A DNA stretch of 64,000 nucleotides. Source: Acidobacteriota bacterium (GTDB lineage: Bacteria; Acidobacteriota; Thermoanaerobaculia; Gp7-AA8). The stretch lies in the NCBI GenBank assembly GCA_025463165.1, contig JAOBAU010000337.1, forward strand, positions 1,073-65,072, in the 5' to 3' direction. Under the pieces are notes generated by a model. It was not told the DNA's origin and searched no databases. It worked only from the letters and a program-made list of their open reading frames with translations. This document shows positions 1 through 64,000 of this stretch, one piece after another. Positions within the stretch are counted from its first letter, which is position 1, and each line of letters starts with the position of its first letter. Made by a program: the position numbers and the translations under genes.

Positions 1-90
1 GAGAGAATCGATCGCAGCGCCGGCGACACGCAGGCGCTCGTCCGCTATGCGTACGGGCAGCTCGACCAGCGCATCAGCAGGCTCGAATAG
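1..90 (+). CDS. 3' end of an upstream gene (partial, product unknown)
   Basis: The frame is open from the window edge to TAG at 88-90 (…LVRYAYGQLDQRISRLE*). No motif identified. Confidence 0.3.
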   Translation, partial: ERIDRSAGDTQALVRYAYGQLDQRISRLE

Positions 91-116
91 CCGCCTGCCG
101 CTTATCATCCTCGCGC

Positions 117-3100
117 ATGAAGCGTCTCCTCGCCTGCGCTCTCCTCCTTGCTTCCACCGCATTCGCGGATGTCGATCCCTCGCTCTTCGGCGAATTGCAC
201 TGGCGGCTGATCGGACCGTTTCGCGGCGGACGCGTGCTCGCCGTCAGCGGCGTGCCGGGCGAGCCGCAGCATTTCTACTTCGGTCACGTGAACGGCGGCG
301 TATGGGAAACGCGCGACGCCGGCCGCACATGGACGCCGATCTTCGATGACCAGCCGATCGGCTCGATCGGCGCACTCGCCATCGCGCCGTCAAATCCGAA
401 CGTGATCTACGCCGGCACCGGTGAAGCCGATATGCGCTCCGACATCGCCCAGGGCGACGGAATCTACAAATCTCTCGACGCCGGAAAAACCTGGACGCAC
501 GTCGGTCTGCGCGACTCGCAGCAGATCGGACGCATCACCATCGATCCTGCCGATCCGAACATCGTCTATGTCGCGGCACTCGGCCATCCGTACGGACCGA
601 ACGCCGAGCGCGGCGTCTTCCGCTCGCGCGACGGCGGCAAAACCTGGGCGCGCATTCTCAGCCGCAACGACAGCGACACCGGCGCGATCGATCTCGCGTT
701 CGAGCCCGGCAACGCGCGCGTGATCTACGCCGCGCTCTGGCAAACGCGCCGCACGCCGTGGAGCGTCTATCCGCCATCGAACGGACCGGGCAGCGGTCTC
801 TTCAAATCAACGGACGGCGGCGACACGTGGACGGAGCTGAAAGGAACCGGCCTGCCGGCAAAACCGGGACGGATCGGCATCGCCGTCGCGCCGTCCAATC
901 CGCGCCGCGTGTACGCGATCGTCGACGCCGAAGATGGCGGGATGTATCGCTCCGACGATGCCGGCGCAACGTGGATTCGCGCCGGCAGCGACGCGCGCGT
1001 CTGGAGCCGCGGCTGGTACTTCGGCGGCATCACCGTCGAACCGAAAGACGCCGACGTCGTCTACTCGTGCAACGTCAATCTCTTTCGCTCGAGCGATGCC
1101 GGAAAAACGTGGGCGCCGGTGAAAGGCGCGCCGGGCGGCGACGATTACCACTCACTCTGGATCGATCCGACCACTCCCTCCCGCCGCATCCTCGGCGTCG
1201 ATCAGGGAGCGGTCGTCTCCGTCAACGACGGCCGCACGTGGAGCAGCTGGTTCAATCAGCCGACCGGCCAGTTCTACCACGCGATCACCGACGACCGTTT
1301 CCCGTACCACGTCTACGGCGCGCAGCAGGATTCCGGCGCCGCCGGCATCCCGAGCCGCACGAACTCGTACGACGGCATCACGATGATGGAGTTCCGCGAG
1401 GTGACGGCCGGCGGCGAGAGCGACAACGTCGCGCCCGATCCGAAGGATCCCGAGATCATCTACGGCGGACGCGTCGAGAAACTCGACACGCGCACGCACC
1501 AGACACAGTCGGTCGATCCGACGATCGCGTATCCGGAGAACGATCGCCGCACGTGGACGCTGCCGCTCGTCTTCTCGCGCCGCGATCCGCGCGTCCTCTA
1601 CTTCTCGAATCAGCATCTCTTCCGCACCGAAGACGGCGGCAATCACTGGACGGTCATCAGTCCCGACCTGACGCGCGAAGCGCCCGGCGTGCCGTCGAAT
1701 CTCGACGCGGCCACCGCGGCGCTCTCGACCGGCAAACGTCCCGGCGTGATCTACGCCATCGCTCCGTCGCGCGTGGCCGACCGCGACCTCTGGGTCGGTA
1801 CCGACGACGGTCTGATCTGGCGGACGCGCGACGAGGGCGCGCACTGGACGAACATCACCCCGCCCGCACTGACCGCGTGGTCGAAGGTCGGCATCATCGA
1901 TACGTCGCACTTCGACGCCGAGACCGCGTACGCCGCCATCGATCGTCATCGCCTCGATGATTTCCGCCCGTACATTTATCGCACGCACGACGGCGGCAAA
2001 ACGTGGCAGGCGATCGCGAACGGGATTCCAAACGGCAGCTTCGTCAACGCGGTACGCGAGGATTCGGCGACGAAGGGACTTCTGTACGCCGGTACCGAGA
2101 AGGGTGTGTACGTTTCCTTCGACGACGGCGATCACTGGCAGTCATTGCAGAAGAACCTTCCGGTGACGTCGGTGCGTGACATCGACGTGCACGGCAACGA
2201 CGTCGTCATCGGCACGCACGGCCGCGGTTTCTGGGTCATGGATGACGTGACGCCGCTTCGCCAGCTCACCGCCGCGGCGGCAACCGGTCCGCTCCTGTTT
2301 AAGCCCGCAACGGCGGTCCGCGAGCGTCCCGCCGGGTTCACCGGCACGCCGATGCCGAAGGATGAAGCGATGGCGCCGAATCCGCCGAACGGTGCGTACA
2401 TCGATTACGTCCTTCGCACGTCACCGGCGCAGCCGCTGACGCTCGACATTCTCGACGACCACGACGTTCTCGTGCGACGCTACAGCAGCGCCGACGCCGC
2501 GCCGGTCGTCGATCCGGCGAAGCTGCGCACGGCGCCGGAATGGTTCGCCACTCCGTCAACACTGAAGACGTCCGCCGGCATGCATCGCTTCGTCTGGCCG
2601 ATCCGTTATCAAGCGCGCGCCGCCGGCAGCGGCGCATACGCGAACGGCGTCTGGGCGCCGCCCGGCAACTACAAAATCGTCCTCAACGTTGACGGCCAGC
2701 GGTTCACGCAACCGCTCACCATCGTTGCCGATCCGCGCGTGAAACTTCCCGTTTCCGCGTACGCGGAACAGTTCGCACTGGCGCGGCAGGTCGAGGAGTT
2801 GCAGGTTGCCGTCGCCGCCGCACTCGAAGAAGCATCGACGCTCGTGCCGAAACTGCGCACGCAGAAGAACGATTCGTTGACGGAGCGAGCGGTTGCGCTC
2901 TCCGACGTCAATCTGACCGAAGCGTGGTGGCTGCTCCCTTCATCGAAGACGAGCCTCCGCTTCGTCGACAACGCGCTCGAGAAACTCGCGGCCGTCGTCG
3001 ACGGCGCCGATGCCGCGCCGACCACCGACGCCCGCGAAAGCTGGGCCAGGCTGCAGCCGCTCGCCGCGAATGCGCTGCGGGCGTGGAAGGAGTTCGTCGT

Positions 3101-3119
3101 GACCGTGCCGAAGCCGTAA
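117..3119 (+). CDS. Secreted BNR/Asp-box repeat protein (sortilin/VPS10- or Ycf48-like beta-propeller), 1000 aa
   Basis: ATG at 117 and signal peptide MKRLLACALLLASTAFA. There are at least 10 S-x-D-x-G-x-T-W Asp-box/BNR motifs (SLDAGKTW, SRDGGKTW, STDGGDTW, SSDAGKTW, TEDGGNHW, THDGGKTW, and others). Confidence 0.8.
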   Translation: MKRLLACALLLASTAFADVDPSLFGELHWRLIGPFRGGRVLAVSGVPGEPQHFYFGHVNGGVWETRDAGRTWTPIFDDQPIGSIGALAIAPSNPNVIYAGTGEADMRSDIAQGDGIYKSLDAGKTWTHVGLRDSQQIGRITIDPADPNIVYVAALGHPYGPNAERGVFRSRDGGKTWARILSRNDSDTGAIDLAFEPGNARVIYAALWQTRRTPWSVYPPSNGPGSGLFKSTDGGDTWTELKGTGLPAKPGRIGIAVAPSNPRRVYAIVDAEDGGMYRSDDAGATWIRAGSDARVWSRGWYFGGITVEPKDADVVYSCNVNLFRSSDAGKTWAPVKGAPGGDDYHSLWIDPTTPSRRILGVDQGAVVSVNDGRTWSSWFNQPTGQFYHAITDDRFPYHVYGAQQDSGAAGIPSRTNSYDGITMMEFREVTAGGESDNVAPDPKDPEIIYGGRVEKLDTRTHQTQSVDPTIAYPENDRRTWTLPLVFSRRDPRVLYFSNQHLFRTEDGGNHWTVISPDLTREAPGVPSNLDAATAALSTGKRPGVIYAIAPSRVADRDLWVGTDDGLIWRTRDEGAHWTNITPPALTAWSKVGIIDTSHFDAETAYAAIDRHRLDDFRPYIYRTHDGGKTWQAIANGIPNGSFVNAVREDSATKGLLYAGTEKGVYVSFDDGDHWQSLQKNLPVTSVRDIDVHGNDVVIGTHGRGFWVMDDVTPLRQLTAAAATGPLLFKPATAVRERPAGFTGTPMPKDEAMAPNPPNGAYIDYVLRTSPAQPLTLDILDDHDVLVRRYSSADAAPVVDPAKLRTAPEWFATPSTLKTSAGMHRFVWPIRYQARAAGSGAYANGVWAPPGNYKIVLNVDGQRFTQPLTIVADPRVKLPVSAYAEQFALARQVEELQVAVAAALEEASTLVPKLRTQKNDSLTERAVALSDVNLTEAWWLLPSSKTSLRFVDNALEKLAAVVDGADAAPTTDARESWARLQPLAANALRAWKEFVVTVPKP

Positions 3120-3156
3120 CGCGTCGCGCGCGCCGCGAAGCGCTATCCTTCCGTCA

Positions 3157-5511
3157 TTGCGTTTATCGACGGGTACGAAACTCGGCGCGTACGAGGTGGT
3201 CGCTCCTCTCGGCGCAGGCGGCATGGGAGAGGTGTATCGCGCACACGACTCGCGCGTCGGCCGTGACGTCGCCATCAAAGTCCTGCCGCATCGGCTTGCC
3301 GCTGATGACGAAGCGCACGCGCGATTCCTTCGCGAAGCGAAAGCGATCGCGGCGATCTCGCATCCGAACATCCTCGCGCTCTACGAGTTCGAGCGCGAAG
3401 ACGACATCACCTACGTCGTCACGGAACTGCTCGAAGGCGAGACGCTGCGCGGCCTCATCGCCCGCGGTCCGATCTCATGGCGCCGCGCCGCGGAGATCGG
3501 CGCCTGCATCGCCGACGGTCTCTCGGCCGCGCACCTCAAAGGAATCATTCATCGCGACCTGAAACCGGAGAACGTTTTCATCACCAGTGATGGACGCGTC
3601 AAGATTCTCGACTTCGGCCTCGCCAAAGCGACGCCGCTGCAAACCGGCGGCGGCGACGTCAAAGCGACGGAAAAACTTCTCAGCGACGACATGCTGAGCG
3701 ACGAGTCGGTGATCGGCACGGTCGGCTACATGGCGCCCGAACAACTGCGCGGCCAGCTGGCAACGGCCGCGAGCGACATCTTCGCGCTCGGTTGCGTGCT
3801 CTACGAAGCGGTGGCCGGACGTCCGGCGTTCATCGCCGAGAGTCCGGTCGAGACGATGACTGCCGTACTTCGCGATGAGCTTCCCGAGCTCAGCGGCTCC
3901 GGCAAGCGCGTCCCGTACGAGTTGGAACGGATCATCCGCCGCTGCGTCGAAAAGAATGCCGAGGCGCGTTTCCAGTCCGCTCGCGACCTCGGGTTCGCGC
4001 TGCGTGCACTCGGCACCACGCCGATCGAGCGCGAATGGCTGCACTGGCCGCGCGCGTCACGCCGAAAGTTGATGATCGGCGCCGGCCTCGCCATCGCGGT
4101 GGTCGTCGCTATGATCGTTGCGACGTTGCTGCGTCAGCGCACCGAAGAAGCATCGCCCGTCGCGATCCGCTCGCTCGCCGTGCTGCCGTTCGACAACGCC
4201 AGCAAAGACGCCAACAACGAATACCTCAGCGACGGCATCACCGAATCGCTCATCAACGCGCTCTCGCAAATCCCCGAGCTCTCCGTCGTCTCGCGCACGT
4301 CGGTCTTCCGCTACAAAGGCAAAGAGACGCAGCCGATGGCGATCGCGAAAGAGCTGAAGGTGCAGGCGCTGCTGACCGGCCGCATCGTCAAGCCGGGCGA
4401 AGAGCTGATCATCAGCACGGAGTTGATCGACGGTCGCAACAATCGCCACCTGTGGGGCGAGCAATATCACACGAAGATGTCGGACCTCGCGGCGGTGCAG
4501 GCGACGATCTCACGACAGATTTCCGAACAGCTCCGCCTGCAGCTGAGCGGGCAGACGAAGAAGAACGTCGGCAAGCACTACACGGAAAACAGCGAGGCGT
4601 ATCGGCTCTATCTGCAGGGCCGCTACGAGTTGAACAAGCGCACCGGCGAATCGTTCGAGCGCGCCATCAACAACTTCAGCCAGGCGATCGCGCGCGATCC
4701 GAACTACGCGCTCGCATACGCCGGACTGGCCGACTGCTACATCCTGCAATCGATCTACAACGAGAGCCCGCCGTCGAAGGCGCTGCCGCTCGCGCGCGCC
4801 GCCGCCGATCGCGCCATCGAGCTCGATGATGAGCTGGCGGAAGCGCACACGTCGCGCGCCTACTTCCTGATGAATTTCGACAGCGATCTGAGCGCCGCGT
4901 CGAACGAGTTCGAGCGCGCGCTGGAGTTGAATCCGAATTACGCAACGGCGCGCCAGTGGTACAGCCGGCTGCTCGTGACGAGCGGACGATTCGACGAAGC
5001 GATCCGCGAGATTCGCCGTGCGGAGGAGCTCGATCCGCTGAGCCTCGTCATCATCGCCGAGACCGGCGGCGTCTACGCCGACAGCGGCCGGCTCGACGAA
5101 GCGGTCGCCGAATGCCGTCGCGCGCTCGACCTCGAACCGAACTTCCCGCTCGCGCATTACGTACTCGCCGGCGCGCTCCTCAAACAGAAAAGGTTCCCCG
5201 ACGCCATCCGTGAATCCGAAACCGCGTGGCGCCTCGGTATGGATCCGCGCAGCCTCGTTCGCCTCGGAGTTTCGTACGCCGCCGCCGGACGCCGCGATGA
5301 TGCGCTGCGCACGCTGGCCGATCTCGAAGCGCTTCGCGGCAAACGCTTCGTGCCGTCATACGGAATCGCGACACTCGAGCTCGCGCTCGGCCGCAACGAC
5401 GCCGCGCTCGCCCATCTTCGCGATGCGGCGAGGGAACTACCGCCCGGGCAGTACCAGCGAATCCTCGCGGAGGATCCGATGCTGGCGCCGCTGCGCGCCC
5501 GACTGCCATAG
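3157..5511 (+). CDS. Ser/Thr protein kinase with C-terminal TM, TolB-N-like module and TPR repeats
   Basis: Gly loop GAGGMGEVYRA, catalytic HRDLKPEN, DFG and APE motifs. A TM helix is followed by VLPFDN…DGITE and TPR repeats. The start is TTG at 3157; no in-frame ATG lies before the Gly loop. Confidence 0.85.
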   Translation: MRLSTGTKLGAYEVVAPLGAGGMGEVYRAHDSRVGRDVAIKVLPHRLAADDEAHARFLREAKAIAAISHPNILALYEFEREDDITYVVTELLEGETLRGLIARGPISWRRAAEIGACIADGLSAAHLKGIIHRDLKPENVFITSDGRVKILDFGLAKATPLQTGGGDVKATEKLLSDDMLSDESVIGTVGYMAPEQLRGQLATAASDIFALGCVLYEAVAGRPAFIAESPVETMTAVLRDELPELSGSGKRVPYELERIIRRCVEKNAEARFQSARDLGFALRALGTTPIEREWLHWPRASRRKLMIGAGLAIAVVVAMIVATLLRQRTEEASPVAIRSLAVLPFDNASKDANNEYLSDGITESLINALSQIPELSVVSRTSVFRYKGKETQPMAIAKELKVQALLTGRIVKPGEELIISTELIDGRNNRHLWGEQYHTKMSDLAAVQATISRQISEQLRLQLSGQTKKNVGKHYTENSEAYRLYLQGRYELNKRTGESFERAINNFSQAIARDPNYALAYAGLADCYILQSIYNESPPSKALPLARAAADRAIELDDELAEAHTSRAYFLMNFDSDLSAASNEFERALELNPNYATARQWYSRLLVTSGRFDEAIREIRRAEELDPLSLVIIAETGGVYADSGRLDEAVAECRRALDLEPNFPLAHYVLAGALLKQKRFPDAIRESETAWRLGMDPRSLVRLGVSYAAAGRRDDALRTLADLEALRGKRFVPSYGIATLELALGRNDAALAHLRDAARELPPGQYQRILAEDPMLAPLRARLP

Positions 5512-5529
5512 ACGTCCCAGCTGGCCGAC

Positions 5530-5552
5530 GTGGCGGGCGAAGCGCCCGCCAC
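5530..5552. terminator. GC-rich hairpin between convergent genes (possible bidirectional terminator)
   Basis: gtggcgggcg-aag-cgcccgccac is a 10-bp stem located between the kinase stop (5511) and the amidohydrolase stop (5648). There is no T-tract. Confidence 0.25.
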
Positions 5553-5647
5553 CACACCAGACCGAACGCGCGCGCAACCGTCCGGAATCGCTCCGCCGCG
5601 AAGCCGTCCACCGACGCTTGCGAACCAACGCAGCGGCGCGTCGCCGC

Positions 5648-8600
5648 CTATTCGCTCCAGAAGAAACGCGGCATCGTCTGCTGCGTCGGCCACTCCTTCG
5701 TCAGCGTTTCTCCTTCGTACACCTCGCCGTTTTTCACCACGTAGTGAATCTTCAGCGAGTTGTGGATGTCCTCCAGCGGATTCGCGTCGAGCACGATGAA
5801 GTCGGCGAGCTTGCCCGCTTCGATCGAGCCCAGGTCCGGCGCGAAACCGATCTTGTCGGCGGCGAGGATCGTTGACGCGCGCAGCGCTTCGTGCGGCGTC
5901 ATCGCCGTCATTCCCTTCGGCGCGCCCTCGCCCGCCATCGCCCAGAGCTCCCAGTGCGGACCGAAACCCTGCACCTGTCCGTGTGCACCGAGCGACACGT
6001 TTCCGCCCGCGCGCAGCACTTCCGCGACTCCGTGCGCGACGACCGGGAAGTGATACTCCGACGGATCGATCCACGGATGACGGCGCGCTTTCTCGTCGAT
6101 CACGAAGTGCGGCGTGAAACGGAGCAGCTTCGACATCTCATGCGGCACCATCGTCTGCCAGAGATACTGCTCGCCCCACGGACCGCCGTACGACACGATC
6201 AGCGTCGGCGTATAAAACGTTCCGGTCTTCGCGACGAACTGCACCACATCCTTCTGCAGCTCGACCGGCAGCGAATGCTCGAACGCCGTGAAGCCGTCCG
6301 CCGCCATCGTCAAATCCGAATTCAATTCGCCCGCGCCTTCAGCAGTCAGCAACATGTGCTCGAGCCGGCACGCCTCCGCGAACCACATCCGCTGCGCGCG
6401 GCCCGGCTGCTGATACACCTTGATCATTCGCGCGCCGTACGCCTTCATGCGGCGCACCTGACGGCGCGCGTCTTCGAGACTGTTCACTTCCGCGAAGACG
6501 TCTGTTTGCGCGCCGCCGTACAGCACGTCGCCCGATGAATAAACGCGCGGACCGACGAGGTGTCCGGACTCGACCATCTCCGCCTGCGCGAAAACGTCGA
6601 GCGACGGCGCGGACGGGTCGTACACCGTCGTCACACCGTAGGCGAGGTTCGCGACGTACTCCCATTTCGTGTCGGGAAAAATCTCGAAGCCGGAGTAATG
6701 AAGATGCGCGTGCGTGTCGATGAGTCCCGGGATGATCGTCTTCCCGCTCGCATCGAACTCCTTCGCCCCGGCCGGTGCGGCGAGATTCGCGCCGACCGCG
6801 GTGATGCGGTTGTCGCGCACCACGACGTCGGCGTTCTCCAGCACCTCATCGCCCTTCATCGTGACGACGCGCGCGTGACGCATCACGTACGAGCCCGACG
6901 GCGTCGCGCGCGGTTGCGTCAACGTGATGACGATCTTCTCCGACGGCGGAACCTTCAGCTTCTTCTCGTCGTCAGCGTCGTCCTTCTTCTTGTCTTTGTC
7001 GCTCTTCGACTTGTCGTTTCCTTCCTTCGCTTCTTTGACCTCGGCCTTCTTCTTCTGATCGTCGACGAACTTCAGCGCCGACGCGATCGGCAGCCGATGG
7101 AACGTGTTGCCGAGCGTCCACGTGATCGTTTTTCCGGCATCCGCCCACTCGACGTAACCGCCGGCCTCCTCGGAGAGACGCCACACCGGAACCGAGCCTT
7201 CCTTCAGCCCAACCTCCGGCGGATCCTTCATCACGATGCTCGGCAGCGCCGTCACGTAAACGTTGTCGCGCGACGTGAATGCAACCCACTGCTCGTCAGG
7301 CGACGGCACGAGATCGCCGATCGCCGGAAAGCGCAGCAGCCGCTTCTTGTCGGTGCCATCGAGGCGCACGGAAACGAGCTCGTTCTTCGGATCTTCTTTC
7401 GGCGACTTCGGCTCGATGAAATCGCGAATGTAAACGCGCGTGCCGTCGCTGCTCCACCACGTCTGCGGATGGAAGCGGAACGTGTCGGCGATCTTCACTG
7501 ACGTGATGTACGACGCGGCGCCGCCGCTCGCCGGCATCCACTTCACGTCGAACACGCTCTCCTCTTCCGGCTGGCGTCCGCGAAATTCGAGGCCGCTTCC
7601 CTGGATGAATGCGATCCGATCGCCGGTCGGCGAAAACTCGGGATTGATGTAGTGCCCGGCCACGGACGTCAACTTCTCCGGCGTCGCCGTCGCACCATCG
7701 GCCGGCATGCGCGCGCGCCAGATATGTCCGCCCTCGGCGTCGCTCCACGTCACGTACGAAAGCCACTGACCATCGGGCGAGATCGCCGGCGCGTATTCGC
7801 GACGCGGCGCTTTCGAATCATCGGCAGTCAGTCGCTGCGGCGCACCGGCAGCGGCGTTGCCCTTCAAACGTTGAATCCAGATCCGTCCGAACGCATCGAA
7901 AACGATCGCGCTCTGATCGGGCGACTGCACGGCCCAGCGCAGAATGCGCGCGCGCACCGGTCCGCTCTCGACGCGTTCCTGCCAAGCGACGCGCGGCGCG
8001 ACCGACTGCTCGACGTCGGCCGTGAATGGGATGATCTGCATCGCGCGCGTCGCGACGTCGAGGCGCGTCAGCTTTCCGTGGTTCGAGAAGAAAAGCGAGC
8101 GGCCGTCGGGCGCGAATGTGTACGCCGGCCACGCGTCCATCTGCGCGAAGCCTTCCTGCTCGTCGCGCGTCACGCCGCGCGCGAGAATGTGCTCGCCGCC
8201 GCTCTGCAGATCGCGCGAGACGAGCACCGTGTCGGCGTCGCGGCGGCTGACGAACGTCAACGTCTTTCCGTCCGGCGAAAGTTGCGGACGGACCGCGCCG
8301 CCGATGCCCGACGTCAGCTGCGTCGTCTCCGCCGTCTGGCGGTCGTAACGCTGAATCGCCCAAAGTCCGTGGGAAATGTCGGGCGTGTAGTTGAAGCGCC
8401 GCGAGCGCGCGGCGAAGTAGATGTAGCGGCCGTCCTTCGAGAAGATCGCGCCGGCGCCGTTGTTGAAATCATCCGAGTTGGTGAGCTTCACGCCCGAACC
8501 GCCGCGCACGTGGAAGATCCAGAGCTCGACCGGCGGAATGCCGCCGCGCTTCGCATCTTCTTTTCGCGCGACGATGTAGTTGCCGTCAGGCGACCAGCTC

Positions 8601-9019
8601 GGCGAGCGAACGTACGAGCCTTTCTCTTCGGTCAGCGCGCGCGCGTTTTTCCCGTCGGCGTCGATGAGCCAGATGTTGTCGATGCCGCCGCGATCGCTGA
8701 CGAACGCGATCGTTTTCCCATCGGGCGAATAGCGCGGACCCCAGTCGTACGCGGGACCTTTCGCAATCGCGGTCGCTTTGCCGCCGGCGACAGGGATCGT
8801 GTAGAGATCGCCGAGGAGATCGAAGAGGAGCGTGGAGCCATCAGGAGAAATGTCGACGGACGCCCACGTCGCTTCATCAACCGTGAAGGCGATCCTGCGC
8901 GCGTCGGGACGCGGATCGTTGATCTTTTCCGCGGGATCGAACGGCTTCTTCGCCGGCTCCTCTTTGGCGTGGACCAGTGCCGCAACGAGCAGCAGAGCGA
9001 TAACCGTCAGCTTCTTCAC
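5648..9019 (-). CDS. TolB-like WD40 beta-propeller fused to metal-dependent amidohydrolase, secreted, 1123 aa
   Basis: GTG start with AGGAGG 5 nt upstream and signal peptide MKKLTVIALLLVAALVHA. Repeated SPDG(K/S)T(I/L)AF propeller motifs. A K/D/E-rich linker precedes a C-terminal amidohydrolase with IIPGLIDTHAHLHYSG. Confidence 0.85.
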   Translation of the reverse strand: MKKLTVIALLLVAALVHAKEEPAKKPFDPAEKINDPRPDARRIAFTVDEATWASVDISPDGSTLLFDLLGDLYTIPVAGGKATAIAKGPAYDWGPRYSPDGKTIAFVSDRGGIDNIWLIDADGKNARALTEEKGSYVRSPSWSPDGNYIVARKEDAKRGGIPPVELWIFHVRGGSGVKLTNSDDFNNGAGAIFSKDGRYIYFAARSRRFNYTPDISHGLWAIQRYDRQTAETTQLTSGIGGAVRPQLSPDGKTLTFVSRRDADTVLVSRDLQSGGEHILARGVTRDEQEGFAQMDAWPAYTFAPDGRSLFFSNHGKLTRLDVATRAMQIIPFTADVEQSVAPRVAWQERVESGPVRARILRWAVQSPDQSAIVFDAFGRIWIQRLKGNAAAGAPQRLTADDSKAPRREYAPAISPDGQWLSYVTWSDAEGGHIWRARMPADGATATPEKLTSVAGHYINPEFSPTGDRIAFIQGSGLEFRGRQPEEESVFDVKWMPASGGAASYITSVKIADTFRFHPQTWWSSDGTRVYIRDFIEPKSPKEDPKNELVSVRLDGTDKKRLLRFPAIGDLVPSPDEQWVAFTSRDNVYVTALPSIVMKDPPEVGLKEGSVPVWRLSEEAGGYVEWADAGKTITWTLGNTFHRLPIASALKFVDDQKKKAEVKEAKEGNDKSKSDKDKKKDDADDEKKLKVPPSEKIVITLTQPRATPSGSYVMRHARVVTMKGDEVLENADVVVRDNRITAVGANLAAPAGAKEFDASGKTIIPGLIDTHAHLHYSGFEIFPDTKWEYVANLAYGVTTVYDPSAPSLDVFAQAEMVESGHLVGPRVYSSGDVLYGGAQTDVFAEVNSLEDARRQVRRMKAYGARMIKVYQQPGRAQRMWFAEACRLEHMLLTAEGAGELNSDLTMAADGFTAFEHSLPVELQKDVVQFVAKTGTFYTPTLIVSYGGPWGEQYLWQTMVPHEMSKLLRFTPHFVIDEKARRHPWIDPSEYHFPVVAHGVAEVLRAGGNVSLGAHGQVQGFGPHWELWAMAGEGAPKGMTAMTPHEALRASTILAADKIGFAPDLGSIEAGKLADFIVLDANPLEDIHNSLKIHYVVKNGEVYEGETLTKEWPTQQTMPRFFWSE

Positions 9020-9033
9020 GAAGGCCTCCTGTA

Positions 9034-9045
9034 TTTCCGGAAATT
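9034..9045. promoter_or_regulatory. Perfect 12-bp palindrome ATTTCCGGAAAT just upstream of the RBS of the amidohydrolase gene (candidate operator)
   Basis: Read directly in the sequence, 15-26 nt upstream of the GTG start at 9019. Confidence 0.25.
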
Positions 9046-9116
9046 GGGCGCAACGAGTGTAGCGGCGCGAAGAAACGCCCTTGTGAACAAATGGTGAGAG
9101 CGGTGACGGCGAACGC

Positions 9117-11387
9117 CTACGGCAACTCGAACGTGACGCTCTCGGCGCCGGGCGCGAGTGGCTCGCGCGGCGCGCCGGCGAACTGCGGCAACGCGAAGAA
9201 GTCGGTGCCGAGCCAGCGACTCAGGAGCTCGTCGGTCGTTGGCCCGAGGATGATTTCGATCGGGCCGGTTTGCGCGATGTCCGAGACGGCGAGCGGCCGC
9301 GCGTTGCGCACGACTGTTTGCATCCGGCGAAGAATCGCGTGCTGCGAAAACGCCGGCGCCGGAATGCGCAGGCCGCCGACGACGATGGCGATGTAGTGGT
9401 TGTCGGTCGAGTTGCCGCCGTGCAGCGCGACCTCGAAATTTCGCCGCTGCGCGTTTGGAAACTGCAGCGTCATCGTTGCGCCGCGCGCGACCGCGGGAGA
9501 GCGGAGAACCCACAGCGGATGCGATTGCGACACGACCGCGAGCGTCTCGTCCGCCTGATGCTCGCGCGCGTAAACGAACGTGCCGTCTGACGAAAGTTCG
9601 GCGTGCTCGGTCTCGACGCCCGAAGGTGAGAACCAGAGGATCGACGCGTTCTCGAACGCGATCGGCGAGACGATCAGCCCGCGTGATCCGCGGAGCGGCA
9701 TCATCTTCACATCGAGTTTTCGATGTTCCGACTTCGTCAGCGAGAACGGCTCGAGATCCTGCTTTTGATAGCCGGGCGCGCTGACGGTGATGCGCAGCTC
9801 GCGCTCGGGCAGCGAGCGAATCACGACCGACGATTCCTCCCCTTTTGCCGACACCGTGTGCGTCACGACCGGACGTCGCGGCAGCAGCTTCGACATGACG
9901 GAGTAGCGAACGGTCGCACCGGGGATTGCGAGTTGCGTGAACGTATCGGTGATGGTCAGCGTCAGCTCGTTGTCCGGAATCTCGATATCGAATCGCTGCG
10001 AGCGCGGCGCGTAACGATCGACGACCACGAACGCGCGCAGCGGATCGTCGCAGGCCGCGATGTTGATGACGTCGTCGGTCGCGAGCATGTGGTCGAGGGC
10101 CGCGCGATAGTTGCTCTTCTCGCGATGCGCGAAGCCGCGGCCGTTTCCCGCAAATCCAAGCGTCGCGTCTTTGCCGAGCGGCTCGCCGCCGAACGTGACG
10201 TCGCCATACACCTGGTCGTAACCGGCGACCAGCCGCAGGTTCTGAATCTGGAACGGCAGCGCGACGACGCCGCTCTCGATCGGCGGCAGGTTTCCGAACT
10301 TCAGCTCCGCGCGATACGTCGCCGGCGGCACACCATCGAGCGTCAAGGTTCCGTACAGCCGATCGGTGGCGAGAGTTTCGTGGCGAATGACCTGACACGA
10401 CGCTGAGTCAACCGTCCGTTCCGGAGGCTGCGGCGAGGGACAGCTGAGCAGCGAGAGCTCGAACTGCGGAGGTTTCGCGTTCGCGCTGTCGCAGTCAGGA
10501 ATGTCGCGACTGAGCTCGATGATGCCGTCATTCGCGCTCCAGTTGACGATGACGGTTGCGGCACCGCGCGCGACGAGCGGCTGCTCGTTGATCGTCACCG
10601 GCTGCGCGGCGACCTTCACTTTTTCTGCGGATGGCAGCCAGCTCCGTCCGGAGAGCTCCAGCTGCTTTTCACCGGCGGTCGCGATTCCGCGCAGCAACAC
10701 GAACGCGCCGTGCATCGTTTCGGGTGGCGGCAACGGTTCCGATTCATCGCCGCCTTTCAACGCGACGTGCGGCGACGCGATGTCGTGTGCGGCCGCGATG
10801 GCTTTGCGATCACTCTCCGGTACGGAGATCCACGTCATCACCGCGCTGCCACCGCCGGCGCGCGCGTCGAGCGATCGTCGTCCGCCCGCTTCGATCGCCG
10901 GCGTCGTGAATACAGCGGCCGGCGTGGAGCGATCGATGACGATCAGCCAGAGCGGCTCGCCAGCTGGAACGGACAAACTCTGCGTGCCGGCAGCGATCGG
11001 AAACGCGCTGCCGCTGCGCGTCGCGTAGACGATTCCGCCGCGGCCCGCGGGCAGCAACGGCGCGAGCGTCGCGGCGGAAGCGAGCGGCAAGGCGATTGCC
11101 GCGGGAGCGGCAGCACCATCGATCAATGTCACCGGCGACAACACGCCGTCCGCTCTCGCGAAAACGTTCCAGAGTCCCGGCGGAAAGGTCAGCGAACCGG
11201 CGGCCACGCACGTCAGTTCCTGCGACGCCAGCCAGCGGCGAAACGGGTTCTCGCCATCGCGCGCCGCGAAGCGGCAAACCTCGCCGCCGGCGAACGGCGC
11301 GCCATCACGCGTCAGGTGAACGGACGTCGCCGCGGCAGCAACATCCGTACAGACGAAGAACAGCAGCAATGCAGCGATTCGTCTCAC
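9117..11387 (-). CDS. Hypothetical secreted protein, 756 aa
   Basis: GTG start, signal peptide MRRIAALLLFFVCTDVAAA. Long ORF with coherent codon usage and no recognisable motif. Confidence 0.6.
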   Translation of the reverse strand: MRRIAALLLFFVCTDVAAAATSVHLTRDGAPFAGGEVCRFAARDGENPFRRWLASQELTCVAAGSLTFPPGLWNVFARADGVLSPVTLIDGAAAPAAIALPLASAATLAPLLPAGRGGIVYATRSGSAFPIAAGTQSLSVPAGEPLWLIVIDRSTPAAVFTTPAIEAGGRRSLDARAGGGSAVMTWISVPESDRKAIAAAHDIASPHVALKGGDESEPLPPPETMHGAFVLLRGIATAGEKQLELSGRSWLPSAEKVKVAAQPVTINEQPLVARGAATVIVNWSANDGIIELSRDIPDCDSANAKPPQFELSLLSCPSPQPPERTVDSASCQVIRHETLATDRLYGTLTLDGVPPATYRAELKFGNLPPIESGVVALPFQIQNLRLVAGYDQVYGDVTFGGEPLGKDATLGFAGNGRGFAHREKSNYRAALDHMLATDDVINIAACDDPLRAFVVVDRYAPRSQRFDIEIPDNELTLTITDTFTQLAIPGATVRYSVMSKLLPRRPVVTHTVSAKGEESSVVIRSLPERELRITVSAPGYQKQDLEPFSLTKSEHRKLDVKMMPLRGSRGLIVSPIAFENASILWFSPSGVETEHAELSSDGTFVYAREHQADETLAVVSQSHPLWVLRSPAVARGATMTLQFPNAQRRNFEVALHGGNSTDNHYIAIVVGGLRIPAPAFSQHAILRRMQTVVRNARPLAVSDIAQTGPIEIILGPTTDELLSRWLGTDFFALPQFAGAPREPLAPGAESVTFELP

Positions 11388-11425
11388 GCGCTGACTATAC
11401 GATTCGCGCGCGCGAAACGTTCCGC

Positions 11426-12043
11426 TCAGTGCTCCGGCGCCGTGCCCCAGATCTCCGTCAACCGCTGATCGCGGCCACAGTTGAATCTGTAGAACTTGTA
11501 CCGAACCGGATTCTTCTTGTAGTAGTCCTGGTGGTACTCCTCGGCTGGCCAGAATCGCGACGCCGCCACGATCTGCGTGGCGATCTTCTTCCCGAACTTC
11601 GCCTCGAGAGCTCGCTTCGATTCATCGGCGAGCCGCTTCTGCTCCGCGTCGTGCGTGAAGATCGCCGTGCGGTATTGCGCGCCGTGATCGCAGAACTGAA
11701 AGTTCACCGCGAACGGATCGACGTTGTGCCAGTAGATGTCGAGCAACTTCGCATACGAGACCTTCGCCGGGTCGTACGTGACTTCGACCGACTCCGCGTG
11801 ACCGGTGCCGCCTGCCGATACCTGTTCATACGACGGCTCCGGTTTCGGTCCGCCGGCATAACCGGAGACGACGCTGACGACGCCGGGCAGCCGCTCGAAC
11901 GGCGGCTCCATGCACCAGAAGCAGCCGCCGGCGAACGTCGCTTTCGCGAGCGCTGCCTTCGCCGCCGGTGCAGCGGGCGGTTGCGCTTTCGCGCAGAAGA
12001 CGGTGGCGAGGATGAGCAGGACCAGCGAGAAGCGTGTCTTCAT
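11426..12043 (-). CDS. msrA: Peptide methionine sulfoxide reductase MsrA (secreted form)
   Basis: GGCFWC active-site motif and HAESVEVTYDP… conservation. Signal peptide MKTRFSLVLLILATVFCAKA. ATG at 12043 preferred over TTG at 12055. Confidence 0.9.
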   Translation of the reverse strand: MKTRFSLVLLILATVFCAKAQPPAAPAAKAALAKATFAGGCFWCMEPPFERLPGVVSVVSGYAGGPKPEPSYEQVSAGGTGHAESVEVTYDPAKVSYAKLLDIYWHNVDPFAVNFQFCDHGAQYRTAIFTHDAEQKRLADESKRALEAKFGKKIATQIVAASRFWPAEEYHQDYYKKNPVRYKFYRFNCGRDQRLTEIWGTAPEH

Positions 12044-12085
12044 GTCGGAGCGCAACGCGGTCGTTTCGCTCTTTGTTTCGATGCG

Positions 12086-13462
12086 TCAGCGCGGCAGCAA
12101 ATGCTTCTGCACCTTCCCAAGCGCCGTCCGCGGGATCGAATCAACGCGGGCGAATCGGCGCGGCACTTTGAATGATGCGAGCTCGGCGCGGCAGATGCGC
12201 TCCAGCTCTGCTTCATCGAAGTCGCCGACGAGAAATGCGATCGGCACTTCGCCGCGCAGCTCGTCGGCGACTCCGGTGACGGCGGCTTCGCGTACGCCGG
12301 CTTGTTCGAGGAGCAGCTCTTCGATCTCGCGCGGATAGATGTTGAATCCGCCGGAGATGATCAGATCGCCGCGGCGGCCGAGGAGCGTGTAATAGCCGTC
12401 GGTGGAACGTTCGGCGAGATCGCCGGTGCGGAAGAAACCGTCTTCCGTGAACGATGCAGCGGTTGCTTCGGGACGGCGCCAGTAGCCGGCGAAGACGTTC
12501 GCTCCTTTCACTTCGAGCTCGCCATCGACGATGCGCGCGGCGATGCCGGGCAGCGGAAAGCCGACGGTGCCGGGACGCCGCTCGCCAACGTATGGATTGC
12601 TGAGATTCATGAACGTCTCGGTCATTCCGTAGCGTTCGAGAATGGCGTGACCGAACCGCTCGCGGAACTGCTCGAAGACGCGGGCGGGCAGCGGCGCGGA
12701 GCCGGAGACGAAAAGTCGCATCGTCGCGCCGATCGCGCGTGCCGCCTCAATCGGTGTCTCGAGCAGCCGGACATAGATCGTCGGCACGCCGAAAAAAAGC
12801 GTCGGCTGAAACTCGAGGAGCTCGTCGATGGCCGATCGATGATCGAAGCGTTCCAGCAGACGCAGGCGACAGCCGCTGATGAGCCATGTGTGCAAGCCGT
12901 TGCCGAGCGCGTGGATGTGAAAGAGCGGCAGCGCGAGCAGGAAACGATCGCGCTCGCCGATCTGCCACGCGGCGAGCAGGTTCACGGCATTCGCCGCGAA
13001 GTTGTCGTGCGTCAGCACCGCTCCTTTCGACGCGCCGGTCGTGCCGGACGTGTAGATGATCGCGGCCGGCGTCGGACCATCGAGCGATTCGCTCGGCCGC
13101 GAATCATCGGCGTGCGCAGCCTCATCCATCAGCGCCGGCAGCGACTGTTCATCGATCAGCACGCGCGGCTCCGCATCGCCGGTGATGTGCGCGATCTCGC
13201 GATCGCGATAAAGAATGTTGATCGGCACGAAGATGACGCCGAGCTTCACGCACGCGAGATAGATGTCGATCAGCTCGACGCGATTCGCGAGATAAACGCA
13301 GAGCCGATCGCCTTTGACGAAACCACGCGCGCGCAATGCGTTCGCGACGCGGTTGCTGCGCGATTCCAGCTCGCCGAACGTGAACGTGGTGCCGTTCCAT
13401 TCGAGCGCCGGCTCGTCGCAGCGCGCGATCAGCGAGAGGTCGAAGAGATGGAGCAGATGCAT
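12086..13462 (-). CDS. AMP-dependent synthetase/ligase (acyl-CoA or malonyl-CoA synthetase-like)
   Basis: AMP-binding motif IIYTSGTTGASKGAVLTH, plus YGMTE and GDL…DGY…GR motifs. ATG at 13462 (MHLLHLFDL). Confidence 0.85.
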   Translation of the reverse strand: MHLLHLFDLSLIARCDEPALEWNGTTFTFGELESRSNRVANALRARGFVKGDRLCVYLANRVELIDIYLACVKLGVIFVPINILYRDREIAHITGDAEPRVLIDEQSLPALMDEAAHADDSRPSESLDGPTPAAIIYTSGTTGASKGAVLTHDNFAANAVNLLAAWQIGERDRFLLALPLFHIHALGNGLHTWLISGCRLRLLERFDHRSAIDELLEFQPTLFFGVPTIYVRLLETPIEAARAIGATMRLFVSGSAPLPARVFEQFRERFGHAILERYGMTETFMNLSNPYVGERRPGTVGFPLPGIAARIVDGELEVKGANVFAGYWRRPEATAASFTEDGFFRTGDLAERSTDGYYTLLGRRGDLIISGGFNIYPREIEELLLEQAGVREAAVTGVADELRGEVPIAFLVGDFDEAELERICRAELASFKVPRRFARVDSIPRTALGKVQKHLLPR

Positions 13463-13511
13463 GCGCGAATCATCGCGCATGCACGACGGCTGTGGCATTC
13501 TCGTTTCCGCA

Positions 13512-13907
13512 ATGCGCGGGCCGTGCCGGTGGTGCAAAGGGGATGTGAGCGGACGCAGGCGGACGTTCTGTTCGGACGCGTGCGTTCACGAATGGCGGCT
13601 GCGCTCGAGCGGCTCGTATCTGCGCGAGTGCATCTTCGAGCGCGATCGCGGCATCTGCGCCATCTGCCGCATCGACACGGTTGCGCTGCGCCGCCGCATC
13701 CTGCGACTTCCCTTCGGACGGCGCATCATCGAGATGAAAGCGCTGCGCATCGTGAAGGGACGCAAGAGCTGGTGGGAAGCGGATCACATCGTGCCGGTCG
13801 TCGAAGGCGGCGATTCGAACCTCGACAACATCCGCACGCTGTGCGTGACCTGTCATCGCAACGTCACTGCTGAGTTGCGCGAGCGGCGGCTTCACTCCAC
13901 GCGATAG
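13512..13907 (+). CDS. HNH endonuclease (small, stand-alone)
   Basis: MRGPCRWCKG…CAICR…ADHIVPVVEGGDSNLDNIRTLCVTCH matches the HNH Cys/His and DH…N motifs. The start is uncertain (13479 or 13512). The 3' end overlaps the pbpC 3' end on the other strand. Confidence 0.7.
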   Translation: MRGPCRWCKGDVSGRRRTFCSDACVHEWRLRSSGSYLRECIFERDRGICAICRIDTVALRRRILRLPFGRRIIEMKALRIVKGRKSWWEADHIVPVVEGGDSNLDNIRTLCVTCHRNVTAELRERRLHSTR

Positions 13908-16186
13908 CGAATGCTGTCGCTGCGTCCGCCGTCGTCGACGACGACCAGCTGATGCGTGCCGCGTTTCGGCCGCAGAAACATCCGCTGCGATGGCACACCG
14001 GACGCGACGAGCACGCCGTCATCGAACCAGAAGAGTTGCGCGGCGTCGTTGGTCTGCGCGGTGAGCAGAATCTCCTGGAACTCGAGCGGCGCATCGCGGC
14101 GCAGGCGATACGGCGTCGCGCCATCGGGTGAAACGATTTTCGGCGGCGCATCCGTGGCGACGTCGCTGCATCGCTTCGCGAGCGGCGGCAGCGCTTCGAA
14201 CGGCTGCTCCTGCGCGCGCCACCACGCCACGAGCTCCGGCGGCTGCATTGTGACGATAATCGTCCGATGCGCGGTTTGCGCAACGCAATCGCCGGCCAGG
14301 CGTTCGCCGCTCTTCGCGTCGACGAGCACGGCGCGATGCAGCTCGCACGCGTGAAGGTGCGTCCGATCGGGGATGTATTCGACGCGCGTTCGCTCGCGAC
14401 AGAACTCGGTCGGCAGCTGATGGCTGATCGCACAAACCTCGATCGTCGAGATGCCGAGGCCGTCGGGACGGCGGAGATGGGCATCGCCTTCGATGGCGCG
14501 GAAGAGATCGAAGAGCAGCGGCGCGGCGAACTCGGAGCCCGACATTCCTTTCTGTCCGTGACCGTCGAAGTTGCCGGCCCAGACGCCGATCGCGTATCGC
14601 TCGGAAAATCCGACGCTCCACGCATCGCGATGTCCATACGACGTGCCGGTCTTCCACGCCACCGCCGGCATCTCCCGCGCCAGCTGCCACGCACGCGGCA
14701 TGTCCGGTCTCTTCACCTCGGCGAGGATGTCGGTCACGAGCGCGGTCGCCTCGCGCGAAAAGATTCGTGTGGGTTGTGTTTGTGCGCGGCGCAGCACGGT
14801 CGCCGGCCGATGCAGTCCGCCCTCAGCGAGCGTCGCGTAAAAATTCGTCAGGTCGACGAGCCGCACTTCACCCGCGCCGAGAATCAACGGCAATCCGTAA
14901 CGCGACGGATCGCGATCGATCGACGTCAGCCCACCGCGGCGCAGCAGCTTCACGAATTCTTCGACGCGCTCGCTCTGCAGCACGCGCACGGCCGGCGCAT
15001 TCAGCGATTGCACGAGCGCGTCGCGAACGGACACGCGTCCGCGATAGGTGCCGTCGTAGTTCTCGGGAACGTAGCCAGCGTAGTCGGTCGGGATATCGAG
15101 CAGATACGAATCGGGGATCAGCAGTCCGTCATCGAACGCCTTCGCGTAGAGGAACGGCTTGAGCGTCGAGCCGGGCGAGCGTCGCGCGGCGGCGCCATTG
15201 ACCTGTCCCTGACGCGCCGCCTCGAAGAATGACGCCGAGCCGACCATCGCCACGACTTCTCGCGTCCGGTTGTCGATAACGACGACCGCCGTCTGTCCGA
15301 CGCCGAACGCGCGCAGCGACGCGATGCGCGACGCCACCTGCTGTTCGGCGAGCCGCTGCACGCGGCGATCGAGCGTCGTGTAAACGCGCGCGCGGTCCCT
15401 CGCCTGCTGCACGGCGTAGTCGCAAAAGTGCGGCGCGATGAACGGCGGCTTGCGGCGTTCGATCGGCAGCGGCTGGCGCATCGCCTGTTCGATTTGTGCG
15501 GAGGAGAACGCGCCGCGATCGCGCAGCTGGCGAAGGACGCGGTCGCGTGCGCGCGTCGCGGTGACGTGATCGCGCAACGGATCGTAGCGATTGGGCGAGC
15601 GCGGAAGCGTCGTCAGAAACGCGATCTCGCCGAGCGAAAGTTGCGCCGGCGGCTTGCCGAAGTAGAGATACGCGGCCGCGCCGATCCCTTCGATGTTTGC
15701 GCCGTACGGCGCCATGTTCACGTACGCCTCGAGCAGCTCGCGGCGCGTGTGATGATGCACGAGCTGCAGCGCGCGAAATGCTTCGAGCAATTTCCCGCCG
15801 ACGGTGCGCGACTTCGGCTGCGACATCCGCGCGAGCTGCATCGGAATCGTCGACGCGCCGCTGACGATGCGACCCGCGCGAAGGTTGGAGATCGCCGCGC
15901 GGCCGATGGCGATCGGATTCACGCCGGGGTGCCGCCAGAACCACTGATCCTCCGACACGACCAGCGCGCGGATGAGCTCCGGCGGCAGCTCCTCGAGCGA
16001 CACCGGAATCCGCATCTTGTGATCGGCCGGCAGGATCATCCGAATCGGCTCACCGTCACGATCGAAGACGACCGTGGCCGGCGGCCGATGCAGCCGCGCT
16101 TCGGGAAATGGCGCGAAGAAATCGACGATCGCGAAGAGAAGAAAAGGAAGGACGATCGCCGCAACGACGATGACGAGCCTCTTCAT
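13892..16186 (-). CDS. pbpC: Penicillin-binding protein 1C (bifunctional transglycosylase/transpeptidase)
   Basis: ATG MKRLVIVVAAIVLPF with signal anchor. GT51 motifs EDQWFWRHPGVNP and GASTIPMQLAR, transpeptidase STLKPF. Conserved pairing with A2M. Confidence 0.85.
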   Translation of the reverse strand: MKRLVIVVAAIVLPFLLFAIVDFFAPFPEARLHRPPATVVFDRDGEPIRMILPADHKMRIPVSLEELPPELIRALVVSEDQWFWRHPGVNPIAIGRAAISNLRAGRIVSGASTIPMQLARMSQPKSRTVGGKLLEAFRALQLVHHHTRRELLEAYVNMAPYGANIEGIGAAAYLYFGKPPAQLSLGEIAFLTTLPRSPNRYDPLRDHVTATRARDRVLRQLRDRGAFSSAQIEQAMRQPLPIERRKPPFIAPHFCDYAVQQARDRARVYTTLDRRVQRLAEQQVASRIASLRAFGVGQTAVVVIDNRTREVVAMVGSASFFEAARQGQVNGAAARRSPGSTLKPFLYAKAFDDGLLIPDSYLLDIPTDYAGYVPENYDGTYRGRVSVRDALVQSLNAPAVRVLQSERVEEFVKLLRRGGLTSIDRDPSRYGLPLILGAGEVRLVDLTNFYATLAEGGLHRPATVLRRAQTQPTRIFSREATALVTDILAEVKRPDMPRAWQLAREMPAVAWKTGTSYGHRDAWSVGFSERYAIGVWAGNFDGHGQKGMSGSEFAAPLLFDLFRAIEGDAHLRRPDGLGISTIEVCAISHQLPTEFCRERTRVEYIPDRTHLHACELHRAVLVDAKSGERLAGDCVAQTAHRTIIVTMQPPELVAWWRAQEQPFEALPPLAKRCSDVATDAPPKIVSPDGATPYRLRRDAPLEFQEILLTAQTNDAAQLFWFDDGVLVASGVPSQRMFLRPKRGTHQLVVVDDGGRSDSIRYRVE

Positions 16187-19100
16187 CGCTTCCTCACAAT
16201 GAACACGCCTCTCTCCCCCACCGCATGATTGGCGCGCGCATACATCGCCTCGGCGAACAGCGGCTGCTGCTGAAACACGCCCGGTGTCACGGCGCGCAGC
16301 AGCGTATAGAACGTCAGCGCACCGGAGGCGGGAAGCTCGACGAAGTACAGCACCTGATCGTCGCGGATGTCGACGTTCGTGCACTCGCTGCCGTCGGTCA
16401 TCCACGGTAGTTTCTCCGTCGTCTTCAGCCGGGGATTCTCAACTTCCAGTCCGGCGGGGATGAGGTTCTGCACGACGACGTTGTCGAGCCGGCCGTTGAG
16501 ACTCTCGATCTTCATCGTGCAGATGAGCAGCTCGCCCTGCGTCACGCCGGTCGGATCGATCGGACTTCCATCACGCGTGTGCAGCTCGCGCGTGACGCGA
16601 ATGCCGGACGACTCCGGTTTGAATGCGGCCGCGGTCTTCACGCCGCGCGCGTCGAGCGAATAGAACGCGGCGCCGGACGTGTACGCGCCGTTCATCTTCA
16701 CGCGGATCGTTCCTTCACCTTGGATGTTGCGGAAGACAGCGGTGCGATTCTCGAACGTGCCGATGAGACGGTTGTCGAGGAAGACGGCACCGGAGTACGG
16801 CGGCATCGCTTTCTGATGTTTGATGAACTGGCCGAGCGCGAGCAGCGCGAACGCCGATTCCTGCGTCGTCCAGTACGGTTGCGCGGCATCGCGAGCGAGG
16901 CGCTCGACGAGCGGCGCGATGCGCGCGTCGTTCGGCGATGCGTCGAGGATCGCGAGCAGCAACATCGCCCGATTGCGGATCGCGGAGTCGAGGTTGTTGC
17001 CGGTGGTGCGCGCGACGTCATCGACGTCATGCAGTCCGCTGAGCAGCGTTTGAATGGCGACCGGATTGCCGACCGTCGCATACGCGGCGGCGAGCAGCGC
17101 GCGTCCTTCCGGATGAAGGTCGGACGCGTGATGCGCGCGGAGGAAATCCATGGTGCCGAGGTCCGGCTTGCCGGCGCGAGCGAGGATGTAGAGCTCGTAG
17201 ACGACGCGCTCCAGATCGAGCTCGTCGTAGTCGGATCGCGCCTTCGCATCGTTCGCGATGAACGCGAGCGCACGATCGTAGATCGGCGAGTCGACCGGAT
17301 GTCCGGCCCGGCGCGCCTCGACGAGGAAATGCGTCGCGTACGCGCTTCCCCACGGATAAACGTTCTGGCCGTACGGCCACATTGAAAAGCCGCCGGAGTA
17401 CGTCTGCATCGTGGCGAGTCGGCGAATTCCTTCGTGCACCATCGCGGTCGATTCGTTGTTGCGGAACGCGTCGGGATCGAGCTCCTTCGCGAGGTCGCTG
17501 AAGTAGATGAGCGGGAACACGCTCGACGTCGTTTGCTCGACGCAGCCGTACGGATAGTGCAGCAGATACTTCAGCTTTCCGCGGAAGCGGACGATCGGCA
17601 GCGGACTGACGACGAGTGTCCGTTCGACCGAGCCGGGAACGAACGGCTTCACGAGCTCGGGACGGAACGTCGCCGCGTTTTCCGTGAACGGTCCGGCCAC
17701 TTCGACAGTTTCGAGCGGCAGATCCCAGCGAACCGGCACGTCGAATTTCGCGGACGACTTTTCCCCGTTGCCTGACGCGGTTGCGGTGAAGACGATCTCT
17801 CCCGGCTGATGCGGCGCAGTCAGCGTGAAGTAGGCGGTCTTCTCAGTGGCGTTCGGAAGGTCAAGTTGTTGACGAACGGCTCCCGTCAGTTCGACGCTGA
17901 AGCGTCCGGCGCGGCCGGTGTCGTTGCGAACGGTGATCGGAATCGACACCTGATCGCCGACGCTGAGGAAGCGCGGCACGGTCGGCAGCAGCGTGATCGG
18001 ATCGTGGACGCGCACCATCGCTTCGCTGCTGCCGAAGCGGCGGCCGCGATGGACGACAGCCATCACGCGAATGCCTCCCTGAAAATCGGGGATCGCGAAC
18101 TCGGTGTGCACGCGGCCGTTCGCGTCGGCCTTCAGCGGTCCGGACCAGTACGAGACCGGCTTCGCGCGGCGGATCGAATCGGCGCGCACGTATTGCGCCT
18201 GCCCTTCTCCGCTCTCGCTGCCGCCGGCTGCCGCTTTCCCTTTCGGTTTCACCTCGGGGAGGAGCTGCGCGAAGATGTCGTATGTCGACGTGCCGAGGGC
18301 GAGCTTGCGATAGAACCATGAGAACGGATCGGCGGTCTTCTGCGCGATCAGTTGCAGGATTCCTTCGTCGACCGCGGCGATGGTGACGATGGCGCCCGGC
18401 TCGGCGGTGACGTCGATCGGCAGCGTGCGATTGGCGCGCAGTTCGGCCGGTGCTTTGATCGCGGGCGCGACGCGGTTCGCCGTGCGATCGACGTTGATCG
18501 GGATCGCGCCGAATGCGCGTCCCGCTTCGCCCGGCTCGAGATCGCCGGCGGTGCGAACGAGCGTCGCGGTGACGTAGCCGTTCGGACGGAGATCGGCGGT
18601 GATCGGGATGGAGATCTTCGCGCTGTTGCCGGCCAGCGTTTCGATGGAGATGTAGTGGATGCGATCGCGTTCGAGCGTGATCAGCAGCTTGCCGGCGAAC
18701 GGCGCCTTCACCTGCACGATCGCCGTGTCGCCCGGCGCGTACTCGTCCTTATCGAGCTCGAGCTGCAGGCGGCCGGGATTCTTCATCGCCCACGGCGAGT
18801 AGCCGCGGCCGCTCGCGTAGAACTCGACTTCTGCCGATGCGCCGGTCGCCGCGTCGGTGATGACGACGCGATACGAGCCGTATTCGCGCGGCGTGAAGAC
18901 GAACGAGCCGTGCGTCAGTCCGGCGGCGAGCGATTTCACCGCGACCTGCCGCGTCTCGCGCGTCGTCACGTAATCGTACGAACCGCTGCTCGAGCGGCGG
19001 AGCAGACAGTGCCAGCGATCTTCCATCAGCTCGGCGCGCAGCGTTCCGGCCGGCGACGGTTTTTCATCGTGGCCGACCGCGACCCACTCGAACGTTACGG

Positions 19101-21576
19101 CGCGGCCGGGATCGGGGTATTTGTCAGGATCACCGCCGCGGCGGATGCCGAGGTAGTAGGGAACGGGGTGCACCGGAACGTGTGCGATCGCGGAGACGCC
19201 GCGGCCGCCCTGTTCCTGCACGCGCGCAACGACGAGCGCTTCGAGCGACGATGGAACCTGGAGTCCGGCGGGAATGGCGAAGCGGAACTGTTTCGCGCCG
19301 GCGGCATCGAGCGCGCCGCTCTCGGTGGCCAGCTCGCGCGATTCGAATTTGCGATCGTTGTTCGCGAACGCGTAGCTCTCGAATCCGGTCGGCGTGAACT
19401 GCACCGGCATCAATCGCACGCGTGTTTCAACAGTGAGGTTCGCGGCCGGTGGACCAAAGAGATAGTTGCTGCCGACGTCGTAAATGAGGTCGTCGCCCGG
19501 CGACGCGGCTTTCGTCTTCGGCCGGATCTCGACCTTGATGCGATCGGGGACGAACTCCTCGACCTGGAAGCGATACGTGCCGATGACTTCCGTGCCGGCG
19601 ATGACGTCGAGCCGATGGTGGCCGGTGCGCGCGTACGGCGGAAGTTTGATCGTGAACGGCGCGACGCCGCCGTCGCCGATGGTGAGGCGCGTGCTTTCGC
19701 GCTCGTCGCTGCCGTCGAAATGTTTGGCGACGAGCGGCATTTGCGGTGGCGGTTGCAGCATCCGGTCGCGCACGACGGCGACGCCTTCGACGACTTCGCC
19801 GGGACGATAGATATCGCGCTCGGCGTAGACGAACGCGAAGTAGCCGGCGGCGGGCAGCTGATCGCCGGCGACGTCGAACGGCGAGATGTCGATCTGGCTC
19901 TTGTCGAAGTGGAGGAAGCTGTAGTCGCCACCTTTCTGCAGCGTGATGATCAGCGGCTTCTTTTTGCCGAGGATTTTGGTGAGCCCTTTGAGGTGGAAGA
20001 CGCCGCGCTCGTCGGTGCGGCCGGTTGCGAGCGTCTGGTTTTGCGTGCTGATCAGCGAGACCGCGGCGCCGTCGATCGGCGCGAGATCTTTGAACGACGA
20101 CGCCCATACGATCAGCTCGTCCTCCCCTTCTTTGGCGACGATGCCGATGTCTGTGATGAGAATCCAGCGAACGGACTGGTGATGCGCGTCGGCGACGGTG
20201 ACGCGATAGAGACCGGGCTCCGCCTTCTTCACGTACGGCTCGAGCGAGATCGTCGTTACGATCTTTTTGTTATGCGCTTTGCGCAAAGGCACGCGGCGGT
20301 AGGCGAGCCGATCGCCGAGCGACTCGGAGACGCCGGAGATCGAGACGTCGCTGTTCGGATCGACGTCGGCGTCCTCGTCGTATTCGTAGTTGTAGGAGCG
20401 GTAGTCGTACTGGTGCGTGAGCGCGAAGGCGATGTTGTTTCGATAGACGCGATCGACCGCGACCCAGGCTTCATCGACGTTCACGCTTTCGATGGCGACG
20501 TTTTTCCAGCCGCTGGCGGAGAGGAACATCCCTTCGCTCTGAAAGTCGAGCGAGTGCGCGAGATCGGGAAAGGTGACGTCGGCCGCGTAGCCGGCTTCGA
20601 GCGTGGCGTCGTCGGTGGCCGGCAGGCCTTTCGCGACGACGACGTGATACGCGCTGCCGGGCGTGAACGCGCCGATGAGCTGCAGGTCGTTCCCTTCGAC
20701 GCCGAGCTGGTACTTCACGGCCGGCGTGACGGTGACGAATTTCGAGGCGACGTCGGCAGCAACGGCTGACGACAGCTCGATGCGCAACGTCGACTCGTTC
20801 GTTCCCGATTTCCCTTCGACGTTGCGGACGACGAGCTTGTCGGACGAGCCGAGCTTCACCTCCTGCACGTAATCGTTTTGCAGGACGGAGCCGCGAATGC
20901 AGCCGGCCAGACCTTTCGAGATGACGAGCTTCAGCGTCCGCTCGCTGTTGCGCTTCTGCAGCGGGCGGCTGCGAAACGAAATGTCGGCGTTGCATCCCGG
21001 CGGCGAGGCGATCTCGAGCGGCTGATGCTCGTTGCCGTCGATCAGCTCGGCGCGCGTCACGAGCAGCTCGGGATTCACGTCGTAGTTGAGATAGATATCG
21101 CCCTGCAGCACGACGATGTGCCGCGCGGCGTCGATGACCTCTTCGTTGGTGACGATGGAACGGACGATCAGATCGTCGATGCGTACGCGCAGCTCGCCGT
21201 CGCCGCGAAAGCGCTGGCCGGCGGCGAGGAAGCGCGACTTGTTGAGCGTGATCGTGAATTGCGCGCCGGGGGCGAAACCGCCAGCCGGCTCGAAGCGGAG
21301 GACGTTGTTGGTGCGCCAGCGCCAGACGCCCTGCACGTGCGGATCGATGGTCGCCGGCGGCGGGATGACGACGCGGCCGGCCTGCGCGACGGAGACCGGG
21401 CGATCGAAGGTGATGTCGACCCAGGCGCGCTGGTTCCGATCGAGCTGCACGTCGAAGACGCCGATCGAGGAGTCATCGGCGGGAGCCGCGTTGTGCTGCA
21501 CCAACTGCGCGATGGCGGTCACGCCCGCGATGAACGCGAGCACGACGCCGAGAGCAATGAGATTTCGCCGTTCCAT
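16183..21576 (-). CDS. Bacterial alpha-2-macroglobulin family protein (thioester-containing), 1797 aa
   Basis: The size fits, and the thioester motif YPYGCVEQTTS (CxEQ) is present. N-terminal signal anchor. Stop TGA overlaps pbpC ATG (ATGA). Confidence 0.9.
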   Translation of the reverse strand: MERRNLIALGVVLAFIAGVTAIAQLVQHNAAPADDSSIGVFDVQLDRNQRAWVDITFDRPVSVAQAGRVVIPPPATIDPHVQGVWRWRTNNVLRFEPAGGFAPGAQFTITLNKSRFLAAGQRFRGDGELRVRIDDLIVRSIVTNEEVIDAARHIVVLQGDIYLNYDVNPELLVTRAELIDGNEHQPLEIASPPGCNADISFRSRPLQKRNSERTLKLVISKGLAGCIRGSVLQNDYVQEVKLGSSDKLVVRNVEGKSGTNESTLRIELSSAVAADVASKFVTVTPAVKYQLGVEGNDLQLIGAFTPGSAYHVVVAKGLPATDDATLEAGYAADVTFPDLAHSLDFQSEGMFLSASGWKNVAIESVNVDEAWVAVDRVYRNNIAFALTHQYDYRSYNYEYDEDADVDPNSDVSISGVSESLGDRLAYRRVPLRKAHNKKIVTTISLEPYVKKAEPGLYRVTVADAHHQSVRWILITDIGIVAKEGEDELIVWASSFKDLAPIDGAAVSLISTQNQTLATGRTDERGVFHLKGLTKILGKKKPLIITLQKGGDYSFLHFDKSQIDISPFDVAGDQLPAAGYFAFVYAERDIYRPGEVVEGVAVVRDRMLQPPPQMPLVAKHFDGSDERESTRLTIGDGGVAPFTIKLPPYARTGHHRLDVIAGTEVIGTYRFQVEEFVPDRIKVEIRPKTKAASPGDDLIYDVGSNYLFGPPAANLTVETRVRLMPVQFTPTGFESYAFANNDRKFESRELATESGALDAAGAKQFRFAIPAGLQVPSSLEALVVARVQEQGGRGVSAIAHVPVHPVPYYLGIRRGGDPDKYPDPGRAVTFEWVAVGHDEKPSPAGTLRAELMEDRWHCLLRRSSSGSYDYVTTRETRQVAVKSLAAGLTHGSFVFTPREYGSYRVVITDAATGASAEVEFYASGRGYSPWAMKNPGRLQLELDKDEYAPGDTAIVQVKAPFAGKLLITLERDRIHYISIETLAGNSAKISIPITADLRPNGYVTATLVRTAGDLEPGEAGRAFGAIPINVDRTANRVAPAIKAPAELRANRTLPIDVTAEPGAIVTIAAVDEGILQLIAQKTADPFSWFYRKLALGTSTYDIFAQLLPEVKPKGKAAAGGSESGEGQAQYVRADSIRRAKPVSYWSGPLKADANGRVHTEFAIPDFQGGIRVMAVVHRGRRFGSSEAMVRVHDPITLLPTVPRFLSVGDQVSIPITVRNDTGRAGRFSVELTGAVRQQLDLPNATEKTAYFTLTAPHQPGEIVFTATASGNGEKSSAKFDVPVRWDLPLETVEVAGPFTENAATFRPELVKPFVPGSVERTLVVSPLPIVRFRGKLKYLLHYPYGCVEQTTSSVFPLIYFSDLAKELDPDAFRNNESTAMVHEGIRRLATMQTYSGGFSMWPYGQNVYPWGSAYATHFLVEARRAGHPVDSPIYDRALAFIANDAKARSDYDELDLERVVYELYILARAGKPDLGTMDFLRAHHASDLHPEGRALLAAAYATVGNPVAIQTLLSGLHDVDDVARTTGNNLDSAIRNRAMLLLAILDASPNDARIAPLVERLARDAAQPYWTTQESAFALLALGQFIKHQKAMPPYSGAVFLDNRLIGTFENRTAVFRNIQGEGTIRVKMNGAYTSGAAFYSLDARGVKTAAAFKPESSGIRVTRELHTRDGSPIDPTGVTQGELLICTMKIESLNGRLDNVVVQNLIPAGLEVENPRLKTTEKLPWMTDGSECTNVDIRDDQVLYFVELPASGALTFYTLLRAVTPGVFQQQPLFAEAMYARANHAVGERGVFIVRKR

Positions 21577-21671
21577 GATGGCTTACATAAGAAAGCCCGA
21601 ATGGGGAACGGGAACGGCACAACAAAGGAAAGTGGATGCGCGCCTTGTGGCGGAATTGTGGCGGGCGCCAC

Positions 21672-21746
21672 GTCATCCTGAGCGCGGCGAAGGATCTCAG
21701 GATGGAGAGCGGCGCATTTGAGATCCTTCGCTGCGCTCAGGATGAC
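21672..21746. repeat. 27-bp inverted-repeat element (SAAKDL-type) with 21-nt loop
   Basis: Arms gtcatcctgagcgcggcgaaggatctc and gagatccttcgctgcgctcaggatgac have 26/27 complementarity. The element lies 5 nt after the mrp stop and about 95 nt upstream of the A2M start. Confidence 0.6.
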
Positions 21747-21750
21747 GGGA

Positions 21751-22863
21751 TTAGTGCGTATGCGCGTGATCGTGATCGTGATCGTGCGCGCCGTGCGTGT
21801 GACCTTCCATCCCCGCCTCAACCTGGGCGACGACCATCTGCGCGAGCGCTTCGAACGCTTTCGTGGCGGGTGAATCCGGGCGCAGCACGACGATCGGCTG
21901 GCCGCTGTCGCCGCCGACGACGACCTGCGGATCGATCGGAACTTCGCCGAGAAACGGCACGCCGAGCATTTCCGCGGTCTTCTTGCCGCCGCCGTGACCG
22001 AAGATCTCTTCGCGCTCGCCGCAGTGGCGGCAGATGAAGTAGCTCATGTTCTCGATGAGGCCGATGACGGGAACGTTCACTTTGCGGAACATCGCCAGCC
22101 CTTTGCGCGCATCGATGAGCGCAACGTCCTGCGGCGTGGTGACGACGACGGCGCCGGTGAGCGGCACCTTCTGCGTGAGCGTCAACTGCGCGTCGCCGGT
22201 GCCTGGCGGCAGATCGATGATCAGGAAATCGAGCACGCCCCACTTCACGTCGGTGAGGAACTGATCGAGCGCTTTCATCACCATCGGACCGCGCCAGATC
22301 ACCGGCGTGTCGGGATCGGTGATGAGGCCGAGCGACATCGTCTTGATGCCGTGGTTCTCCATCGGGATGATCTTCTCGTCGGTCTCGTCGATCTGCGGAC
22401 GTCCTTCGATGCCAAGCATCATCTGCTGCGACGGACCGTAGATATCGGCGTCGAGGAGACCGACGGTGTAGCCGAGGCGGCGGAGGGAGAGCGCGAGGTT
22501 CGTCGAGACGGTCGACTTACCGACGCCCCCCTTTCCGGATGCGACCGCAATCTTGTAGCGAACGCCTTCGAGAATGCCGCGCGCGCCGCCGGCCATGCCG
22601 GGAGCGGGCTGGTTGGTGCGCGGCGCGACCTGCAGCTGGACGTCGACGGTTTCCACTCCGGGCAGCGTGCGAACGGCGGCTTCGGCATCACGGCGCAGCG
22701 TGGCGCCGACGGAAGGATTCTCGGTCTGGAAGTTGATTGCGAATGAGACGTGGCCGCCGTCGACTTTCACGTCGCGGACGAAACCGAATGAGACGATGTC
22801 GCGCGAGAGGCCGGGAAAGCGGACCTTCTTCAGCGCTTCGAGCACTTCATCCTGACTGGGCAT
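21751..22863 (-). CDS. apbC: Fe-S cluster carrier ATPase Mrp/ApbC with N-terminal DUF59 and His-rich C-terminal tail
   Basis: Walker A KIAVASGKGGVGKST, CxxC (ICRHC) and C-terminal HTHGAHDHDHDHAHTH. ATG at 22863 (MPSQDEVLEAL). Confidence 0.9.
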   Translation of the reverse strand: MPSQDEVLEALKKVRFPGLSRDIVSFGFVRDVKVDGGHVSFAINFQTENPSVGATLRRDAEAAVRTLPGVETVDVQLQVAPRTNQPAPGMAGGARGILEGVRYKIAVASGKGGVGKSTVSTNLALSLRRLGYTVGLLDADIYGPSQQMMLGIEGRPQIDETDEKIIPMENHGIKTMSLGLITDPDTPVIWRGPMVMKALDQFLTDVKWGVLDFLIIDLPPGTGDAQLTLTQKVPLTGAVVVTTPQDVALIDARKGLAMFRKVNVPVIGLIENMSYFICRHCGEREEIFGHGGGKKTAEMLGVPFLGEVPIDPQVVVGGDSGQPIVVLRPDSPATKAFEALAQMVVAQVEAGMEGHTHGAHDHDHDHAHTH

Positions 22864-23599
22864 CTTGTTTCTCCTTCTGGAAGCGCTCGAATGAGTCGCG
22901 GATGATCGCGATCGCTTCGTCCGATGACGGCACGACGCGAATGACGTCGAGGTCGGTCGGACTGGCAAGCCCGCGCTCGATCATCGTCGCATTCATCCAG
23001 TCGAGCAGACCGGGCCACATTGTACCGACCAGGATCAGCGGATGCTGCTTCATGTGTTTGACCTGCAGGAGCTGCCAGACCATGAAGAGCTCGAGCGCCG
23101 TCCCGATGCCGCCCGGCATCACGATGAACGCGGAGGAGAGTCGGACGAAGTGATGCAGCCGCGAGAAAAACGTGCGGTGGCGAAAGACTTTGTCGACGAA
23201 CGGATTCGCCGATTCTTCGGTCGGCAGATGGATCGCGAGCCCGAATGATCGCGAGCTGCTTTCTTTCTGCCCTTCGACCGCGCCGGAGTTGGCCGCTTCC
23301 ATCAGTCCCGGCCCGCCGCCGGTGACGATGTCGACGCCCATCCGCGCCAGCTCGAAACTGAGCTTGCGGACCTCTTCGTAAATCGGATCGCCGCGCCGGA
23401 TGCGCGAGCTGCCGAAGATCGAGACGCGGTAATGCTCGACGCGGTCGGGCTGAATCTGATCGAGATCGTTGATCGTCTCCCAAAGCTGGTAGATGGCCTT
23501 GTCGAGAATGTGCGTCGGATCGACCGTCGGCCGGTTCTTCTTCGCTTCCGATTCTCGAAGAGCTTCCAGTTCGGGAGTGGTCGTGGTTGGCTTGGTCAT
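22847..23599 (-). CDS. LOG family protein (cytokinin riboside 5'-monophosphate phosphoribohydrolase-like, TIGR00730)
   Basis: GGGPGLMEA and PGGIGTALE motifs. Confidence 0.85.
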   Translation of the reverse strand: MTKPTTTTPELEALRESEAKKNRPTVDPTHILDKAIYQLWETINDLDQIQPDRVEHYRVSIFGSSRIRRGDPIYEEVRKLSFELARMGVDIVTGGGPGLMEAANSGAVEGQKESSSRSFGLAIHLPTEESANPFVDKVFRHRTFFSRLHHFVRLSSAFIVMPGGIGTALELFMVWQLLQVKHMKQHPLILVGTMWPGLLDWMNATMIERGLASPTDLDVIRVVPSSDEAIAIIRDSFERFQKEKQDAQSG

Positions 23600-23660
23600 C
23601 GTGAATACCGTCCCTGCTCCTGAGTGCTCGACGGCGAAGGAGCATGAACCGTGCTCAGGT

Positions 23661-24101
23661 TCAGAAGAGTTCCTCGGCCAGCGAGACGATGATGCCCGCC
23701 GGACCTCGCATGTAGCAGAGTCTGTACTTGTCTTCGTACTGCGCCACCTCGCCGACGAGCTCGGCGCCGATGGCGCGAAGGCGAGCGACCGTGTCGTCGA
23801 CGCTTTCGACGGTAAACATGACGCTCCGGAGACCCGGCGCGTTCGGCGGTGCGATTGCCGGTGAGAGCTCGATCAGCTCCGGATTCCGAAACTTCGTCAC
23901 TTCGAGCCGCCCGTGGCCGTCCGGAGTCCGCATCATGACGATGTCGGCCTGAACACCTTCGAGTGCGTTGATGCGGTCCACCCACGGACCCTCGACCGAC
24001 CCCTTGCCCTCGACGGTCATCCCGAGCGCGGTAAAGAAAGCAATCGCGCCTTCAAGGTCGTAGACGACGACGCTGATGTGGTCCAAACGCTTGATCGTCA
24101 T
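23661..24101 (-). CDS. VOC/glyoxalase-bleomycin resistance family protein
   Basis: LDHISVVVYDLEGAIAFF… VOC fold, 146 aa. Confidence 0.75.
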   Translation of the reverse strand: MTIKRLDHISVVVYDLEGAIAFFTALGMTVEGKGSVEGPWVDRINALEGVQADIVMMRTPDGHGRLEVTKFRNPELIELSPAIAPPNAPGLRSVMFTVESVDDTVARLRAIGAELVGEVAQYEDKYRLCYMRGPAGIIVSLAEELF

Positions 24102-24107
24102 ATCGCG

Positions 24108-24761
24108 CTACTTCGTGATCCAAACCTCTTTCGAATACTCGCGCAGCTTCGGCTCGGCGGCGTGGGCTTCCGCTTCGCCGGCGAATTTGACGCGCACTCG
24201 GTAGGTCGGTCCTTTGTCGTTCGTGCCGCGCTCGACGTATGCGGAGGTGAAACCGTGGTCGATCAGTTTGGCGGCGAGGGTTTCGGCGGTGTTCTTGTCG
24301 CCGGTGGAGAGAAGTTGCGCGTAGTACGGAACGGACGGCGTCGCGGGCGCGGCGGCGACCGGTGCAGGCTGCGGCGCGGCGATCGGTTTCGATGCTTCGA
24401 TCACGGTTGCGGTTGCGGCCGGCATTTCTGTCGATGGCGCTTCGGTCGTCGTCGGCGCGCTTTCGGTTGCGTGCGCGGTTGTCGTTGCATCTGCCGGCTT
24501 TTTGAAATCGTCGGCGTTGACGCCGAGCTCGACGATCGTGCCGCTGTTTTTCTTTGCGACAGCTGACGCTTCGGTGACGACGGCGGGCGCGGTGCGGACA
24601 ACCAGCCGTTCATCCGCCTGGCCTTTGCCGATCATCAGGCCAAAGGCGAACGATGCCGCGAGCGAGAGGAGCAGCAGGACGAACGCGACGAATGCCTGGC
24701 CGGCCGTCAGTGAAATTTCATAATGGGACTGATCGTCGGTGAGCACATCTTCAGACATCAC
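24108..24761 (-). CDS. SPOR domain-containing membrane protein (cell-division associated)
   Basis: TM helix FVAFVLLLLSLAASFAFGLMIG and an A/P/T-rich linker. C-terminal SPOR-like YYAQLLSTGDKNTAETLAAKL…YRVRV. Confidence 0.65.
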   Translation of the reverse strand: MMSEDVLTDDQSHYEISLTAGQAFVAFVLLLLSLAASFAFGLMIGKGQADERLVVRTAPAVVTEASAVAKKNSGTIVELGVNADDFKKPADATTTAHATESAPTTTEAPSTEMPAATATVIEASKPIAAPQPAPVAAAPATPSVPYYAQLLSTGDKNTAETLAAKLIDHGFTSAYVERGTNDKGPTYRVRVKFAGEAEAHAAEPKLREYSKEVWITK

Positions 24762-24780
24762 ACCCTCCCGTCTCGAACTT

Positions 24781-24877
24781 CATGCTGAGCGAAGCGAAGC
24801 ATCTCCGGTCCAGCAGCTGCGCAGTACGCCAACGTCACAGCTGCTGCACCATAGATCCTTCGCTTCGCTCAGGATAA
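24781..24877. repeat. Composite palindromic element, second copy of SAAKDL-type arms with nested inner hairpin
   Basis: Arms tgctgagcgaagcgaagcatc and gatccttcgcttcgctcagga. Inner palindrome cagcagctg…cagctgctg. Located between the lipoprotein stop and the SPOR gene start. Confidence 0.55.
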
Positions 24878-24879
24878 AC

Positions 24880-25548
24880 TCACTTGGCCGGCGGAGCGGC
24901 CGCGTTCCAGTTTGTGTGATAGACGACGCCGTTGTCAAAGTAGACGGCCGACGCTCCGCCGTCCTGTTTCGGATAGATCCAGACTGAATAGACGCGGCTG
25001 TTCTGCACGACCTGCTTGATCCAGTCCTCGCGCGGGACGCCGACCAGCTTGCGCACGTCGTCCTCTTTCATGCCGCTCTTCACGTTCGCGAACGACGCCA
25101 TCGCCACGTAGCGCCGCTTCTCGGCGGCGGCGATTCGCGCCAGCGCGTCGGCGTTCGACGGCTCGAACTGCAGCGCCTGGCGGTACTGTTCGATCGCGCG
25201 GTCGTAGCGCGACAGGACGTTCATGTACTGATCGCCGAGGATGATCTTCTCGTGTGCGAGCGCCTGCGAGGCGCGCGGGTCGCCGGTCCGCTCGTAATAC
25301 TCGGTCAGCTTGCGCATGAAGGCGTTGTACGGCTCTTCGATCTTCCGCGTGTTGTCGAGCACCAGCTCGATCTGCTGTTTGCGCGACGACGACGGCGACG
25401 GCACCGGCTGCGCTTTGCGCAACGTTTCCAGCCACTGCTGATCGGCGGCGATGAGGTTCCACTCCTTGTCGTTCGGCTTCGTCGGAATGGAAGGAGCGGT
25501 GGCGCAGGCGGAGGCGAAGAGCGCGATGGCGAGGAGGAGCTTTCTCAT
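24880..25548 (-). CDS. Lipoprotein, TPR-like helical, function unknown
   Basis: Lipobox LFASAC after MRKLLLAIA. 222 aa. Confidence 0.6.
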   Translation of the reverse strand: MRKLLLAIALFASACATAPSIPTKPNDKEWNLIAADQQWLETLRKAQPVPSPSSSRKQQIELVLDNTRKIEEPYNAFMRKLTEYYERTGDPRASQALAHEKIILGDQYMNVLSRYDRAIEQYRQALQFEPSNADALARIAAAEKRRYVAMASFANVKSGMKEDDVRKLVGVPREDWIKQVVQNSRVYSVWIYPKQDGGASAVYFDNGVVYHTNWNAAAPPAK

Positions 25549-25581
25549 GGACCGCTGGTTATTTTACATGACCCGCGATCG

Positions 25582-26688
25582 CTATCGCCGGAGCGCTTCC
25601 ACCAGTCGCACCACTTCCTTCTCCGCGCCGTCGCCGAACTCCGTCTTGATCTCGATGATCCAGCCGTAAAGCAGCTCGTTGAGCGCGGCGTGCACGATGG
25701 CTGCGCGGTCGTGCGAGCCGGAGGCGATCATGTTCGTCAGCAGCTGATCGAAATCGATCCGCCCTTCGTTGACGAGGTTCATGCCGGAGAGATACGGCAG
25801 CGTTTCCGGCGAGACGTGCAGGACGACGCGATCCATGAAGTCGTACGTGTGATCGCCGATCCGCTGAAAGACGAGGTTGAAGATTTTCTGGAACGCGGAG
25901 TTGTACTGCTCGACGATTCCTTCGAGCTCGTACTCGCTCGCCTCTTCGGCGCGTTTCACGTCGACGTCGGCGCTCTCCGCATCCTGCACAAGATTGACGG
26001 CGAGCAAACCCCACAGCGTGCGGCAGGTGACGAAGTTCGAGAGGTAGCTCTGCGCGCAGATCGCTTCAATCGTCCGCGGCTCGCGCATCAGTGAGAGGAC
26101 GTGCGTCTCTTCGTCCGACATCTCGAGGTGATAGCTGCGCGCGTCGACGCCGGGAACCTGTTCGAGAAGACGCGAGAGCCGGCCGAGGCCGCGCGAGATC
26201 AGCGACCAGAACTCGATGCCGGCGACGCCGTCGAGGATCAGCCGTTCCGTCGGGAGATTGAGTGAAAGGATCTCGTCAGGAAACTCGCTCGTGAACGACA
26301 GCGTGTAGCTGCCGCTGCGGTAACGCATCGAGCCGAGGACGATCGCGCTCGCCTGCTCTTCGACGGCTCGAATTAGTTCATCCGGATGCAGAAATCCCAT
26401 CTCGCAAAGGAGTGAGCCGATGCGACGCGATACGACCAGCTTTTCCATCGCTTCGTCGTACTGCTGGAGATTCAGCTCGCCCGATCGCAGCAGCACTTCG
26501 GCCAGCCCCATGTCGGGATCGGAGCTGGCGGCGGAGACGATGCGTCCTTCGGTGAAGTAGATCGTGTCGTTGCGGCCGATCGCTTCGAGAGAGACGATCG
26601 CCGTCTCCGCGCTGCGGACGAGCGAGCGGAAGAGATCGGGCACGGTCGTCTCGGCGAGTGTGCCCTGAATGGAAAGGTCGTCGGACAT
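25582..26688 (-). CDS. DUF4388 (PATAN-like) domain protein
   Basis: N-terminal LSIQGTLAETTVPDLFRSL is typical of DUF4388. ATG at 26688 preferred (gap of 13 nt after GGDEF stop). Confidence 0.6.
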   Translation of the reverse strand: MSDDLSIQGTLAETTVPDLFRSLVRSAETAIVSLEAIGRNDTIYFTEGRIVSAASSDPDMGLAEVLLRSGELNLQQYDEAMEKLVVSRRIGSLLCEMGFLHPDELIRAVEEQASAIVLGSMRYRSGSYTLSFTSEFPDEILSLNLPTERLILDGVAGIEFWSLISRGLGRLSRLLEQVPGVDARSYHLEMSDEETHVLSLMREPRTIEAICAQSYLSNFVTCRTLWGLLAVNLVQDAESADVDVKRAEEASEYELEGIVEQYNSAFQKIFNLVFQRIGDHTYDFMDRVVLHVSPETLPYLSGMNLVNEGRIDFDQLLTNMIASGSHDRAAIVHAALNELLYGWIIEIKTEFGDGAEKEVVRLVEALRR

Positions 26689-26701
26689 GGGAGCCCGAAG
26701 A

Positions 26702-28012
26702 TTACTCGCTGACGACCGGTTTTTGCGCATCCTCGACGGTGGCGATCCCGACCGCGTTCTTCGTCGTCGACTTCACGCGGTACATCGCCGCGTCCGCCTG
26801 GCGGATGAGCCCTTCCTTCGTCACGGCGTGCGCCGGATAGGTGGCGATGCCGAAGCTGGCGGTGATCGAGATCTCGACCGTCGCATCGAGTTGCAGCGGC
26901 AGCGCGGTCAGCGCTTTGCGGACGCGGTTCGCGACGAGCAGCGCCTGATCCTGATCGGTCTGCGGCAGGATGATGCAGAACTCGTCGCCGCCGAAGCGGA
27001 CGACTTTGTCGATGCCGCGCACCGCCGAGAGAATTCGCTTCGCCACTTCCTGCAGCGTGCGCGAGCCGGTCAGATGGCCGTAGAAGTTGTTGACCATCTT
27101 CAGGTCGTCGAGGTCGAGAAAGATGATGCTGAAGAGCGAGCCGTAGCGGCGCGAGCGCTCCATCTCCTCGTCGAGGTACGACTCGAAGAAGCGGCGGTTG
27201 TACGCCTTGGTGAGATCGTCGCGCATCGCCAGGTCGCGGCTGCGCGTCAGCTGATAGATGTTGCTGAGGACCTGGACGACGGCGGAGATGTAGCGGCCGA
27301 CGCTGCGGATCGTTTCGTCGTCGACCGGCAGCACGCCGGGCGGTTCGTCGCCGAGCGGCACGCGAATCACGCCGATCAGATCGTGCTCGACCTGCAGCGG
27401 AATGACGAGCAGCTTCATCTCGAGGTCCTGAGCGAACGAGAGGCCGGAGGCGAGCGCGCGCTGCAGGAGATCGGGCGGAATGCCGGGGAGGAACTCGCCG
27501 GTCTCGCGGTATTCGGGATCGTTCGAGAAGCTGACGACGTAACGCTCGAGCCGCGGATCATGGAGGAAGAGCGTGCCGCGCGCGAGCCCCAGGATGTTCA
27601 ACGCCGTGCGCGTGATCCGCTCGGAGACGGCGCCCGCTTCGACCATCGTCATCAGTTCCTGCACCTGCGACAGGTAGCTGATCTCCGCTTCGAGCTGTGC
27701 GGCGTGGATGGCGGTGTCGGCGAGATCGTTGGCGAAGAAGAGGTACTCGCCGGGATCGGCAAGGAAGACGTCGCGGCGAACGCGCATCTCTCCGTGACGG
27801 CGGCCGGATGGCGCGTCGGCGTCAGAAAGAATGATGCGCACGAGGCTCTTGCGAGGCGGCGGATCGATCTGCGCGTGCGAGTCGGAATCGATCAGCGCGA
27901 TCCGCGCGGTGTCGCGCGCGTCGCCATCCGGAGCGAAGGCGAGCGCCGGGCATAACCTGCGAAGATCGTCGACGACCTGGTGCCGTCCGCTGTAAACGCC
28001 GATGGTCTGCAT
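26702..28012 (-). CDS. GAF-GGDEF diguanylate cyclase
   Basis: RYGSLFSIIFLDLDDLKMVNNFYGH…RFGGDEFCIIL (GGDEF A-site). N-terminal GAF-like region. Confidence 0.85.
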   Translation of the reverse strand: MQTIGVYSGRHQVVDDLRRLCPALAFAPDGDARDTARIALIDSDSHAQIDPPPRKSLVRIILSDADAPSGRRHGEMRVRRDVFLADPGEYLFFANDLADTAIHAAQLEAEISYLSQVQELMTMVEAGAVSERITRTALNILGLARGTLFLHDPRLERYVVSFSNDPEYRETGEFLPGIPPDLLQRALASGLSFAQDLEMKLLVIPLQVEHDLIGVIRVPLGDEPPGVLPVDDETIRSVGRYISAVVQVLSNIYQLTRSRDLAMRDDLTKAYNRRFFESYLDEEMERSRRYGSLFSIIFLDLDDLKMVNNFYGHLTGSRTLQEVAKRILSAVRGIDKVVRFGGDEFCIILPQTDQDQALLVANRVRKALTALPLQLDATVEISITASFGIATYPAHAVTKEGLIRQADAAMYRVKSTTKNAVGIATVEDAQKPVVSE

Positions 28013-28030
28013 CTTTACGACCTAAGCGTT

Positions 28031-30274
28031 TCAGTTTACACCGCTTCGGCGGCGGCGAACGATGACGAGCGCGACGATGCAGGCAAGCGTCGCGAAGCTG
28101 ATGGCGCGTCCGGCGACGAACGATTCCGGCAGGTACGTGAGGCGAACGGAGTGCCGTCCGTGCGGAAGGTGGACGCCGAGAAATGCGTGGTTGGCGAGCT
28201 GGTAGCGAATGCGACGGCCGTCGACGTACGCGCGCCAGCCGTTCCACGCGGTTTGGGAAACGACGATCCAGCCGTCGCGTTCCATGTCGGCGTCGATGCG
28301 CCAGCCGAGCGTGCGCCGCTTCATCGACACGATCGTCCCCGGTCCGTTGTCGCGTTCGTGCGATGGGACGTCGGCAGCGAGCCACGAACGTTCGCCGAAA
28401 TCGGTCGCGCTCTGCATCTCCGCGAGCTCGTTTGGTGCATTGATGCGAACGTGTTTGGGGATGAATGCACGCGGGAGTGCGGCGGGATTTTCGATGAGCC
28501 GGCCGGTGCGATCGGCGGCCACTTCGCGCCAGCCGGGCGGAATCGGATCGCTCGCCTTCGTCAGCGCGAAGCGGACGTTCATCATCGCGAGGAACGGACG
28601 GGAGAGATCGTCGACGCGGTTGAACCACGGACCGATCCGCGCGCACCAGAGCGGATACGTTTCGGCGAGCGGACGAAAGGTCATCGCTTCGTAGCCGCGC
28701 GCGTCTTCGAGTCCGTAAAGCGTGGCGGTGTTCGGGAGGAAGGTCATGCCAGTGCCGACGATACGGAACGGCTCGCGGATGTCGGCGAGTGGCGCGAGAA
28801 TCGCGATCTTCGGGTAGGCGGCATCGCGTGCGTTCGCGGGATAAAGGAAGCCTTGTTCGAGCGTTCGCTGGATGAGGAGCGCGGCGAGGAGGATTCCCCC
28901 TTTACGCGGCATGAGCGCGACGGCGGCGAGCGGTGCTAATTCTGCGAAGAGGCGCAAGGATGCCCATGAGGGTGCGTCGTTGAGCACAAAACGGTTGGCG
29001 ACGAGGCTGGCGGCGCCGATGACAAGCAGCGCGATGACAAAAACAAAACGCGGCGCGTCGTCGCGTGCCGCAAGTGCGGCGAGCATCACGAGGCAAAACG
29101 CCGCCGCGAATGCGAGCCGCTCGTTGAGCGCGACGTCGAACAACGGCAGCGCATGCAACACCGTCGAGACCGGCGGCGCCTTGAGCGCGGCGAGCGCGCA
29201 AACGACGAACGCAATCGTGAAGAACCACTTCTCGCGCGAGCGGATCGTGAACGCACCGAGCAGCGCCAGCACGACGACAATGCTTCCCACCGCCATCCGC
29301 TCGTTTGGCAGATTGCGCAGCGCCGGCGCGCGCCACGTTCGTCCTTCGAGGAACGGAAAGAGATCGACCGCGGCACCGGCAGCGATTCGTTCGATGCGAT
29401 CGCTGCGCGCCGACGTCGCGTACACACGCTGACGAAACGCATGCTCCTCCGTCTGGCGCAACGCGTCGATCACCGGGAGCAGGTAGATCGCGGAGAGAGC
29501 CAGCGCGACGATTCCCGACACGATCGCGGTCACCGCCGCGCGCCGGCGATCGCTCGCAATCCACAACTCGAACACGCCATACGCCGCGCCGAACGCGATG
29601 ACATGCAGCAGCGACTCCGGATGTCCGCTCAGCGTCGCCAGCGTCAGCACGAGCATCAACAACATGCTGTTCGCGAACGACGGCGTGCGCACCGTTCGTC
29701 GTGTCGCGAGCAACAACGACGGCAGCAGCGCCCACGTCGCGCCGAGCGGCCACATCGCGAACGTCGACACAGGCGTCGACAACATCCAGCCGATCGCCGC
29801 GAAGAGCGCCGCCGCTTCACCGCATCCGAGCTCCGCGGCGAAGAGAAACGCGCCAAGCGACGCGAGAAACAACGTCAGATATGTCGAGATGTTGAAGCTC
29901 TCCGCCGCCGGCAGCAAACAGGCGATCCACGTGATGGGGCTGTACGCCGCCGGCTGCGCGGCCGCCGCGAGAATGTCGCCGCCGAGAATCGAGCGATTGA
30001 CCAGCGGCCACTCGCGATGCGCGAGCGATTCGCGCACCGCCGCCCGCCACGGAATCATCTGAAATGCGACGTCGAGCAGCACGCCGTTGTGCATCCCTCC
30101 GACGCCATTCGCATTCTTCATCCCGTGGAGTGGCTCGGTCATGTACGCCATCTCGATCGGCGCGACGAGCCGTCCGGTGAGCACTGCGCGGCCGGTCATC
30201 GCCAGAGGCAGAAACGCGAGCGCGATGAGGATTCGCGCGCGCGGCCGGCGGTGACATGATTCGCTCGTGCGCAT
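28031..30274 (-). CDS. YfhO-like polytopic membrane protein (putative GT-C glycosyltransferase)
   Basis: About 12 TM helices in the N-terminal two-thirds, a soluble C-terminal domain and a final TM AISFATLACIVALVIV, matching YfhO topology. Start ATG at 30274 or 30199. Confidence 0.55.
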   Translation of the reverse strand: MRTSESCHRRPRARILIALAFLPLAMTGRAVLTGRLVAPIEMAYMTEPLHGMKNANGVGGMHNGVLLDVAFQMIPWRAAVRESLAHREWPLVNRSILGGDILAAAAQPAAYSPITWIACLLPAAESFNISTYLTLFLASLGAFLFAAELGCGEAAALFAAIGWMLSTPVSTFAMWPLGATWALLPSLLLATRRTVRTPSFANSMLLMLVLTLATLSGHPESLLHVIAFGAAYGVFELWIASDRRRAAVTAIVSGIVALALSAIYLLPVIDALRQTEEHAFRQRVYATSARSDRIERIAAGAAVDLFPFLEGRTWRAPALRNLPNERMAVGSIVVVLALLGAFTIRSREKWFFTIAFVVCALAALKAPPVSTVLHALPLFDVALNERLAFAAAFCLVMLAALAARDDAPRFVFVIALLVIGAASLVANRFVLNDAPSWASLRLFAELAPLAAVALMPRKGGILLAALLIQRTLEQGFLYPANARDAAYPKIAILAPLADIREPFRIVGTGMTFLPNTATLYGLEDARGYEAMTFRPLAETYPLWCARIGPWFNRVDDLSRPFLAMMNVRFALTKASDPIPPGWREVAADRTGRLIENPAALPRAFIPKHVRINAPNELAEMQSATDFGERSWLAADVPSHERDNGPGTIVSMKRRTLGWRIDADMERDGWIVVSQTAWNGWRAYVDGRRIRYQLANHAFLGVHLPHGRHSVRLTYLPESFVAGRAISFATLACIVALVIVRRRRSGVN

Positions 30275-31043
30275 TGCCCAGCTTCTCCTTCCCGGCGCAT
30301 CGGAGTACGAGCGCAAATCGCAGCGGATCGACGCCGCGGCGCTGACCGCCGCCGGCTTCGAGCTCACCAGTGAAAACGAGGCAGACGTCGCGCACGTCTA
30401 CGGTCCCGATCCGCTCCCCGCTCTCCGCAAACTTCGCATCCCGTTCGTGGCGAACGCCCGGCCACGAAACAGCTGGTGGTTTCGCGCGCCCGAACCGGCC
30501 GCCGTCATCTCACCATTGAAAGACTCCGCGCACTTCGTCCCGGAGGCAATCGACGATCTCTACTTCGCCGAGCGCATCCCTCGCCCACCCGACGGCCGCT
30601 ATCGCCTCGGCAGTACGCATCGCGCCGGCATTCACCAAATCATCGACCTGACTTTGCACCGGCTGCATCGATTTCGCGACGATATCGACTGGCTTATCTT
30701 CGATCATCCGCCAACGCTGGATGAGCTTGGCGGCCTCGACGCGTGGGTCGATCCCGCCGCGGCGAGCACCGACTTCGACGGCTTCGTCGCCGAGGCGCTC
30801 GCCGCGGGACTCGCGGTCGTCGCGACGCGCACTGCCATCAATTTGCAGCGGACGGAAAAAGGTCGGACCGCGCTGTTGGTACCGTACGATCCGAACGAGC
30901 TCACTCATGCGATACTAGCCGCCCTGTTCAAGGCCGAGGTCCACCGTCCCAGGATCGACGCGGCGCGACAGACCATCTCGAAGTTCCGCGCGAAACACCG
31001 GGTCCGAACCCTCGCGCGGATCTACGAAAACCTGGGCCAATGA
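30267..31043 (+). CDS. Glycosyltransferase family 4-like (short or degenerate N-terminal domain)
   Basis: C-terminal GT4 signature FVAEALAAGLAVVATRTAINLQRTEKGRTALLVPYDPNELTHAILAAL. GTG start at 30267 overlaps the divergent YfhO start, so boundaries are uncertain. Confidence 0.5.
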   Translation: MRIAQLLLPGASEYERKSQRIDAAALTAAGFELTSENEADVAHVYGPDPLPALRKLRIPFVANARPRNSWWFRAPEPAAVISPLKDSAHFVPEAIDDLYFAERIPRPPDGRYRLGSTHRAGIHQIIDLTLHRLHRFRDDIDWLIFDHPPTLDELGGLDAWVDPAAASTDFDGFVAEALAAGLAVVATRTAINLQRTEKGRTALLVPYDPNELTHAILAALFKAEVHRPRIDAARQTISKFRAKHRVRTLARIYENLGQ

Positions 31044-32281
31044 CCGATTTCTCCGATCTCCCCAACCCGCAGCGGCGTGCTCTCGATCTCGTCCGGGAAG
31101 TCGCGGCCGAAAAGGAATGCCGCCCATATCTCGTCGGCGGTCCTGTCCGCGATCTCCTCCTCGGCCGTCACTCCATCGATGTCGACGTCACCCTCGAGGA
31201 CGGCAGCTCCACGCTTGCACGCGCGCTCGCAAAACGGCTCAACGGCCGCGTGCGCTCGTTCCCGCAGTTCCTGACGTACAAAGTGTCCGCGGAGGGATTG
31301 CCGGAAATCGACATCGCCACCGCGCGAAAAGAGCGCTATCGCAAACCGGGCGCGCTGCCGACCGTCACCGCCGGCCGGCTGAAGGACGATCTGCTGCGCC
31401 GCGACTTCTCCATGAACGCGCTGGCGATGGATCTCGTCACCGGCTCGATGCATGATCCTGCACACGGCGAGCAGGATATCCGCACCGGTGTGATCCGCGT
31501 CCTGCACGATCAAAGCTTCCTCGACGACCCGACGCGCATCTTTCGCGCGCTCCGTTTCGCCGGCCGCCTCGGCTTCACGCTCGATCCGCATACCGATGCG
31601 CTGCTTCGCGTCGCCATCGCCGGCGGCGCGCTCGGCTTCATCTCGCGCGAACGCATCTGGCGTGAGCTCTTCCTCGCGATGGAAGAAGAAGGTGCGCCGA
31701 AAGTACTGACAATGCTCCGCGGCTCAGGCGCCCTCGACGTGCTCTTCGGCGAGAGCGGCGGCCAGCCGCCGTCGGCAGCGCTGCTCGAACAGGTTCGCGA
31801 TCAGGTCGCGTCGAATCCGGAGCTCGATCGCGAAGTGCTTTACACCGCGGCGCTGCTGCATGGAACGGAGCCGACCGTCGCACAACTCGAAGGCTCCGGC
31901 TTCTCACAGAAGCGCGCACGCAACGTGCTGCAGATCGCACGCGAGCTGCCGCGCTACGAGCGCGCTCTCGCCGAACTCGTTTCCGATCGCCAGCGCTTCC
32001 GCCTCTACAAGAGCGTGTCGCGCGAGCTGCTCAGCATTCTTTCGGCGCGTCGTCCCGAGGAACAGGAGCACGTCGCGCGCTATCACGACTACGTGAAGTT
32101 CAAGCTTCCGCTGCGCGGAAACGATCTCGAAGTGCCGCTCGGACCGCACGTCGCGAAGGCGCTGGAGCGGACGCGCGAAGCGGTGTTCAGCGGCGAGATC
32201 GATGCGGGTGAAGCGCGCTCGTTTGCGCGCGAGATGGCGATCAAGTACCTTAGCCACGAACAGCCATCCGACTCGAAATGA
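31040..32281 (+). CDS. cca: tRNA nucleotidyltransferase (CCA-adding enzyme)/poly(A) polymerase family
   Basis: LVGGPVRDLLLGRHSIDVDV head-domain motif, plus RRDFSMNALA. ATGA overlap with upstream gene. Confidence 0.8.
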   Translation: MTDFSDLPNPQRRALDLVREVAAEKECRPYLVGGPVRDLLLGRHSIDVDVTLEDGSSTLARALAKRLNGRVRSFPQFLTYKVSAEGLPEIDIATARKERYRKPGALPTVTAGRLKDDLLRRDFSMNALAMDLVTGSMHDPAHGEQDIRTGVIRVLHDQSFLDDPTRIFRALRFAGRLGFTLDPHTDALLRVAIAGGALGFISRERIWRELFLAMEEEGAPKVLTMLRGSGALDVLFGESGGQPPSAALLEQVRDQVASNPELDREVLYTAALLHGTEPTVAQLEGSGFSQKRARNVLQIARELPRYERALAELVSDRQRFRLYKSVSRELLSILSARRPEEQEHVARYHDYVKFKLPLRGNDLEVPLGPHVAKALERTREAVFSGEIDAGEARSFAREMAIKYLSHEQPSDSK

Positions 32282-33123
32282 TCGCGCAACCGCAGCGCAG
32301 CTCCACGTTCGCCGCCATCGCATTCGCGATCTTCCTCCCCTCCTCTTCAGCGCTCGCGCAGGTTCCCGAAGCGCCGAAGGACGAGCCGCCGCACGACATC
32401 AACATGGTCGATGAAGCGCCGATCAGCGGCGCAATCGCGGTGCCGATCACGGAGCGCGATCGGAAGCGGCTGCGGAAGTACGAGATCCCGGAGCTGGTCG
32501 GCAGCCGTCAGGCGCTCGGCTCGCAGCTCATCGACGGCGAGCTGCCGAAGCCGATCGTGGACTATCGCGTCCATTCGAGCGACGTCGATCAGCGCCTCTC
32601 GATTTTCGAAGGCGGCCTCGTCGTCATCAACATCACCGGCGCCGGCGCGACGATGCGCAAGAAAGTGATCATTCCGGCCGATGCGCTGCACAACTACCTC
32701 GTGAAGTTGTCGCCGGATGCGCTGCAGATGATGGCGCAGCGCGAGCTCGTCGATCCGGCGCGCAACCGTCGCGGCTCGCTGCGGATTTACGACGGCGAGC
32801 ATCAGCCGGTGGAACGGCTGTTCGATCCGATGTCGGCGCTGCCGAAACCGCTCGCCGATCTGGTCCTGCCGCTCGACGATCTGCTGCGCGCCATCACCGA
32901 GGATCGGACGGTGACGAACAGCGTGGCGAAGTACGAACCGCGGGTCGGCGATCGTCTCGTCGGCGACGATCAGAAGATCTATCGCATCGACCGCGTCAAA
33001 GGCGAAGGCGAAGACGCCGTCGTTCTGCTGCACTGCGAAGGGCAGCCGACGTCGATGTACATCGCGAAGAAAGACCTCGCGAACTACTTCATCGGCAAGC
33101 CGCGAGGGACGACGAAGGAATGA
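32278..33123 (+). CDS. Hypothetical secreted protein
   Basis: Signal peptide MIAQPQRSSTFAAIAFAIFLPSSSALA. ATGA overlap with cca. Confidence 0.55.
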   Translation: MIAQPQRSSTFAAIAFAIFLPSSSALAQVPEAPKDEPPHDINMVDEAPISGAIAVPITERDRKRLRKYEIPELVGSRQALGSQLIDGELPKPIVDYRVHSSDVDQRLSIFEGGLVVINITGAGATMRKKVIIPADALHNYLVKLSPDALQMMAQRELVDPARNRRGSLRIYDGEHQPVERLFDPMSALPKPLADLVLPLDDLLRAITEDRTVTNSVAKYEPRVGDRLVGDDQKIYRIDRVKGEGEDAVVLLHCEGQPTSMYIAKKDLANYFIGKPRGTTKE

Positions 33124-33133
33124 CCGCGCGCTG

Positions 33134-33685
33134 ATGCCCGCGCTTCGCATCACCGCCGGAACGCTCCGCGGTCGCCGCGTTCCCGTTCCTCTGCGCGACG
33201 TCCGTCCGACTTCCGAGCGCGCTCGCCAGGCGTTCTTCGACATCATCGGCACGCGCATCAACGGCGCGCGCTTTCTCGATCTCTTCGCCGGCAGCGGCAT
33301 CTTCTCGTTCGAAGCGGTATCGCGCGGCGCGGCGTCGGCGACGGCCGTCGATCAATCTCGAAAGAATGCGGCGGAGATCGAGCGCGTCGCCGCCGAGTTT
33401 CATGCCGACGTAAAGCCGGTCGTATCCGATGCGCTGACGGCCGCGCGCCGCGTCGATGGAACGTTCGACGTCATCTACGCCGATCCGCCGTATGACTGGG
33501 ATCGATACGATGAGCTGCTCGGCGCGATCGATCGCGGCTATCCGCTCGATGACGATGCGATCGTCGCCATCGAGCATCGCCGCAACACCACTCCCTTCAC
33601 CGCCGAAACGACGCGGCTGCAATTCGAGCGGCGCGCGGAGTACGGCGAGGTCTGGATCAGTTTCTGGGAACGCACTCCGCAATAG
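33134..33685 (+). CDS. rsmD: 16S rRNA (guanine966-N2)-methyltransferase RsmD
   Basis: SAM motif LDLFAGSG and DPPY motif, 183 aa. Confidence 0.85.
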   Translation: MPALRITAGTLRGRRVPVPLRDVRPTSERARQAFFDIIGTRINGARFLDLFAGSGIFSFEAVSRGAASATAVDQSRKNAAEIERVAAEFHADVKPVVSDALTAARRVDGTFDVIYADPPYDWDRYDELLGAIDRGYPLDDDAIVAIEHRRNTTPFTAETTRLQFERRAEYGEVWISFWERTPQ

Positions 33686-33707
33686 CGAAGGCAGAGAAGG
33701 ACAATTG

Positions 33708-34682
33708 ATGGAACTCACGTTAGACGAACAGGGCTCGCACGTACTCTTCGGCAACCACGACGAAAACCTCCGAATGCTCGAGGATGCGTTCGACGTGAAG
33801 ATCTCTTCGCGCGGCAACGAGGTCTTCGTCCAGGGAGCGGCCGATCGCGCGGCGGCAGTCGAAAAGCTGCTCAGCGAAATGCAGCAGCTCATCGAGCAGG
33901 GATATCCGCTCAAACGCTCCGACGTCGCCACCGGCGTGCGCGTACTGCGTGATCGTCCGGAAGCGAACCTCGTCGATTTCTTCACCGACGATTCAATCGC
34001 GCCGGCGGTGAAGCGCGCCGTCACGCCGCGCAACATGGCGCAGAAGCTCTACCTGCAATCGATCCAGGATTTCGACATCACGTTCGCCATCGGACCGGCC
34101 GGCACCGGCAAGACGTTTCTCGCCGTCGCCGTCGCCGCCGCCGCGCTCGCGGAGCGCAGCGTGAAGCGCGTCATCCTCTGCCGGCCGGCGGTCGAAGCGG
34201 GCGAGCGCCTCGGCTTCCTTCCCGGCGACATCGCCGAGAAAGTGAATCCGTACCTCCGTCCGCTCTATGACTCGCTCTACGACATCATCGGTATCGAGAA
34301 GGTCGAGAAGATGATGGAGAAGAACGTGATCGAGATCGCGCCGCTGGCGTTCATGCGCGGCCGCACACTCAACGACGCATTCATCATTCTCGATGAAGCG
34401 CAGAACACGACTCCCGAGCAGATGAAGATGTTCCTCACCCGCCTCGGCTTCGGCTCGAAAGCGGTCGTCACCGGCGACGTGACGCAGGTCGATCTGCCGG
34501 AAGGGAAAAAATCGGGACTGCGCGAGGCGCGGCTGATTCTCGACGGCGTCGAAGGTATCAAGTTCTTCGACTTCAACGAGCGCGACGTCGTCCGCCACCC
34601 GCTCGTTGCCAAGATCGTCGTCGCCTACGACAAGGTCGACAAAGCGAACGCCGCGGCGAAATCAGCGGCGGCGAGATTCTGA
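33708..34682 (+). CDS. phoH: PhoH family ATPase
   Basis: Walker A GPAGTGKTF and conserved RPAVEAGERLGFLPGD. Confidence 0.9.
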   Translation: MELTLDEQGSHVLFGNHDENLRMLEDAFDVKISSRGNEVFVQGAADRAAAVEKLLSEMQQLIEQGYPLKRSDVATGVRVLRDRPEANLVDFFTDDSIAPAVKRAVTPRNMAQKLYLQSIQDFDITFAIGPAGTGKTFLAVAVAAAALAERSVKRVILCRPAVEAGERLGFLPGDIAEKVNPYLRPLYDSLYDIIGIEKVEKMMEKNVIEIAPLAFMRGRTLNDAFIILDEAQNTTPEQMKMFLTRLGFGSKAVVTGDVTQVDLPEGKKSGLREARLILDGVEGIKFFDFNERDVVRHPLVAKIVVAYDKVDKANAAAKSAAARF

Positions 34683-35113
34683 TGAATGTCGAAGTGACCG
34701 GCGGCGCGATCCCCCGCTTCAGCCGCCGCGAGATCATGGCGTTCACGCGCAAGGTGCTGATCGCGGTCGACCAGCGCGACCGCGACGTCTCCATCGCCTT
34801 CGTCGACGACGAATCGATGAAGACGCTCAATCGGCAGTTCCGCAAAAAGAACAAGACGACGGACGTCCTGACGTTCCCCGCCGATGACTCCTACGCCGAT
34901 CCCGCCAACAAAAACCGCCCGCTCGGCGACATCGTCATCTCGCTCGAACAAGCCCGCCGCCAGGCCGCGGACGAAAAGCATTCGCTGGCGACCGAAGTCC
35001 GCTACCTGATCCTGCACGGAGTCATTCACGCGCTCGGCTACGACCACGAGACGGATGACGGCGAGATGAACGCGCTGGAGGTGAAAGTGCGAGGGAAGGT
35101 GGGGCTGGAGTGA
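34682..35113 (+). CDS. ybeY: rRNA maturation endoribonuclease YbeY
   Basis: HGVIHALGYDH zinc motif. One-nucleotide stop/start overlap with phoH. Confidence 0.9.
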   Translation: MNVEVTGGAIPRFSRREIMAFTRKVLIAVDQRDRDVSIAFVDDESMKTLNRQFRKKNKTTDVLTFPADDSYADPANKNRPLGDIVISLEQARRQAADEKHSLATEVRYLILHGVIHALGYDHETDDGEMNALEVKVRGKVGLE

Positions 35114-35218
35114 CGGCGATCGAGGAAAAACGTGCGCCGAGCCTTGGGCAACCTGCGCGCCGGCCCGTGGCCGGTTGGCCCGAAATGACCGATCATCGTC
35201 CCAGCACCGTAGCGCGCG

Positions 35219-35794
35219 GTGCGTACGATGCTGGCCATGAACGACGCAAACACCGCACTTCTCGTCATTGACGTTCAGGACTCCTTCAAGGTCGGCGCGA
35301 ACTGGTCGCGGCGCAGCTCGCCCCGTTTTGAGGAAAACATCTCCGCTCTCATTCGCGAGTTTCGCGAGAGCGGGCGGCCGATCTTCTTCATCCTGCACAT
35401 CGACAACGATCCCGGTTTTCGGCGCGGCGACGCGGAGCTGAAGCTCATGGACTTCGTCGACTTCCGCGAAGGCGATCCGCTCCTCTGCAAAACGACGCGC
35501 AACGCGTTCACGAGCACCGATCTGCAGGCGCGGCTCGATGCGCTCGGCGTCCGGCGCGTCGTCATCACCGGAATCCAGACCGAGCAGTGTTGCGAAACGA
35601 CGGCCCGGGTGGCCGCCGATCTCGGATATGAGGTCGATTTCGTCACCGAGGCGACGATGACGTTTCCGATCGCGCATGATGGCGACGTGTTGTCGACGGA
35701 TGAGATCATTCGCCGGACGGAGTTCGTGCTTCGCAATCGTTTCGCGCGCATCGTCACAACGGAAGAGCTGACGGGGGCGTTATCGGCGACGTAG
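35219..35794 (+). CDS. Isochorismatase-family cysteine hydrolase
   Basis: ALLVIDVQ…ITGIQTEQCCETTARVAADLGY. Alternative starts at 35228 or 35237. Confidence 0.8.
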   Translation: MRTMLAMNDANTALLVIDVQDSFKVGANWSRRSSPRFEENISALIREFRESGRPIFFILHIDNDPGFRRGDAELKLMDFVDFREGDPLLCKTTRNAFTSTDLQARLDALGVRRVVITGIQTEQCCETTARVAADLGYEVDFVTEATMTFPIAHDGDVLSTDEIIRRTEFVLRNRFARIVTTEELTGALSAT

Positions 35795-35841
35795 TTTTTC
35801 TCCTCCTGCCGGAGGTCGAGCTGCTCGACGTCGCCGGACCG

Positions 35842-36705
35842 ATGCAGGCGTTTCATGAGACGCGCCGCTACAAGGTCCGGAGCTGTTCGACGCGCGATCG
35901 CATTCGCACCGATCAGGGGCTGTGGCTGGCCGACCTCGAGCCGCTCCCCGACGTCGGCGAAGGCGACATCGTCGTCGTCCCCGGCATGCCCTTCGCGGCG
36001 ACGTCACGCGTCGACCGCGCCGCCGTTCGATGGCTCAAAACGTCCGCCGATCGCGGCGCGGAGATCACCTCCGTCTGCACCGGCGCCTTCATCCTCGGCT
36101 ACGCCGGACTGCTCGACGGCCGCCGCTGCACGACGCACTGGTCGCGCACGACCGAGCTCGCGCGACTCTTCCCCGCCGCGCGCGTGCTGACCAATCGTCT
36201 CTTCATCAGCGACGGCGCGATCACGACGAGCGCCGGCATCGCGTCGGGCATCGACATGGCGCTGGCCATCATCGAACGTCGCGATGGTCCGCTCGCCGCG
36301 GCCACCGTCGCGCGTGAGATGGTCGTCTACATCCGCCGCGACGGCGCGCACGATCAGGAAAGCGTCTATCTCGATTACCGAACGCACCTGCAGCCGGGCA
36401 TTCATCGCGTGCAGGACGCCCTGACGCGCAATCCCGGCGAGAAGTCGTCGCTCGATTCGCTGGCGTCGCTGGCCGGGATGAGCACGCGCAACCTCACGCG
36501 TGTCTTTCGCCAGTCGACCGGCATCTCGATCAAGGAGTTCACGACGCGCGTACGGCTGGAGCTCGCCCGAAGTCTGCTGCACGATCCGACCACCACGATC
36601 GAAGCGATCGCGAACGCGTGCGGTTTCGAATCGGCGCGTCAGTTCCGGCGCGTCTGGAGCGACGCGCACGGCGTTCCGCCATCGATTACGATGCGCGGCG
36701 CATGA
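35842..36705 (+). CDS. AraC-family transcriptional regulator with N-terminal DJ-1/PfpI-like domain
   Basis: SVCTGAFILGYAGLLDG (DJ-1 nucleophile elbow) and a C-terminal AraC HTH. The reading frame is open upstream to about 35791 (VVFLLLPEVELLDVAGP), so the true start is probably a non-ATG codon upstream of 35842. Confidence 0.75.
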   Translation: MQAFHETRRYKVRSCSTRDRIRTDQGLWLADLEPLPDVGEGDIVVVPGMPFAATSRVDRAAVRWLKTSADRGAEITSVCTGAFILGYAGLLDGRRCTTHWSRTTELARLFPAARVLTNRLFISDGAITTSAGIASGIDMALAIIERRDGPLAAATVAREMVVYIRRDGAHDQESVYLDYRTHLQPGIHRVQDALTRNPGEKSSLDSLASLAGMSTRNLTRVFRQSTGISIKEFTTRVRLELARSLLHDPTTTIEAIANACGFESARQFRRVWSDAHGVPPSITMRGA

Positions 36706-37355
36706 CGCCCCGCATCAAGATCTGCTGCATCGCCAGCGTCGACGAAGCGCGCATGGCCATTGATGCCGGCGCATCCGCGCTGGGACTCGTATCGCGGATG
36801 CCGAGCGGTCCCGGTGTCATCGATGAAGCGGCCATCGCGGCGATCGCCGATCGTGTCCCGCCGCCGATCGCGACGTTCCTGCTGACCTGCGAACAGGAAG
36901 CGAGCGCGATCATCGCGCAGCAGCGCCGCTGCCGCACCAACACAATCCAGATTTGCGATCGGCTCGAGCGCGGCACGTACCGCGAGCTGCGCGACGCGCT
37001 TCCCGGCATCGCTATCGTCCAGGTCGTCCACGTGCGCGGCGAGGAGTCGATCGACGAAGCGCGCCGCGTCGCGGAAGAGGTCGACGCCATCCTGCTCGAC
37101 TCCGGTAATCAGTCGCTGGCGGTGAAAGAGCTCGGCGGCACCGGCCGGACGCACGACTGGACGATCAGCGCGCGGATTCGCGAAGCGATCTCCGTCCCGC
37201 TCTTTCTCGCAGGCGGCCTGAACGCGCAGAACGTCGCCGAAGCGATCCGCATCGTGCAGCCGTTCGGACTCGATCTCTGCAGCAGCGTGCGAACGAACGG
37301 CGCGCTCGATGAGGTGAAGCTGCGCGCGTTCATCGCCGCCGCTACTTCCGCGTGA
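36702..37355 (+). CDS. trpF: Phosphoribosylanthranilate isomerase
   Basis: MTPRIKICCIAS…LFLAGGLN. ATGA overlap with the AraC gene. Confidence 0.8.
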   Translation: MTPRIKICCIASVDEARMAIDAGASALGLVSRMPSGPGVIDEAAIAAIADRVPPPIATFLLTCEQEASAIIAQQRRCRTNTIQICDRLERGTYRELRDALPGIAIVQVVHVRGEESIDEARRVAEEVDAILLDSGNQSLAVKELGGTGRTHDWTISARIREAISVPLFLAGGLNAQNVAEAIRIVQPFGLDLCSSVRTNGALDEVKLRAFIAAATSA

Positions 37356-38562
37356 CCGTCGTGCCGTGGAACATCTGCACGTCGCTCTTCAGCGATTCCT
37401 TCGCTTTCGCGTCGTCCTTCAGATACGCGTCCCAGAACGTCAGCGCCGCCATCCGGATCCTGCTGAAGATGCTGCGATCGCCGCCGGCGACGGGACGCTC
37501 GCGCGTGTCGGTCTGGAACGACGTCGAGTCGGGACCGTACGGATCGGGCGGACGCTGTCCGGTCGGGTAATCGGGAAAGTTGCGCGTCGTCACTTCGCCC
37601 GCCTGGAGCGGCATCGTCAGTCCGGCGAACGACATATGCCGCGCCCCTTCGATGAAGACGAGGTACTTGTCGCCGGCCGGCGAATTCTCGAACGCCGCGC
37701 GCCGCCAGTCAGGCGTCTCACCCTCGGCGCCGGTATCGCGCGAGCCGGTCATGAACATCGCCGGCACCTTCACGTTGCGGAATGACTCCGCGGTCAGATT
37801 CTGCGGACCGCCGACGCCCTGCGGCGACATCGCCACGATGGCGCGAACGCGCGGATCGTATGCACCGACCGACTGCTCGCCCGACGTCTTCGCGCCGCCG
37901 ACCAGCATCGCCGTGAACGCGCCGTATGAATGGCCGCCGACGCCGATCCTGTTGTGATCGATCTTCCCCTGCAGCTCCGGATAACGGCGCTCAATGTCAT
38001 CGAGCGAGTCGATGATGAACGTCACGTCGCGCAGCCGATCGCGCCACTGCGGTTCCCTCTGGTTCTGCCACACCGCCTCGGCGGTCTGCAGCGTCTGCTC
38101 GCGCCGATCGCGCTCTTCGCGCTGCATCTGGCGATTGCCGTTCCGCCCCTGCTTCTGCTGATCCTGTCGCTCCGCGCGACGTTCTTCGAGCCGATCGCGC
38201 ATCAGCTCGCGCAGCGCGCCGGCGTCGGCATGCGACGGTCGCGCGACGATGTAACCGTAGCTCGCCCAGTACGCCGCCAGCCCTTCGTAACCGCTGCTCG
38301 ACGCGCCATAGCCATGCGAAAAAATGATCAGCGGAAACGGGCCGACGCCTCGCGTCGGATACTCGATGTTCAGCGTCAGATCGCGATTGCGCTGCGCGTC
38401 GTGCAGCAGCGCCGCGGGAATCACGCCGACCGGCGACGAACCGCTCTCGGAGCTGTAACGGATCGACTGCGTCGGCACCGGCGGCGGCTCCGTTTTCTTC
38501 GGCGCGTTCGAAGCGCAGGCAGCGATGGCGATGGCGACGAGTGCAATGGCTGAGCGTTTCAT
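37342..38562 (-). CDS. Alpha/beta hydrolase lipoprotein (PAF-acetylhydrolase/dienelactone hydrolase-like)
   Basis: Lipobox IAIAACAS, nucleophile elbow GGHSYG, and an R/E/Q-rich insert. Confidence 0.7.
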   Translation of the reverse strand: MKRSAIALVAIAIAACASNAPKKTEPPPVPTQSIRYSSESGSSPVGVIPAALLHDAQRNRDLTLNIEYPTRGVGPFPLIIFSHGYGASSSGYEGLAAYWASYGYIVARPSHADAGALRELMRDRLEERRAERQDQQKQGRNGNRQMQREERDRREQTLQTAEAVWQNQREPQWRDRLRDVTFIIDSLDDIERRYPELQGKIDHNRIGVGGHSYGAFTAMLVGGAKTSGEQSVGAYDPRVRAIVAMSPQGVGGPQNLTAESFRNVKVPAMFMTGSRDTGAEGETPDWRRAAFENSPAGDKYLVFIEGARHMSFAGLTMPLQAGEVTTRNFPDYPTGQRPPDPYGPDSTSFQTDTRERPVAGGDRSIFSRIRMAALTFWDAYLKDDAKAKESLKSDVQMFHGTTVTRK

Positions 38563-38572
38563 GACTGGAACC

Positions 38573-39439
38573 TCATACGTCTTTCGTGCCCGACTCGCTG
38601 AATGCGGCGGGATAACTGCCGAAGAATCGGACCACTTCGCACATTTCGCGCAGGTGATCGATGGCGCGCGCCACGTTCGGCTCGGCGGCGTCGCCGGCCA
38701 GATCGACATAGAACGCGTACTCCCACGGACGTCCTTCGATCGGCCGCGACTCGATCTTCGTCAGATCGATGTCGCGCAGCGCGAACGCCGCCAGCGCGCG
38801 AAACAGCGAGCCCGGCTTATTCGGCGCGACGAACATCAGCGACGTCTTGCGCGGCCCGTGCGATTCGATGCGCGACGCCGACGCTTCCGGCCTCAGCAGC
38901 AGGAAACGCGTGTAGTTGCGATGATGATCTTCGAGTCCTTCGGCGAGGATGTCCGCGCCGTAGATCGCGGCGGAACCGGCAGCAGCGATGGCCGCTTCAT
39001 CGCCGCGCGCCTGCTCGACGACCATCCGCACGCTGCCGGCCGTGTCGTCGGCAGCGATCGCTTCGATCGTGCCGCGATGCGCGGCGAAGAATCGCTGGCA
39101 TTGCGCGAGCGCGACCGGATGCGAGTAGACGCGGCGCACGTCGGCGAGCGTCGTGCCGCGCGGCGCGATCAGCGCGTGTGCGATTCGCAGCAGCACCTCT
39201 CCGGCGATCGTGAGCTTCGCCGTGGCGAGCAGCTCGAAATTGCGCAGCACCGAACCGGCCAGCGTGTTCTCGATCGGGATCACTGCTGCTTCCGCTCGTG
39301 CTTCGGCCACCGCGGCGAAGACGTCCTCGAAAGTGCGACACGGCAGGACGTCGATGGAGTCGCCGAGGAGTTTGCGGGCGGCTTCTTCGCTGAAGGCGCC
39401 GCGCTCACCCTGAAATGCGATCGGAGACATCGCGCGCAT
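38573..39439 (-). CDS. pheA: Prephenate dehydratase
   Basis: IAFQGERGAFSE N-terminus, ESRP motif and a C-terminal ACT domain. Confidence 0.85.
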   Translation of the reverse strand: MRAMSPIAFQGERGAFSEEAARKLLGDSIDVLPCRTFEDVFAAVAEARAEAAVIPIENTLAGSVLRNFELLATAKLTIAGEVLLRIAHALIAPRGTTLADVRRVYSHPVALAQCQRFFAAHRGTIEAIAADDTAGSVRMVVEQARGDEAAIAAAGSAAIYGADILAEGLEDHHRNYTRFLLLRPEASASRIESHGPRKTSLMFVAPNKPGSLFRALAAFALRDIDLTKIESRPIEGRPWEYAFYVDLAGDAAEPNVARAIDHLREMCEVVRFFGSYPAAFSESGTKDV

Positions 39440-39487
39440 CGTACCGTCATCTGGACGATCGCCGCGCCGAGTCCGTATCCAAAGGCG

Positions 39488-40498
39488 ATGAGAAGCCTTC
39501 GATTGCTGTCGCTCCTGCCGGCCGCGCTGCTCTTCGCGTCGTCACTGCTCGCGGAGGACGTGACGTACTCGATCTCGCCGGCGATCGGACCGTCGCTCGG
39601 CAGAACGCCGGTGACGGTGAAGGGAATCTTCGGCACCTGGCAGTACGGATTGATCTTCGGCGGGATCGGCGTACCGGCGACACGCATCGACGAGCACACG
39701 CTCGTCGCATCGGCGCCCGCGCATCCGGCGGGAACGGTCGACGTGGGGATCTTCGAATACGACATCGGCATTTCGACCGGACTGAAGTACACGTTCGTCG
39801 ACGTTGGACCGAGCAGCCACTTCGAGCGCCTCCTCCTGCCGATCTTCATGCCGCCCGCGCGCGGCCTGTTCGGTTCCGAGTTTCATTCGGAGCTGCGCGC
39901 CGCGGTTCCAAACGCGGCCGGACCGATCTCGCTTTTCGGCGCCGCCTGGCCGTTCAGTTCGAGCAGCGATCCGGCGATCACGCTGCAATCCGGCAGCGAC
40001 GCGACGCTCATCCGCGACGAGTCGGACTTCAACGGCAACCCCGGGCGCTTCGTTTTTGTCGAGAAGGACTCCTTCGACATCCTCGGTTTGAACCTGCGTG
40101 CCTTCGACGTCTCGCGCAATGCGCAAACGTTCGGGACCGAGATTCCGATCGTGCACGAGCGCGAATTCAGCCAGACGCTCATCACCTTCCCCGGCGTGCC
40201 GATCGATTCGCGCTTCCGGACGACGCTGCGCATTTACGCGGCCGAGCCGGGGACCGTGCGGGTGACCGTCGGAACGCAAACGTTCAACGTGACGCTGCGG
40301 CCCGGGGGGAATCAGTACGAGCCGGCATACGCGTCGTTCAGCGACTTTCCGATCGGCAGCGGAGGCTCGACGAACGTCACGGTCGAGCCGTTGATCCTCT
40401 ACTTCAGTCCGGTCGTATTCGGCCCGCCGGTCTGGGCGTTTCTGACCATCACGAACAACGACACGCAGCAGATCACGACGATGTCGCCGCATCGGTAG
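39488..40498 (+). CDS. Hypothetical secreted protein with N-terminal IPT/TIG-like Ig domain
   Basis: Signal peptide MRSLRLLSLLPAALLFASSLLA. SISPAIGPSLGRTPVTVKG…FGG…VDV resembles IPT/TIG. Confidence 0.55.
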   Translation: MRSLRLLSLLPAALLFASSLLAEDVTYSISPAIGPSLGRTPVTVKGIFGTWQYGLIFGGIGVPATRIDEHTLVASAPAHPAGTVDVGIFEYDIGISTGLKYTFVDVGPSSHFERLLLPIFMPPARGLFGSEFHSELRAAVPNAAGPISLFGAAWPFSSSSDPAITLQSGSDATLIRDESDFNGNPGRFVFVEKDSFDILGLNLRAFDVSRNAQTFGTEIPIVHEREFSQTLITFPGVPIDSRFRTTLRIYAAEPGTVRVTVGTQTFNVTLRPGGNQYEPAYASFSDFPIGSGGSTNVTVEPLILYFSPVVFGPPVWAFLTITNNDTQQITTMSPHR

Positions 40499-40532
40499 TC
40501 GTCCGGAGCGACGTACACTTTGCACGTCGCCG

Positions 40533-42686
40533 ATGACCGAGAAAATCCGCCGCTACACGCTCAAACGAGCGCCGAAACCACAGAAGCAATATCGCGTTCA
40601 GTACGAGAACGAGCTGAACTCCGAGCAGCTCGACGTCGTCATGGCCGGCGAAGGTCCGCTGCTCGTCATCGCCGGCGCCGGCAGCGGGAAAACGCGCGCG
40701 CTCACCTATCGCGTTTCGCGTCTCATTGAAGACGGCGTCGATCCCTCCGAGATCCTGCTGCTCACGTTCACCAACAAAGCGTCGCGCGAGATGCTGAGCC
40801 GCGTCGAGCAGCTCGTCACCATCGACACGCGGCGCATCTGGGGCGGCACGTTTCACTCGATCGGCAACCGCCTCTTGCGCCAGCACGCGGCGACGATCGG
40901 CTATCGCCCGAGCTTCTCGATTCTCGACGCCGAAGACGCCAAAGAGATGATGGAATCAGCCATCTCCTCGCTCGGGATCAAGACGCTCGAAAAGCGTTTC
41001 CCGAAGGGCGACGTGCTGCTCGACATCTACTCCTTTCTGATCAACACGCGCACGCCGCTGGAGCTCCATCTCGAGCAGAACTTCCCGCATTTCGCAATCT
41101 ACAAGGAGGAGATGATCAACGTTTTCCGCGCCTACAAAGAGCGGAAGCGCGAAGCCAACGCCATGGACTTCGACGATCTCCTCGTCAACTGGAAACTGCT
41201 CCTCGAAGAACACGCCGACGTCGGCGAAGCGCTCAAGCGGCGCTTCCGCTACATCCTCGTCGATGAGTACCAGGACACGAACAAGCTGCAGGCGGAAGTC
41301 GTCGATGGAATGGCATCCGTCCGCGGAAACGTGATGGTGGTCGGCGACGATGCGCAGTCGATCTATTCGTTCCGCGGCGCGTCGTTCGAAAACATCATCA
41401 CCTTCCCGCTGCGCTTTCCCGAGACGAAGATCTACAAGCTCGAAGTGAACTACCGCTCGACGCGACAGATTCTCGAGCTCGCCAACCGCTCCATCGCCAA
41501 CAACCGTTTTCAATTTCGGAAAGAGCTGCAGGCGGTGCGCGGCGACGGACCGGAGCCGGCGGTCGTCGGCGTCGACGACGTCTTCGAGCAGGCGAACTTC
41601 ATCGCACAGCGAATCCTCGAGCTCCGCGACGAAGGCGAATCGCTCGGCGAGATCGCCGTGCTTTATCGCTCGCACTATCAGTCGCTCGAACTGCAGATGG
41701 AGTTGTCGCGCCGGCTGATCCCGTACGAGATTCGATCGGGCGTCCGCTTCTTCGAACAGGCGCACATCAAAGACGTCATCGCATATCTGAAGATCGTCGT
41801 GAACGGCCGCGACGAGCTGTCGTGGAAGCGGGTGCTGAAGCTCTATCCGAAAGTCGGCGAGAAGACGGCGGCGGAAGTGTGGGCGAAGATCTCGAAGGCC
41901 GGCGATCCGCTCGATGCGTTTCTTCGCGGCGCTGGCCCCTCACCCGGCCTTCGGCCACCCTCTCCCGGCGGGAGAGGGGCTGGGGGTGAGGGGCGCGGCA
42001 TATCCGCAAGTCTCCAATCGCTGAGAAGCATCCTGCAGCTGATCGGCAGCGAATCGATGCAGCACAATCCCTCGGAGACGATCCGGCTGATCGTCGAGCG
42101 CGGCTACGGAGATTACGCGCGCGCGAAGTTCCCGAACGCGCAGGCGCGGCTCGACGACCTCGAACAACTCTCGCAATACGCGCTGCGCTACGACGGCGTC
42201 GGCGCATTCCTCGAGGAGGTCGCGCTCGCGAATCCGCTGGCCGGTGAGGATGTCGCGGTCGTCGGCCCGGAGGATGAAAAGATCGTCTTGTCGAGCGTGC
42301 ACCAGGCGAAGGGGCTGGAGTGGCGGATCGTCTTTCTCCTCGGGCTCGCCGACGGACGCTTTCCGTCGGCGCGCGCGCTGCGCGTTCCGGGCGGCATCGT
42401 TCGCGTGAAGCCGAATGAAGTGCACGCCGCCTTCGAATTGACCAGCGCGCTGATGGAGGTTCCCGGTGGGGAGCCGGTCGCCGAGCACGAGATCATCATT
42501 CCCGGCGAGGAAGAAGAGCGGCGCCTTTTCTACGTCGCCATCACCCGCGCAAAGCAGGAGCTCTATCTCGTCTTTCCGGTGATGGCGCGCGATCGCGGCG
42601 GCATGGACGTGCTGATGGAACCGTCGCGGTTCATCCGCGAGCTGCCGGGCGAGGTTTACGAGAAGTGGGTGATCGGCAACGAGTAG
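40533..42686 (+). CDS. uvrD: ATP-dependent DNA helicase UvrD/PcrA family
   Basis: Motif I AGAGSGKT, motif II VDEYQDTN and LTFTNKA. Full SF1 layout, 717 aa. Contains an in-frame PG-rich insert (see the 41935-41994 repeat). Confidence 0.9.
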   Translation: MTEKIRRYTLKRAPKPQKQYRVQYENELNSEQLDVVMAGEGPLLVIAGAGSGKTRALTYRVSRLIEDGVDPSEILLLTFTNKASREMLSRVEQLVTIDTRRIWGGTFHSIGNRLLRQHAATIGYRPSFSILDAEDAKEMMESAISSLGIKTLEKRFPKGDVLLDIYSFLINTRTPLELHLEQNFPHFAIYKEEMINVFRAYKERKREANAMDFDDLLVNWKLLLEEHADVGEALKRRFRYILVDEYQDTNKLQAEVVDGMASVRGNVMVVGDDAQSIYSFRGASFENIITFPLRFPETKIYKLEVNYRSTRQILELANRSIANNRFQFRKELQAVRGDGPEPAVVGVDDVFEQANFIAQRILELRDEGESLGEIAVLYRSHYQSLELQMELSRRLIPYEIRSGVRFFEQAHIKDVIAYLKIVVNGRDELSWKRVLKLYPKVGEKTAAEVWAKISKAGDPLDAFLRGAGPSPGLRPPSPGGRGAGGEGRGISASLQSLRSILQLIGSESMQHNPSETIRLIVERGYGDYARAKFPNAQARLDDLEQLSQYALRYDGVGAFLEEVALANPLAGEDVAVVGPEDEKIVLSSVHQAKGLEWRIVFLLGLADGRFPSARALRVPGGIVRVKPNEVHAAFELTSALMEVPGGEPVAEHEIIIPGEEEERRLFYVAITRAKQELYLVFPVMARDRGGMDVLMEPSRFIRELPGEVYEKWVIGNE
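41935..41994. repeat. Nested GC-rich palindromic element inserted in-frame within uvrD
   Basis: cccctcaccc…ccctctccc-ggc-gggagaggg…gggtgagggg. Encodes AGPSPGLRPPSPGGRGAGGEGRG. Confidence 0.4.
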
Positions 42687-42716
42687 CGGTCGCGGCTGCT
42701 ACACTTTGACGCATCC

Positions 42717-43772
42717 ATGAACAAGCGCGCCTTTGCTGTCGCCGGTCTCTGTCTGTTCATCGTCGTCACGCTCGCGGCGCAGACCGCGCCGGCGCCACCG
42801 ATGCCGGTCTTTCCGCGCGTCGTGAAAGCGACCGGCTACGGCCCGGGCGGCACCGCCGGTCTCGGCCACCGACTGGTCGTCGACATCGAGAACTTCCCGT
42901 CGCTGCTCGAGAAATCGGGCGGCTGCGACGGCATCGTCCTCTTCATCAACGACCTGCCGATGGCCGGCGTGAAACCGGTTTCGTGCGATGAGACGAGCGG
43001 CCGCGTCCACTTCATCCTCGATCGCGATCCGTCCAACCAGAAGAACGACATGGTCTGGCACACGCTGCTCGGCAGCCCGACGAGCTATGTGCGCGAAGCG
43101 AAGGTCAGCGTCGGACCGAATGAATCGACCGTCTATCCGTCATCGAAGACGTTCCGGCTTTTCATCATTCCGCGCGTCATGCTCTTCATCTTCTTCATCC
43201 TGTTCATCGTGACGCTGGCGATCTTCGTTCACCTCTGCCGGAAGACGAGTATCATCCGCAGCCCGGTCGTCGCGCCGCCCGGCTCGCTGCCGCCGTACAG
43301 CCTGTCGCGGTTTCAGATGGCGTTCTGGTTCTTCCTCGTCATCGCCGGTTATGTCTTCATGTGGATGATCACCGACGAGCTCGACACCATCACCGAATCG
43401 ATCCTCGCGCTGATCGGCATCGGCGCCGGCACCGCGCTCGGCGCGGCGATGATCGATGCGCCGCCCGGCGCCGGCCAGCCCGCTCCGCCGCCGTCACCGT
43501 CGAAGGGATTTCTTCACGACATGCTCACCGACGACAACGGCGGCGTCAGCTTCCACCGCTTTCAGATGTTCGCGTGGACCATGATCCTCGGCATCATCTT
43601 CCTGACCTCCGTCTACAAGCAGCTGGCGATGCCGGAGTTCAGCGCAACGCTTCTCGGTCTGATGGGCGTTTCCTCCGGCACCTACCTCGGCTTCAAGTTC
43701 CCCGAGAAGAAGAACGAACAGCTCGTCGCGTCGGGTCAGCTGCCGCCGCAAACACCGCCGGAAGCGAAGTAG
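42717..43772 (+). CDS. Hypothetical membrane protein (signal peptide, periplasmic domain, 4 TM with internal 2x repeat)
   Basis: Signal peptide MNKRAFAVAGLCLFIVVTLAA. Repeats SLSRFQMAFWFF… and SFHRFQMFAWTM…. Confidence 0.6.
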   Translation: MNKRAFAVAGLCLFIVVTLAAQTAPAPPMPVFPRVVKATGYGPGGTAGLGHRLVVDIENFPSLLEKSGGCDGIVLFINDLPMAGVKPVSCDETSGRVHFILDRDPSNQKNDMVWHTLLGSPTSYVREAKVSVGPNESTVYPSSKTFRLFIIPRVMLFIFFILFIVTLAIFVHLCRKTSIIRSPVVAPPGSLPPYSLSRFQMAFWFFLVIAGYVFMWMITDELDTITESILALIGIGAGTALGAAMIDAPPGAGQPAPPPSPSKGFLHDMLTDDNGGVSFHRFQMFAWTMILGIIFLTSVYKQLAMPEFSATLLGLMGVSSGTYLGFKFPEKKNEQLVASGQLPPQTPPEAK

Positions 43773-43794
43773 CTCGCGTTAGACTCCCGCGCGC

Positions 43795-44481
43795 ATGCGT
43801 CTCCTCCTGATCTCGTCCTCCACCGTTCACGGACACGGCTACCTCGATCACGCCATCCCCGACATCGCGCGAATCCTCGGTACGCGCAAGCGCGTCGGCT
43901 TCGTGCCGTACGCCCTCGCCGGTCACCTCGGATACACGGTTCAGCTGCACGAACGGCTTTCACAGATCGGAGCCGAGGTGACGATGATCGCGACGCCGGA
44001 AGACGTCCGTTCCGTCGAAGCGATTTTCACCGGCGGCGGCAACACCTTTCGCCTGCTGAAAGCTCTTTACGATCGCGCGCTGCTCGAGCCGATTCGCGAC
44101 GCGGTCAGGAACGGGCTGCCCTACATTGGCACGAGCGCCGGCACGAACATCGCCGCGCCGACGATCAGGACGACGAACGACATGCCGATCGTCGAGCCGC
44201 CGTCATTCAACGCGTTCGGCTTCGTTCGCTATCAAATCAATCCGCACTATCTCGATGCCGAGCCGTCGACGACACACATGGGCGAGACGCGCGAAGAGCG
44301 CATCATGCAGTTTCACGAAGAGAACGACACGCCGGTGGTCGGCCTGCGCGAAGGAGCGCAGCTCCTCGTGGAGAACGGCTCGACGACGCTGGCGGGCGAT
44401 CGTCCGGCGCGGATTTTCCGTCGCGGCCAGGAACCGGTGGAGGTCGAGCCGGGTGCGACGCTCGATCGCTATCTCGACTGA
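43795..44481 (+). CDS. pepE: Dipeptidase E (peptidase S51, alpha-aspartyl dipeptidase)
   Basis: MRLLLISSS…YIGTSAGTNIA (S51 Ser nucleophile context). Confidence 0.8.
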   Translation: MRLLLISSSTVHGHGYLDHAIPDIARILGTRKRVGFVPYALAGHLGYTVQLHERLSQIGAEVTMIATPEDVRSVEAIFTGGGNTFRLLKALYDRALLEPIRDAVRNGLPYIGTSAGTNIAAPTIRTTNDMPIVEPPSFNAFGFVRYQINPHYLDAEPSTTHMGETREERIMQFHEENDTPVVGLREGAQLLVENGSTTLAGDRPARIFRRGQEPVEVEPGATLDRYLD

Positions 44482-45008
44482 ATACGCGTCGCGCATTCGC
44501 CGACGCTGCCGCAGACGGTCGTGATCATCCCGCCGTTGACGAGGAAGACCTGCGGCGTCTTCGAGTACTTCGTCCGCACTTCCGGTGCGAGCGATTCCGG
44601 CGTGCGAAAAACGAGACCGGCGACGTCGAGTCGTTTCGCGAATGCGGCCGTCTCCGCTTCGTTCCCGGTGCTGACGATCACCGGCGGGACCGCTTTCGAC
44701 AACGGCAGCGCGCGCAACTCGCCTGCCGCTTCCTCGCACGTGCCGCAATTCGGATCGACGACGAGGACGAGCTGCCGTCCGCGCGGCGCCTGCGACGGCG
44801 TCATGACGGTGCCGTTCGGCGAGACGAGACCGCCGAACTCGAAGCGCTCGCCGGGATGAAAGACGCGCGACGACGCCATGCGCCGCGACTGTTCGAGCGC
44901 GATGCGCAGCCCCGCGTTCTCCCGCCGCAACATCACGTTGGACCAGATCAGCAGGACCATCGCGACGACGACGGCGAGTTCGAGAAGACGGAGCGGAAGG
45001 TTCTTCAT
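44469..45008 (-). CDS. Membrane-anchored thioredoxin-fold protein (TlpA-like thiol:disulfide oxidoreductase)
   Basis: TM anchor LELAVVVAMVLLIW. Active-site-like VVDPNCGTCEE (CxxC) and a second CGSVGEC. ATG at 45008, with an alternative TTG at 45092. Confidence 0.55.
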   Translation of the reverse strand: MKNLPLRLLELAVVVAMVLLIWSNVMLRRENAGLRIALEQSRRMASSRVFHPGERFEFGGLVSPNGTVMTPSQAPRGRQLVLVVDPNCGTCEEAAGELRALPLSKAVPPVIVSTGNEAETAAFAKRLDVAGLVFRTPESLAPEVRTKYSKTPQVFLVNGGMITTVCGSVGECATRIQSR

Positions 45009-45060
45009 GGAAGGATTACGGAGGAGCGCCGCGCCGAGGCGGCGCTCCTCGCGGAGATCA

Positions 45061-45348
45061 TTAGCAGCTGGCGACGAACCACTGGCCGGCAACCGCGTCG
45101 TAGTACGACTGGTTGCAGTAGCTGCCGCCGTTGGAGCACGACTCGCCGTACTGAATCCACCACTGGCTGGTCACGCCGCCGCGGTAGATCGGGCCGTTGC
45201 AGGTGACATATCGGTAGCCCACTTCGTCGGTGAATGTTCCGTCGGAGTAGTAGTACGTCTCCGAGGAATTGGACGGCAGCGAATACGCAACGGTGGTGAT
45301 CGAGGCAACGAGCAGCGACAGCATTAGCGCCAGACGAAAACGTTTCAT
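45061..45348 (-). CDS. Small secreted Cys-rich protein, paralog A (95 aa)
   Basis: Signal peptide MKRFRLALMLSLLVASITTVAYS. RBS aaGGAAGaatcccc-ATG. Four Cys and Tyr/Trp-rich. Paralogous to 45457-45756. Confidence 0.65.
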   Translation of the reverse strand: MKRFRLALMLSLLVASITTVAYSLPSNSSETYYYSDGTFTDEVGYRYVTCNGPIYRGGVTSQWWIQYGESCSNGGSYCNQSYYDAVAGQWFVASC

Positions 45349-45456
45349 GGGGATTCTTCCTTAAGGGATGGGATTTGACGACTCCCGAATGGTACCTGAA
45401 CGGCCTTATGTCCGACACTGAAAAGTGTCAGTATGTCCGGACGGCGGACACGGCCG

Positions 45457-45756
45457 TTAGCCGTTCCAGTCGCAGGCCTCGCGCTCCCAGCGATGGGCGA
45501 CCTCGTCGTAATACCAGCGGTTGCAGAGAGTTCCGCTGCTGTCGCAGTCGTATTCGTACTGGATGAAGTACGAGGTGTGCATCCCGGTCTGCTCGATGTT
45601 GTTCTCACAATCGATGTAGCGATAGCCGACCTGCGTGGTGTAGGTGATGTCGGTGTAATAGAAGGTTTCGAGGGCGGCGTGCTGAAACGAGTTAGCGACG
45701 GTGGCTGACGCGGCGACGAGCAGCAGCAGAATGGCGGTAACGCGAAGTCGTTGCAT
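45457..45756 (-). CDS. Small secreted Cys-rich protein, paralog B (99 aa)
   Basis: Signal peptide MQRLRVTAILLLLVAASATVANS. RBS GAGGAAGatccc-ATG. Aligns with paralog A across ET.YY.D.T.T..VGYRY..C…IQY…C…G..CN..YYD.VA..W….C. Confidence 0.65.
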   Translation of the reverse strand: MQRLRVTAILLLLVAASATVANSFQHAALETFYYTDITYTTQVGYRYIDCENNIEQTGMHTSYFIQYEYDCDSSGTLCNRWYYDEVAHRWEREACDWNG

Positions 45757-45881
45757 GGGATCTTCCTCGCTCGCTTGAATTTGACTGCGGGCGGAATGAT
45801 ATCCGCGTCACGCTTCATTAGCTAAGTCCGGCCGCAAACAATCAGCAACGGTCGCGCGCGTAGAATCATCCGATCTCAGTA

Positions 45882-46817
45882 ATGGGTGAATCGGCGCGCG
45901 ACGAAGGATTTCTCGAACGGCTGATCGGCGACGGCCGGGCGCTGATCAAGCTGCTCGCACTGGCGCTGATCGGCTCCGGCGTCTTCGTGCTGTTCCAGGC
46001 GGCGACCGGCCACTTTCTGCCGCACGACACCGCCTGGCTCGGCATGACCGCGCAGCAGCTCTGCACGTCGCACGGCTGCCGCATCGTCCACTTCATGATG
46101 CACGACCGCGTTTCGTTCGGCGGCGTGCTGATCGCCATCGGTGTGATGTATCTCTGGCTCGCCGAGTTTCCGCTGCGTCGCGGGGAAACGTGGGCGTGGT
46201 GGGCACTGGCCGCAAGCGCCGCCGCCGGTTTCCTCAGCTTCCTCACCTACCTCGGATACGGCTATCTCGACACGTGGCACGGCGCGGCGACGCTCGCACT
46301 GTTGCCGCTCTTCGCATCAGCGCTTTACCGAACGCGCGCGCTGCGTCTCAATCGCGTGCTGATCGCACCGTTCGACTTCCGCACGCGCGCCGGCGTCGGA
46401 CGAATGCTGCTCATCGCGACGACGACCGGCATCATCGCCGCCGGCCTGACGATCATGACCGTCGGTATGACGGCCGTCTTCGTGCCGCAGGATCTCGAAT
46501 TCATGCGCATCACACGCGCTGAACTGCAGCAGCACAGCGCTCGATTGATTCCGCTCATCGCGCACGACCGCGCCGGCTTCGGCGGCGCGCTCGTTTCGTG
46601 CGGCGTGGCGATGCTCTTCGCCGTGCTGTACGGAACGCCGTCGCGCAATCTCCGGCAGGCGCTGGCGATCGCCGGAACGGCCGGCTTCGCGACCGCCGTC
46701 GGCATTCATCCACTGATCGGCTACACGAACGCGACGCATCTCGGACCGGCGGTGTTCGGCTGCGTGGTCTTCGCGATCGGACTCGCGCTTGTGCAGCTGG
46801 GCCGCGTCCGCGCTTAG
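45882..46817 (+). CDS. Hypothetical polytopic membrane protein (about 8 TM, internal duplication)
   Basis: Duplicated halves contain HFMMHDRVSFGGVLIAIGVMYLW and LIAHDRAGFGGALVSCGVAMLF. Loop CTSHGC. Start uncertain. Confidence 0.55.
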   Translation: MGESARDEGFLERLIGDGRALIKLLALALIGSGVFVLFQAATGHFLPHDTAWLGMTAQQLCTSHGCRIVHFMMHDRVSFGGVLIAIGVMYLWLAEFPLRRGETWAWWALAASAAAGFLSFLTYLGYGYLDTWHGAATLALLPLFASALYRTRALRLNRVLIAPFDFRTRAGVGRMLLIATTTGIIAAGLTIMTVGMTAVFVPQDLEFMRITRAELQQHSARLIPLIAHDRAGFGGALVSCGVAMLFAVLYGTPSRNLRQALAIAGTAGFATAVGIHPLIGYTNATHLGPAVFGCVVFAIGLALVQLGRVRA

Positions 46818-49090
46818 AGCCCGATGCGCCGCTCGATCGAGCGCATCCGCAGATCGCCGCGAATCGAATCGAAGTGCGGATCGACGCCGATCCGAATCAG
46901 CCACGGCGATCGTTCTTCGACGGAGCGCAGCAGGTAATCGAACGCGGCATCGGCATCGCCGGCGCCGGCCCACGCCAGCGCGAGATCGTAGACGGAGACG
47001 AACTCGTGCTTCGATCGTTCTTCCAGCGCGCGAATGATCGCGATGGCGTCGTCGCGGCGTCCCGCGCGTCCGCGCACTGACGCGAGCACCGCAAGGACGT
47101 ACGAGCTCGGATAGATCGCGGCCACGCGTTCGAGCTGCACGAGCGCGAGCTCGAAATCGCCGCGCGCGGCGAGCACCTGGCCGATCGCGAACTGCACCCA
47201 GATGAAGTCCGGATCGATCTGCCGCGCCTTCTCCAGCATCGTCAGCGCCGCGTCGAAATCGCGGTCGTAGTAGAGCGGCCACGCCGATTCGGTATTGATC
47301 GCCAGTGAGAGCGGATCGAGCTCGCGCGCCAGCGCCATCTGCGCCGCCGCCTCGCGAAAGCGCCGCCGAACGGTGAGCAGCCACGCGTACCAGTGATGCG
47401 CGGTGGCGTAGTTCGGATTCAACTCCAGAGCGCGCTGAAACGACGACTCCGCGCCCGTCCAGTCCCAGTCGAACCAGCACTTGGTGAACGCCAGCGATGC
47501 ATGCGCCTCGGCGAGCGAGTCGTCGATCTCCAGCGCGCGCGTTGCGGCCAGCTTCGCTTTCGGCAGCGCGTCACGCGGCGGAATCGCGCTGTACGTCGTC
47601 AGCAGGTTGTAGCAGTCGGCAAGTCCGACGTACGCGCGCGCATAAAGCGGATCGTGCTCGATGGCCTGATCGAACAGCTCGATGGCGCGACGGAAACCGT
47701 CCGCCGTCCTCTTGTTCCACTGATAGCGGCCGCGCAGAAACAGTTGATACGCCTCCGGGTTTTCCGTGTGGCGCTTGTGCAGCTTCTTCCGATCGGCGCC
47801 GGTCAGCTTCACGCGCAGCTTCTCCGCGATCCGTTCGGCGATCTCTTCCTGAACGGCGAAGATGTCGGAGAAACGCAGATTAAAACGCTCGCCCCAGATC
47901 TGCGCGTTGTCGGAAACCTCGACCAGTTCCGCCTGGATGCTCAGCGATTCGCGGACCTGATGAATGGCGCCGGTCAGCACCGTCTTCACGCCGAGCTCGC
48001 GGCCGACCGTCTGCGGATCGGCGTCGATTCCTTTGTAGCGAAACACGGTGCCGCGCGCGATCACGCGCAGCTTCGGCAAACGCGCCAGCTTGTTGATGAC
48101 GCTCTCCGTGATTCCATCGATCAGGTAGTCGGCGCCAGGATCGCGCGAGCCGTTCGCGAACGGAATGACGGCGATCGATTTCCCGCGCGGTTTCGTCTTC
48201 GTCGGCGCAACCGAACCGGAGTCGCTGCGGATGGCGCGCAACGCGAACGCGAGATCGCGCGCCGACTGAAATCGCTCCGCCGGATTCTTCTCGAGGCAGC
48301 GCGAGATGACGCGCTGCAGATCGTACGGAATGTGGCGTCCGGAATGTTCGAGCGCCGGCGGATCGTCGTTGAGAATCGCCGCCATCGTTTCGATGAGACT
48401 GGAGCGGCCGAAGGCGCGGCGTCCCGTCACCATCTCGTACAGCACGCAGCCGAGCGAGAAGATGTCGGTCGCGGAATCGAGGGCGCGGCCGGAAAGCTGT
48501 TCGGGCGACATATAGCCGATCGTCCCGACGACGTTCTCCGGCGGATGCTCGAGCGCATTCGTGGCGGTGTCGTCGTTGTTGCCGCCCGGCGACGCGGCGG
48601 CGCGAATGACGGCGAGGCCGAAGTCGAGGATCTTCACCTGTCCGTCGGCGAGCACGAAGATGTTCTCCGGCTTCAGATCGCGATGGATGATCTGCTTCGC
48701 ATGCGCGGCCGCCAGTCCGTCACAAACCGCGGCGCCGATCTCGGCGGTCTTCGCCCACGGTATCGCCGCGGACGCGATTCGTTCCCGCAGTGGCTCGCCG
48801 ATCAGGAGCTCGGTGACGATGAACGCCCGCTCGCCGTCGTGATCGAGCTCGAAGATCGAGAGAATGTTCGGATGCGACAGCGCCGCAATGGCCTTCGCCT
48901 CGGTGGTAAAGCGCTCGAACGTTTCCTCGCTGTTCACCACTTCGGGAATCAGGACCTTGATCGCCACGAAGCGACCGAGGCGGGTGTCGACGGCGCGGTA
49001 GACCTCACCCATTCCGCCGGAACCGATGAGATCGACGATCTCGTACGGTCCGAGGCGGCTGTTCGCGGCAAGCGGCATGTGCGGCGACAT
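46814..49090 (-). CDS. Ser/Thr protein kinase with TM, TolB-N-like module and TPR repeats (paralog of 3157-5511)
   Basis: GSGGMGEVYRA, HRDLKPEN, DFG, then TM, then AVIPFANGS…DGITES and TPR. ATG at 49090 or 49078. Confidence 0.85.
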   Translation of the reverse strand: MSPHMPLAANSRLGPYEIVDLIGSGGMGEVYRAVDTRLGRFVAIKVLIPEVVNSEETFERFTTEAKAIAALSHPNILSIFELDHDGERAFIVTELLIGEPLRERIASAAIPWAKTAEIGAAVCDGLAAAHAKQIIHRDLKPENIFVLADGQVKILDFGLAVIRAAASPGGNNDDTATNALEHPPENVVGTIGYMSPEQLSGRALDSATDIFSLGCVLYEMVTGRRAFGRSSLIETMAAILNDDPPALEHSGRHIPYDLQRVISRCLEKNPAERFQSARDLAFALRAIRSDSGSVAPTKTKPRGKSIAVIPFANGSRDPGADYLIDGITESVINKLARLPKLRVIARGTVFRYKGIDADPQTVGRELGVKTVLTGAIHQVRESLSIQAELVEVSDNAQIWGERFNLRFSDIFAVQEEIAERIAEKLRVKLTGADRKKLHKRHTENPEAYQLFLRGRYQWNKRTADGFRRAIELFDQAIEHDPLYARAYVGLADCYNLLTTYSAIPPRDALPKAKLAATRALEIDDSLAEAHASLAFTKCWFDWDWTGAESSFQRALELNPNYATAHHWYAWLLTVRRRFREAAAQMALARELDPLSLAINTESAWPLYYDRDFDAALTMLEKARQIDPDFIWVQFAIGQVLAARGDFELALVQLERVAAIYPSSYVLAVLASVRGRAGRRDDAIAIIRALEERSKHEFVSVYDLALAWAGAGDADAAFDYLLRSVEERSPWLIRIGVDPHFDSIRGDLRMRSIERRIGL

Positions 49091-49152
49091 TGTACGGGCG
49101 AGCACGGGACGAAATCCCGCCGCGCTTTCGTGCGTTGGAGGTGTTCGCCGCG

Positions 49153-49464
49153 ATGCTGCCGATTCCCGAGCTCGATGAGGCGCCAGTCGCCGAACAGAAG
49201 GAAAAAACCGAGGAGCCAAAGCTCTTCCGGGTGCTCCTCCACAACGATGACTACACGACGATGGAGTTCGTCGTCTACGTGCTGCAGTCGGTCTTCAACC
49301 TCGACGAGGAGAAGGCCATTCAGGTGATGCTGAACGTCCACGTGAAAGGGATCGGCGTCGCCGGCGTTTACACATACGAGATCGCGGAGATGAAAGTAAC
49401 GCGCGCGACCGAGCTCGCCCGCGAAAACGAATTTCCGTTGTTGTGCACGATGGAACGAGAATGA
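49153..49464 (+). CDS. clpS: ATP-dependent Clp protease adaptor ClpS
   Basis: LFRVLLHNDDYTTMEFVVYVLQSVF…AIQVMLNVHVKGIGVAGVYTYEIAE, 103 aa. Confidence 0.85.
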   Translation: MLPIPELDEAPVAEQKEKTEEPKLFRVLLHNDDYTTMEFVVYVLQSVFNLDEEKAIQVMLNVHVKGIGVAGVYTYEIAEMKVTRATELARENEFPLLCTMERE

Positions 49465-49466
49465 AG

Positions 49467-49541
49467 GTGCTGAGTGCAGAGTGCTAAGTGCTGAGTAGAG
49501 GCGAATTTCGCACTCAGCACTCTGCACTCAGCACTCAGCAC
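49467..49541. repeat. Heptamer-repeat hairpin (GCTGAGT units) between clpS and clpA
   Basis: Left arm gtgctgagtgcagagtgctaagtgctgagt, 14-nt loop, right arm cactcagcactctgcactcagcactcagcac. Confidence 0.6.
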
Positions 49542-49560
49542 CCGGTCAACACGTAAGCCA

Positions 49561-51798
49561 ATGATCGCCAAACAACTACAAAAAACCTTCGAATACGCGC
49601 TGAACGATGCGATGCGGCGGCGTAATGAATATGTGACGCTCGAGCATTTGCTGTTTGCGCTGCTGCATGACTCCGATGCGATCGAGGTTGTGCGGGCGTG
49701 TGGTGGTGACGTCGATCTGTTGCGCAAGCAGCTTGATGACTTCATGACCAAGCATTACGAGAGCGTGCCGGATGATGGCGAGGTTGAGCCGGTGCTGACG
49801 GCGATGCTGCAGCGCGTCATTCAGTACGCGCAGCTGCACGCGCAGAGCTCGGGGCGCAAAGAGGTCGATTCGGGGCAGATGCTGGCGGCGCTTTATCAGG
49901 CCGAGCGGTCGCAGGCGGTTTACCTGCTTCGCAGTGAAGGGGTGAACAAGCTCGACGTCCTCAACTACCTCGCGCACGGCATCGGAAAGGATTCGCCGTC
50001 GCCTGATTTCACGCCGGCGGGCGCCGACGAGGAGTCGGCTGCGCCGTCGAAAGATCCGCTGAAAACGTATGCGGTCGATCTCATCGAGCGCGCGAAGAAT
50101 GGCGAGATCGATCCGCTCATCGGACGCTCGGCCGAACTGGAACGGACCATCCAGATTCTCTGCCGGCGACGCAAGAACAATCCGCTCTTCGTCGGAGAGC
50201 CTGGTGTTGGCAAGACCGCCATCGCCGAAGGACTCGCGCTGAAGATTCAGCGCGGCGAAGTGCCCGCGGTGCTCAAAGACGCGCAGGTCTGGTCGCTCGA
50301 CATGGGCTCGCTGCTCGCCGGGACGAAGTACCGCGGCGAGTTCGAGCAGCGCCTCAAGTCGGTCATTCACGAACTGACCGAAACGAAGCGCGACACGATT
50401 CTCTTCATCGACGAGATTCATACGATCGTCGGAGCCGGCGCCGTCAGCGGCGGCACGATGGACGCGTCGAACATCATCAAACCGGCGCTGGCCAGCGGGA
50501 AGCTGCGCTGCATCGGCTCGACGACGTACGCGGAATACAAAGCATCGTTCGAACGCGATCGCGCACTCGCCCGCCGCTTCCAGAAAATCGAAGTCGGCGA
50601 GCCGTCGATCCCCGAGACGATCGAGATTCTGCGCGGCCTGAAGGGCTACTACGAAACGCACCATCAGGTGACGTTCACCGACAGCGCGCTCGAGCTCGCG
50701 GCCGAGCTGTCGGCGAAATACATCAACGATCGTCATCTCCCCGACAAAGCGATCGACGTGCTCGACGAAGCGGGCGCCCGCGCCCGAATGCTCCGCATCG
50801 CCGACTCGACGGAAGTCGACGTCATCGGCATCCACGAAGTCGAGCAGGTCGTCTCGAAGATGGCGAAGATTCCGCCACGCACCGTCGCCGTCAACGAGAA
50901 GGAACGGCTGCGCGAGCTCGACTCCGATCTGCGCAAGGTGATCTTCGGCCAGGATCACGCCATCAAACAGCTCGTCGCCGCCATCAAAATCTCCCGCTCC
51001 GGCCTCGGCAATCCCGGCCGTCCCGTCGGCTCGTTCCTCTTCTCCGGACCGACCGGCGTCGGCAAGACTGAGCTCGCCAAACAGCTCGCCGCCGCGCTCG
51101 GCGTCGAGTTCATCCGCTTCGACATGAGCGAGTACATGGAGCCGCACACCGTGTCGCGTCTCATCGGCGCGCCGCCGGGATACGTCGGCTTCGATCAGGG
51201 CGGATTGCTCACCGACGCCATCATCCGCACGCCGTATGCGGTGCTCGTGCTCGATGAGATCGAGAAAGCGCATCCGTCGCTCTTCTCGATCATGCTGCAG
51301 GTGATGGATCACGCCACTCTGACCGACAACAACGGCAAGAAAGCCGACTTCCGCAACGTCGTCGTGATCATGACCACGAACGTCGGCGCGCGCGAGCTGA
51401 GCGACGAGTCGATGGGCTTCCGCAACAACGCCGGCAGCGGCAAAGGACGCGGTGCGATCGAAAGAACATTCGCGCCGGAGTTCCGCAATCGTCTCGACGC
51501 GTGGATCGCCTTCGATCCGCTCGCCTTCTCGACAATCGAACAGGTCGTCGACAAGTTCATCGCAGAGCTGGCGACGCAGCTCGCCGTGAAAGACGTGACG
51601 ATCGAGCTCACGGAACCAGGCCGCGCGTGGCTCGCGAAGCATGGCTACGATCGCGCGTTCGGCGCGCGTCCGATGGCGCGACTCATTCACGCGAAGATCA
51701 AGGAGCCGCTCGTCGATGCGGTGCTGTTCGGCGCGCTGCAGAACGGCGGACACGTCGTCGTGAGTGCGGAGGGCGATGAGCTGAGGCTCGCGTATTGA
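49561..51798 (+). CDS. clpA: ATP-dependent Clp protease ATP-binding subunit ClpA
   Basis: N-domain, two AAA+ modules (GEPGVGKT and GPTGVGKT), 745 aa. No middle domain, so ClpA rather than ClpB. Confidence 0.9.
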   Translation: MIAKQLQKTFEYALNDAMRRRNEYVTLEHLLFALLHDSDAIEVVRACGGDVDLLRKQLDDFMTKHYESVPDDGEVEPVLTAMLQRVIQYAQLHAQSSGRKEVDSGQMLAALYQAERSQAVYLLRSEGVNKLDVLNYLAHGIGKDSPSPDFTPAGADEESAAPSKDPLKTYAVDLIERAKNGEIDPLIGRSAELERTIQILCRRRKNNPLFVGEPGVGKTAIAEGLALKIQRGEVPAVLKDAQVWSLDMGSLLAGTKYRGEFEQRLKSVIHELTETKRDTILFIDEIHTIVGAGAVSGGTMDASNIIKPALASGKLRCIGSTTYAEYKASFERDRALARRFQKIEVGEPSIPETIEILRGLKGYYETHHQVTFTDSALELAAELSAKYINDRHLPDKAIDVLDEAGARARMLRIADSTEVDVIGIHEVEQVVSKMAKIPPRTVAVNEKERLRELDSDLRKVIFGQDHAIKQLVAAIKISRSGLGNPGRPVGSFLFSGPTGVGKTELAKQLAAALGVEFIRFDMSEYMEPHTVSRLIGAPPGYVGFDQGGLLTDAIIRTPYAVLVLDEIEKAHPSLFSIMLQVMDHATLTDNNGKKADFRNVVVIMTTNVGARELSDESMGFRNNAGSGKGRGAIERTFAPEFRNRLDAWIAFDPLAFSTIEQVVDKFIAELATQLAVKDVTIELTEPGRAWLAKHGYDRAFGARPMARLIHAKIKEPLVDAVLFGALQNGGHVVVSAEGDELRLAY

Positions 51799-52472
51799 GC
51801 GAGGGGCGTTCCCGCTTCCCCTCTCCCCGCAAGTCGCGCAGCGACGTGATCGCCATCGGCGACGACCTTCGGGTCGAAACGCTGCGCGACGCCTATCGTC
51901 ACGGCATCTTTCCCTGGCCGCACGAAGACTATCCGCTGCCGTGGTTCTCACCGCGGAAACGAACGCTGCTCTTTTTCGATGAGCTGCACGCCGGCCGCTC
52001 CCTGCGCAAAGCCATTCGCCGCGCGCCGTACACCTTCACGATCGATCGCGACTTCGCGAGCGTCATTCGCGCGTGCGGTGAAGCGGAGCGACCGGAACAG
52101 GACGGGACGTGGATCGAGCCACGCATCATCGATGCGTACATTCGCCTGCACGAAGCGGGTGACGCGCACAGCATCGAAGCGTGGGATGGCGACGAGCTCG
52201 CCGGCGGTCTCTACGGCATCGACGCGGGCGGCGTCTTCACCGGCGAGAGCATGTTCCATCGCCGCAATGACGCGTCGAAGCTCGCACTGCTGTTTCTCGT
52301 CGATCACCTGAGCGCGCGCGGCGCGGCGTTCCTCGATTGTCAGGTGATGACGCCGCACGTCGGCGCGCTCGGCGCGCGCGAAGTACCGCGCGCGCGCTTC
52401 CTCGATCTGCTCGAGGAAGCGCAGAGCGCCGACATCACGCTGTTCCCGCCGTCAGCCGGCGACGAGCGATAG
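51795..52472 (+). CDS. aat: Leucyl/phenylalanyl-tRNA--protein transferase
   Basis: GIFPWP…PLPWFSPRKR…GGLYG…GESMF motifs. ATGA overlap with clpA. Confidence 0.85.
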   Translation: MSEGRSRFPSPRKSRSDVIAIGDDLRVETLRDAYRHGIFPWPHEDYPLPWFSPRKRTLLFFDELHAGRSLRKAIRRAPYTFTIDRDFASVIRACGEAERPEQDGTWIEPRIIDAYIRLHEAGDAHSIEAWDGDELAGGLYGIDAGGVFTGESMFHRRNDASKLALLFLVDHLSARGAAFLDCQVMTPHVGALGAREVPRARFLDLLEEAQSADITLFPPSAGDER

Positions 52473-53897
52473 CGTCTCGATCCCGCCGGCGCGGCAGCGA
52501 TCGCTCCACACCACGTCGGTCAGCTCTCCATTCGTCAGTTGCGGAACGATCGAGAACGGCTCGATCGACTGGCCGTCTTTCTCGAACACGACCGAGCGTC
52601 CGGGGCCGGTGTCGCACGACCAGCCATCCGCGTACAGACGAGACGCGAGCGCGCAGCCGAGGATGAGGGCGGCTTCGTCGTTGCGGCGGGCGTAGGGGAC
52701 TTCGCGCAGCGTCAGCTTGTCGATGAACGCCGGCAGCTCGCGGACGACCTGCGGCAGCGACGACGGCGTCACGCCGAGCAACGCTTTCGCATGTTCCGCG
52801 CTGCGCGACTGCCATTGCGGGAGATAGACCTTGATGGCCGCCTCTTCCCACGCCACCTGTTCGAGCGACGTGGCGCGATCGGGCGCGAGACTGCGCAACA
52901 GCGCCAGCTCGGCGGCGGAGAGGTCGCGCAGCAGTGATGACGCAAGCCGCGCATCGTCGGTGCTCACTTCTTCAGGTAGCGCCTTCAGCGCTTCGACGCG
53001 TTCGCGCAGCGGCGGATGGCTGTCGAAGACGTCGGACTTCCCTTCGCGCAGCTCGTGATCGACGGCATCGCGCACCGCATCGGCGAAGTGCGTGACGAAA
53101 CGCGAGAAGCCGTTTGCGATCGGCGGACGATAGCCGGAGCCGAGGAGCGGCACGACTTCCTGCGACCAGTAAGTGCCGTAGGCGACGGCGGCGCCGTGCA
53201 CCGCCATCAACGCGCCGGCGGCGGCGCGCGGTCCGGCGATCGTTGCGGCGAGCCGATCGGCAGCAAGTTCCTGCGCGCGCGAGATCGCCTGCGTCACGCG
53301 CAGAAAAAATCGGCCATACCAGAGAAACGGCTTGTGCAGGAAGCCCTGCGAGGAAAGGTTCTCGATCGTTCGTCCGATCGCTTCGCGCGTCCGATAGATG
53401 AGCGGCCCGAGCTTCGTGTCGCCGCCGTGATAGTGGCCGAACTCGTGCGCGACGATGGCGCGGAATTGCGAGATCGTCACCGCTTCCAGCAGCGGCAATC
53501 CGAGTCCCATGACGCGCCGGCTGCCGAAGCCCATCACGCCGCCGCGCTGCATCACCCACGCGTTGACGTCGCCGACGAGATAGACGTCGGCAGGCATCTC
53601 CTGTTCTGACTTCGTCGCGACCTCGCTCAGCACCGCGAAGAGCTCCGGATGCTCGCTCTCCGTCAGCCGCGGACCTGGCGCTTCGAACTTGTCGCGGCGC
53701 GGCACGATCGACCAGAGGATCGCCAGCGCCGCGACGACGCAGAGGATGGTCGGTCGCAGATAAAGCTCGTGCGCCCACATCACTTCCGCGTAGACGAAAA
53801 AGAAGAGCGCGCCGGCGAGAGCGAATGCCAGCGCGTAGAAGCCGAACATCAGCAGTACCGCAAGGACTGCGCGTCGCTTCAGCGAGTTGTCGGGCAT
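52452..53897 (-). CDS. M48-family zinc metallopeptidase (HtpX-like), membrane
   Basis: HEFGH motif and N-terminal TM helices. Confidence 0.8.
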   Translation of the reverse strand: MPDNSLKRRAVLAVLLMFGFYALAFALAGALFFFVYAEVMWAHELYLRPTILCVVAALAILWSIVPRRDKFEAPGPRLTESEHPELFAVLSEVATKSEQEMPADVYLVGDVNAWVMQRGGVMGFGSRRVMGLGLPLLEAVTISQFRAIVAHEFGHYHGGDTKLGPLIYRTREAIGRTIENLSSQGFLHKPFLWYGRFFLRVTQAISRAQELAADRLAATIAGPRAAAGALMAVHGAAVAYGTYWSQEVVPLLGSGYRPPIANGFSRFVTHFADAVRDAVDHELREGKSDVFDSHPPLRERVEALKALPEEVSTDDARLASSLLRDLSAAELALLRSLAPDRATSLEQVAWEEAAIKVYLPQWQSRSAEHAKALLGVTPSSLPQVVRELPAFIDKLTLREVPYARRNDEAALILGCALASRLYADGWSCDTGPGRSVVFEKDGQSIEPFSIVPQLTNGELTDVVWSDRCRAGGIETLSLVAG

Positions 53898-53953
53898 GGA
53901 CGATTATAGACGCCGTTCGAGAGCGTATATTCGCGGCACAAGGAGTCGAAATC

Positions 53954-55042
53954 ATGCCCACTCTCTCGCGTCGCGCCTTCGCGCAACTGGTCGGCGCCGG
54001 TGCCGCCGCTGCTGCGCTGCCAATGCCCTCACTGCTCGCCGCGCCGCCGCGCGAATCGGTCGTCCGACTGAGCGCCAACGAGAATCCGTACGGTCCCTCG
54101 CCCGCCGCACTCGCCGCGATTCGCGACGCGCTGCCGCTGGCGTGGCGCTATCCCGATGAAGCGGCGGAACAGCTCGCCGAAACGATCGCCCATCTCCACG
54201 GCGTTCCCGTAAATCACATCCTCCCAGGCGACGGTTCGAGCGAGATTCTCAAGCTCGCGGCGCTCGCATTCACGGGACGCGATCGCAAGCTGGCGATGGC
54301 GGTACCGGCGTTCGAAGCGATCGGACTTTACGCGCGTGCGGGCGGCGTCGAGGTCGCGACGGTTCCGCTCGATCGGCATTACGCGCACGATCTCGCCGCA
54401 TTAGCGGCGACGAACGCGTCGCTGATCTACATCTGCAATCCGAACAATCCGACCGGCTCGATCACGCCGTCGTCATCGATGCGTTCGTTCCTCGAGACGT
54501 TGCCGGCGACTTCCATCGCACTCGTCGACGAGGCGTATCACCACTACGCCGGCAGCAGCGATTACGAAAGCGTCGCGGCGCTGGTGAAGTCGCGGCCGAA
54601 CCTCATCGTGGCGCGGACGTTCTCGAAGATCTACGGCATGGCCGGCCTCCGCTGCGGCTACGCGATCGCGCAGCCGGATTTGATTCGCAGCATGGAAGCG
54701 CAGGCGCAGTGGGACTCGCTGAACATTCTCGCGCTGGCGGCCGCACGCGCATCGCTCGGCGACACGCAGCACGTCGCTGAAGGAAAACGGCGCAACCGCG
54801 AAACTCGCGACGCGCTCGTCGCGTCAATGAAGGACATGGGCCACGATGTGATTCCGTCGCAAACGAACTTCGTCATGATCGATACCGGCCGCGACGTGAA
54901 GCCGCTGATCGGCGCGCTGCGCGGCCGCGGCGTGCAGGTCGGGCGACTCTTTCCCGCGCTGCCGCATCACCTGCGCGTCACGATCGGCAAGCCGCCGCAG
55001 ATGGAGCGTTTCGTCGATGCGTTCCGCGCGGTGACCGCATGA
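53954..55042 (+). CDS. Tat-exported class I/II aminotransferase (histidinol-phosphate aminotransferase family)
   Basis: Twin-arginine signal MPTLSRRAFAQLVGAGAAAAALP. NENPYGPSP…YICNPNNPTG…TFSKIYGMAGLRCGY (PLP Lys). AGGAG RBS. Confidence 0.8.
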   Translation: MPTLSRRAFAQLVGAGAAAAALPMPSLLAAPPRESVVRLSANENPYGPSPAALAAIRDALPLAWRYPDEAAEQLAETIAHLHGVPVNHILPGDGSSEILKLAALAFTGRDRKLAMAVPAFEAIGLYARAGGVEVATVPLDRHYAHDLAALAATNASLIYICNPNNPTGSITPSSSMRSFLETLPATSIALVDEAYHHYAGSSDYESVAALVKSRPNLIVARTFSKIYGMAGLRCGYAIAQPDLIRSMEAQAQWDSLNILALAAARASLGDTQHVAEGKRRNRETRDALVASMKDMGHDVIPSQTNFVMIDTGRDVKPLIGALRGRGVQVGRLFPALPHHLRVTIGKPPQMERFVDAFRAVTA

Positions 55043-56262
55043 AGAAACTGCTGATCATCGCCGCGATCGTCGCCGTACTCGTCGCGCTGATCTGGTTCAG
55101 CGCGGCGCAATATCTCAACTCCACCGCCGTCACCGCTGCCCAAACGCGCTGGCCCAACAACCTCGGCACCGCCGACGACATCGCGCGCCACTTCCCCGCT
55201 CACGGAGATAACGAGACGGCAACGCAGGTCGTCGCGCTGGCAAAGCCGCTCGGCGTCCGCTTCGACGATCGCGGAACGGAGCCGGAGATTCAGACGATTC
55301 GCCCGGCGATGTCGCAACATCTGGCGCACGTCATCAGCACCGATGGTGATGCAGTCGATGCGCCGCCGGCGCCGCTTGCGCAATGGCTCACGCAACATGC
55401 GGCCGACATTCGTGCGCTGCAGCAGCAACTCGTCACGCACGACGCGCCGCAGTGGGCCGTCGATGCCGACACGCTGATCGAGGCGCCGATGCCGCGGCTC
55501 GTCTCGCAAATGGATCTCTTCCGCGTGCTCGCGCTCGACGCGCTCGAACAGCATCGCGCCGGCAACGACGCGCTGGCGTGGGAAGACCAGCACGCGTCGT
55601 GGAAGCTCGCGCAGGGACTCGCCGCGCGGCCGGAGCTGATCTCGCAACTCATCGGCATCGCCGGCGCGCGGCTCGCGAACGGCGTGGCAGCGAAACTCTC
55701 GGCACCGGCGCCGGCGTGGCGTCACGAACTGGCATCGTTCGACTTCGGCAACGCCGCCGTTGCGTCGCTGGCGTACGAAGCGACGCACAGCTGGCGTTAC
55801 GTTCGCCGCTATCCGGCCGGTGAGCCGGATGACGACAAGCTGCGGAATCGCGGACGAGAATTCATCGGCATCATCCTCGCGCCCTATCGCCGTCATCGCG
55901 CCGGCATCGCACTCGAACAACAGCGCCGACTGGCGATGGAGCTCGCATCGCTCAGCGCGTGCGATCCGCATCCGCGCACACCGCAGGGAACCCCGAATCT
56001 CGCCGAAGCATGGCGACGCATCGGCCGGTTCCGCGCGGAAGTCGAAGGAGTCGAGAAACTCCTCGCGCTGAAAGCGGCGCGGGCGCGAAGCGGAACGTGG
56101 CCGGAGTCGATGCCGTCGATCGCCGGCTCATCGTGCAGCGACGGCAGCTGGCAGTATCAGCGCGCCGCCGACGGCTCGATGTCACTCGCGTTCAGCAAAC
56201 CGATTCCGGTCGCGCACGCGCAGACGACGGTGGTGCCGCTGGTGTTCAGGTACGGGAAGTAA
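55039..56262 (+). CDS. Hypothetical secreted/anchored protein (407 aa)
   Basis: N-terminal MKKLLIIAAIVAVLVALIWF. ATGA overlap with the aminotransferase gene. Confidence 0.55.
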   Translation: MKKLLIIAAIVAVLVALIWFSAAQYLNSTAVTAAQTRWPNNLGTADDIARHFPAHGDNETATQVVALAKPLGVRFDDRGTEPEIQTIRPAMSQHLAHVISTDGDAVDAPPAPLAQWLTQHAADIRALQQQLVTHDAPQWAVDADTLIEAPMPRLVSQMDLFRVLALDALEQHRAGNDALAWEDQHASWKLAQGLAARPELISQLIGIAGARLANGVAAKLSAPAPAWRHELASFDFGNAAVASLAYEATHSWRYVRRYPAGEPDDDKLRNRGREFIGIILAPYRRHRAGIALEQQRRLAMELASLSACDPHPRTPQGTPNLAEAWRRIGRFRAEVEGVEKLLALKAARARSGTWPESMPSIAGSSCSDGSWQYQRAADGSMSLAFSKPIPVAHAQTTVVPLVFRYGK

Positions 56263-56345
56263 TGAGGCATGGGGTATGAGGTATGAGTAAAGGCAAAGGC
56301 ATCTACTCATGCCTCATGCCTCATGCCTCATTACTCATGCCTCAC
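56259..56345. repeat. Heptamer-repeat hairpin (CATGAGG units) spanning the stop codons of convergent genes
   Basis: gtaatgaggcatggggtatgaggtatgagtaaagg … ctactcatgcctcatgcctcatgcctcattactcatgcctcac. Confidence 0.55.
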
Positions 56346-56863
56346 AACACAATCGTGTACGCCAGCGTCGTCATGTCTTTCATCCGATCGAGATAGACGT
56401 GGCCGTCGGTGTGGTCGATCTCGTGCTGGAAGATGCGCGCGGTGAAGCCTTCGACTTCGACCGTGACCGCATCGCCATCGTGATCGATGCCGCGGACGCG
56501 GAGCTTCTTCCAGCGCGAGACGTCGCCGCCGAGGAACGGAACGCTGAGGCAGCCTTCCCAGTCATTGATTTTCTCGTCGCCGATCGGCTCGTACGTCGCG
56601 TTGAACAGCACGCCGGCGCCGACCGTTTTCACACCGCGACGTTTCGCGACGCGTTCCTGCACTTCATAAACATAGATGCGCATCGGCAGATGAATCTGCG
56701 GGCCGGCAAGGCCGACGCCTTCGTAGGCGTGCATCGTTTCGATCATGTCGTCGACGAGCGAGCGGAACTTCCCCGCTTTGATGTCCGCGACTTCGACGTC
56801 GCTCGCCTTCTGGCGCAAAACGGGATGGCCGAGCCGCGCCACTTTCAGAATCGACATCGTCAA
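56342..56863 (-). CDS. def: Peptide deformylase
   Basis: GVGLAGPQI, EGCLSVP and QHEIDH motifs. Confidence 0.9.
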   Translation of the reverse strand: MTMSILKVARLGHPVLRQKASDVEVADIKAGKFRSLVDDMIETMHAYEGVGLAGPQIHLPMRIYVYEVQERVAKRRGVKTVGAGVLFNATYEPIGDEKINDWEGCLSVPFLGGDVSRWKKLRVRGIDHDGDAVTVEVEGFTARIFQHEIDHTDGHVYLDRMKDMTTLAYTIVL

Positions 56864-58059
56864 ACCTCCGTAATGAGCGGCATACGCCGCATCGCCATCG
56901 CGATTGAGAACGCGGTAATCGTCAGCACCGCGCCGCCGTAAAACGCGCCGCGTGCCTGGGCGAGATCGTAAAGAAATCCGGTGGCGATCGGTCCGAGAAA
57001 TCGCGCCAGCGAGCCGATGCCGGATGCCAGTCCGAGCATCGAGCCCTGTTCATCGGCCGAGGTCACTTTCGACAGCAGCGCGGTCAATGACGGGTACGTC
57101 AGTCCCTGGCCGATGGCGATGAAGAACGCGACCGCGTAGAGACCTCGCACATCCCACAAACTCGGCACGGCGAGAAAGCCGATGGTGAACGACGCGGCGC
57201 CGATCGCGACGAGGGTCCGTTCGCCGAGCCATTTCGATAGTCGTCCGATCAGCCCGCCCTGGATGACAGCGACAATCACACCCATGAAGAGAAACCAGTG
57301 CGCCATGTCGCGCTGCCGGAATTGAAAGCGATCGCGCGCGTGCAGCGTGACGCTCGTCTCCATGCCGGAGACGGCGAAGAGCGTGAGGAAAAGTCCGGCG
57401 ATGATCGCGCCGAGGATGGCGCGGGAGAGCATCGCATTCCAGACGCGCTTGTCGAATTGCGGCGGAACCTTGCTCCGTACCGTTGCATTCCGCGGACGCG
57501 ATTCGGCGAGGACGAAGAAGGCGACCGCGAGAGCGATGAACGAGAGCGACGCGGCGACGATGCCGGGCAGCAGGTTGCCGTGCATGCCGTGATGCGAGCC
57601 GTACTCGCCGAGGAAACCGCTGAGCGGCGGACCGAGAATGAACCCCATGCCGAACGCGGCGCCGATCGCTCCCATCCCCTTCGCGCGATTCTCGGGCGTG
57701 GTGATGTCGGCGATGTACGCCTGCGCGGTGCCGATGTTCGCGCCGCCCGCGCCGGCGATGACGCGCGAGATGAAGAGCAGCAACAAACTGCGCGCGAATC
57801 CGAAGAGCAGGTAGCCGACGCAGCTCGCCGTGAGACTGATGAGAATCACCGGCCGCCGTCCGATCCGATCGGAGAGCCGCCCCCAAACGGGCGCAAAGAA
57901 AAACTGCATGATCGAATACACACCGACCACCGCTCCGACCATCACCCCGCTCGCGTGATACTCCCGCGCATAGAAGGAAAGGAACGGGATGACCATCCCG
58001 AACCCGATGAGGTCGATGAAGACGGTGAGGAAGAGAACGCCGAGGGAGGGGCGGTGCAC
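56860..58059 (-). CDS. MFS transporter
   Basis: 12 TM. GRLSDRIGRRPV (MFS motif A). GTG start. Confidence 0.85.
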   Translation of the reverse strand: MHRPSLGVLFLTVFIDLIGFGMVIPFLSFYAREYHASGVMVGAVVGVYSIMQFFFAPVWGRLSDRIGRRPVILISLTASCVGYLLFGFARSLLLLFISRVIAGAGGANIGTAQAYIADITTPENRAKGMGAIGAAFGMGFILGPPLSGFLGEYGSHHGMHGNLLPGIVAASLSFIALAVAFFVLAESRPRNATVRSKVPPQFDKRVWNAMLSRAILGAIIAGLFLTLFAVSGMETSVTLHARDRFQFRQRDMAHWFLFMGVIVAVIQGGLIGRLSKWLGERTLVAIGAASFTIGFLAVPSLWDVRGLYAVAFFIAIGQGLTYPSLTALLSKVTSADEQGSMLGLASGIGSLARFLGPIATGFLYDLAQARGAFYGGAVLTITAFSIAMAMRRMPLITEV

Positions 58060-58082
58060 GGCGGGAGAGTATAGAGGCAGTA

Positions 58083-58153
58083 CTGAGGACTGAGGACTGA
58101 GGACTGAGTGAGGCCGGCGCGAAGCGACTCAGTCCTCAGTCCTCAGTCCTCAG
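58083..58153. repeat. Heptamer-repeat hairpin (CTGAGGA x3) in divergent intergenic region
   Basis: ctgaggactgaggactgaggactgagt - 16 nt - gactcagtcctcagtcctcagtcctcag, with perfectly complementary arms. Confidence 0.6.
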
Positions 58154-58170
58154 CACTTACACTGTCGGGC

Positions 58171-58857
58171 GTGCGCCCCCGCCTCGCGTTGTTCGACATC
58201 GACGGCACGCTGATCACCGATGGCGGTGTCTCGCGCGAAGCGTATGGCGAAGCGCTGACGCTCGTGTATGGCTACGAAGGCGATCTCGGACGCTACGATT
58301 TTTCGGGACGTACCGATCCGCAGATCACGCACATGGTGCTCGGCGACGCGGGATTTCCTGCGGCGACGATCGACGAGCGGATGAGCGAGCTTTGGCGGCA
58401 TTACCTCGCCGGGCTGGCGCGCAATGCGTCGTCGGGACGCGTGCGGATGCTCGACGGGATTCGTCAGCTGCTCGAAGCGCTGGTGTCGATCGATGAAGTA
58501 ACCCTCGGGCTGGTCACCGGCAACATCGAGCCGGGCGCGCGGCTCAAGCTCGGCGGCGTCGGATTGAATTCGTACTTTCCGTTCGGCGCGTTCGGCAGCG
58601 ATTCGCAGAAGCGCGAGGAGTTGCCGCCGATCGCCGTCGCGCGCGCGTCGGCATCGAACGGTCATCGCTTCAATGGACGCGACGTCGTCATCATCGGCGA
58701 TTCGATTTACGACGTTCGCTGCGGCGTGCCGCATGGCGCGACGACGATCGCCATCGCGTCGGGACGAACGTCCGCAGAGCTGCTGCGCGCCGAGAATCCC
58801 GATCACTTCTTCATGAGCGCGGCCGACGACGGCGTGCTGGAAGCGATCGCAGGCTGA
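58171..58857 (+). CDS. HAD-family hydrolase
   Basis: LALFDIDGTL (motif I), GLVTGN, IGDSIYD. GTG start at 58171 preferred, since the 58108 ATG lies inside the hairpin repeat. Confidence 0.75.
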   Translation: MRPRLALFDIDGTLITDGGVSREAYGEALTLVYGYEGDLGRYDFSGRTDPQITHMVLGDAGFPAATIDERMSELWRHYLAGLARNASSGRVRMLDGIRQLLEALVSIDEVTLGLVTGNIEPGARLKLGGVGLNSYFPFGAFGSDSQKREELPPIAVARASASNGHRFNGRDVVIIGDSIYDVRCGVPHGATTIAIASGRTSAELLRAENPDHFFMSAADDGVLEAIAG

Positions 58858-58870
58858 CTACAATGCGTTC

Positions 58871-59410
58871 ATGACCGTCGCCGCATCGCGAATCCGGCTC
58901 ATCGTCTCCGACGTCGACGGCGTCTGGACCGACGGCCGCATCATCTACGCCGGCGACTCGCTCGAAGTGAAAGAGTTCAACGTCCGCGACGGCCTCGGCG
59001 CAAAGCTCGCGCAGAAAGCCGGCGTCATCGTCGCGCTGCTGACGAGCCGCAGCTCGCTGGCGCTCGAACGCCGCGCGCGCGAGCTCGGAATTGTCGAGCT
59101 TCATCAGGGCGCCGCGAACAAACTCGAAGAGCTCGAACGGATCGCCACCAAGCTCGTTCTCTCCCTCGATCAGGTCCTCTACCTCGGCGACGATCTCCCC
59201 GACCTCGCCCCGATACTGCACGCCGGCCTCTCCGCCGCTCCCGCCGACGCCGCGCCGGAAGTACACGCGGCCGCAACGTGGAAGCTCGACGCCGCCGGCG
59301 GACGAGGCGCGTTTCGCGAGGTGGTCGAGCGCCTCCTGCGCGAGCGCGGCGACTGGGACGCGATCGTCCGCGAGTTTCAGCGCGGCCGACCGCAGGGCGC
59401 GAGCATCTAG
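58871..59410 (+). CDS. kdsC: 3-deoxy-D-manno-octulosonate 8-phosphate phosphatase (KdsC, HAD)
   Basis: LIVSDVDGVWTDGRIIY…YLGDDLPD. Confidence 0.8.
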   Translation: MTVAASRIRLIVSDVDGVWTDGRIIYAGDSLEVKEFNVRDGLGAKLAQKAGVIVALLTSRSSLALERRARELGIVELHQGAANKLEELERIATKLVLSLDQVLYLGDDLPDLAPILHAGLSAAPADAAPEVHAAATWKLDAAGGRGAFREVVERLLRERGDWDAIVREFQRGRPQGASI

Positions 59411-60681
59411 TTCGCGACGCGCTCCACGCCCATCGGCCATTCGCCGCGAAGGAACTGCCGAATCGCGGCGAAGACGACCGCCGGCTCGTCGATCCACACC
59501 GCGTGCGCGGCGTGCGGCACCGTTAGCAGTCGCGCGTTCGGAAGCGCGCGCGCCCAGTCGCGGCCGCCGTCGTATGGCGCGTTGCGATCGAACGTGCCGT
59601 GAATCGTCAGCACCGGCATCGCGATCTTCGCGAGCTGCGTCGGTGAGAGATCGACGGCGACGATCGATGGCCAGAGCTGGTTGAAATGGCGATCGAGTCG
59701 GGCAGGCGCTTCGTTGGCGAGCTCGCAGGTGGAGCGAAGCCTCGACGCGTGCGACGGATCGCCGACCAACTGATGGCTGGTGACGTCCCACGCCGCGGCG
59801 CAGGTGTCGGTCGACGCCTTCGCGGCGACGCCGCTGTCGTCATTCGTATGCGCGGCGAACTTCAGCGATGCGTTGCGCGCCACCGGCGCGAGTTGCACGA
59901 CGCGCGCGACGTGCTCGGGATGTTCGGACGCGTACATCGCGACCATCTTGCCGAGGTAGGACCAGCCGACGGGAATGACGCGATCGACGTTGAAGTGGCG
60001 GCGGACGGCTTCGAAATCTTTCACGTCCTGCTGAATCGTCACCGAGTCGAGCTTGTCGAGTGACGCGGAGCGTCCGCGGTTGCGCGGATCGTACGAGATG
60101 ACGGTGGCGACGTCGGCGAGCGCGCGGAAATCGTCGAAGAGCATCGCGCCGAACGGGACGATGAGCGTCACCGGCGAGGAGCCGATTTTCTGAAAGTGTA
60201 ATTTCACGCCGTCGTCGGTGACGACGTCGCCTTCCGTGAACGGCTCGACGTTTTCGGCGAGACAGGCGGCCGGAGAGCCGGGACCATCGAAGAGAACTTT
60301 CCATGCGCCGTCCGGCTGTCGCAACCAGATCGACGAGTAGTTGCCGATGTGATGCGCGTTCGCGTCGAAGACCGGACCGGTGGAGAGTCCGATCGTGCCG
60401 GCGGCGTTCGTGACGACGCGCTCCGGCGTCCAGCTGAACGGCGCAACCGGTCCGGCGAAGAAGCGCGACCAGCGTTCGACGACTGCCGCTTTGCCGGCGA
60501 GCGTCTTCGCGGAAAGGAACGTGGCGTCGTCGAGCACGAAGGAGAAGAACTTCGCGGAATCGCGATCGGCGAACGCTTTCGCGAAGGCGATCTCGCCCGC
60601 GCGCACTTCATCAGCGTGCGATTGCGCGAATGCGGACGTGGCGGCGAGTAGCGCGAGGAGGACGGCGACGACTTTTTGCAT
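59407..60681 (-). CDS. Secreted alpha/beta hydrolase with N-terminal SnoaL/NTF2-like domain
   Basis: Signal peptide MQKVVAVLLALLAATSAFA. Nucleophile elbow VGWSYLG. Confidence 0.7.
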   Translation of the reverse strand: MQKVVAVLLALLAATSAFAQSHADEVRAGEIAFAKAFADRDSAKFFSFVLDDATFLSAKTLAGKAAVVERWSRFFAGPVAPFSWTPERVVTNAAGTIGLSTGPVFDANAHHIGNYSSIWLRQPDGAWKVLFDGPGSPAACLAENVEPFTEGDVVTDDGVKLHFQKIGSSPVTLIVPFGAMLFDDFRALADVATVISYDPRNRGRSASLDKLDSVTIQQDVKDFEAVRRHFNVDRVIPVGWSYLGKMVAMYASEHPEHVARVVQLAPVARNASLKFAAHTNDDSGVAAKASTDTCAAAWDVTSHQLVGDPSHASRLRSTCELANEAPARLDRHFNQLWPSIVAVDLSPTQLAKIAMPVLTIHGTFDRNAPYDGGRDWARALPNARLLTVPHAAHAVWIDEPAVVFAAIRQFLRGEWPMGVERVAN

Positions 60682-60758
60682 CGGGCCAGAGTAGCGGCTC
60701 GCGCCGGCGCCGCTGTTTGCGAACCGGCGCGAAGCGGTGACGAAACGCGAACGCGCCG

Positions 60759-61418
60759 TCAGCCGCCGGTTACACGCGCGTACGTCGCGTAATCGGCGAC
60801 GGCCGGATCGCCGCAATCGAATGGCGGCCGCGGGTGATATTGCACGATGAGCTGCGTCGCTTTCGCGATCCCTTCATCGCCGGTGATGAGCGCGATCAAT
60901 TCGAGCGTGCCATCGAGCGATGACGCGACGCCGCCGGTCGTGAAGCGATTGCGATCGCGGACGAATCGCGGATAGCCGTTCACGACCTTCACGTTTTTGT
61001 TCGCCTTCAGTTCATCGAGCGCCGCCCAATGCGTCGTCGCCTGGTAACCGTCGAGCAGTCCCGCCGCGCTGAGGATCACCGCTCCGGTGCAGACCGCCGC
61101 GACCCATGTCGCCTTCTTCGCCTGCTGTTTGATGAACGCGAGAAAGTCGGCGTCGCCGGTGGCCGCGGAGACGTCCTGCGCGCCGGGCACGAGCAGCACA
61201 TCGAGTTGTTTGTTTGCGTAATCGGCGAACGTCGCCATCGGCGTCAGCAGCAACTTCTGTCCGCTCACGACCGGCTCGCACGTCTTCGCGAGCAGCACGG
61301 TGTCGAGTGTGTTGCCGCTCCAGAACTGATTCACGCGGCTGAGCATGTCCCACGGACCGGCGACGTCGATCAGATCAACGTTCGGGAAAATCGGTACGCC
61401 CACGCGGATGGTCTTCAT
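60759..61418 (-). CDS. DJ-1/PfpI family protein
   Basis: AAVCTGAVILSAAGLLDG (Cys nucleophile elbow). ATG at 61418 (MKTIRVGVPIF). Confidence 0.8.
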   Translation of the reverse strand: MKTIRVGVPIFPNVDLIDVAGPWDMLSRVNQFWSGNTLDTVLLAKTCEPVVSGQKLLLTPMATFADYANKQLDVLLVPGAQDVSAATGDADFLAFIKQQAKKATWVAAVCTGAVILSAAGLLDGYQATTHWAALDELKANKNVKVVNGYPRFVRDRNRFTTGGVASSLDGTLELIALITGDEGIAKATQLIVQYHPRPPFDCGDPAVADYATYARVTGG

Positions 61419-61436
61419 GACACCTCTTTTATCGCT

Positions 61437-61548
61437 GGTCCTGAGTCCTGAGTCCTTAGTCCTGAGTGCTCGACCCACGGCGCGATGAGCATCGCGAACG
61501 CGAAGCGTCACTCAGGACTCAGGACCAAGGACTCAGGACTAAGGACTC
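61437..61548. repeat. Heptamer-repeat hairpin (TCCTGAG units) with nested inner palindrome
   Basis: ggtcctgagtcctgagtccttagtcctgagtg … cactcaggactcaggaccaaggactcaggactaaggactc. Inner cgcgatg-ag-catcgcg. Confidence 0.55.
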
Positions 61549-61552
61549 GCTT

Positions 61553-62776
61553 CTAAATCACGATCGTTTCGTGAATCGGCTTGTTTTCCCAGAACCGTTT
61601 GATCGACAGCGGTGCGCAGTCGAGCGTTCGATATTCGCCGAACATCATCACTTCCGCGAGCGCGAGGCCGGCGGCCGGCGCTTCCATCGCGCCGTGGCCG
61701 GAGAAGCCGGTGGCGAAGACGAGATTGCGGTAGTGCGGATGCTCGCCGAAGACGGCGTTGTGATCGACGGCGTTCGTGTCGTAGAGACCGCCCCACATCG
61801 ACATCAGGCGGCAGCGCTCCATCCCCGGCACGCGCTCCTGCAGGATGTAATTGATCTTCTCCTCGTAATACGTCGCGTCGGCCGTGACGTCGTAACCGGC
61901 CGGCGTGTCGGGATCGGCGCGGCCGATGAGGAGGTTCGGTCCCTCCGGACGAAAGTAGATGCCGTCGTCGATGATCGTCATCGGGATCCGCTCGAAGCCT
62001 TCGATCGGCGGGAAGTTGGTGATGTAGAGCATCCGCTTCAGCGGAATGACCGGCGGCAGGTCGTCGCCGGTGATGCCGGAATGTTCGAGCAGCTCGTTCG
62101 TCCATGCGCCGGCGGCGATGAGGATCTTTTCGCTGGCGAGGAACGTCCCGTCTTCGAGCTCGACCCCTTCGTACACGCCATCTTTGATGCGCAGTTTCTT
62201 CACCGCGGTTCGAAGGCGCAGCTCGGCGCGACCGTTCATCAGCTCCAGCCCGCGCTCGAAATATCCCTGCGCCGCGGCGGACGGATCGAAGCTGCCGCAG
62301 TCGGGGCCGAAGACGCCGCCGGCGATCGGCTTCATCTGCAGCAGCTCGTTCACGTCGGGATCGATGTGATCGATTCCCGCTTTCAGGCCGGGCACTTTCT
62401 TCTCGACTTCCTCCGGGCTGAGGAACTCGATGCGCACGCCGTTCTTCGCCCACTCCTCGCCGAACGTTTTCGCGCTTTCGTAGTTCTCCGCGTATTGGCA
62501 GAAGAGATAGCCGCGCTGATCGAAGCCGATCGGGAACTGCAGCTCATCCTGAAACTGCGCCAGCTTTTTGATCGAGTAGCTGGTCAGGCGCATGTTGATC
62601 GGCGTTGTCCAGATGTTGCGGAAGCCGCCGGCCGAAAGCGCGGTCGATCCTTTCGACAATGCATCTTCGCGCTCGAGGACGAGGACGCGTCCCTGGTAGC
62701 CGAGTTTCCCCAGGTGGTAGAGGGCGGATCCGCCGATGATGCCGCCGCCGATGATGATCAGGTCGTGTTCGGGCAC
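61553..62776 (-). CDS. FAD-dependent oxidoreductase (DAO family, sarcosine/glycine oxidase-like)
   Basis: Dinucleotide-binding DLIIIGGGIIGGS. GTG start with AAGGAG 5 nt upstream. Confidence 0.8.
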   Translation of the reverse strand: MPEHDLIIIGGGIIGGSALYHLGKLGYQGRVLVLEREDALSKGSTALSAGGFRNIWTTPINMRLTSYSIKKLAQFQDELQFPIGFDQRGYLFCQYAENYESAKTFGEEWAKNGVRIEFLSPEEVEKKVPGLKAGIDHIDPDVNELLQMKPIAGGVFGPDCGSFDPSAAAQGYFERGLELMNGRAELRLRTAVKKLRIKDGVYEGVELEDGTFLASEKILIAAGAWTNELLEHSGITGDDLPPVIPLKRMLYITNFPPIEGFERIPMTIIDDGIYFRPEGPNLLIGRADPDTPAGYDVTADATYYEEKINYILQERVPGMERCRLMSMWGGLYDTNAVDHNAVFGEHPHYRNLVFATGFSGHGAMEAPAAGLALAEVMMFGEYRTLDCAPLSIKRFWENKPIHETIVI

Positions 62777-62786
62777 GGTCACTCCT

Positions 62787-63530
62787 TCAGATGGCTTTTG
62801 CGACCGCGACAGCGCAGAGCTTCGCGGCGTGCTGGCGAACGAGCGCATCGGCGCATGCGCGCAATGTCTCGCCGGTGGTGCAGACGTCGTCGACGATGAG
62901 GATGTTGCGCTCGTTCGCGCGCGGCGATGCGGTGAACGCGCCGCGAACGTTTGCGCGGCGGTCGTCGCGCGCAAGCGTCGACTGCGTGGTTCGCTCGACG
63001 CGTTTCTCAAGCAGCAGCTCGCAGCGGATGCCGAGCCGTTTCGCGAGCGCTCGCGCGATCAGTTCCGCCTGGTTGTAGCCGCGGCGGCGCAGCTTGGTGC
63101 GGTGCATCGGAACGGGGACGATCGCGTCGAACGCGAAGTCTCCGCGCGAAGCCAGCGTCTCGTGCAGCAGTTCCGCGAGCGGCTCGGCGAGGAAATCGTG
63201 TCGCGCGAACTTCAGCGCGTGCAGCACGCGTTCGAGCGAGCCGCGATAGATGCCCCACGCATCGCACCAGTCGAGCGGTAGCGGCTCGCGCAGACAATCG
63301 ACGCAGAGAAAAACGCCGTCGGCGCCGCTGACCGGCAGCGCGCACGAGCGGCACTTCATCGACGTCAGTCGCGGAAGCAACCTCCAGCACGAATCGCAGC
63401 ACGACGCGGTGCGCGCGCGCCACGGCAACTCAGCACCGCAGGCGACGCACGACGCATGGAGCACGAGCCGCGCCGCTTCGGCACCGAGAGAGGTCAGCGT
63501 GCGAACCACACCGCTTTGCACGGGCGACAT
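62787..63530 (-). CDS. comF: ComF family protein (phosphoribosyltransferase domain, N-terminal Cys zinc-finger)
   Basis: CVACG…CDSCW…CRSC…CVDC and the PRTase motif ILIVDDVCTTGETL. Confidence 0.75.
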   Translation of the reverse strand: MSPVQSGVVRTLTSLGAEAARLVLHASCVACGAELPWRARTASCCDSCWRLLPRLTSMKCRSCALPVSGADGVFLCVDCLREPLPLDWCDAWGIYRGSLERVLHALKFARHDFLAEPLAELLHETLASRGDFAFDAIVPVPMHRTKLRRRGYNQAELIARALAKRLGIRCELLLEKRVERTTQSTLARDDRRANVRGAFTASPRANERNILIVDDVCTTGETLRACADALVRQHAAKLCAVAVAKAI

Positions 63531-63591
63531 TGTATGGCGGCGTAACGCGCGGCGCCTCTCATACGTACTACTCGACGAAAGGAACGCTCGA

Positions 63592-63620
63592 TTGAATCGA
63601 TTCAGTCGATTGCGTATAGT
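63592..63620 (+). promoter_or_regulatory. Sigma70-like promoter TTGAAT-N17-TATAGT for a leaderless ATG at 63628, overlapping three 9-bp-phased TCGATT repeats
   Basis: -35 at 63592-97, -10 at 63615-20, ATG 8 nt downstream. tcgattgaa/tcgattcag/tcgattgcg direct repeats contain the palindrome GAATCGATTC. Confidence 0.35.
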
Positions 63621-63627
63621 CCGCGCC

Positions 63628-64000
63628 ATGAAAAAACCGGCCCTGCTGCTCATCGTTCTCGCCTTCGGTGCCTTCCCTGCTTTTGCTCAGGTGTATCAGG
63701 GCGCCAACTCCGAATTCGGCGTGATGTTCGGCGGCGCCAAGCGCCTCGCCAGCGGGAAAGAGACGGCCGCCAACGGTGAGACGACGGAGCCGCTCGCGCC
63801 GCTGCGCAATACCGGCTTCAGCTTCCGCAACTCTGTCAAGGAAATCTACTACTCGGTCAACATCGAGCCCGACACGCGCTTCAAGGTGAAGCTCGGCGAG
63901 ATCGACACGCCGATCAGTTTCGAAGCGCGTCCGACCGGCAGCACCGCTTCGGTGCGACACAACTACGCCGATGGCACGATTCAGCACGTCGACGGGATCA
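63628..64000 (+). CDS. Hypothetical secreted protein (5' partial, runs off the window)
   Basis: Signal peptide MKKPALLLIVLAFGAFPAFA. Open to the window end. Confidence 0.5.
   Translation, partial: MKKPALLLIVLAFGAFPAFAQVYQGANSEFGVMFGGAKRLASGKETAANGETTEPLAPLRNTGFSFRNSVKEIYYSVNIEPDTRFKVKLGEIDTPISFEARPTGSTASVRHNYADGTIQHVDGI

Follow-up and report, generated by a model that had tools for sequence, protein, structure and literature searches.

What is a large hairpin doing between clpS and clpA, the genes of an adaptor and of an AAA+ unfoldase, and does it belong to this pair of genes? An earlier note on the 64-kb stretch of DNA analysed here (hereafter the window) had placed the hairpin in a genome-specific, REP-like family and had inferred that it may attenuate or decouple the expression of clpA. 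We now consider it, with a probability of about 60%, to be one copy of a dispersed and rapidly evolving family of palindromic intergenic elements which are largely selfish or neutral passengers.

The hairpin in the clpS-clpA spacer and its sister copies

The spacer between clpS and clpA is 96 nt long, with the TGA stop codon of clpS at 49462-49464 and the ATG start codon of clpA at 49561. It contains an inverted repeat of 31+31 nt around a 15-nt loop, with 90% complementarity (49466-49542; element E1, Table 1), and 1 nt separates the clpS stop from the palindrome. Tandem Repeats Finder (TRF) assigned a period of 7 to both arms, with 4.3 and 4.6 copies of the units GTGCTGA and GCACTCA, and with the register of the arms slipped by one unit 25 nt match at 96%. 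The predicted RNA folds have energies of -58.9 kcal/mol on the plus strand and -60.3 kcal/mol on the minus strand (z-scores of -8.2 and -8.4), and none of 200 shuffled sequences was equally stable; for single-stranded DNA, the prediction is -36.1 kcal/mol (z -8.8). Thus, the earlier note was right about a large hairpin of tandem heptamers, about its place immediately after the clpS stop and about a very stable RNA structure. Its figure of about 30 nt for the arms also holds, while the loop is longer than the 14 nt given there. No Shine-Dalgarno sequence is evident in the 18-nt tail before the clpA ATG, and at the same place relatives have the tails TTTGAACCA (L002) and GCGAACC (L005). Downstream, clpA overlaps aat by 4 nt in the window.

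Table 1. Positions of E1, its parts and flanking genes, and of the three sister elements in the window
Feature	Positions	Strand	Sequence, context or basis
clpS (adaptor)	49153-49464	+	ORF list; homologues with PF02617, named ClpS by their sources
5-nt direct repeat AATGA, left copy	49460-49464	+	right copy at 49560-49564, exactly 100 nt apart
E1, 5' arm	49466-49496		tandem heptamers GGTGCTG AGTGCAG AGTGCTA AGTGCTG AGT; core TGAG, variants AGAG and TAAG
E1, loop	49497-49511		AGAGGCGAATTTCGC; AGAGGCG...CGC in common with the loop of L002 and L003 at the same junction
E1, 3' arm	49512-49542		ACT CAGCACT CTGCACT CAGCACT CAGCACC; complement of the 5' arm
E1, tail	49543-49560	+	CGGTCAACACGTAAGCCA; non-palindromic 18 nt from the hairpin to the clpA ATG; from the sequence
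clpA (AAA+ unfoldase)	49561-51798	+	ORF list; synteny and Pfam families in relatives
E2, heptamer palindrome	56258-56344		units ATGAGGY; between convergent genes (407-aa gene and def)
E3, heptamer palindrome	58079-58157		units CTGAGGA; between divergent MFS transporter and HAD hydrolase genes
E4, heptamer palindrome	61436-61550		units CCTGAGT; 42-nt asymmetric core (GCTCGACCCACGGCGCGATGAGCATCGC...); between two minus-strand genes

The three sister hairpins of the same construction and with a TGAG core which the note had listed are present in the window; their sites stand, and their ends had to be shifted slightly to those of Table 1. According to Pfam assignments and our reading of the sequence, the four elements occupy two co-directional junctions (E1 and E4), a convergent one (E2) and a divergent one (E3). 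E2 holds the stop codons of both its neighbours: a TAA at 56260-56262 ends the 407-aa gene, and a TGA on the complement of 56342-56344 ends def. The starts of the MFS transporter gene (58059, minus strand) and the HAD hydrolase gene (58171, plus strand) lie 19 and 13 nt away from E3, and E4 is found 2 nt from the TAG stop of an FAD oxidoreductase gene (61553, minus strand) and 17 nt from the start of a DJ-1/PfpI gene (61418, minus strand). In all eight arms of E1-E4 the period is 7, with 3.7-5.6 copies as counted by TRF, and the inverted repeats measure 31-37 nt with 86-97% complementarity. The arms of E3 reach 97%, and its heptamer arrays are 100% regular according to TRF. The predicted folds of E2, E3 and E4 range from -52 to -75 kcal/mol.

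When the 64 kb were scanned, period-7 arrays were obtained solely in E1-E4, and each of the other periods from 4 to 12 gave 0-3 regions. The pattern of three TGAG units, TGAGNNNTGAGNNNTGAG, with up to 2 mismatches, has 24 matches in the window versus 3.5 expected. All except one of them (23/24) fall within E1-E4, always on the plus strand in the left arm and always on the minus strand in the right arm. BLAST among the four elements returned no alignment beyond the heptamer core. The loops of E3 and E4 have CGCGAAGCG in common, and there is a further resemblance between the E3 loop and the right part of that in L002; among the short loops of E1, E2 and E3, similarity is patchy only. E1-E4 are subfamilies of a single architecture and not near-identical copies.

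Gene junctions in relatives and copies at unrelated loci

By its ClpS homologues, the window belongs to Acidobacteriota. We compared syntenic contigs of relatives and built a neighbour-joining tree of clpA with L178 and L181 as outgroup, which gave the topology (((window, L002), L001), (L004, L005)). At the clpS-clpA junction, the hairpin of L002 and L003 is built from CTGAGGA units, as opposed to the GCTGAGT units of the window, and its loop is longer, and L005 also has a full hairpin of the CTGAGGA type. Only 13 nt of the right arm remain in L004 and L006, even though the clpA genes of L004 (remnant) and L005 (full hairpin) are 98.5% identical. In L001, clpS and clpA overlap by ATGA, with neither spacer nor hairpin, and the outgroup has a plain 41-nt spacer. 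Since relatives have a hairpin with different units, a 13-nt remnant or an ATGA overlap at this place, the clpS-clpA hairpin is not a conserved clp regulator, and the clp-specific role suggested in the earlier note finds no support. We also considered that near-identical strains might differ in unit type, which was ruled out for the window and L002 by the 89.5-95% identity of their flanks at this junction.

Other junctions behave in a similar way. L001 lacks both E2 (3-nt spacer at the site) and E3 (42-nt spacer), and no heptamer arrays were detected in 14.8 kb of this relative. In L004, the E3 junction is occupied by an element of the E4 type, and L004 and L005 carry an element between clpA and aat, the genes which overlap in the window. 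From these states across relatives it follows that the occupancy of junctions is variable and that arms change faster than the neighbouring genes.

Regarding the history of the clpS-clpA site, a single gain followed by losses is as parsimonious on the clpA tree as two separate gains. An insertion into an ancestral ATGA overlap was downgraded, because the tree puts L001 between two element-carrying lineages. The elements in L002 and L005 have like edges, which favours orthology of the two: on the left, a TAG stop sits on the edge or immediately precedes it, and the tail is GAACC(A)ATG. If the insert of the window were deleted between the AAT/AATGA direct repeats on either side of it (49460-49464, 49560-49564), the overlap of L001 would result again. 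The AATGA pair may be either a target-site duplication or a microhomology through which recombination could restore that overlap, and its bases double as bases required for intact clpS and clpA frames. That an element persists at clpS-clpA across about 16% clpA divergence speaks against a mere passenger and could mean that selection maintains it. As to signs of duplication, AATGA surrounds the 100-nt insert at E1, and nothing consistent was seen at E3 or at the E4-type copies, with empty sites being about 13% diverged. Neither clean pairs of filled and empty sites nor a target-site rule nor a transposase was found at the loci compared, which counts against the reading as a dispersed family.

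Copies of one subfamily could be followed to unrelated loci. The arms and the core of E4, GCTCGACSCAC..CGCGATGAGCAKCGC, align across five copies: E4 itself, two on the L004 contig, one of them inverted, and one each on L176 and L177. The latter two, on unrelated contigs, were the only further copies recovered in a metagenome scan for the E4 core, and tblastn detected no DJ-1 or oxidoreductase homologue in L176 and L177. The five-copy alignment spans the left arm and about 30 nt of the core, of which an asymmetric stretch of 26-28 nt is conserved together with the same arms, in both orientations and either way round with respect to transcription. Because the asymmetric core is conserved at four unrelated loci beyond E4, the E4 subfamily is a dispersed repeat that has spread by copying. 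Internal sequence shared along with terminal inverted repeats at unrelated loci, as in a MITE, was found for the E4 subfamily only.

Distribution, polarity and related repeats

In a wider scan, with one genome taken from each species, a match consisted of three TGAG units followed, after 12-42 nt, by three CTCA units. At least 119 stretches matched, with a chance expectation well below one by our own estimate; the TGAG core was a condition of this search, so that its conservation is not readable from the matches. Among the matches listed are Acidobacteriota, Cyanobacteria (including Nostoc and Calothrix), Bacteroidota, Chloroflexota, Gemmatimonadota, Planctomycetota, Desulfobacterota, Myxococcota, Nitrospirota, Alphaproteobacteria and others. 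The common build has (TGAGNNN)n as its 5' arm and (NNNCTCA)n as its 3' arm, whichever strand is read. In viral contigs, 48 stretches have the TGAG-first pattern, control cores of the same base composition gave 6 and 5 stretches, and the inverse pattern, with the CTCA arm first, gave 3. One of these three is the gap between two neighbouring forward elements, another is not a hairpin, and the third is a contig with two true inverse hairpins. Among secondary elements in the loci that we fetched, forward and inverse elements stand at 9:0. The polarity is therefore fixed, with the TGAG arm first at about 30:1.

Across phyla, the commonest units are TGAGTGC, TGAGTGA, TGAGGAC and TGAGTCC, which include those of E1, E3 and E4, and unit positions 5-7 vary freely between elements. 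TGAG as the sole core was rejected, as palindromes of other heptamers (TGGAGAG, TGAATTA and others) occur and are about 8-10 times rarer. Heptamer arrays with unrelated units were also found in the same loci. The same architecture and units, namely TGAGTGC, TGAGGAC and TGAGTCC, in many phyla and in viral contigs mean that the family is not the genome-specific one that had been supposed. The family interpretation had been staked on further copies and on an alignment of the four loci; it is not refuted, since further copies exist elsewhere, while E1-E4 themselves remain unaligned beyond the heptamer core. In the literature on heptamer, STRR and small dispersed repeats no description of TGAG palindromes was found, and a full-text search with arm sequences gave only unrelated, primer-like matches. 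The spread across phyla, the polarity rule and the shared core are thus additions for which we did not find a description in the literature on such repeats.

In the wider sample, the median arm is 30 nt, the median loop 18 nt and the median element about 80 nt. Family elements measure about 75-115 bp, with arms of 4-5 heptanucleotides with a TGAG core. The consensus of the outer boundary is AGT-NN-TGAG for the left side and CTCA-NN-ACT for the right. In genomes with 45-62% G+C, A is moderately enriched in the left flank and T in the right one. According to our own heuristic ORF calls, on which all gene contexts outside the window are based, 95 of 131 elements lie between co-directional genes (73%), 23 between convergent genes (18%) and 13 between divergent genes (10%). 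At least one gene points into 90% of the elements, and divergent contexts are depleted. For the 169 genes pointing into elements, the median distance from stop to element edge is 1 nt; 74 of the stops fall within the element, and another 65 are 0-10 nt from it. Beyond the element, the next gene, counted from its first possible start, begins at a median of at least 18 nt.

Tandem 7-nt arms and convergent arrays on opposite strands were found in all of E1-E4, and an intergenic position, mostly co-directional and near stops, in the elements at large, and we file the TGAG hairpins with the heptanucleotide-repeat inverted pairs, that is, with Xanthomonas GGGAATC and Geobacter MTYCTGA. The closest match is that of Xanthomonas campestris and X. 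axonopodis, where GGGAATC arrays most often have four units, and 70-75 cases per genome consist of two close arrays on opposite strands, convergent and capable of forming a stem-loop (Rehm et al. 2015, PMC4692102). These pairs lie near or overlap stop codons, differ in length and sequence between close species, and are located between co-directional ORFs in 65-70%, convergent ORFs in 16% and divergent ORFs in 7-8% of cases (PMC4692102). The contexts of TGAG elements are very close to these figures. The authors explain the GGGAATC repeats by G-quadruplex formation and report them as limited to Xanthomonas and Nostoc (PMC4692102), whereas the TGAG type is spread over many phyla. Unlike the G-rich GGGAATC, which by our own reading of the published unit carries no stop codon, TGAG units carry TGA, have no G-tracts and cannot form G-quadruplexes. 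No run of three or more G occurs in GCTGAGT, ATGAGGY, CTGAGGA or CCTGAGT, the one exception being a GGGG in a variant E2 unit, and the G-quadruplex trait, which marks the Xanthomonas/Nostoc subtype only, is absent from E1-E4.

In Geobacter metallireducens, "class 3 global regulator binding sites" of five tandem MTYCTGA form eight intergenic opposite-strand pairs, one of them between proB and proA; they were described in one genome and read by the authors as putative sites of IHF/HU-type proteins (Aklujkar et al. 2009, PMC2700814). The E4 unit xTCCTGA overlaps MTYCTGA, although the base after CTGA is A or C in Geobacter and not G. The STRR (short tandemly repeated repetitive) heptamers of heterocystous cyanobacteria and the TAACTGA repeats resemble TGAG elements in being intergenic heptamers, many with CTGA/TGA, near start or stop codons and in several phyla, but they are mostly direct arrays and have other unit sequences. 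STRR1-3 are reportedly CCCCAGT, TTGGTCA and CAACAGT, as said to have been described by Mazel et al. in 1990. TAACTGA repeats occur in Beggiatoaceae, cyanobacteria and Bacteroidetes, mainly as direct arrays near start codons, with only one inverted set in the BOGUAY genome (MacGregor 2015, PMC4679880).

Among dispersed elements, the TGAG type differs from Correia elements in that its "terminal repeats" are variable heptamer arrays and that no consistent duplication rule was seen. Correia elements (NEMIS) are non-coding Neisseria MITEs of about 100-150 bp with fixed 26-bp terminal inverted repeats and a TA duplication, which insert next to genes and are co-transcribed with them as long hairpins processed by RNase III; their presence differs between strains. 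The arms of REP sequences are imperfect palindromes with a conserved GTAG/GTGG head. TGAG arms, in contrast, are direct heptamer arrays with the boundary AGT-NN-TGAG, in which a palindromic REP unit of 20-40 nt with a GT(A/G)G head was not found. Like REP/BIME/REPIN (RAYT transposases; e.g. PMC3116915), TGAG elements are intergenic, palindromic hairpin doublets of about 80-110 nt, dispersed and of differing occupancy. REP sequences are species-specific and defined by the cognate RAYT, whereas TGAG units cross many phyla. The label REP-like in the earlier note therefore applies only loosely, to a palindromic and intergenic repeat, and fails for its tandem arrays, which are not palindromic arms, and for its units, which are not species-specific.

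Explanations for the elements

The reading of E1 as a copy of a largely selfish or neutral family builds on the structure, its fixed polarity, its position against stop codons, the differing occupancy, the fast turnover of arms and the E4 core at unrelated loci. The arms would turn over by slippage or conversion of the microsatellite type, and their complementarity would be kept at the DNA level and not via selection on one transcript. Most of the elements may be mere passengers, selfish or neutral. They are probably tolerated since they suit junctions and supply TGA stops in all three frames, whichever side they are entered from.

It is possible, albeit doubtful, that TGAG palindromes, the Xanthomonas "G4 repeats", the Geobacter MTYCTGA pairs and some cyanobacterial STRRs belong to one pan-bacterial class of non-autonomous elements, also present in phages, in which heptamer arrays serve as directional terminal inverted repeats, which is inserted or retained at the stop-codon side of junctions, and which is dispersed by an enzyme or by a host process. 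A single class would explain the fixed polarity, the arms of four units and the same units across phyla. If so, a common and largely unnamed intergenic repeat would reshape operon junctions, separating clpS from clpA, which overlap by ATGA in a sister lineage, or supplying the stops of two convergent genes, as E2 does. Such elements could mislead the prediction of gene ends and comparative work on intergenic "regulatory" hairpins, and could be mistaken for dedicated riboregulators, as in the functional idea of the earlier note. Since the Xanthomonas repeats have been explained by G-quadruplexes, which TGAG units cannot form, it would be the heptamer-palindrome design itself, and not G-quadruplex formation, that needs explaining, and fixed polarity together with units shared across phyla would point to some mechanism of dispersal or maintenance.

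An origin in place, which we regard as unlikely, would begin with a heptamer microsatellite that slips and expands beside a stop codon and is made into a palindrome by template switching; no mobile element would be involved, and the resemblance between loci would reflect shared mutational mechanics. Among long SSRs, heptanucleotide repeats are reported to be the most abundant class in the majority of surveyed bacterial genomes (summaries in PMC4679880 and PMC4692102). Each window copy has a unit and a loop of its own, unit type and number of the arms shift between close relatives, a consistent target-site duplication is missing at the loci compared, and heptamer arrays with unrelated units share these loci. 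That E1-E4 differ in units and loops and do not align speaks against the family-copy reading and also fits an origin in place. Yet template switching should give both polarities and not a TGAG arm first at about 30:1. Also difficult to reconcile with independent origins are the one asymmetric core that recurs with its arms at unrelated loci in both orientations, and the same few units recurring across phyla.

Quite unlikely, in our opinion, is a benefit for the host, with the elements acting as insulators at gene ends, be it through three-frame stops in both directions, as bidirectional terminators, or as 3'-end stabilisers or RNase III sites that separate cistrons. On the strand that runs into the element, whichever side this is, TGA recurs every 7 nt and so falls into each of the three frames; with a TGA in every unit, no frame read into the element stays open for more than three units. 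Stop codons abut or lie within the elements, at E2 those of both convergent genes; the inward genes at 90% of elements, the depletion of divergent contexts and the A-rich left and T-rich right flanks would suit insulators as well. With 25-33 bp, the stems would in principle have the length that RNase III requires. However, a stop is retained in 50 of 116 variant units, which equals the 5/12 expected without selection, so that selection for stop codons in each unit was rejected, and the equivalent GGGAATC pairs do without them. No U-tract or T run follows any of the four window copies (the bases after their arms are CCCGGTCA, CAACACAA, TTACACTG and GCTTCTAA), and a terminator scan of 48500-62500 called none; an intrinsic (Rho-independent) terminator was therefore rejected for the window copies. 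Pairing kept for the sake of one transcript should leave G·U in the sense strand, and the stem mismatches of co-directional elements amount to 54 G·U versus 75 A·C on that strand, which means that there is no bias on the RNA side. The neighbours of E3, and of 10% of all elements, are divergent genes, the E4 core is found in either orientation with respect to transcription, and the clpS-clpA junction works without an element in L001. E1-E4 had no match in Rfam at the gathering threshold, and relaxing the E-value to 5 added nothing except generic microRNA-precursor hairpin models, far below their thresholds. The lack of RNA-side bias and of stop selection, the E4 core in either orientation and the variable occupancy argue against a dedicated strand-specific RNA function, and the same results fit a maintenance of the palindrome at the DNA level.

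We give little credit to the arrays being binding sites of a protein that reads 7-nt repeats, with an IHF/HU-type or cold-shock-domain protein as candidate and the palindrome merely providing two arrays. A conserved TGAG core and a fixed polarity are expected of a directional site, the authors of the G. metallireducens study proposed such a role for the MTYCTGA pairs (PMC2700814), and CspB has been reported on heptamer repeats with one protein per heptamer, according to the review of that work in PMC4679880. Against such sites, unit positions 5-7 are free to vary between elements, and elements are gained and lost between close relatives. A dedicated cis-regulatory RNA, an attenuator that sets the clpA:clpS ratio, is hardly credible: the very stable structure does lie exactly between both cistrons, and two sister clades have an element there, but it is absent in L001 and the outgroup and reduced to 13 nt in L004 and L006, neither its unit sequence nor its loop is conserved between L002 and the window, hairpins built in the same way occupy unrelated junctions, one of them divergent, and no terminator tail follows.

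Also as a copy of a passenger family, E1 may leave its mark on the two genes. It would put a hairpin of about -59 kcal/mol at a distance of 1 nt from the clpS stop and 18 nt from the clpA ATG. Since clpS and clpA overlap by ATGA in L001, E1 would, judging from this anatomy, remove stop-start translational coupling, and it could hold up 3' exonucleases or be cut by RNase III.

Distribution of the heptamer hairpins in the window

All four heptamer hairpins of the window, built from units with a TGAG core, are contained in a 12-kb stretch (49400-61600), and a scan of the first 49 kb (1-49000) with the TGAG-unit pattern yielded neither heptamer hairpins nor remnants of them. Two other long palindromes are both based on CATCCTGAGCG..GCGAAGGATCT plus complement, and they look like a second family of palindromic repeats, unrelated to the heptamer hairpins.

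Positions of the repeats and of the neighbouring features
Feature	Contig	Positions	Description
Long palindrome	window	21671-21747	arms 29 nt, 97% complementary; not a heptamer array
Long palindrome	window	24779-24878	arms 41 nt, 85% complementary; not a heptamer array
clpA-aat junction	window	51795-51798	
E4-type element	L004	9628-9744	
E4-type element	L005	from 12630 onward	
MFS/HAD spacer	window	58060-58170	
MFS/HAD spacer	L001	13201-13242	42 nt
TGAG hairpins	L129 (viral)	2492-9811	at least 5 within 8 kb
CCCCACT arrays	L178 and L179	5197-5236, 9942-9972	
CCCCACT array	L180	242-270	
CCCCACT array	L182	2446-2474	
Reverse transcriptase gene	L182	458-1885	RVT_1 + GIIM

Junctions in syntenic relatives

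The genes clpA and aat overlap or abut in the window and in the relative L001, and an element of the E4 type lies between them in the relatives L004 and L005. Despite 98.5% identity of clpA, the arms of this element differ between the latter two contigs. The divergent MFS/HAD spacer is much shorter in L001 than in the window, and both versions retain a TATAGA box. E3 separates this box from the HAD start codon in the window, so that its hairpin would lie within the HAD 5' leader if the TATAGA box serves as a promoter -10 element.

Viral and outgroup contigs

Several TGAG hairpins per contig were observed in the viral contigs L129, L167, L172, L143 and L149. The hairpin loops of the last four have AAGACCCTCTGG in common, in both orientations, and the core of E4 displays the same pattern. 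In the outgroup lineage, solitary CCCCACT (= AGTGGGG) arrays were found upstream of uvrD and clpS; these are non-palindromic and consist of G/C-tract heptamers, a type distinct from TGAG. On one outgroup contig, L182, a reverse transcriptase gene of the group II intron type adjoins clpS.

Follow-up and report, generated by a model that had tools for sequence, protein, structure and literature searches.

An inverted heptamer-array repeat between divergent MFS and HAD genes of an acidobacterium is probably one copy of a dispersed, rapidly remodelled hairpin family

The stretch of acidobacterial DNA analysed here (64,000 nucleotides; henceforth referred to as ‘the window’) contains, on the minus strand, an MFS transporter gene (positions 56860-58059; Pfam MFS_1, E = 3.9e-60) and, on the plus strand, a HAD-family hydrolase gene (58171-58857; Pfam HAD, HAD_2 and Hydrolase_like), both of which begin with GTG and are probably leaderless. 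The initial annotation had described these as a divergent MFS/HAD pair with GTG starts, a description that is confirmed by the Pfam matches and by comparison of the HAD start with that of the closest relative (locus L001), which has ATG at the position aligned to GTG 58171 and no earlier start. The MFS protein of this relative is 97% identical to that of the window, and the DNA is 89-95% identical over 16.7 kb. A longer HAD open reading frame, which would begin at GTG 58108 within the hairpin described below, was rejected because L001 lacks an equivalent start. No regulator gene is found adjacent to the MFS/HAD locus.

Most of the 111-bp gap between the two genes is taken up by a CTGAGGA inverted repeat, which was recovered where it had originally been placed, with arms at 58079-58109 and 58127-58157 that are 31 nt each, 97% complementary and 17 nt apart. 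The 5′ arm is G-rich and C-poor and reads AGTA, three copies of CTGAGGA and CTGAGT, with a period of 7 and 100% unit identity, and the 3′ arm (ACTCAG, three copies of TCCTCAG and CACT) is its reverse complement. Within the arms, the perfect core CTGAGGACTGAGGACTGAGGACTGAGT (58083-58109) recurs as its exact reverse complement at 58127-58153, and TRF reports 3.9 copies of ACTGAGG in one arm and 3.7 copies of CTCAGTC in the other, both 100% matching. The loop, which had been put at 16 nt, measures 17 nt (GAGGCCGGCGCGAAGCG, 58110-58126), and the reported occupancy of 71 of the 111 intergenic bp is correct for the perfect core plus spacer but rises to 79 bp when the outer AGTA/(C)ACT pairs are included. 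A 14-mer of the repeat, allowing up to two mismatches, has 11 matches in the window, compared with 0.27 expected. As RNA the element folds at -64.9 kcal/mol (z = -6.8) on the plus strand and at -71.1 kcal/mol (z = -10.1) on the minus strand, and as DNA at -35.6 and -37.5 kcal/mol (z ~ -9.5). A chance origin of the inverted repeat is excluded. A search of Rfam 15 with the element returned nothing at gathering score, with miRNA-precursor hairpin models reaching ~40 bits against gathering scores of 78-104.

It had been proposed that any promoters of the two genes must overlap or flank the repeat, and flanking is what the sequence predicts: a putative -10 box for the MFS gene (TATACT, 58068-58073, minus strand) lies 8 nt upstream of GTG 58059, and one for the HAD gene (TACACT, 58158-58163, plus strand) lies 7 nt upstream of GTG 58171, both directly outside the arms. 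L001 has TAGTAT at the place aligned to the HAD box. Across 71 loci, 66 instances of TAnnnT lie 6-13 nt ahead of the MFS start, compared with 7 in the rest of the 60 nt upstream, the box variants being TACACT, TAGACT, TATACT and TACAAT; on the HAD side, TAnnnT lies 6-13 nt before an in-frame start in 32 of the 41 loci that have a divergent HAD neighbour. The position of the boxes outside both arms is kept in most orthologous loci, irrespective of whether the hairpin is present or absent. A TAnnnT motif ~10-12 bp ahead of the start codon has been taken to mark a leaderless gene, with TAnnnT as its -10 box (Zheng et al. 2011, PMC3160421). Both the MFS and the HAD gene have TAnnnT ~10 bp upstream and lack a Shine-Dalgarno sequence, and the 6-13 nt spacing before both starts is likewise that of the leaderless-gene setting, a likeness that concerns the setting only and not the element. 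A consensus scan for sigma-70 promoters at the element gave none and no -35 match, the hexamers 16-18 nt upstream of both -10 boxes match TTGACA poorly, and no -35 element is conserved in the hairpin-free (‘empty’) orthologous gaps. Both promoters thus seem to need no more than the -10 box, which would account for the tolerance of an insertion in the MFS/HAD gap. The position of the boxes implies that the MFS and HAD transcripts are leaderless and would start outside the hairpin. Since the conserved boxes lie outside the arms and face outward, we infer that transcription of either gene starts at an edge of the hairpin and runs away from it, that the hairpin should be part of neither mRNA, and that the element would cover about -15 to -95 of both predicted promoters.

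The MFS/HAD copy is one of four hairpins of paired inverted heptamer arrays that TRF identifies in the window, all of which fold as very stable stems. Element E1 (49466-49542; (GTGCTGA)n/(GCACTCA)n) lies between the same-direction genes clpS and clpA and folds at -59.8 kcal/mol (z -7.8); E2 (56258-56335; (ATGAGGY)n/(CTCATGC)n) lies between a convergent hypothetical gene and def, and shows U.G pairs on the plus strand; and E4 (61438-61548; (GTCCTGA)n/(ACTCAGG)n, with a 40-nt loop and -76 kcal/mol) lies between the stop of a DAO oxidoreductase gene and the start of a DJ-1/PfpI gene, both on the minus strand. The gene contexts of the four are therefore tandem, convergent and divergent. Units in the window elements consist of (C/A)TGAG followed by two bases that vary, the innermost one invariably reads ...TGAGT / ACTCA..., and a TGAGT-(A/G)AGGC...ACTCA frame is common to seven elements of the window and L001. 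Alignment of these seven elements shows that the (A/G)AGGC and GCGAAGCG motifs of the MFS/HAD loop (58110-58126) are also common to the loops of its sister elements. The common unit form, the common innermost unit and the related loops indicate that the window elements are paralogous copies of one family.

To place these copies in a wider context, 80 loci with the MFS protein were retrieved from metagenome-assembled genomes of Acidobacteriota, mostly Thermoanaerobaculia, and hairpins were surveyed in a set of 83 related sequences (~1.2 Mb in total, with loci of 21 kb) with a symmetric finder (stem of at least 16 nt, at least 85% paired, span of at most 260 nt). The survey returned 247 hairpins in 1.19 Mb, of which 70 had period 7, 19 period 8 and 3 other periods, the remaining 155 being non-periodic; several of the non-periodic hairpins are weak intragenic chance matches. 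Period-7 hairpins occur roughly once per 16 kb in the sampled loci, with stems of 16-39 nt and loops of 6-170 nt, and are absent from the four most distant loci (L077-L080). The 70 period-7 hairpins use at least 47 different heptamer units, and most units of the clade have no G-tracts; a single genome may use several unrelated units, and unit types recur at non-orthologous sites of different genomes. Stop triplets are present in 23 of the 70 units compared with 17.8 expected from composition, and a role as an all-frame stop was rejected; TGA is present in the 5′ arm of all four window elements. The period-7 hairpins are intergenic in 62 of 67 cases, and their contexts (++ 17, -- 20, +- 10, -+ 15) are near the baseline for adjacent gene pairs, with the divergent class inflated because the MFS site was sampled in every locus; outside that site, 4 of 46 period-7 hairpins are divergent against a baseline of 19% (p = 0.09). 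The arms have a marked polarity, with G exceeding C in the 5′ arm of 59 period-7 hairpins and falling below it in 10 (p = 1.4e-9), and no such bias is seen in period-8 or non-periodic hairpins. As the element is palindromic, this polarity is identical on both strands. The results show that the family is real, specific to period 7 with a smaller period-8 class, and arranged with the G-rich arm first. Full-text searches on heptamer and other small repeats gave no description of such elements in Acidobacteria.

When the window is compared with L001, three of its four elements prove to be of another kind. The flanks of the MFS/HAD site can be aligned, but both of its arms have CTGAGTG in place of CTGAGGA and it has another loop, which leaves no conserved sequence at this spot for a regulator to recognise. 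At the clpS/clpA site an ATGAGGC-type element replaces GTGCTGA with the loop start GAGTAGAGGC kept, and at the DJ-1 site (E4) L001 has a solo (ACTCAGC)x4 array only; the def site (E2) is conserved except for one clean 7-nt unit indel. Differences of the same sort separate other close relatives: between L028 and L081 the unit differs and the arms co-vary, L048 and L055 carry different octamers at the same site, and filled sites are paired with empty ones in L042/L045, L026/L012 and L009/L011, L045 keeping a single TGTCCG where L042 has a full array. No target-site duplication is clearly visible at four filled/empty pairs. The -10 boxes at the MFS/HAD site look duplicated, an appearance that selection could equally produce. 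In L031, three elements at unlinked loci with unrelated flanks share the order of variant units in their arms, indicating that arms have been copied between loci. We have thereby shown that the element is variably present at orthologous sites, that its arrays step by 7 nt and that whole unit types are swapped.

The MFS/HAD gap itself records this turnover. The start-to-start distance between the two genes has a bimodal distribution: 23 hairpin-free loci have 24-50 nt and 9 hairpin-bearing loci have 98-250 nt, the window with its 111 nt falling into the latter class. In the hairpin-free gaps the MFS and HAD boxes stand back to back and overlap or touch each other (for example in L081, GGCGCGCAAGTATATTGTGCGGGCCGC). 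A long hairpin is present within 450 nt upstream of the MFS gene in 28 of 68 loci, and 16 of these hairpins have period 7. Hairpins in divergent MFS/HAD gaps are built of at least 10 different units (CTGAGGA, CTGAGTG, CAGAAGG, CAGATGG, AGATGGC, TTGGATT, CGTTGTC, AGTGCCG, GTTGRCC and AGAGCGC), and given this variety and the small number of divergent hairpins elsewhere, a hairpin or spacer could be favoured at this site. Comparison of the orthologous regions, which the initial annotation had proposed as a check on a regulatory role, thus yields 23 gaps that contain no hairpin and differing units in the others, and no conserved operator. Exact-protein look-ups for strain-level variants returned nothing on record, and a metagenome scan with a flank 30-mer recovered only two more relatives, both more distant and both with empty sites.

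Viral contigs were searched for exact three-unit arrays. One 40.8-kb contig, IMGVR_UViG_3300005578_000008, contains open reading frames that match the portal, head maturation protease, major head, tape measure and tail families, and therefore represents a real tailed phage. It carries ~50 period-7 arrays in 38 kb, a density ~9 times that of the window, in the units CTGAGTG, CTGAGTC, CTGAGGA and their complements, and these form at least 13 hairpins, nearly all of them in gaps between same-direction genes. The phage arms often have regular mismatches at the variable positions (C.C, G.G, G.A), so that conservation in the phage extends to the CTSAG core, to the 7-nt register and to the inverted order, but not to perfect pairing. 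Among 30 open reading frames of this phage there was no transposase. Units of other lineages (e.g. CAGAAGG) form G-first hairpins in viral contigs of 40-69% GC, and the polarity in viral loci is 30 to 4; the architecture is thus wider than this clade. The array density in so compact a phage genome hints at either a function or an active spreading mechanism.

The closest known case is that of the inverted GGGAATC heptamer pairs of Xanthomonas, of which the family described here has variant features. In X. campestris and X. axonopodis, GGGAATC arrays of ~2-5 units form 70-75 convergent pairs per genome (Rehm et al. 2015, PMC4692102); these pairs are ~90% intergenic, close to the upstream gene and rare between divergent genes, they vary in unit number and sequence among close relatives with the single or paired type kept, and they have no known function (PMC4692102). 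The acidobacterial elements resemble them in consisting of tandem 7-nt units (3.9 and 3.7 copies per arm at the MFS/HAD site), in having convergent arrays on opposite strands with the G-rich array first (17 nt apart at the MFS/HAD site; G-rich first in 59 of the 69 family members with a G/C bias), in being intergenic (62 of 67) and in varying in unit number and sequence, here between the window and L001. In contrast to the Xanthomonas GGGNATC unit, which has a G-tract and is capable of forming a G-quadruplex, CTGAGGA has no GGG run; and where Xanthomonas uses a single unit, the clade uses at least 47, several of them per genome. The copy studied here also differs in lying between divergent promoters, and its units are abundant in phage. 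Among long prokaryotic simple sequence repeats (SSRs), heptamers are over-represented (Mrazek et al. 2007, as cited in PMC4679880 and PMC4692102), and a proposed origin is polymerase slippage in a 7-nt register, again as given in these two articles (PMC4679880, PMC4692102); the family shares with such repeats the dominance of period 7 and the intergenic location, and shows 7-nt indels between relatives. It is unlike the cyanobacterial STRR/TAACTGA direct arrays, with 169 direct sets of TAACTGA and one inverted set, in that inverted pairing with a fixed polarity defines the elements. REPs are conserved palindromes of 20-40 nt with a GTAG/CGTC head and a link to RAYT transposases (Di Nocera et al. 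2013, PMC3733652), and REPINs consist of two inverted copies plus a spacer, for which a hairpin is predicted in single-stranded DNA or mRNA (Bertels and Rainey 2011, PMC3116915). The present elements are similar to REPINs in being inverted doublets with a spacer, in their extragenic dispersal and strain variability, and in having copies common to unlinked loci. They are unlike REPs in that the arms are heptamer arrays whose unit sequence is not conserved across copies, and in that the arms start AGTACTGAGG... and end ...CCTCAGCACT, with no GTAG/CGTC tag.

In our judgement the repeat at 58060-58170 is probably a copy of a dispersed, rapidly remodelled REPIN-like family of heptamer-SSR hairpins and not a sequence-specific operator. 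We considered whether the stem-loops could instead punctuate transcripts, as factor-dependent terminators, REP-like protectors of 3′ ends or RNase III sites, with the MFS/HAD copy being either an incidental insertion or transcribed from unseen promoters. The extreme stability of the RNA stems would suit such a role, as would the finding that 42 of the 46 period-7 hairpins outside the MFS site lie downstream of at least one gene and that hairpins begin a median of 6 nt past the upstream stop codon; moreover, the phage copies follow genes such as that for the major head protein, where stabilising hairpins are common, and most heptamer repeats of Xanthomonas are transcribed (PMC4692102). However, a short distance to the stop codon would also result from any insertion where gaps are very short, no T-run follows either arm and a terminator scan made no call at the element. 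Wobble pairs lend no support to selection at the RNA level, with no excess of sense-strand G.U over A.C mismatches (24 vs 19 for the genomes, 9 vs 11 for the one-stranded phage), the phage arms often contain regular non-pairing positions, and the conserved outward-facing -10 boxes should leave the hairpin out of both flanking mRNAs. Transcript punctuation therefore seems to us an unlikely account of the element. It is also doubtful that the repeat is an active mobile element of the MITE or REPIN type, moved by a dedicated, possibly phage-borne enzyme for which the MFS/HAD gap is a preferred target. Such an enzyme would be consistent with the identical variant-unit order of arms at unlinked loci, the recurrence of unit types at non-orthologous sites in different genomes, the filled and empty sites among close relatives, the replacement of unit types at a fixed site, the density of the same units in a tailed phage and the like construction of REPINs (PMC3116915). 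Yet the four filled/empty pairs show neither clear target-site duplications nor conserved termini, the GTAG or CGTC head of REPs is missing, the 30 phage open reading frames include no transposase, and no known transposase substrate varies nearly as much as the unit sequence; the single TGTCCG in L045 as against the full array in L042 fits growth or collapse in place.

The initial annotation had suggested that a cruciform or hairpin at this site acts as an operator-like element or insulator, in which case a regulator acting on the CTGAGGA arrays, or a cruciform, would co-control the MFS and HAD genes. The predicted position of the element at -15 to -95 of both promoters is compatible with such control, and the gap is occupied by a hairpin in many lineages; by analogy, the symmetric arrays could bind a multimeric protein, omega-type repressors being known to bind 7-bp heptads. 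Against this, the element is 1 of 70 period-7 hairpins found in all gene contexts, 23 orthologous gaps contain no hairpin, the units vary by lineage and even with respect to a 90%-identical relative, the identical architecture is present between convergent and tandem genes (including the clpS-clpA pair), and there is no adjacent regulator gene; a locus-specific operator or insulator is thus highly improbable. We attach as little credence to the arrays being DNA-level recognition motifs in a 7-bp register, such as a lineage-specific Chi-like signal or a protein-binding site, a reading that would explain both the sharing of units by phage and presumed host and the presence of one G-rich arm. Chi sites are G-rich 5-8-mers and species-specific, the elements have a G-rich polarity, and the CTSAG core at 7-nt spacing is common to host and phage even in unpaired phage arms. 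Nevertheless, several unrelated units occur within one genome, and outside the arrays of the window CTGAG shows no over-representation and no strand skew (30 vs 24, lower than the median of same-letter permutations), so that a Chi-like motif finds no support in this 64-kb sample, which is too small for a decisive strand-skew test. Finally, heptamer-array hairpins may constitute a structure-defined, self-propagating class with inverted arms, the 5′ one necessarily G-rich, that is shared by phage and host across several phyla and is made or spread by a dedicated 7-nt-register mechanism, or is read by a host factor as sequence-independent punctuation of transcription units; we hold this to be a rather improbable reading, under which the concerted swapping of units in both arms would be the working part and not a by-product.

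Returning to the REPIN-like heptamer-SSR family, we envisage that its arrays gain and lose units by slipped-strand mispairing in a 7-nt register, of which the unit indel at the def site would be an observed instance, and that copies may be replaced or homogenised through conversion or re-insertion from other copies. At the MFS/HAD locus, the element would have landed between the formerly overlapping, back-to-back -10 boxes of two leaderless genes, where it would lie upstream of both transcription starts and outside either mRNA, and would be tolerated because these promoters appear to rely on their -10 boxes. Any local effect would then be generic and exerted at the DNA level: the element would part two promoters that would otherwise compete for the same 30 bp, would supply both with identical upstream DNA, and may act as a cruciform-prone sink for the negative supercoils made by divergent transcription. 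Negative supercoiling is expected between divergent transcription units under the twin-domain model. A sequence-independent effect on DNA, by spacing of overlapping promoters or by cruciform extrusion, is possible.

As the MFS/HAD palindrome is not a conserved operator, regulatory models of this locus should start from two overlapping, probably leaderless promoters that have been split by a repeat. More broadly, uncultured soil Acidobacteria contain an abundant class of hairpin repeats in which architecture and polarity are conserved, sequence is free and units are shared with a phage. The class offers a clean system in which to study the preference of bacterial simple repeats for period 7, the joint change of both arms of a palindrome, and the G-rich-first rule, which has been reported without explanation in Xanthomonas too. 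Such repeats also fragment short-read assemblies and may be misread as regulatory sites or as genes for small RNAs.

The ancestral gap between the divergently transcribed MFS transporter (- strand) and HAD hydrolase (+ strand) genes is 24-50 bp long, and within it the predicted -10 boxes (TAnnnT motifs shortly before the start codons) of both genes overlap back to back, for example as AGTGTACCCT or AGTCTACAAT, an arrangement that should place the MFS and HAD promoters in competition for RNA polymerase. Both genes appear to be leaderless in the window (58060-58078 and 58158-58170) and in loci L005, L009, L020, L021 and L081, among others. At locus L007 (~9900-9990), the MFS/HAD gap contains a solo, non-inverted (GCCGTTG)x4 array with a copy of the -10 region on either side (GTGTACAC ... 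ATACACTAC); therefore, the spot occupied by the hairpin can also hold single arrays.

All four heptamer hairpins (inverted pairs of tandem 7-nt arrays) of the window lie inside 12 kb (49466-61548), with none in the first 49 kb, a clustering which may reflect either local spread or chance. Elsewhere, compound elements were found in which entire hairpins, or additional arrays of one unit, are repeated in tandem or nested (L036, 5937-6174; L019, 9769-9961; L070, 9608-9879), which suggests local amplification of complete elements.

High-GC Acidobacteria are not the sole carriers of the heptamer-hairpin architecture: viral contigs of 40-47% GC (L148, L149, L155, L159 and L163, one of them 119 kb long) contain hairpins built from (CAGAAGG)n or (CAGAGGG)n that likewise show the G-first polarity (a G-rich 5′ arm), and the architecture therefore extends beyond this group. 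Heptamer arrays also occur in IMGVR_UViG_3300005578_000008 (L093, L098, L101, L104 and L109), a genuine tailed-phage genome encoding portal, protease, major head, tape measure and tail proteins. This contig holds ~50 arrays, distributed over almost all of its intergenic gaps, with the units CTGAGTG, CTGAGTC and CTGAGGA in common with the window; their arms display frequent, regular mismatches at the two variable unit positions.

In a smaller class of hairpins, each arm repeats an 8-nt unit in tandem (for example AGTCTCAA, GGCTCATA or GGCTCCTC); this class was seen in L009, L016, L020, L041, L046, L048, L049, L055, L056, L060 and L065. In contrast to the heptamer class, G-first polarity was absent among the 19 octamer-arm hairpins counted. 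A second family of long hairpin repeats is non-periodic, of the type (C)GTCATCCTGAGCG..GAAGGATCTC, and is represented in the window at 21671-21747 and 24785-24872; these hairpins have stems of 29-35 bp and are positioned 3′ of genes. Related copies are present in L001 (the closest relative), L025 and L070, and the string CTGAGCGAAGCG is common to this family and the loops of the heptamer elements.
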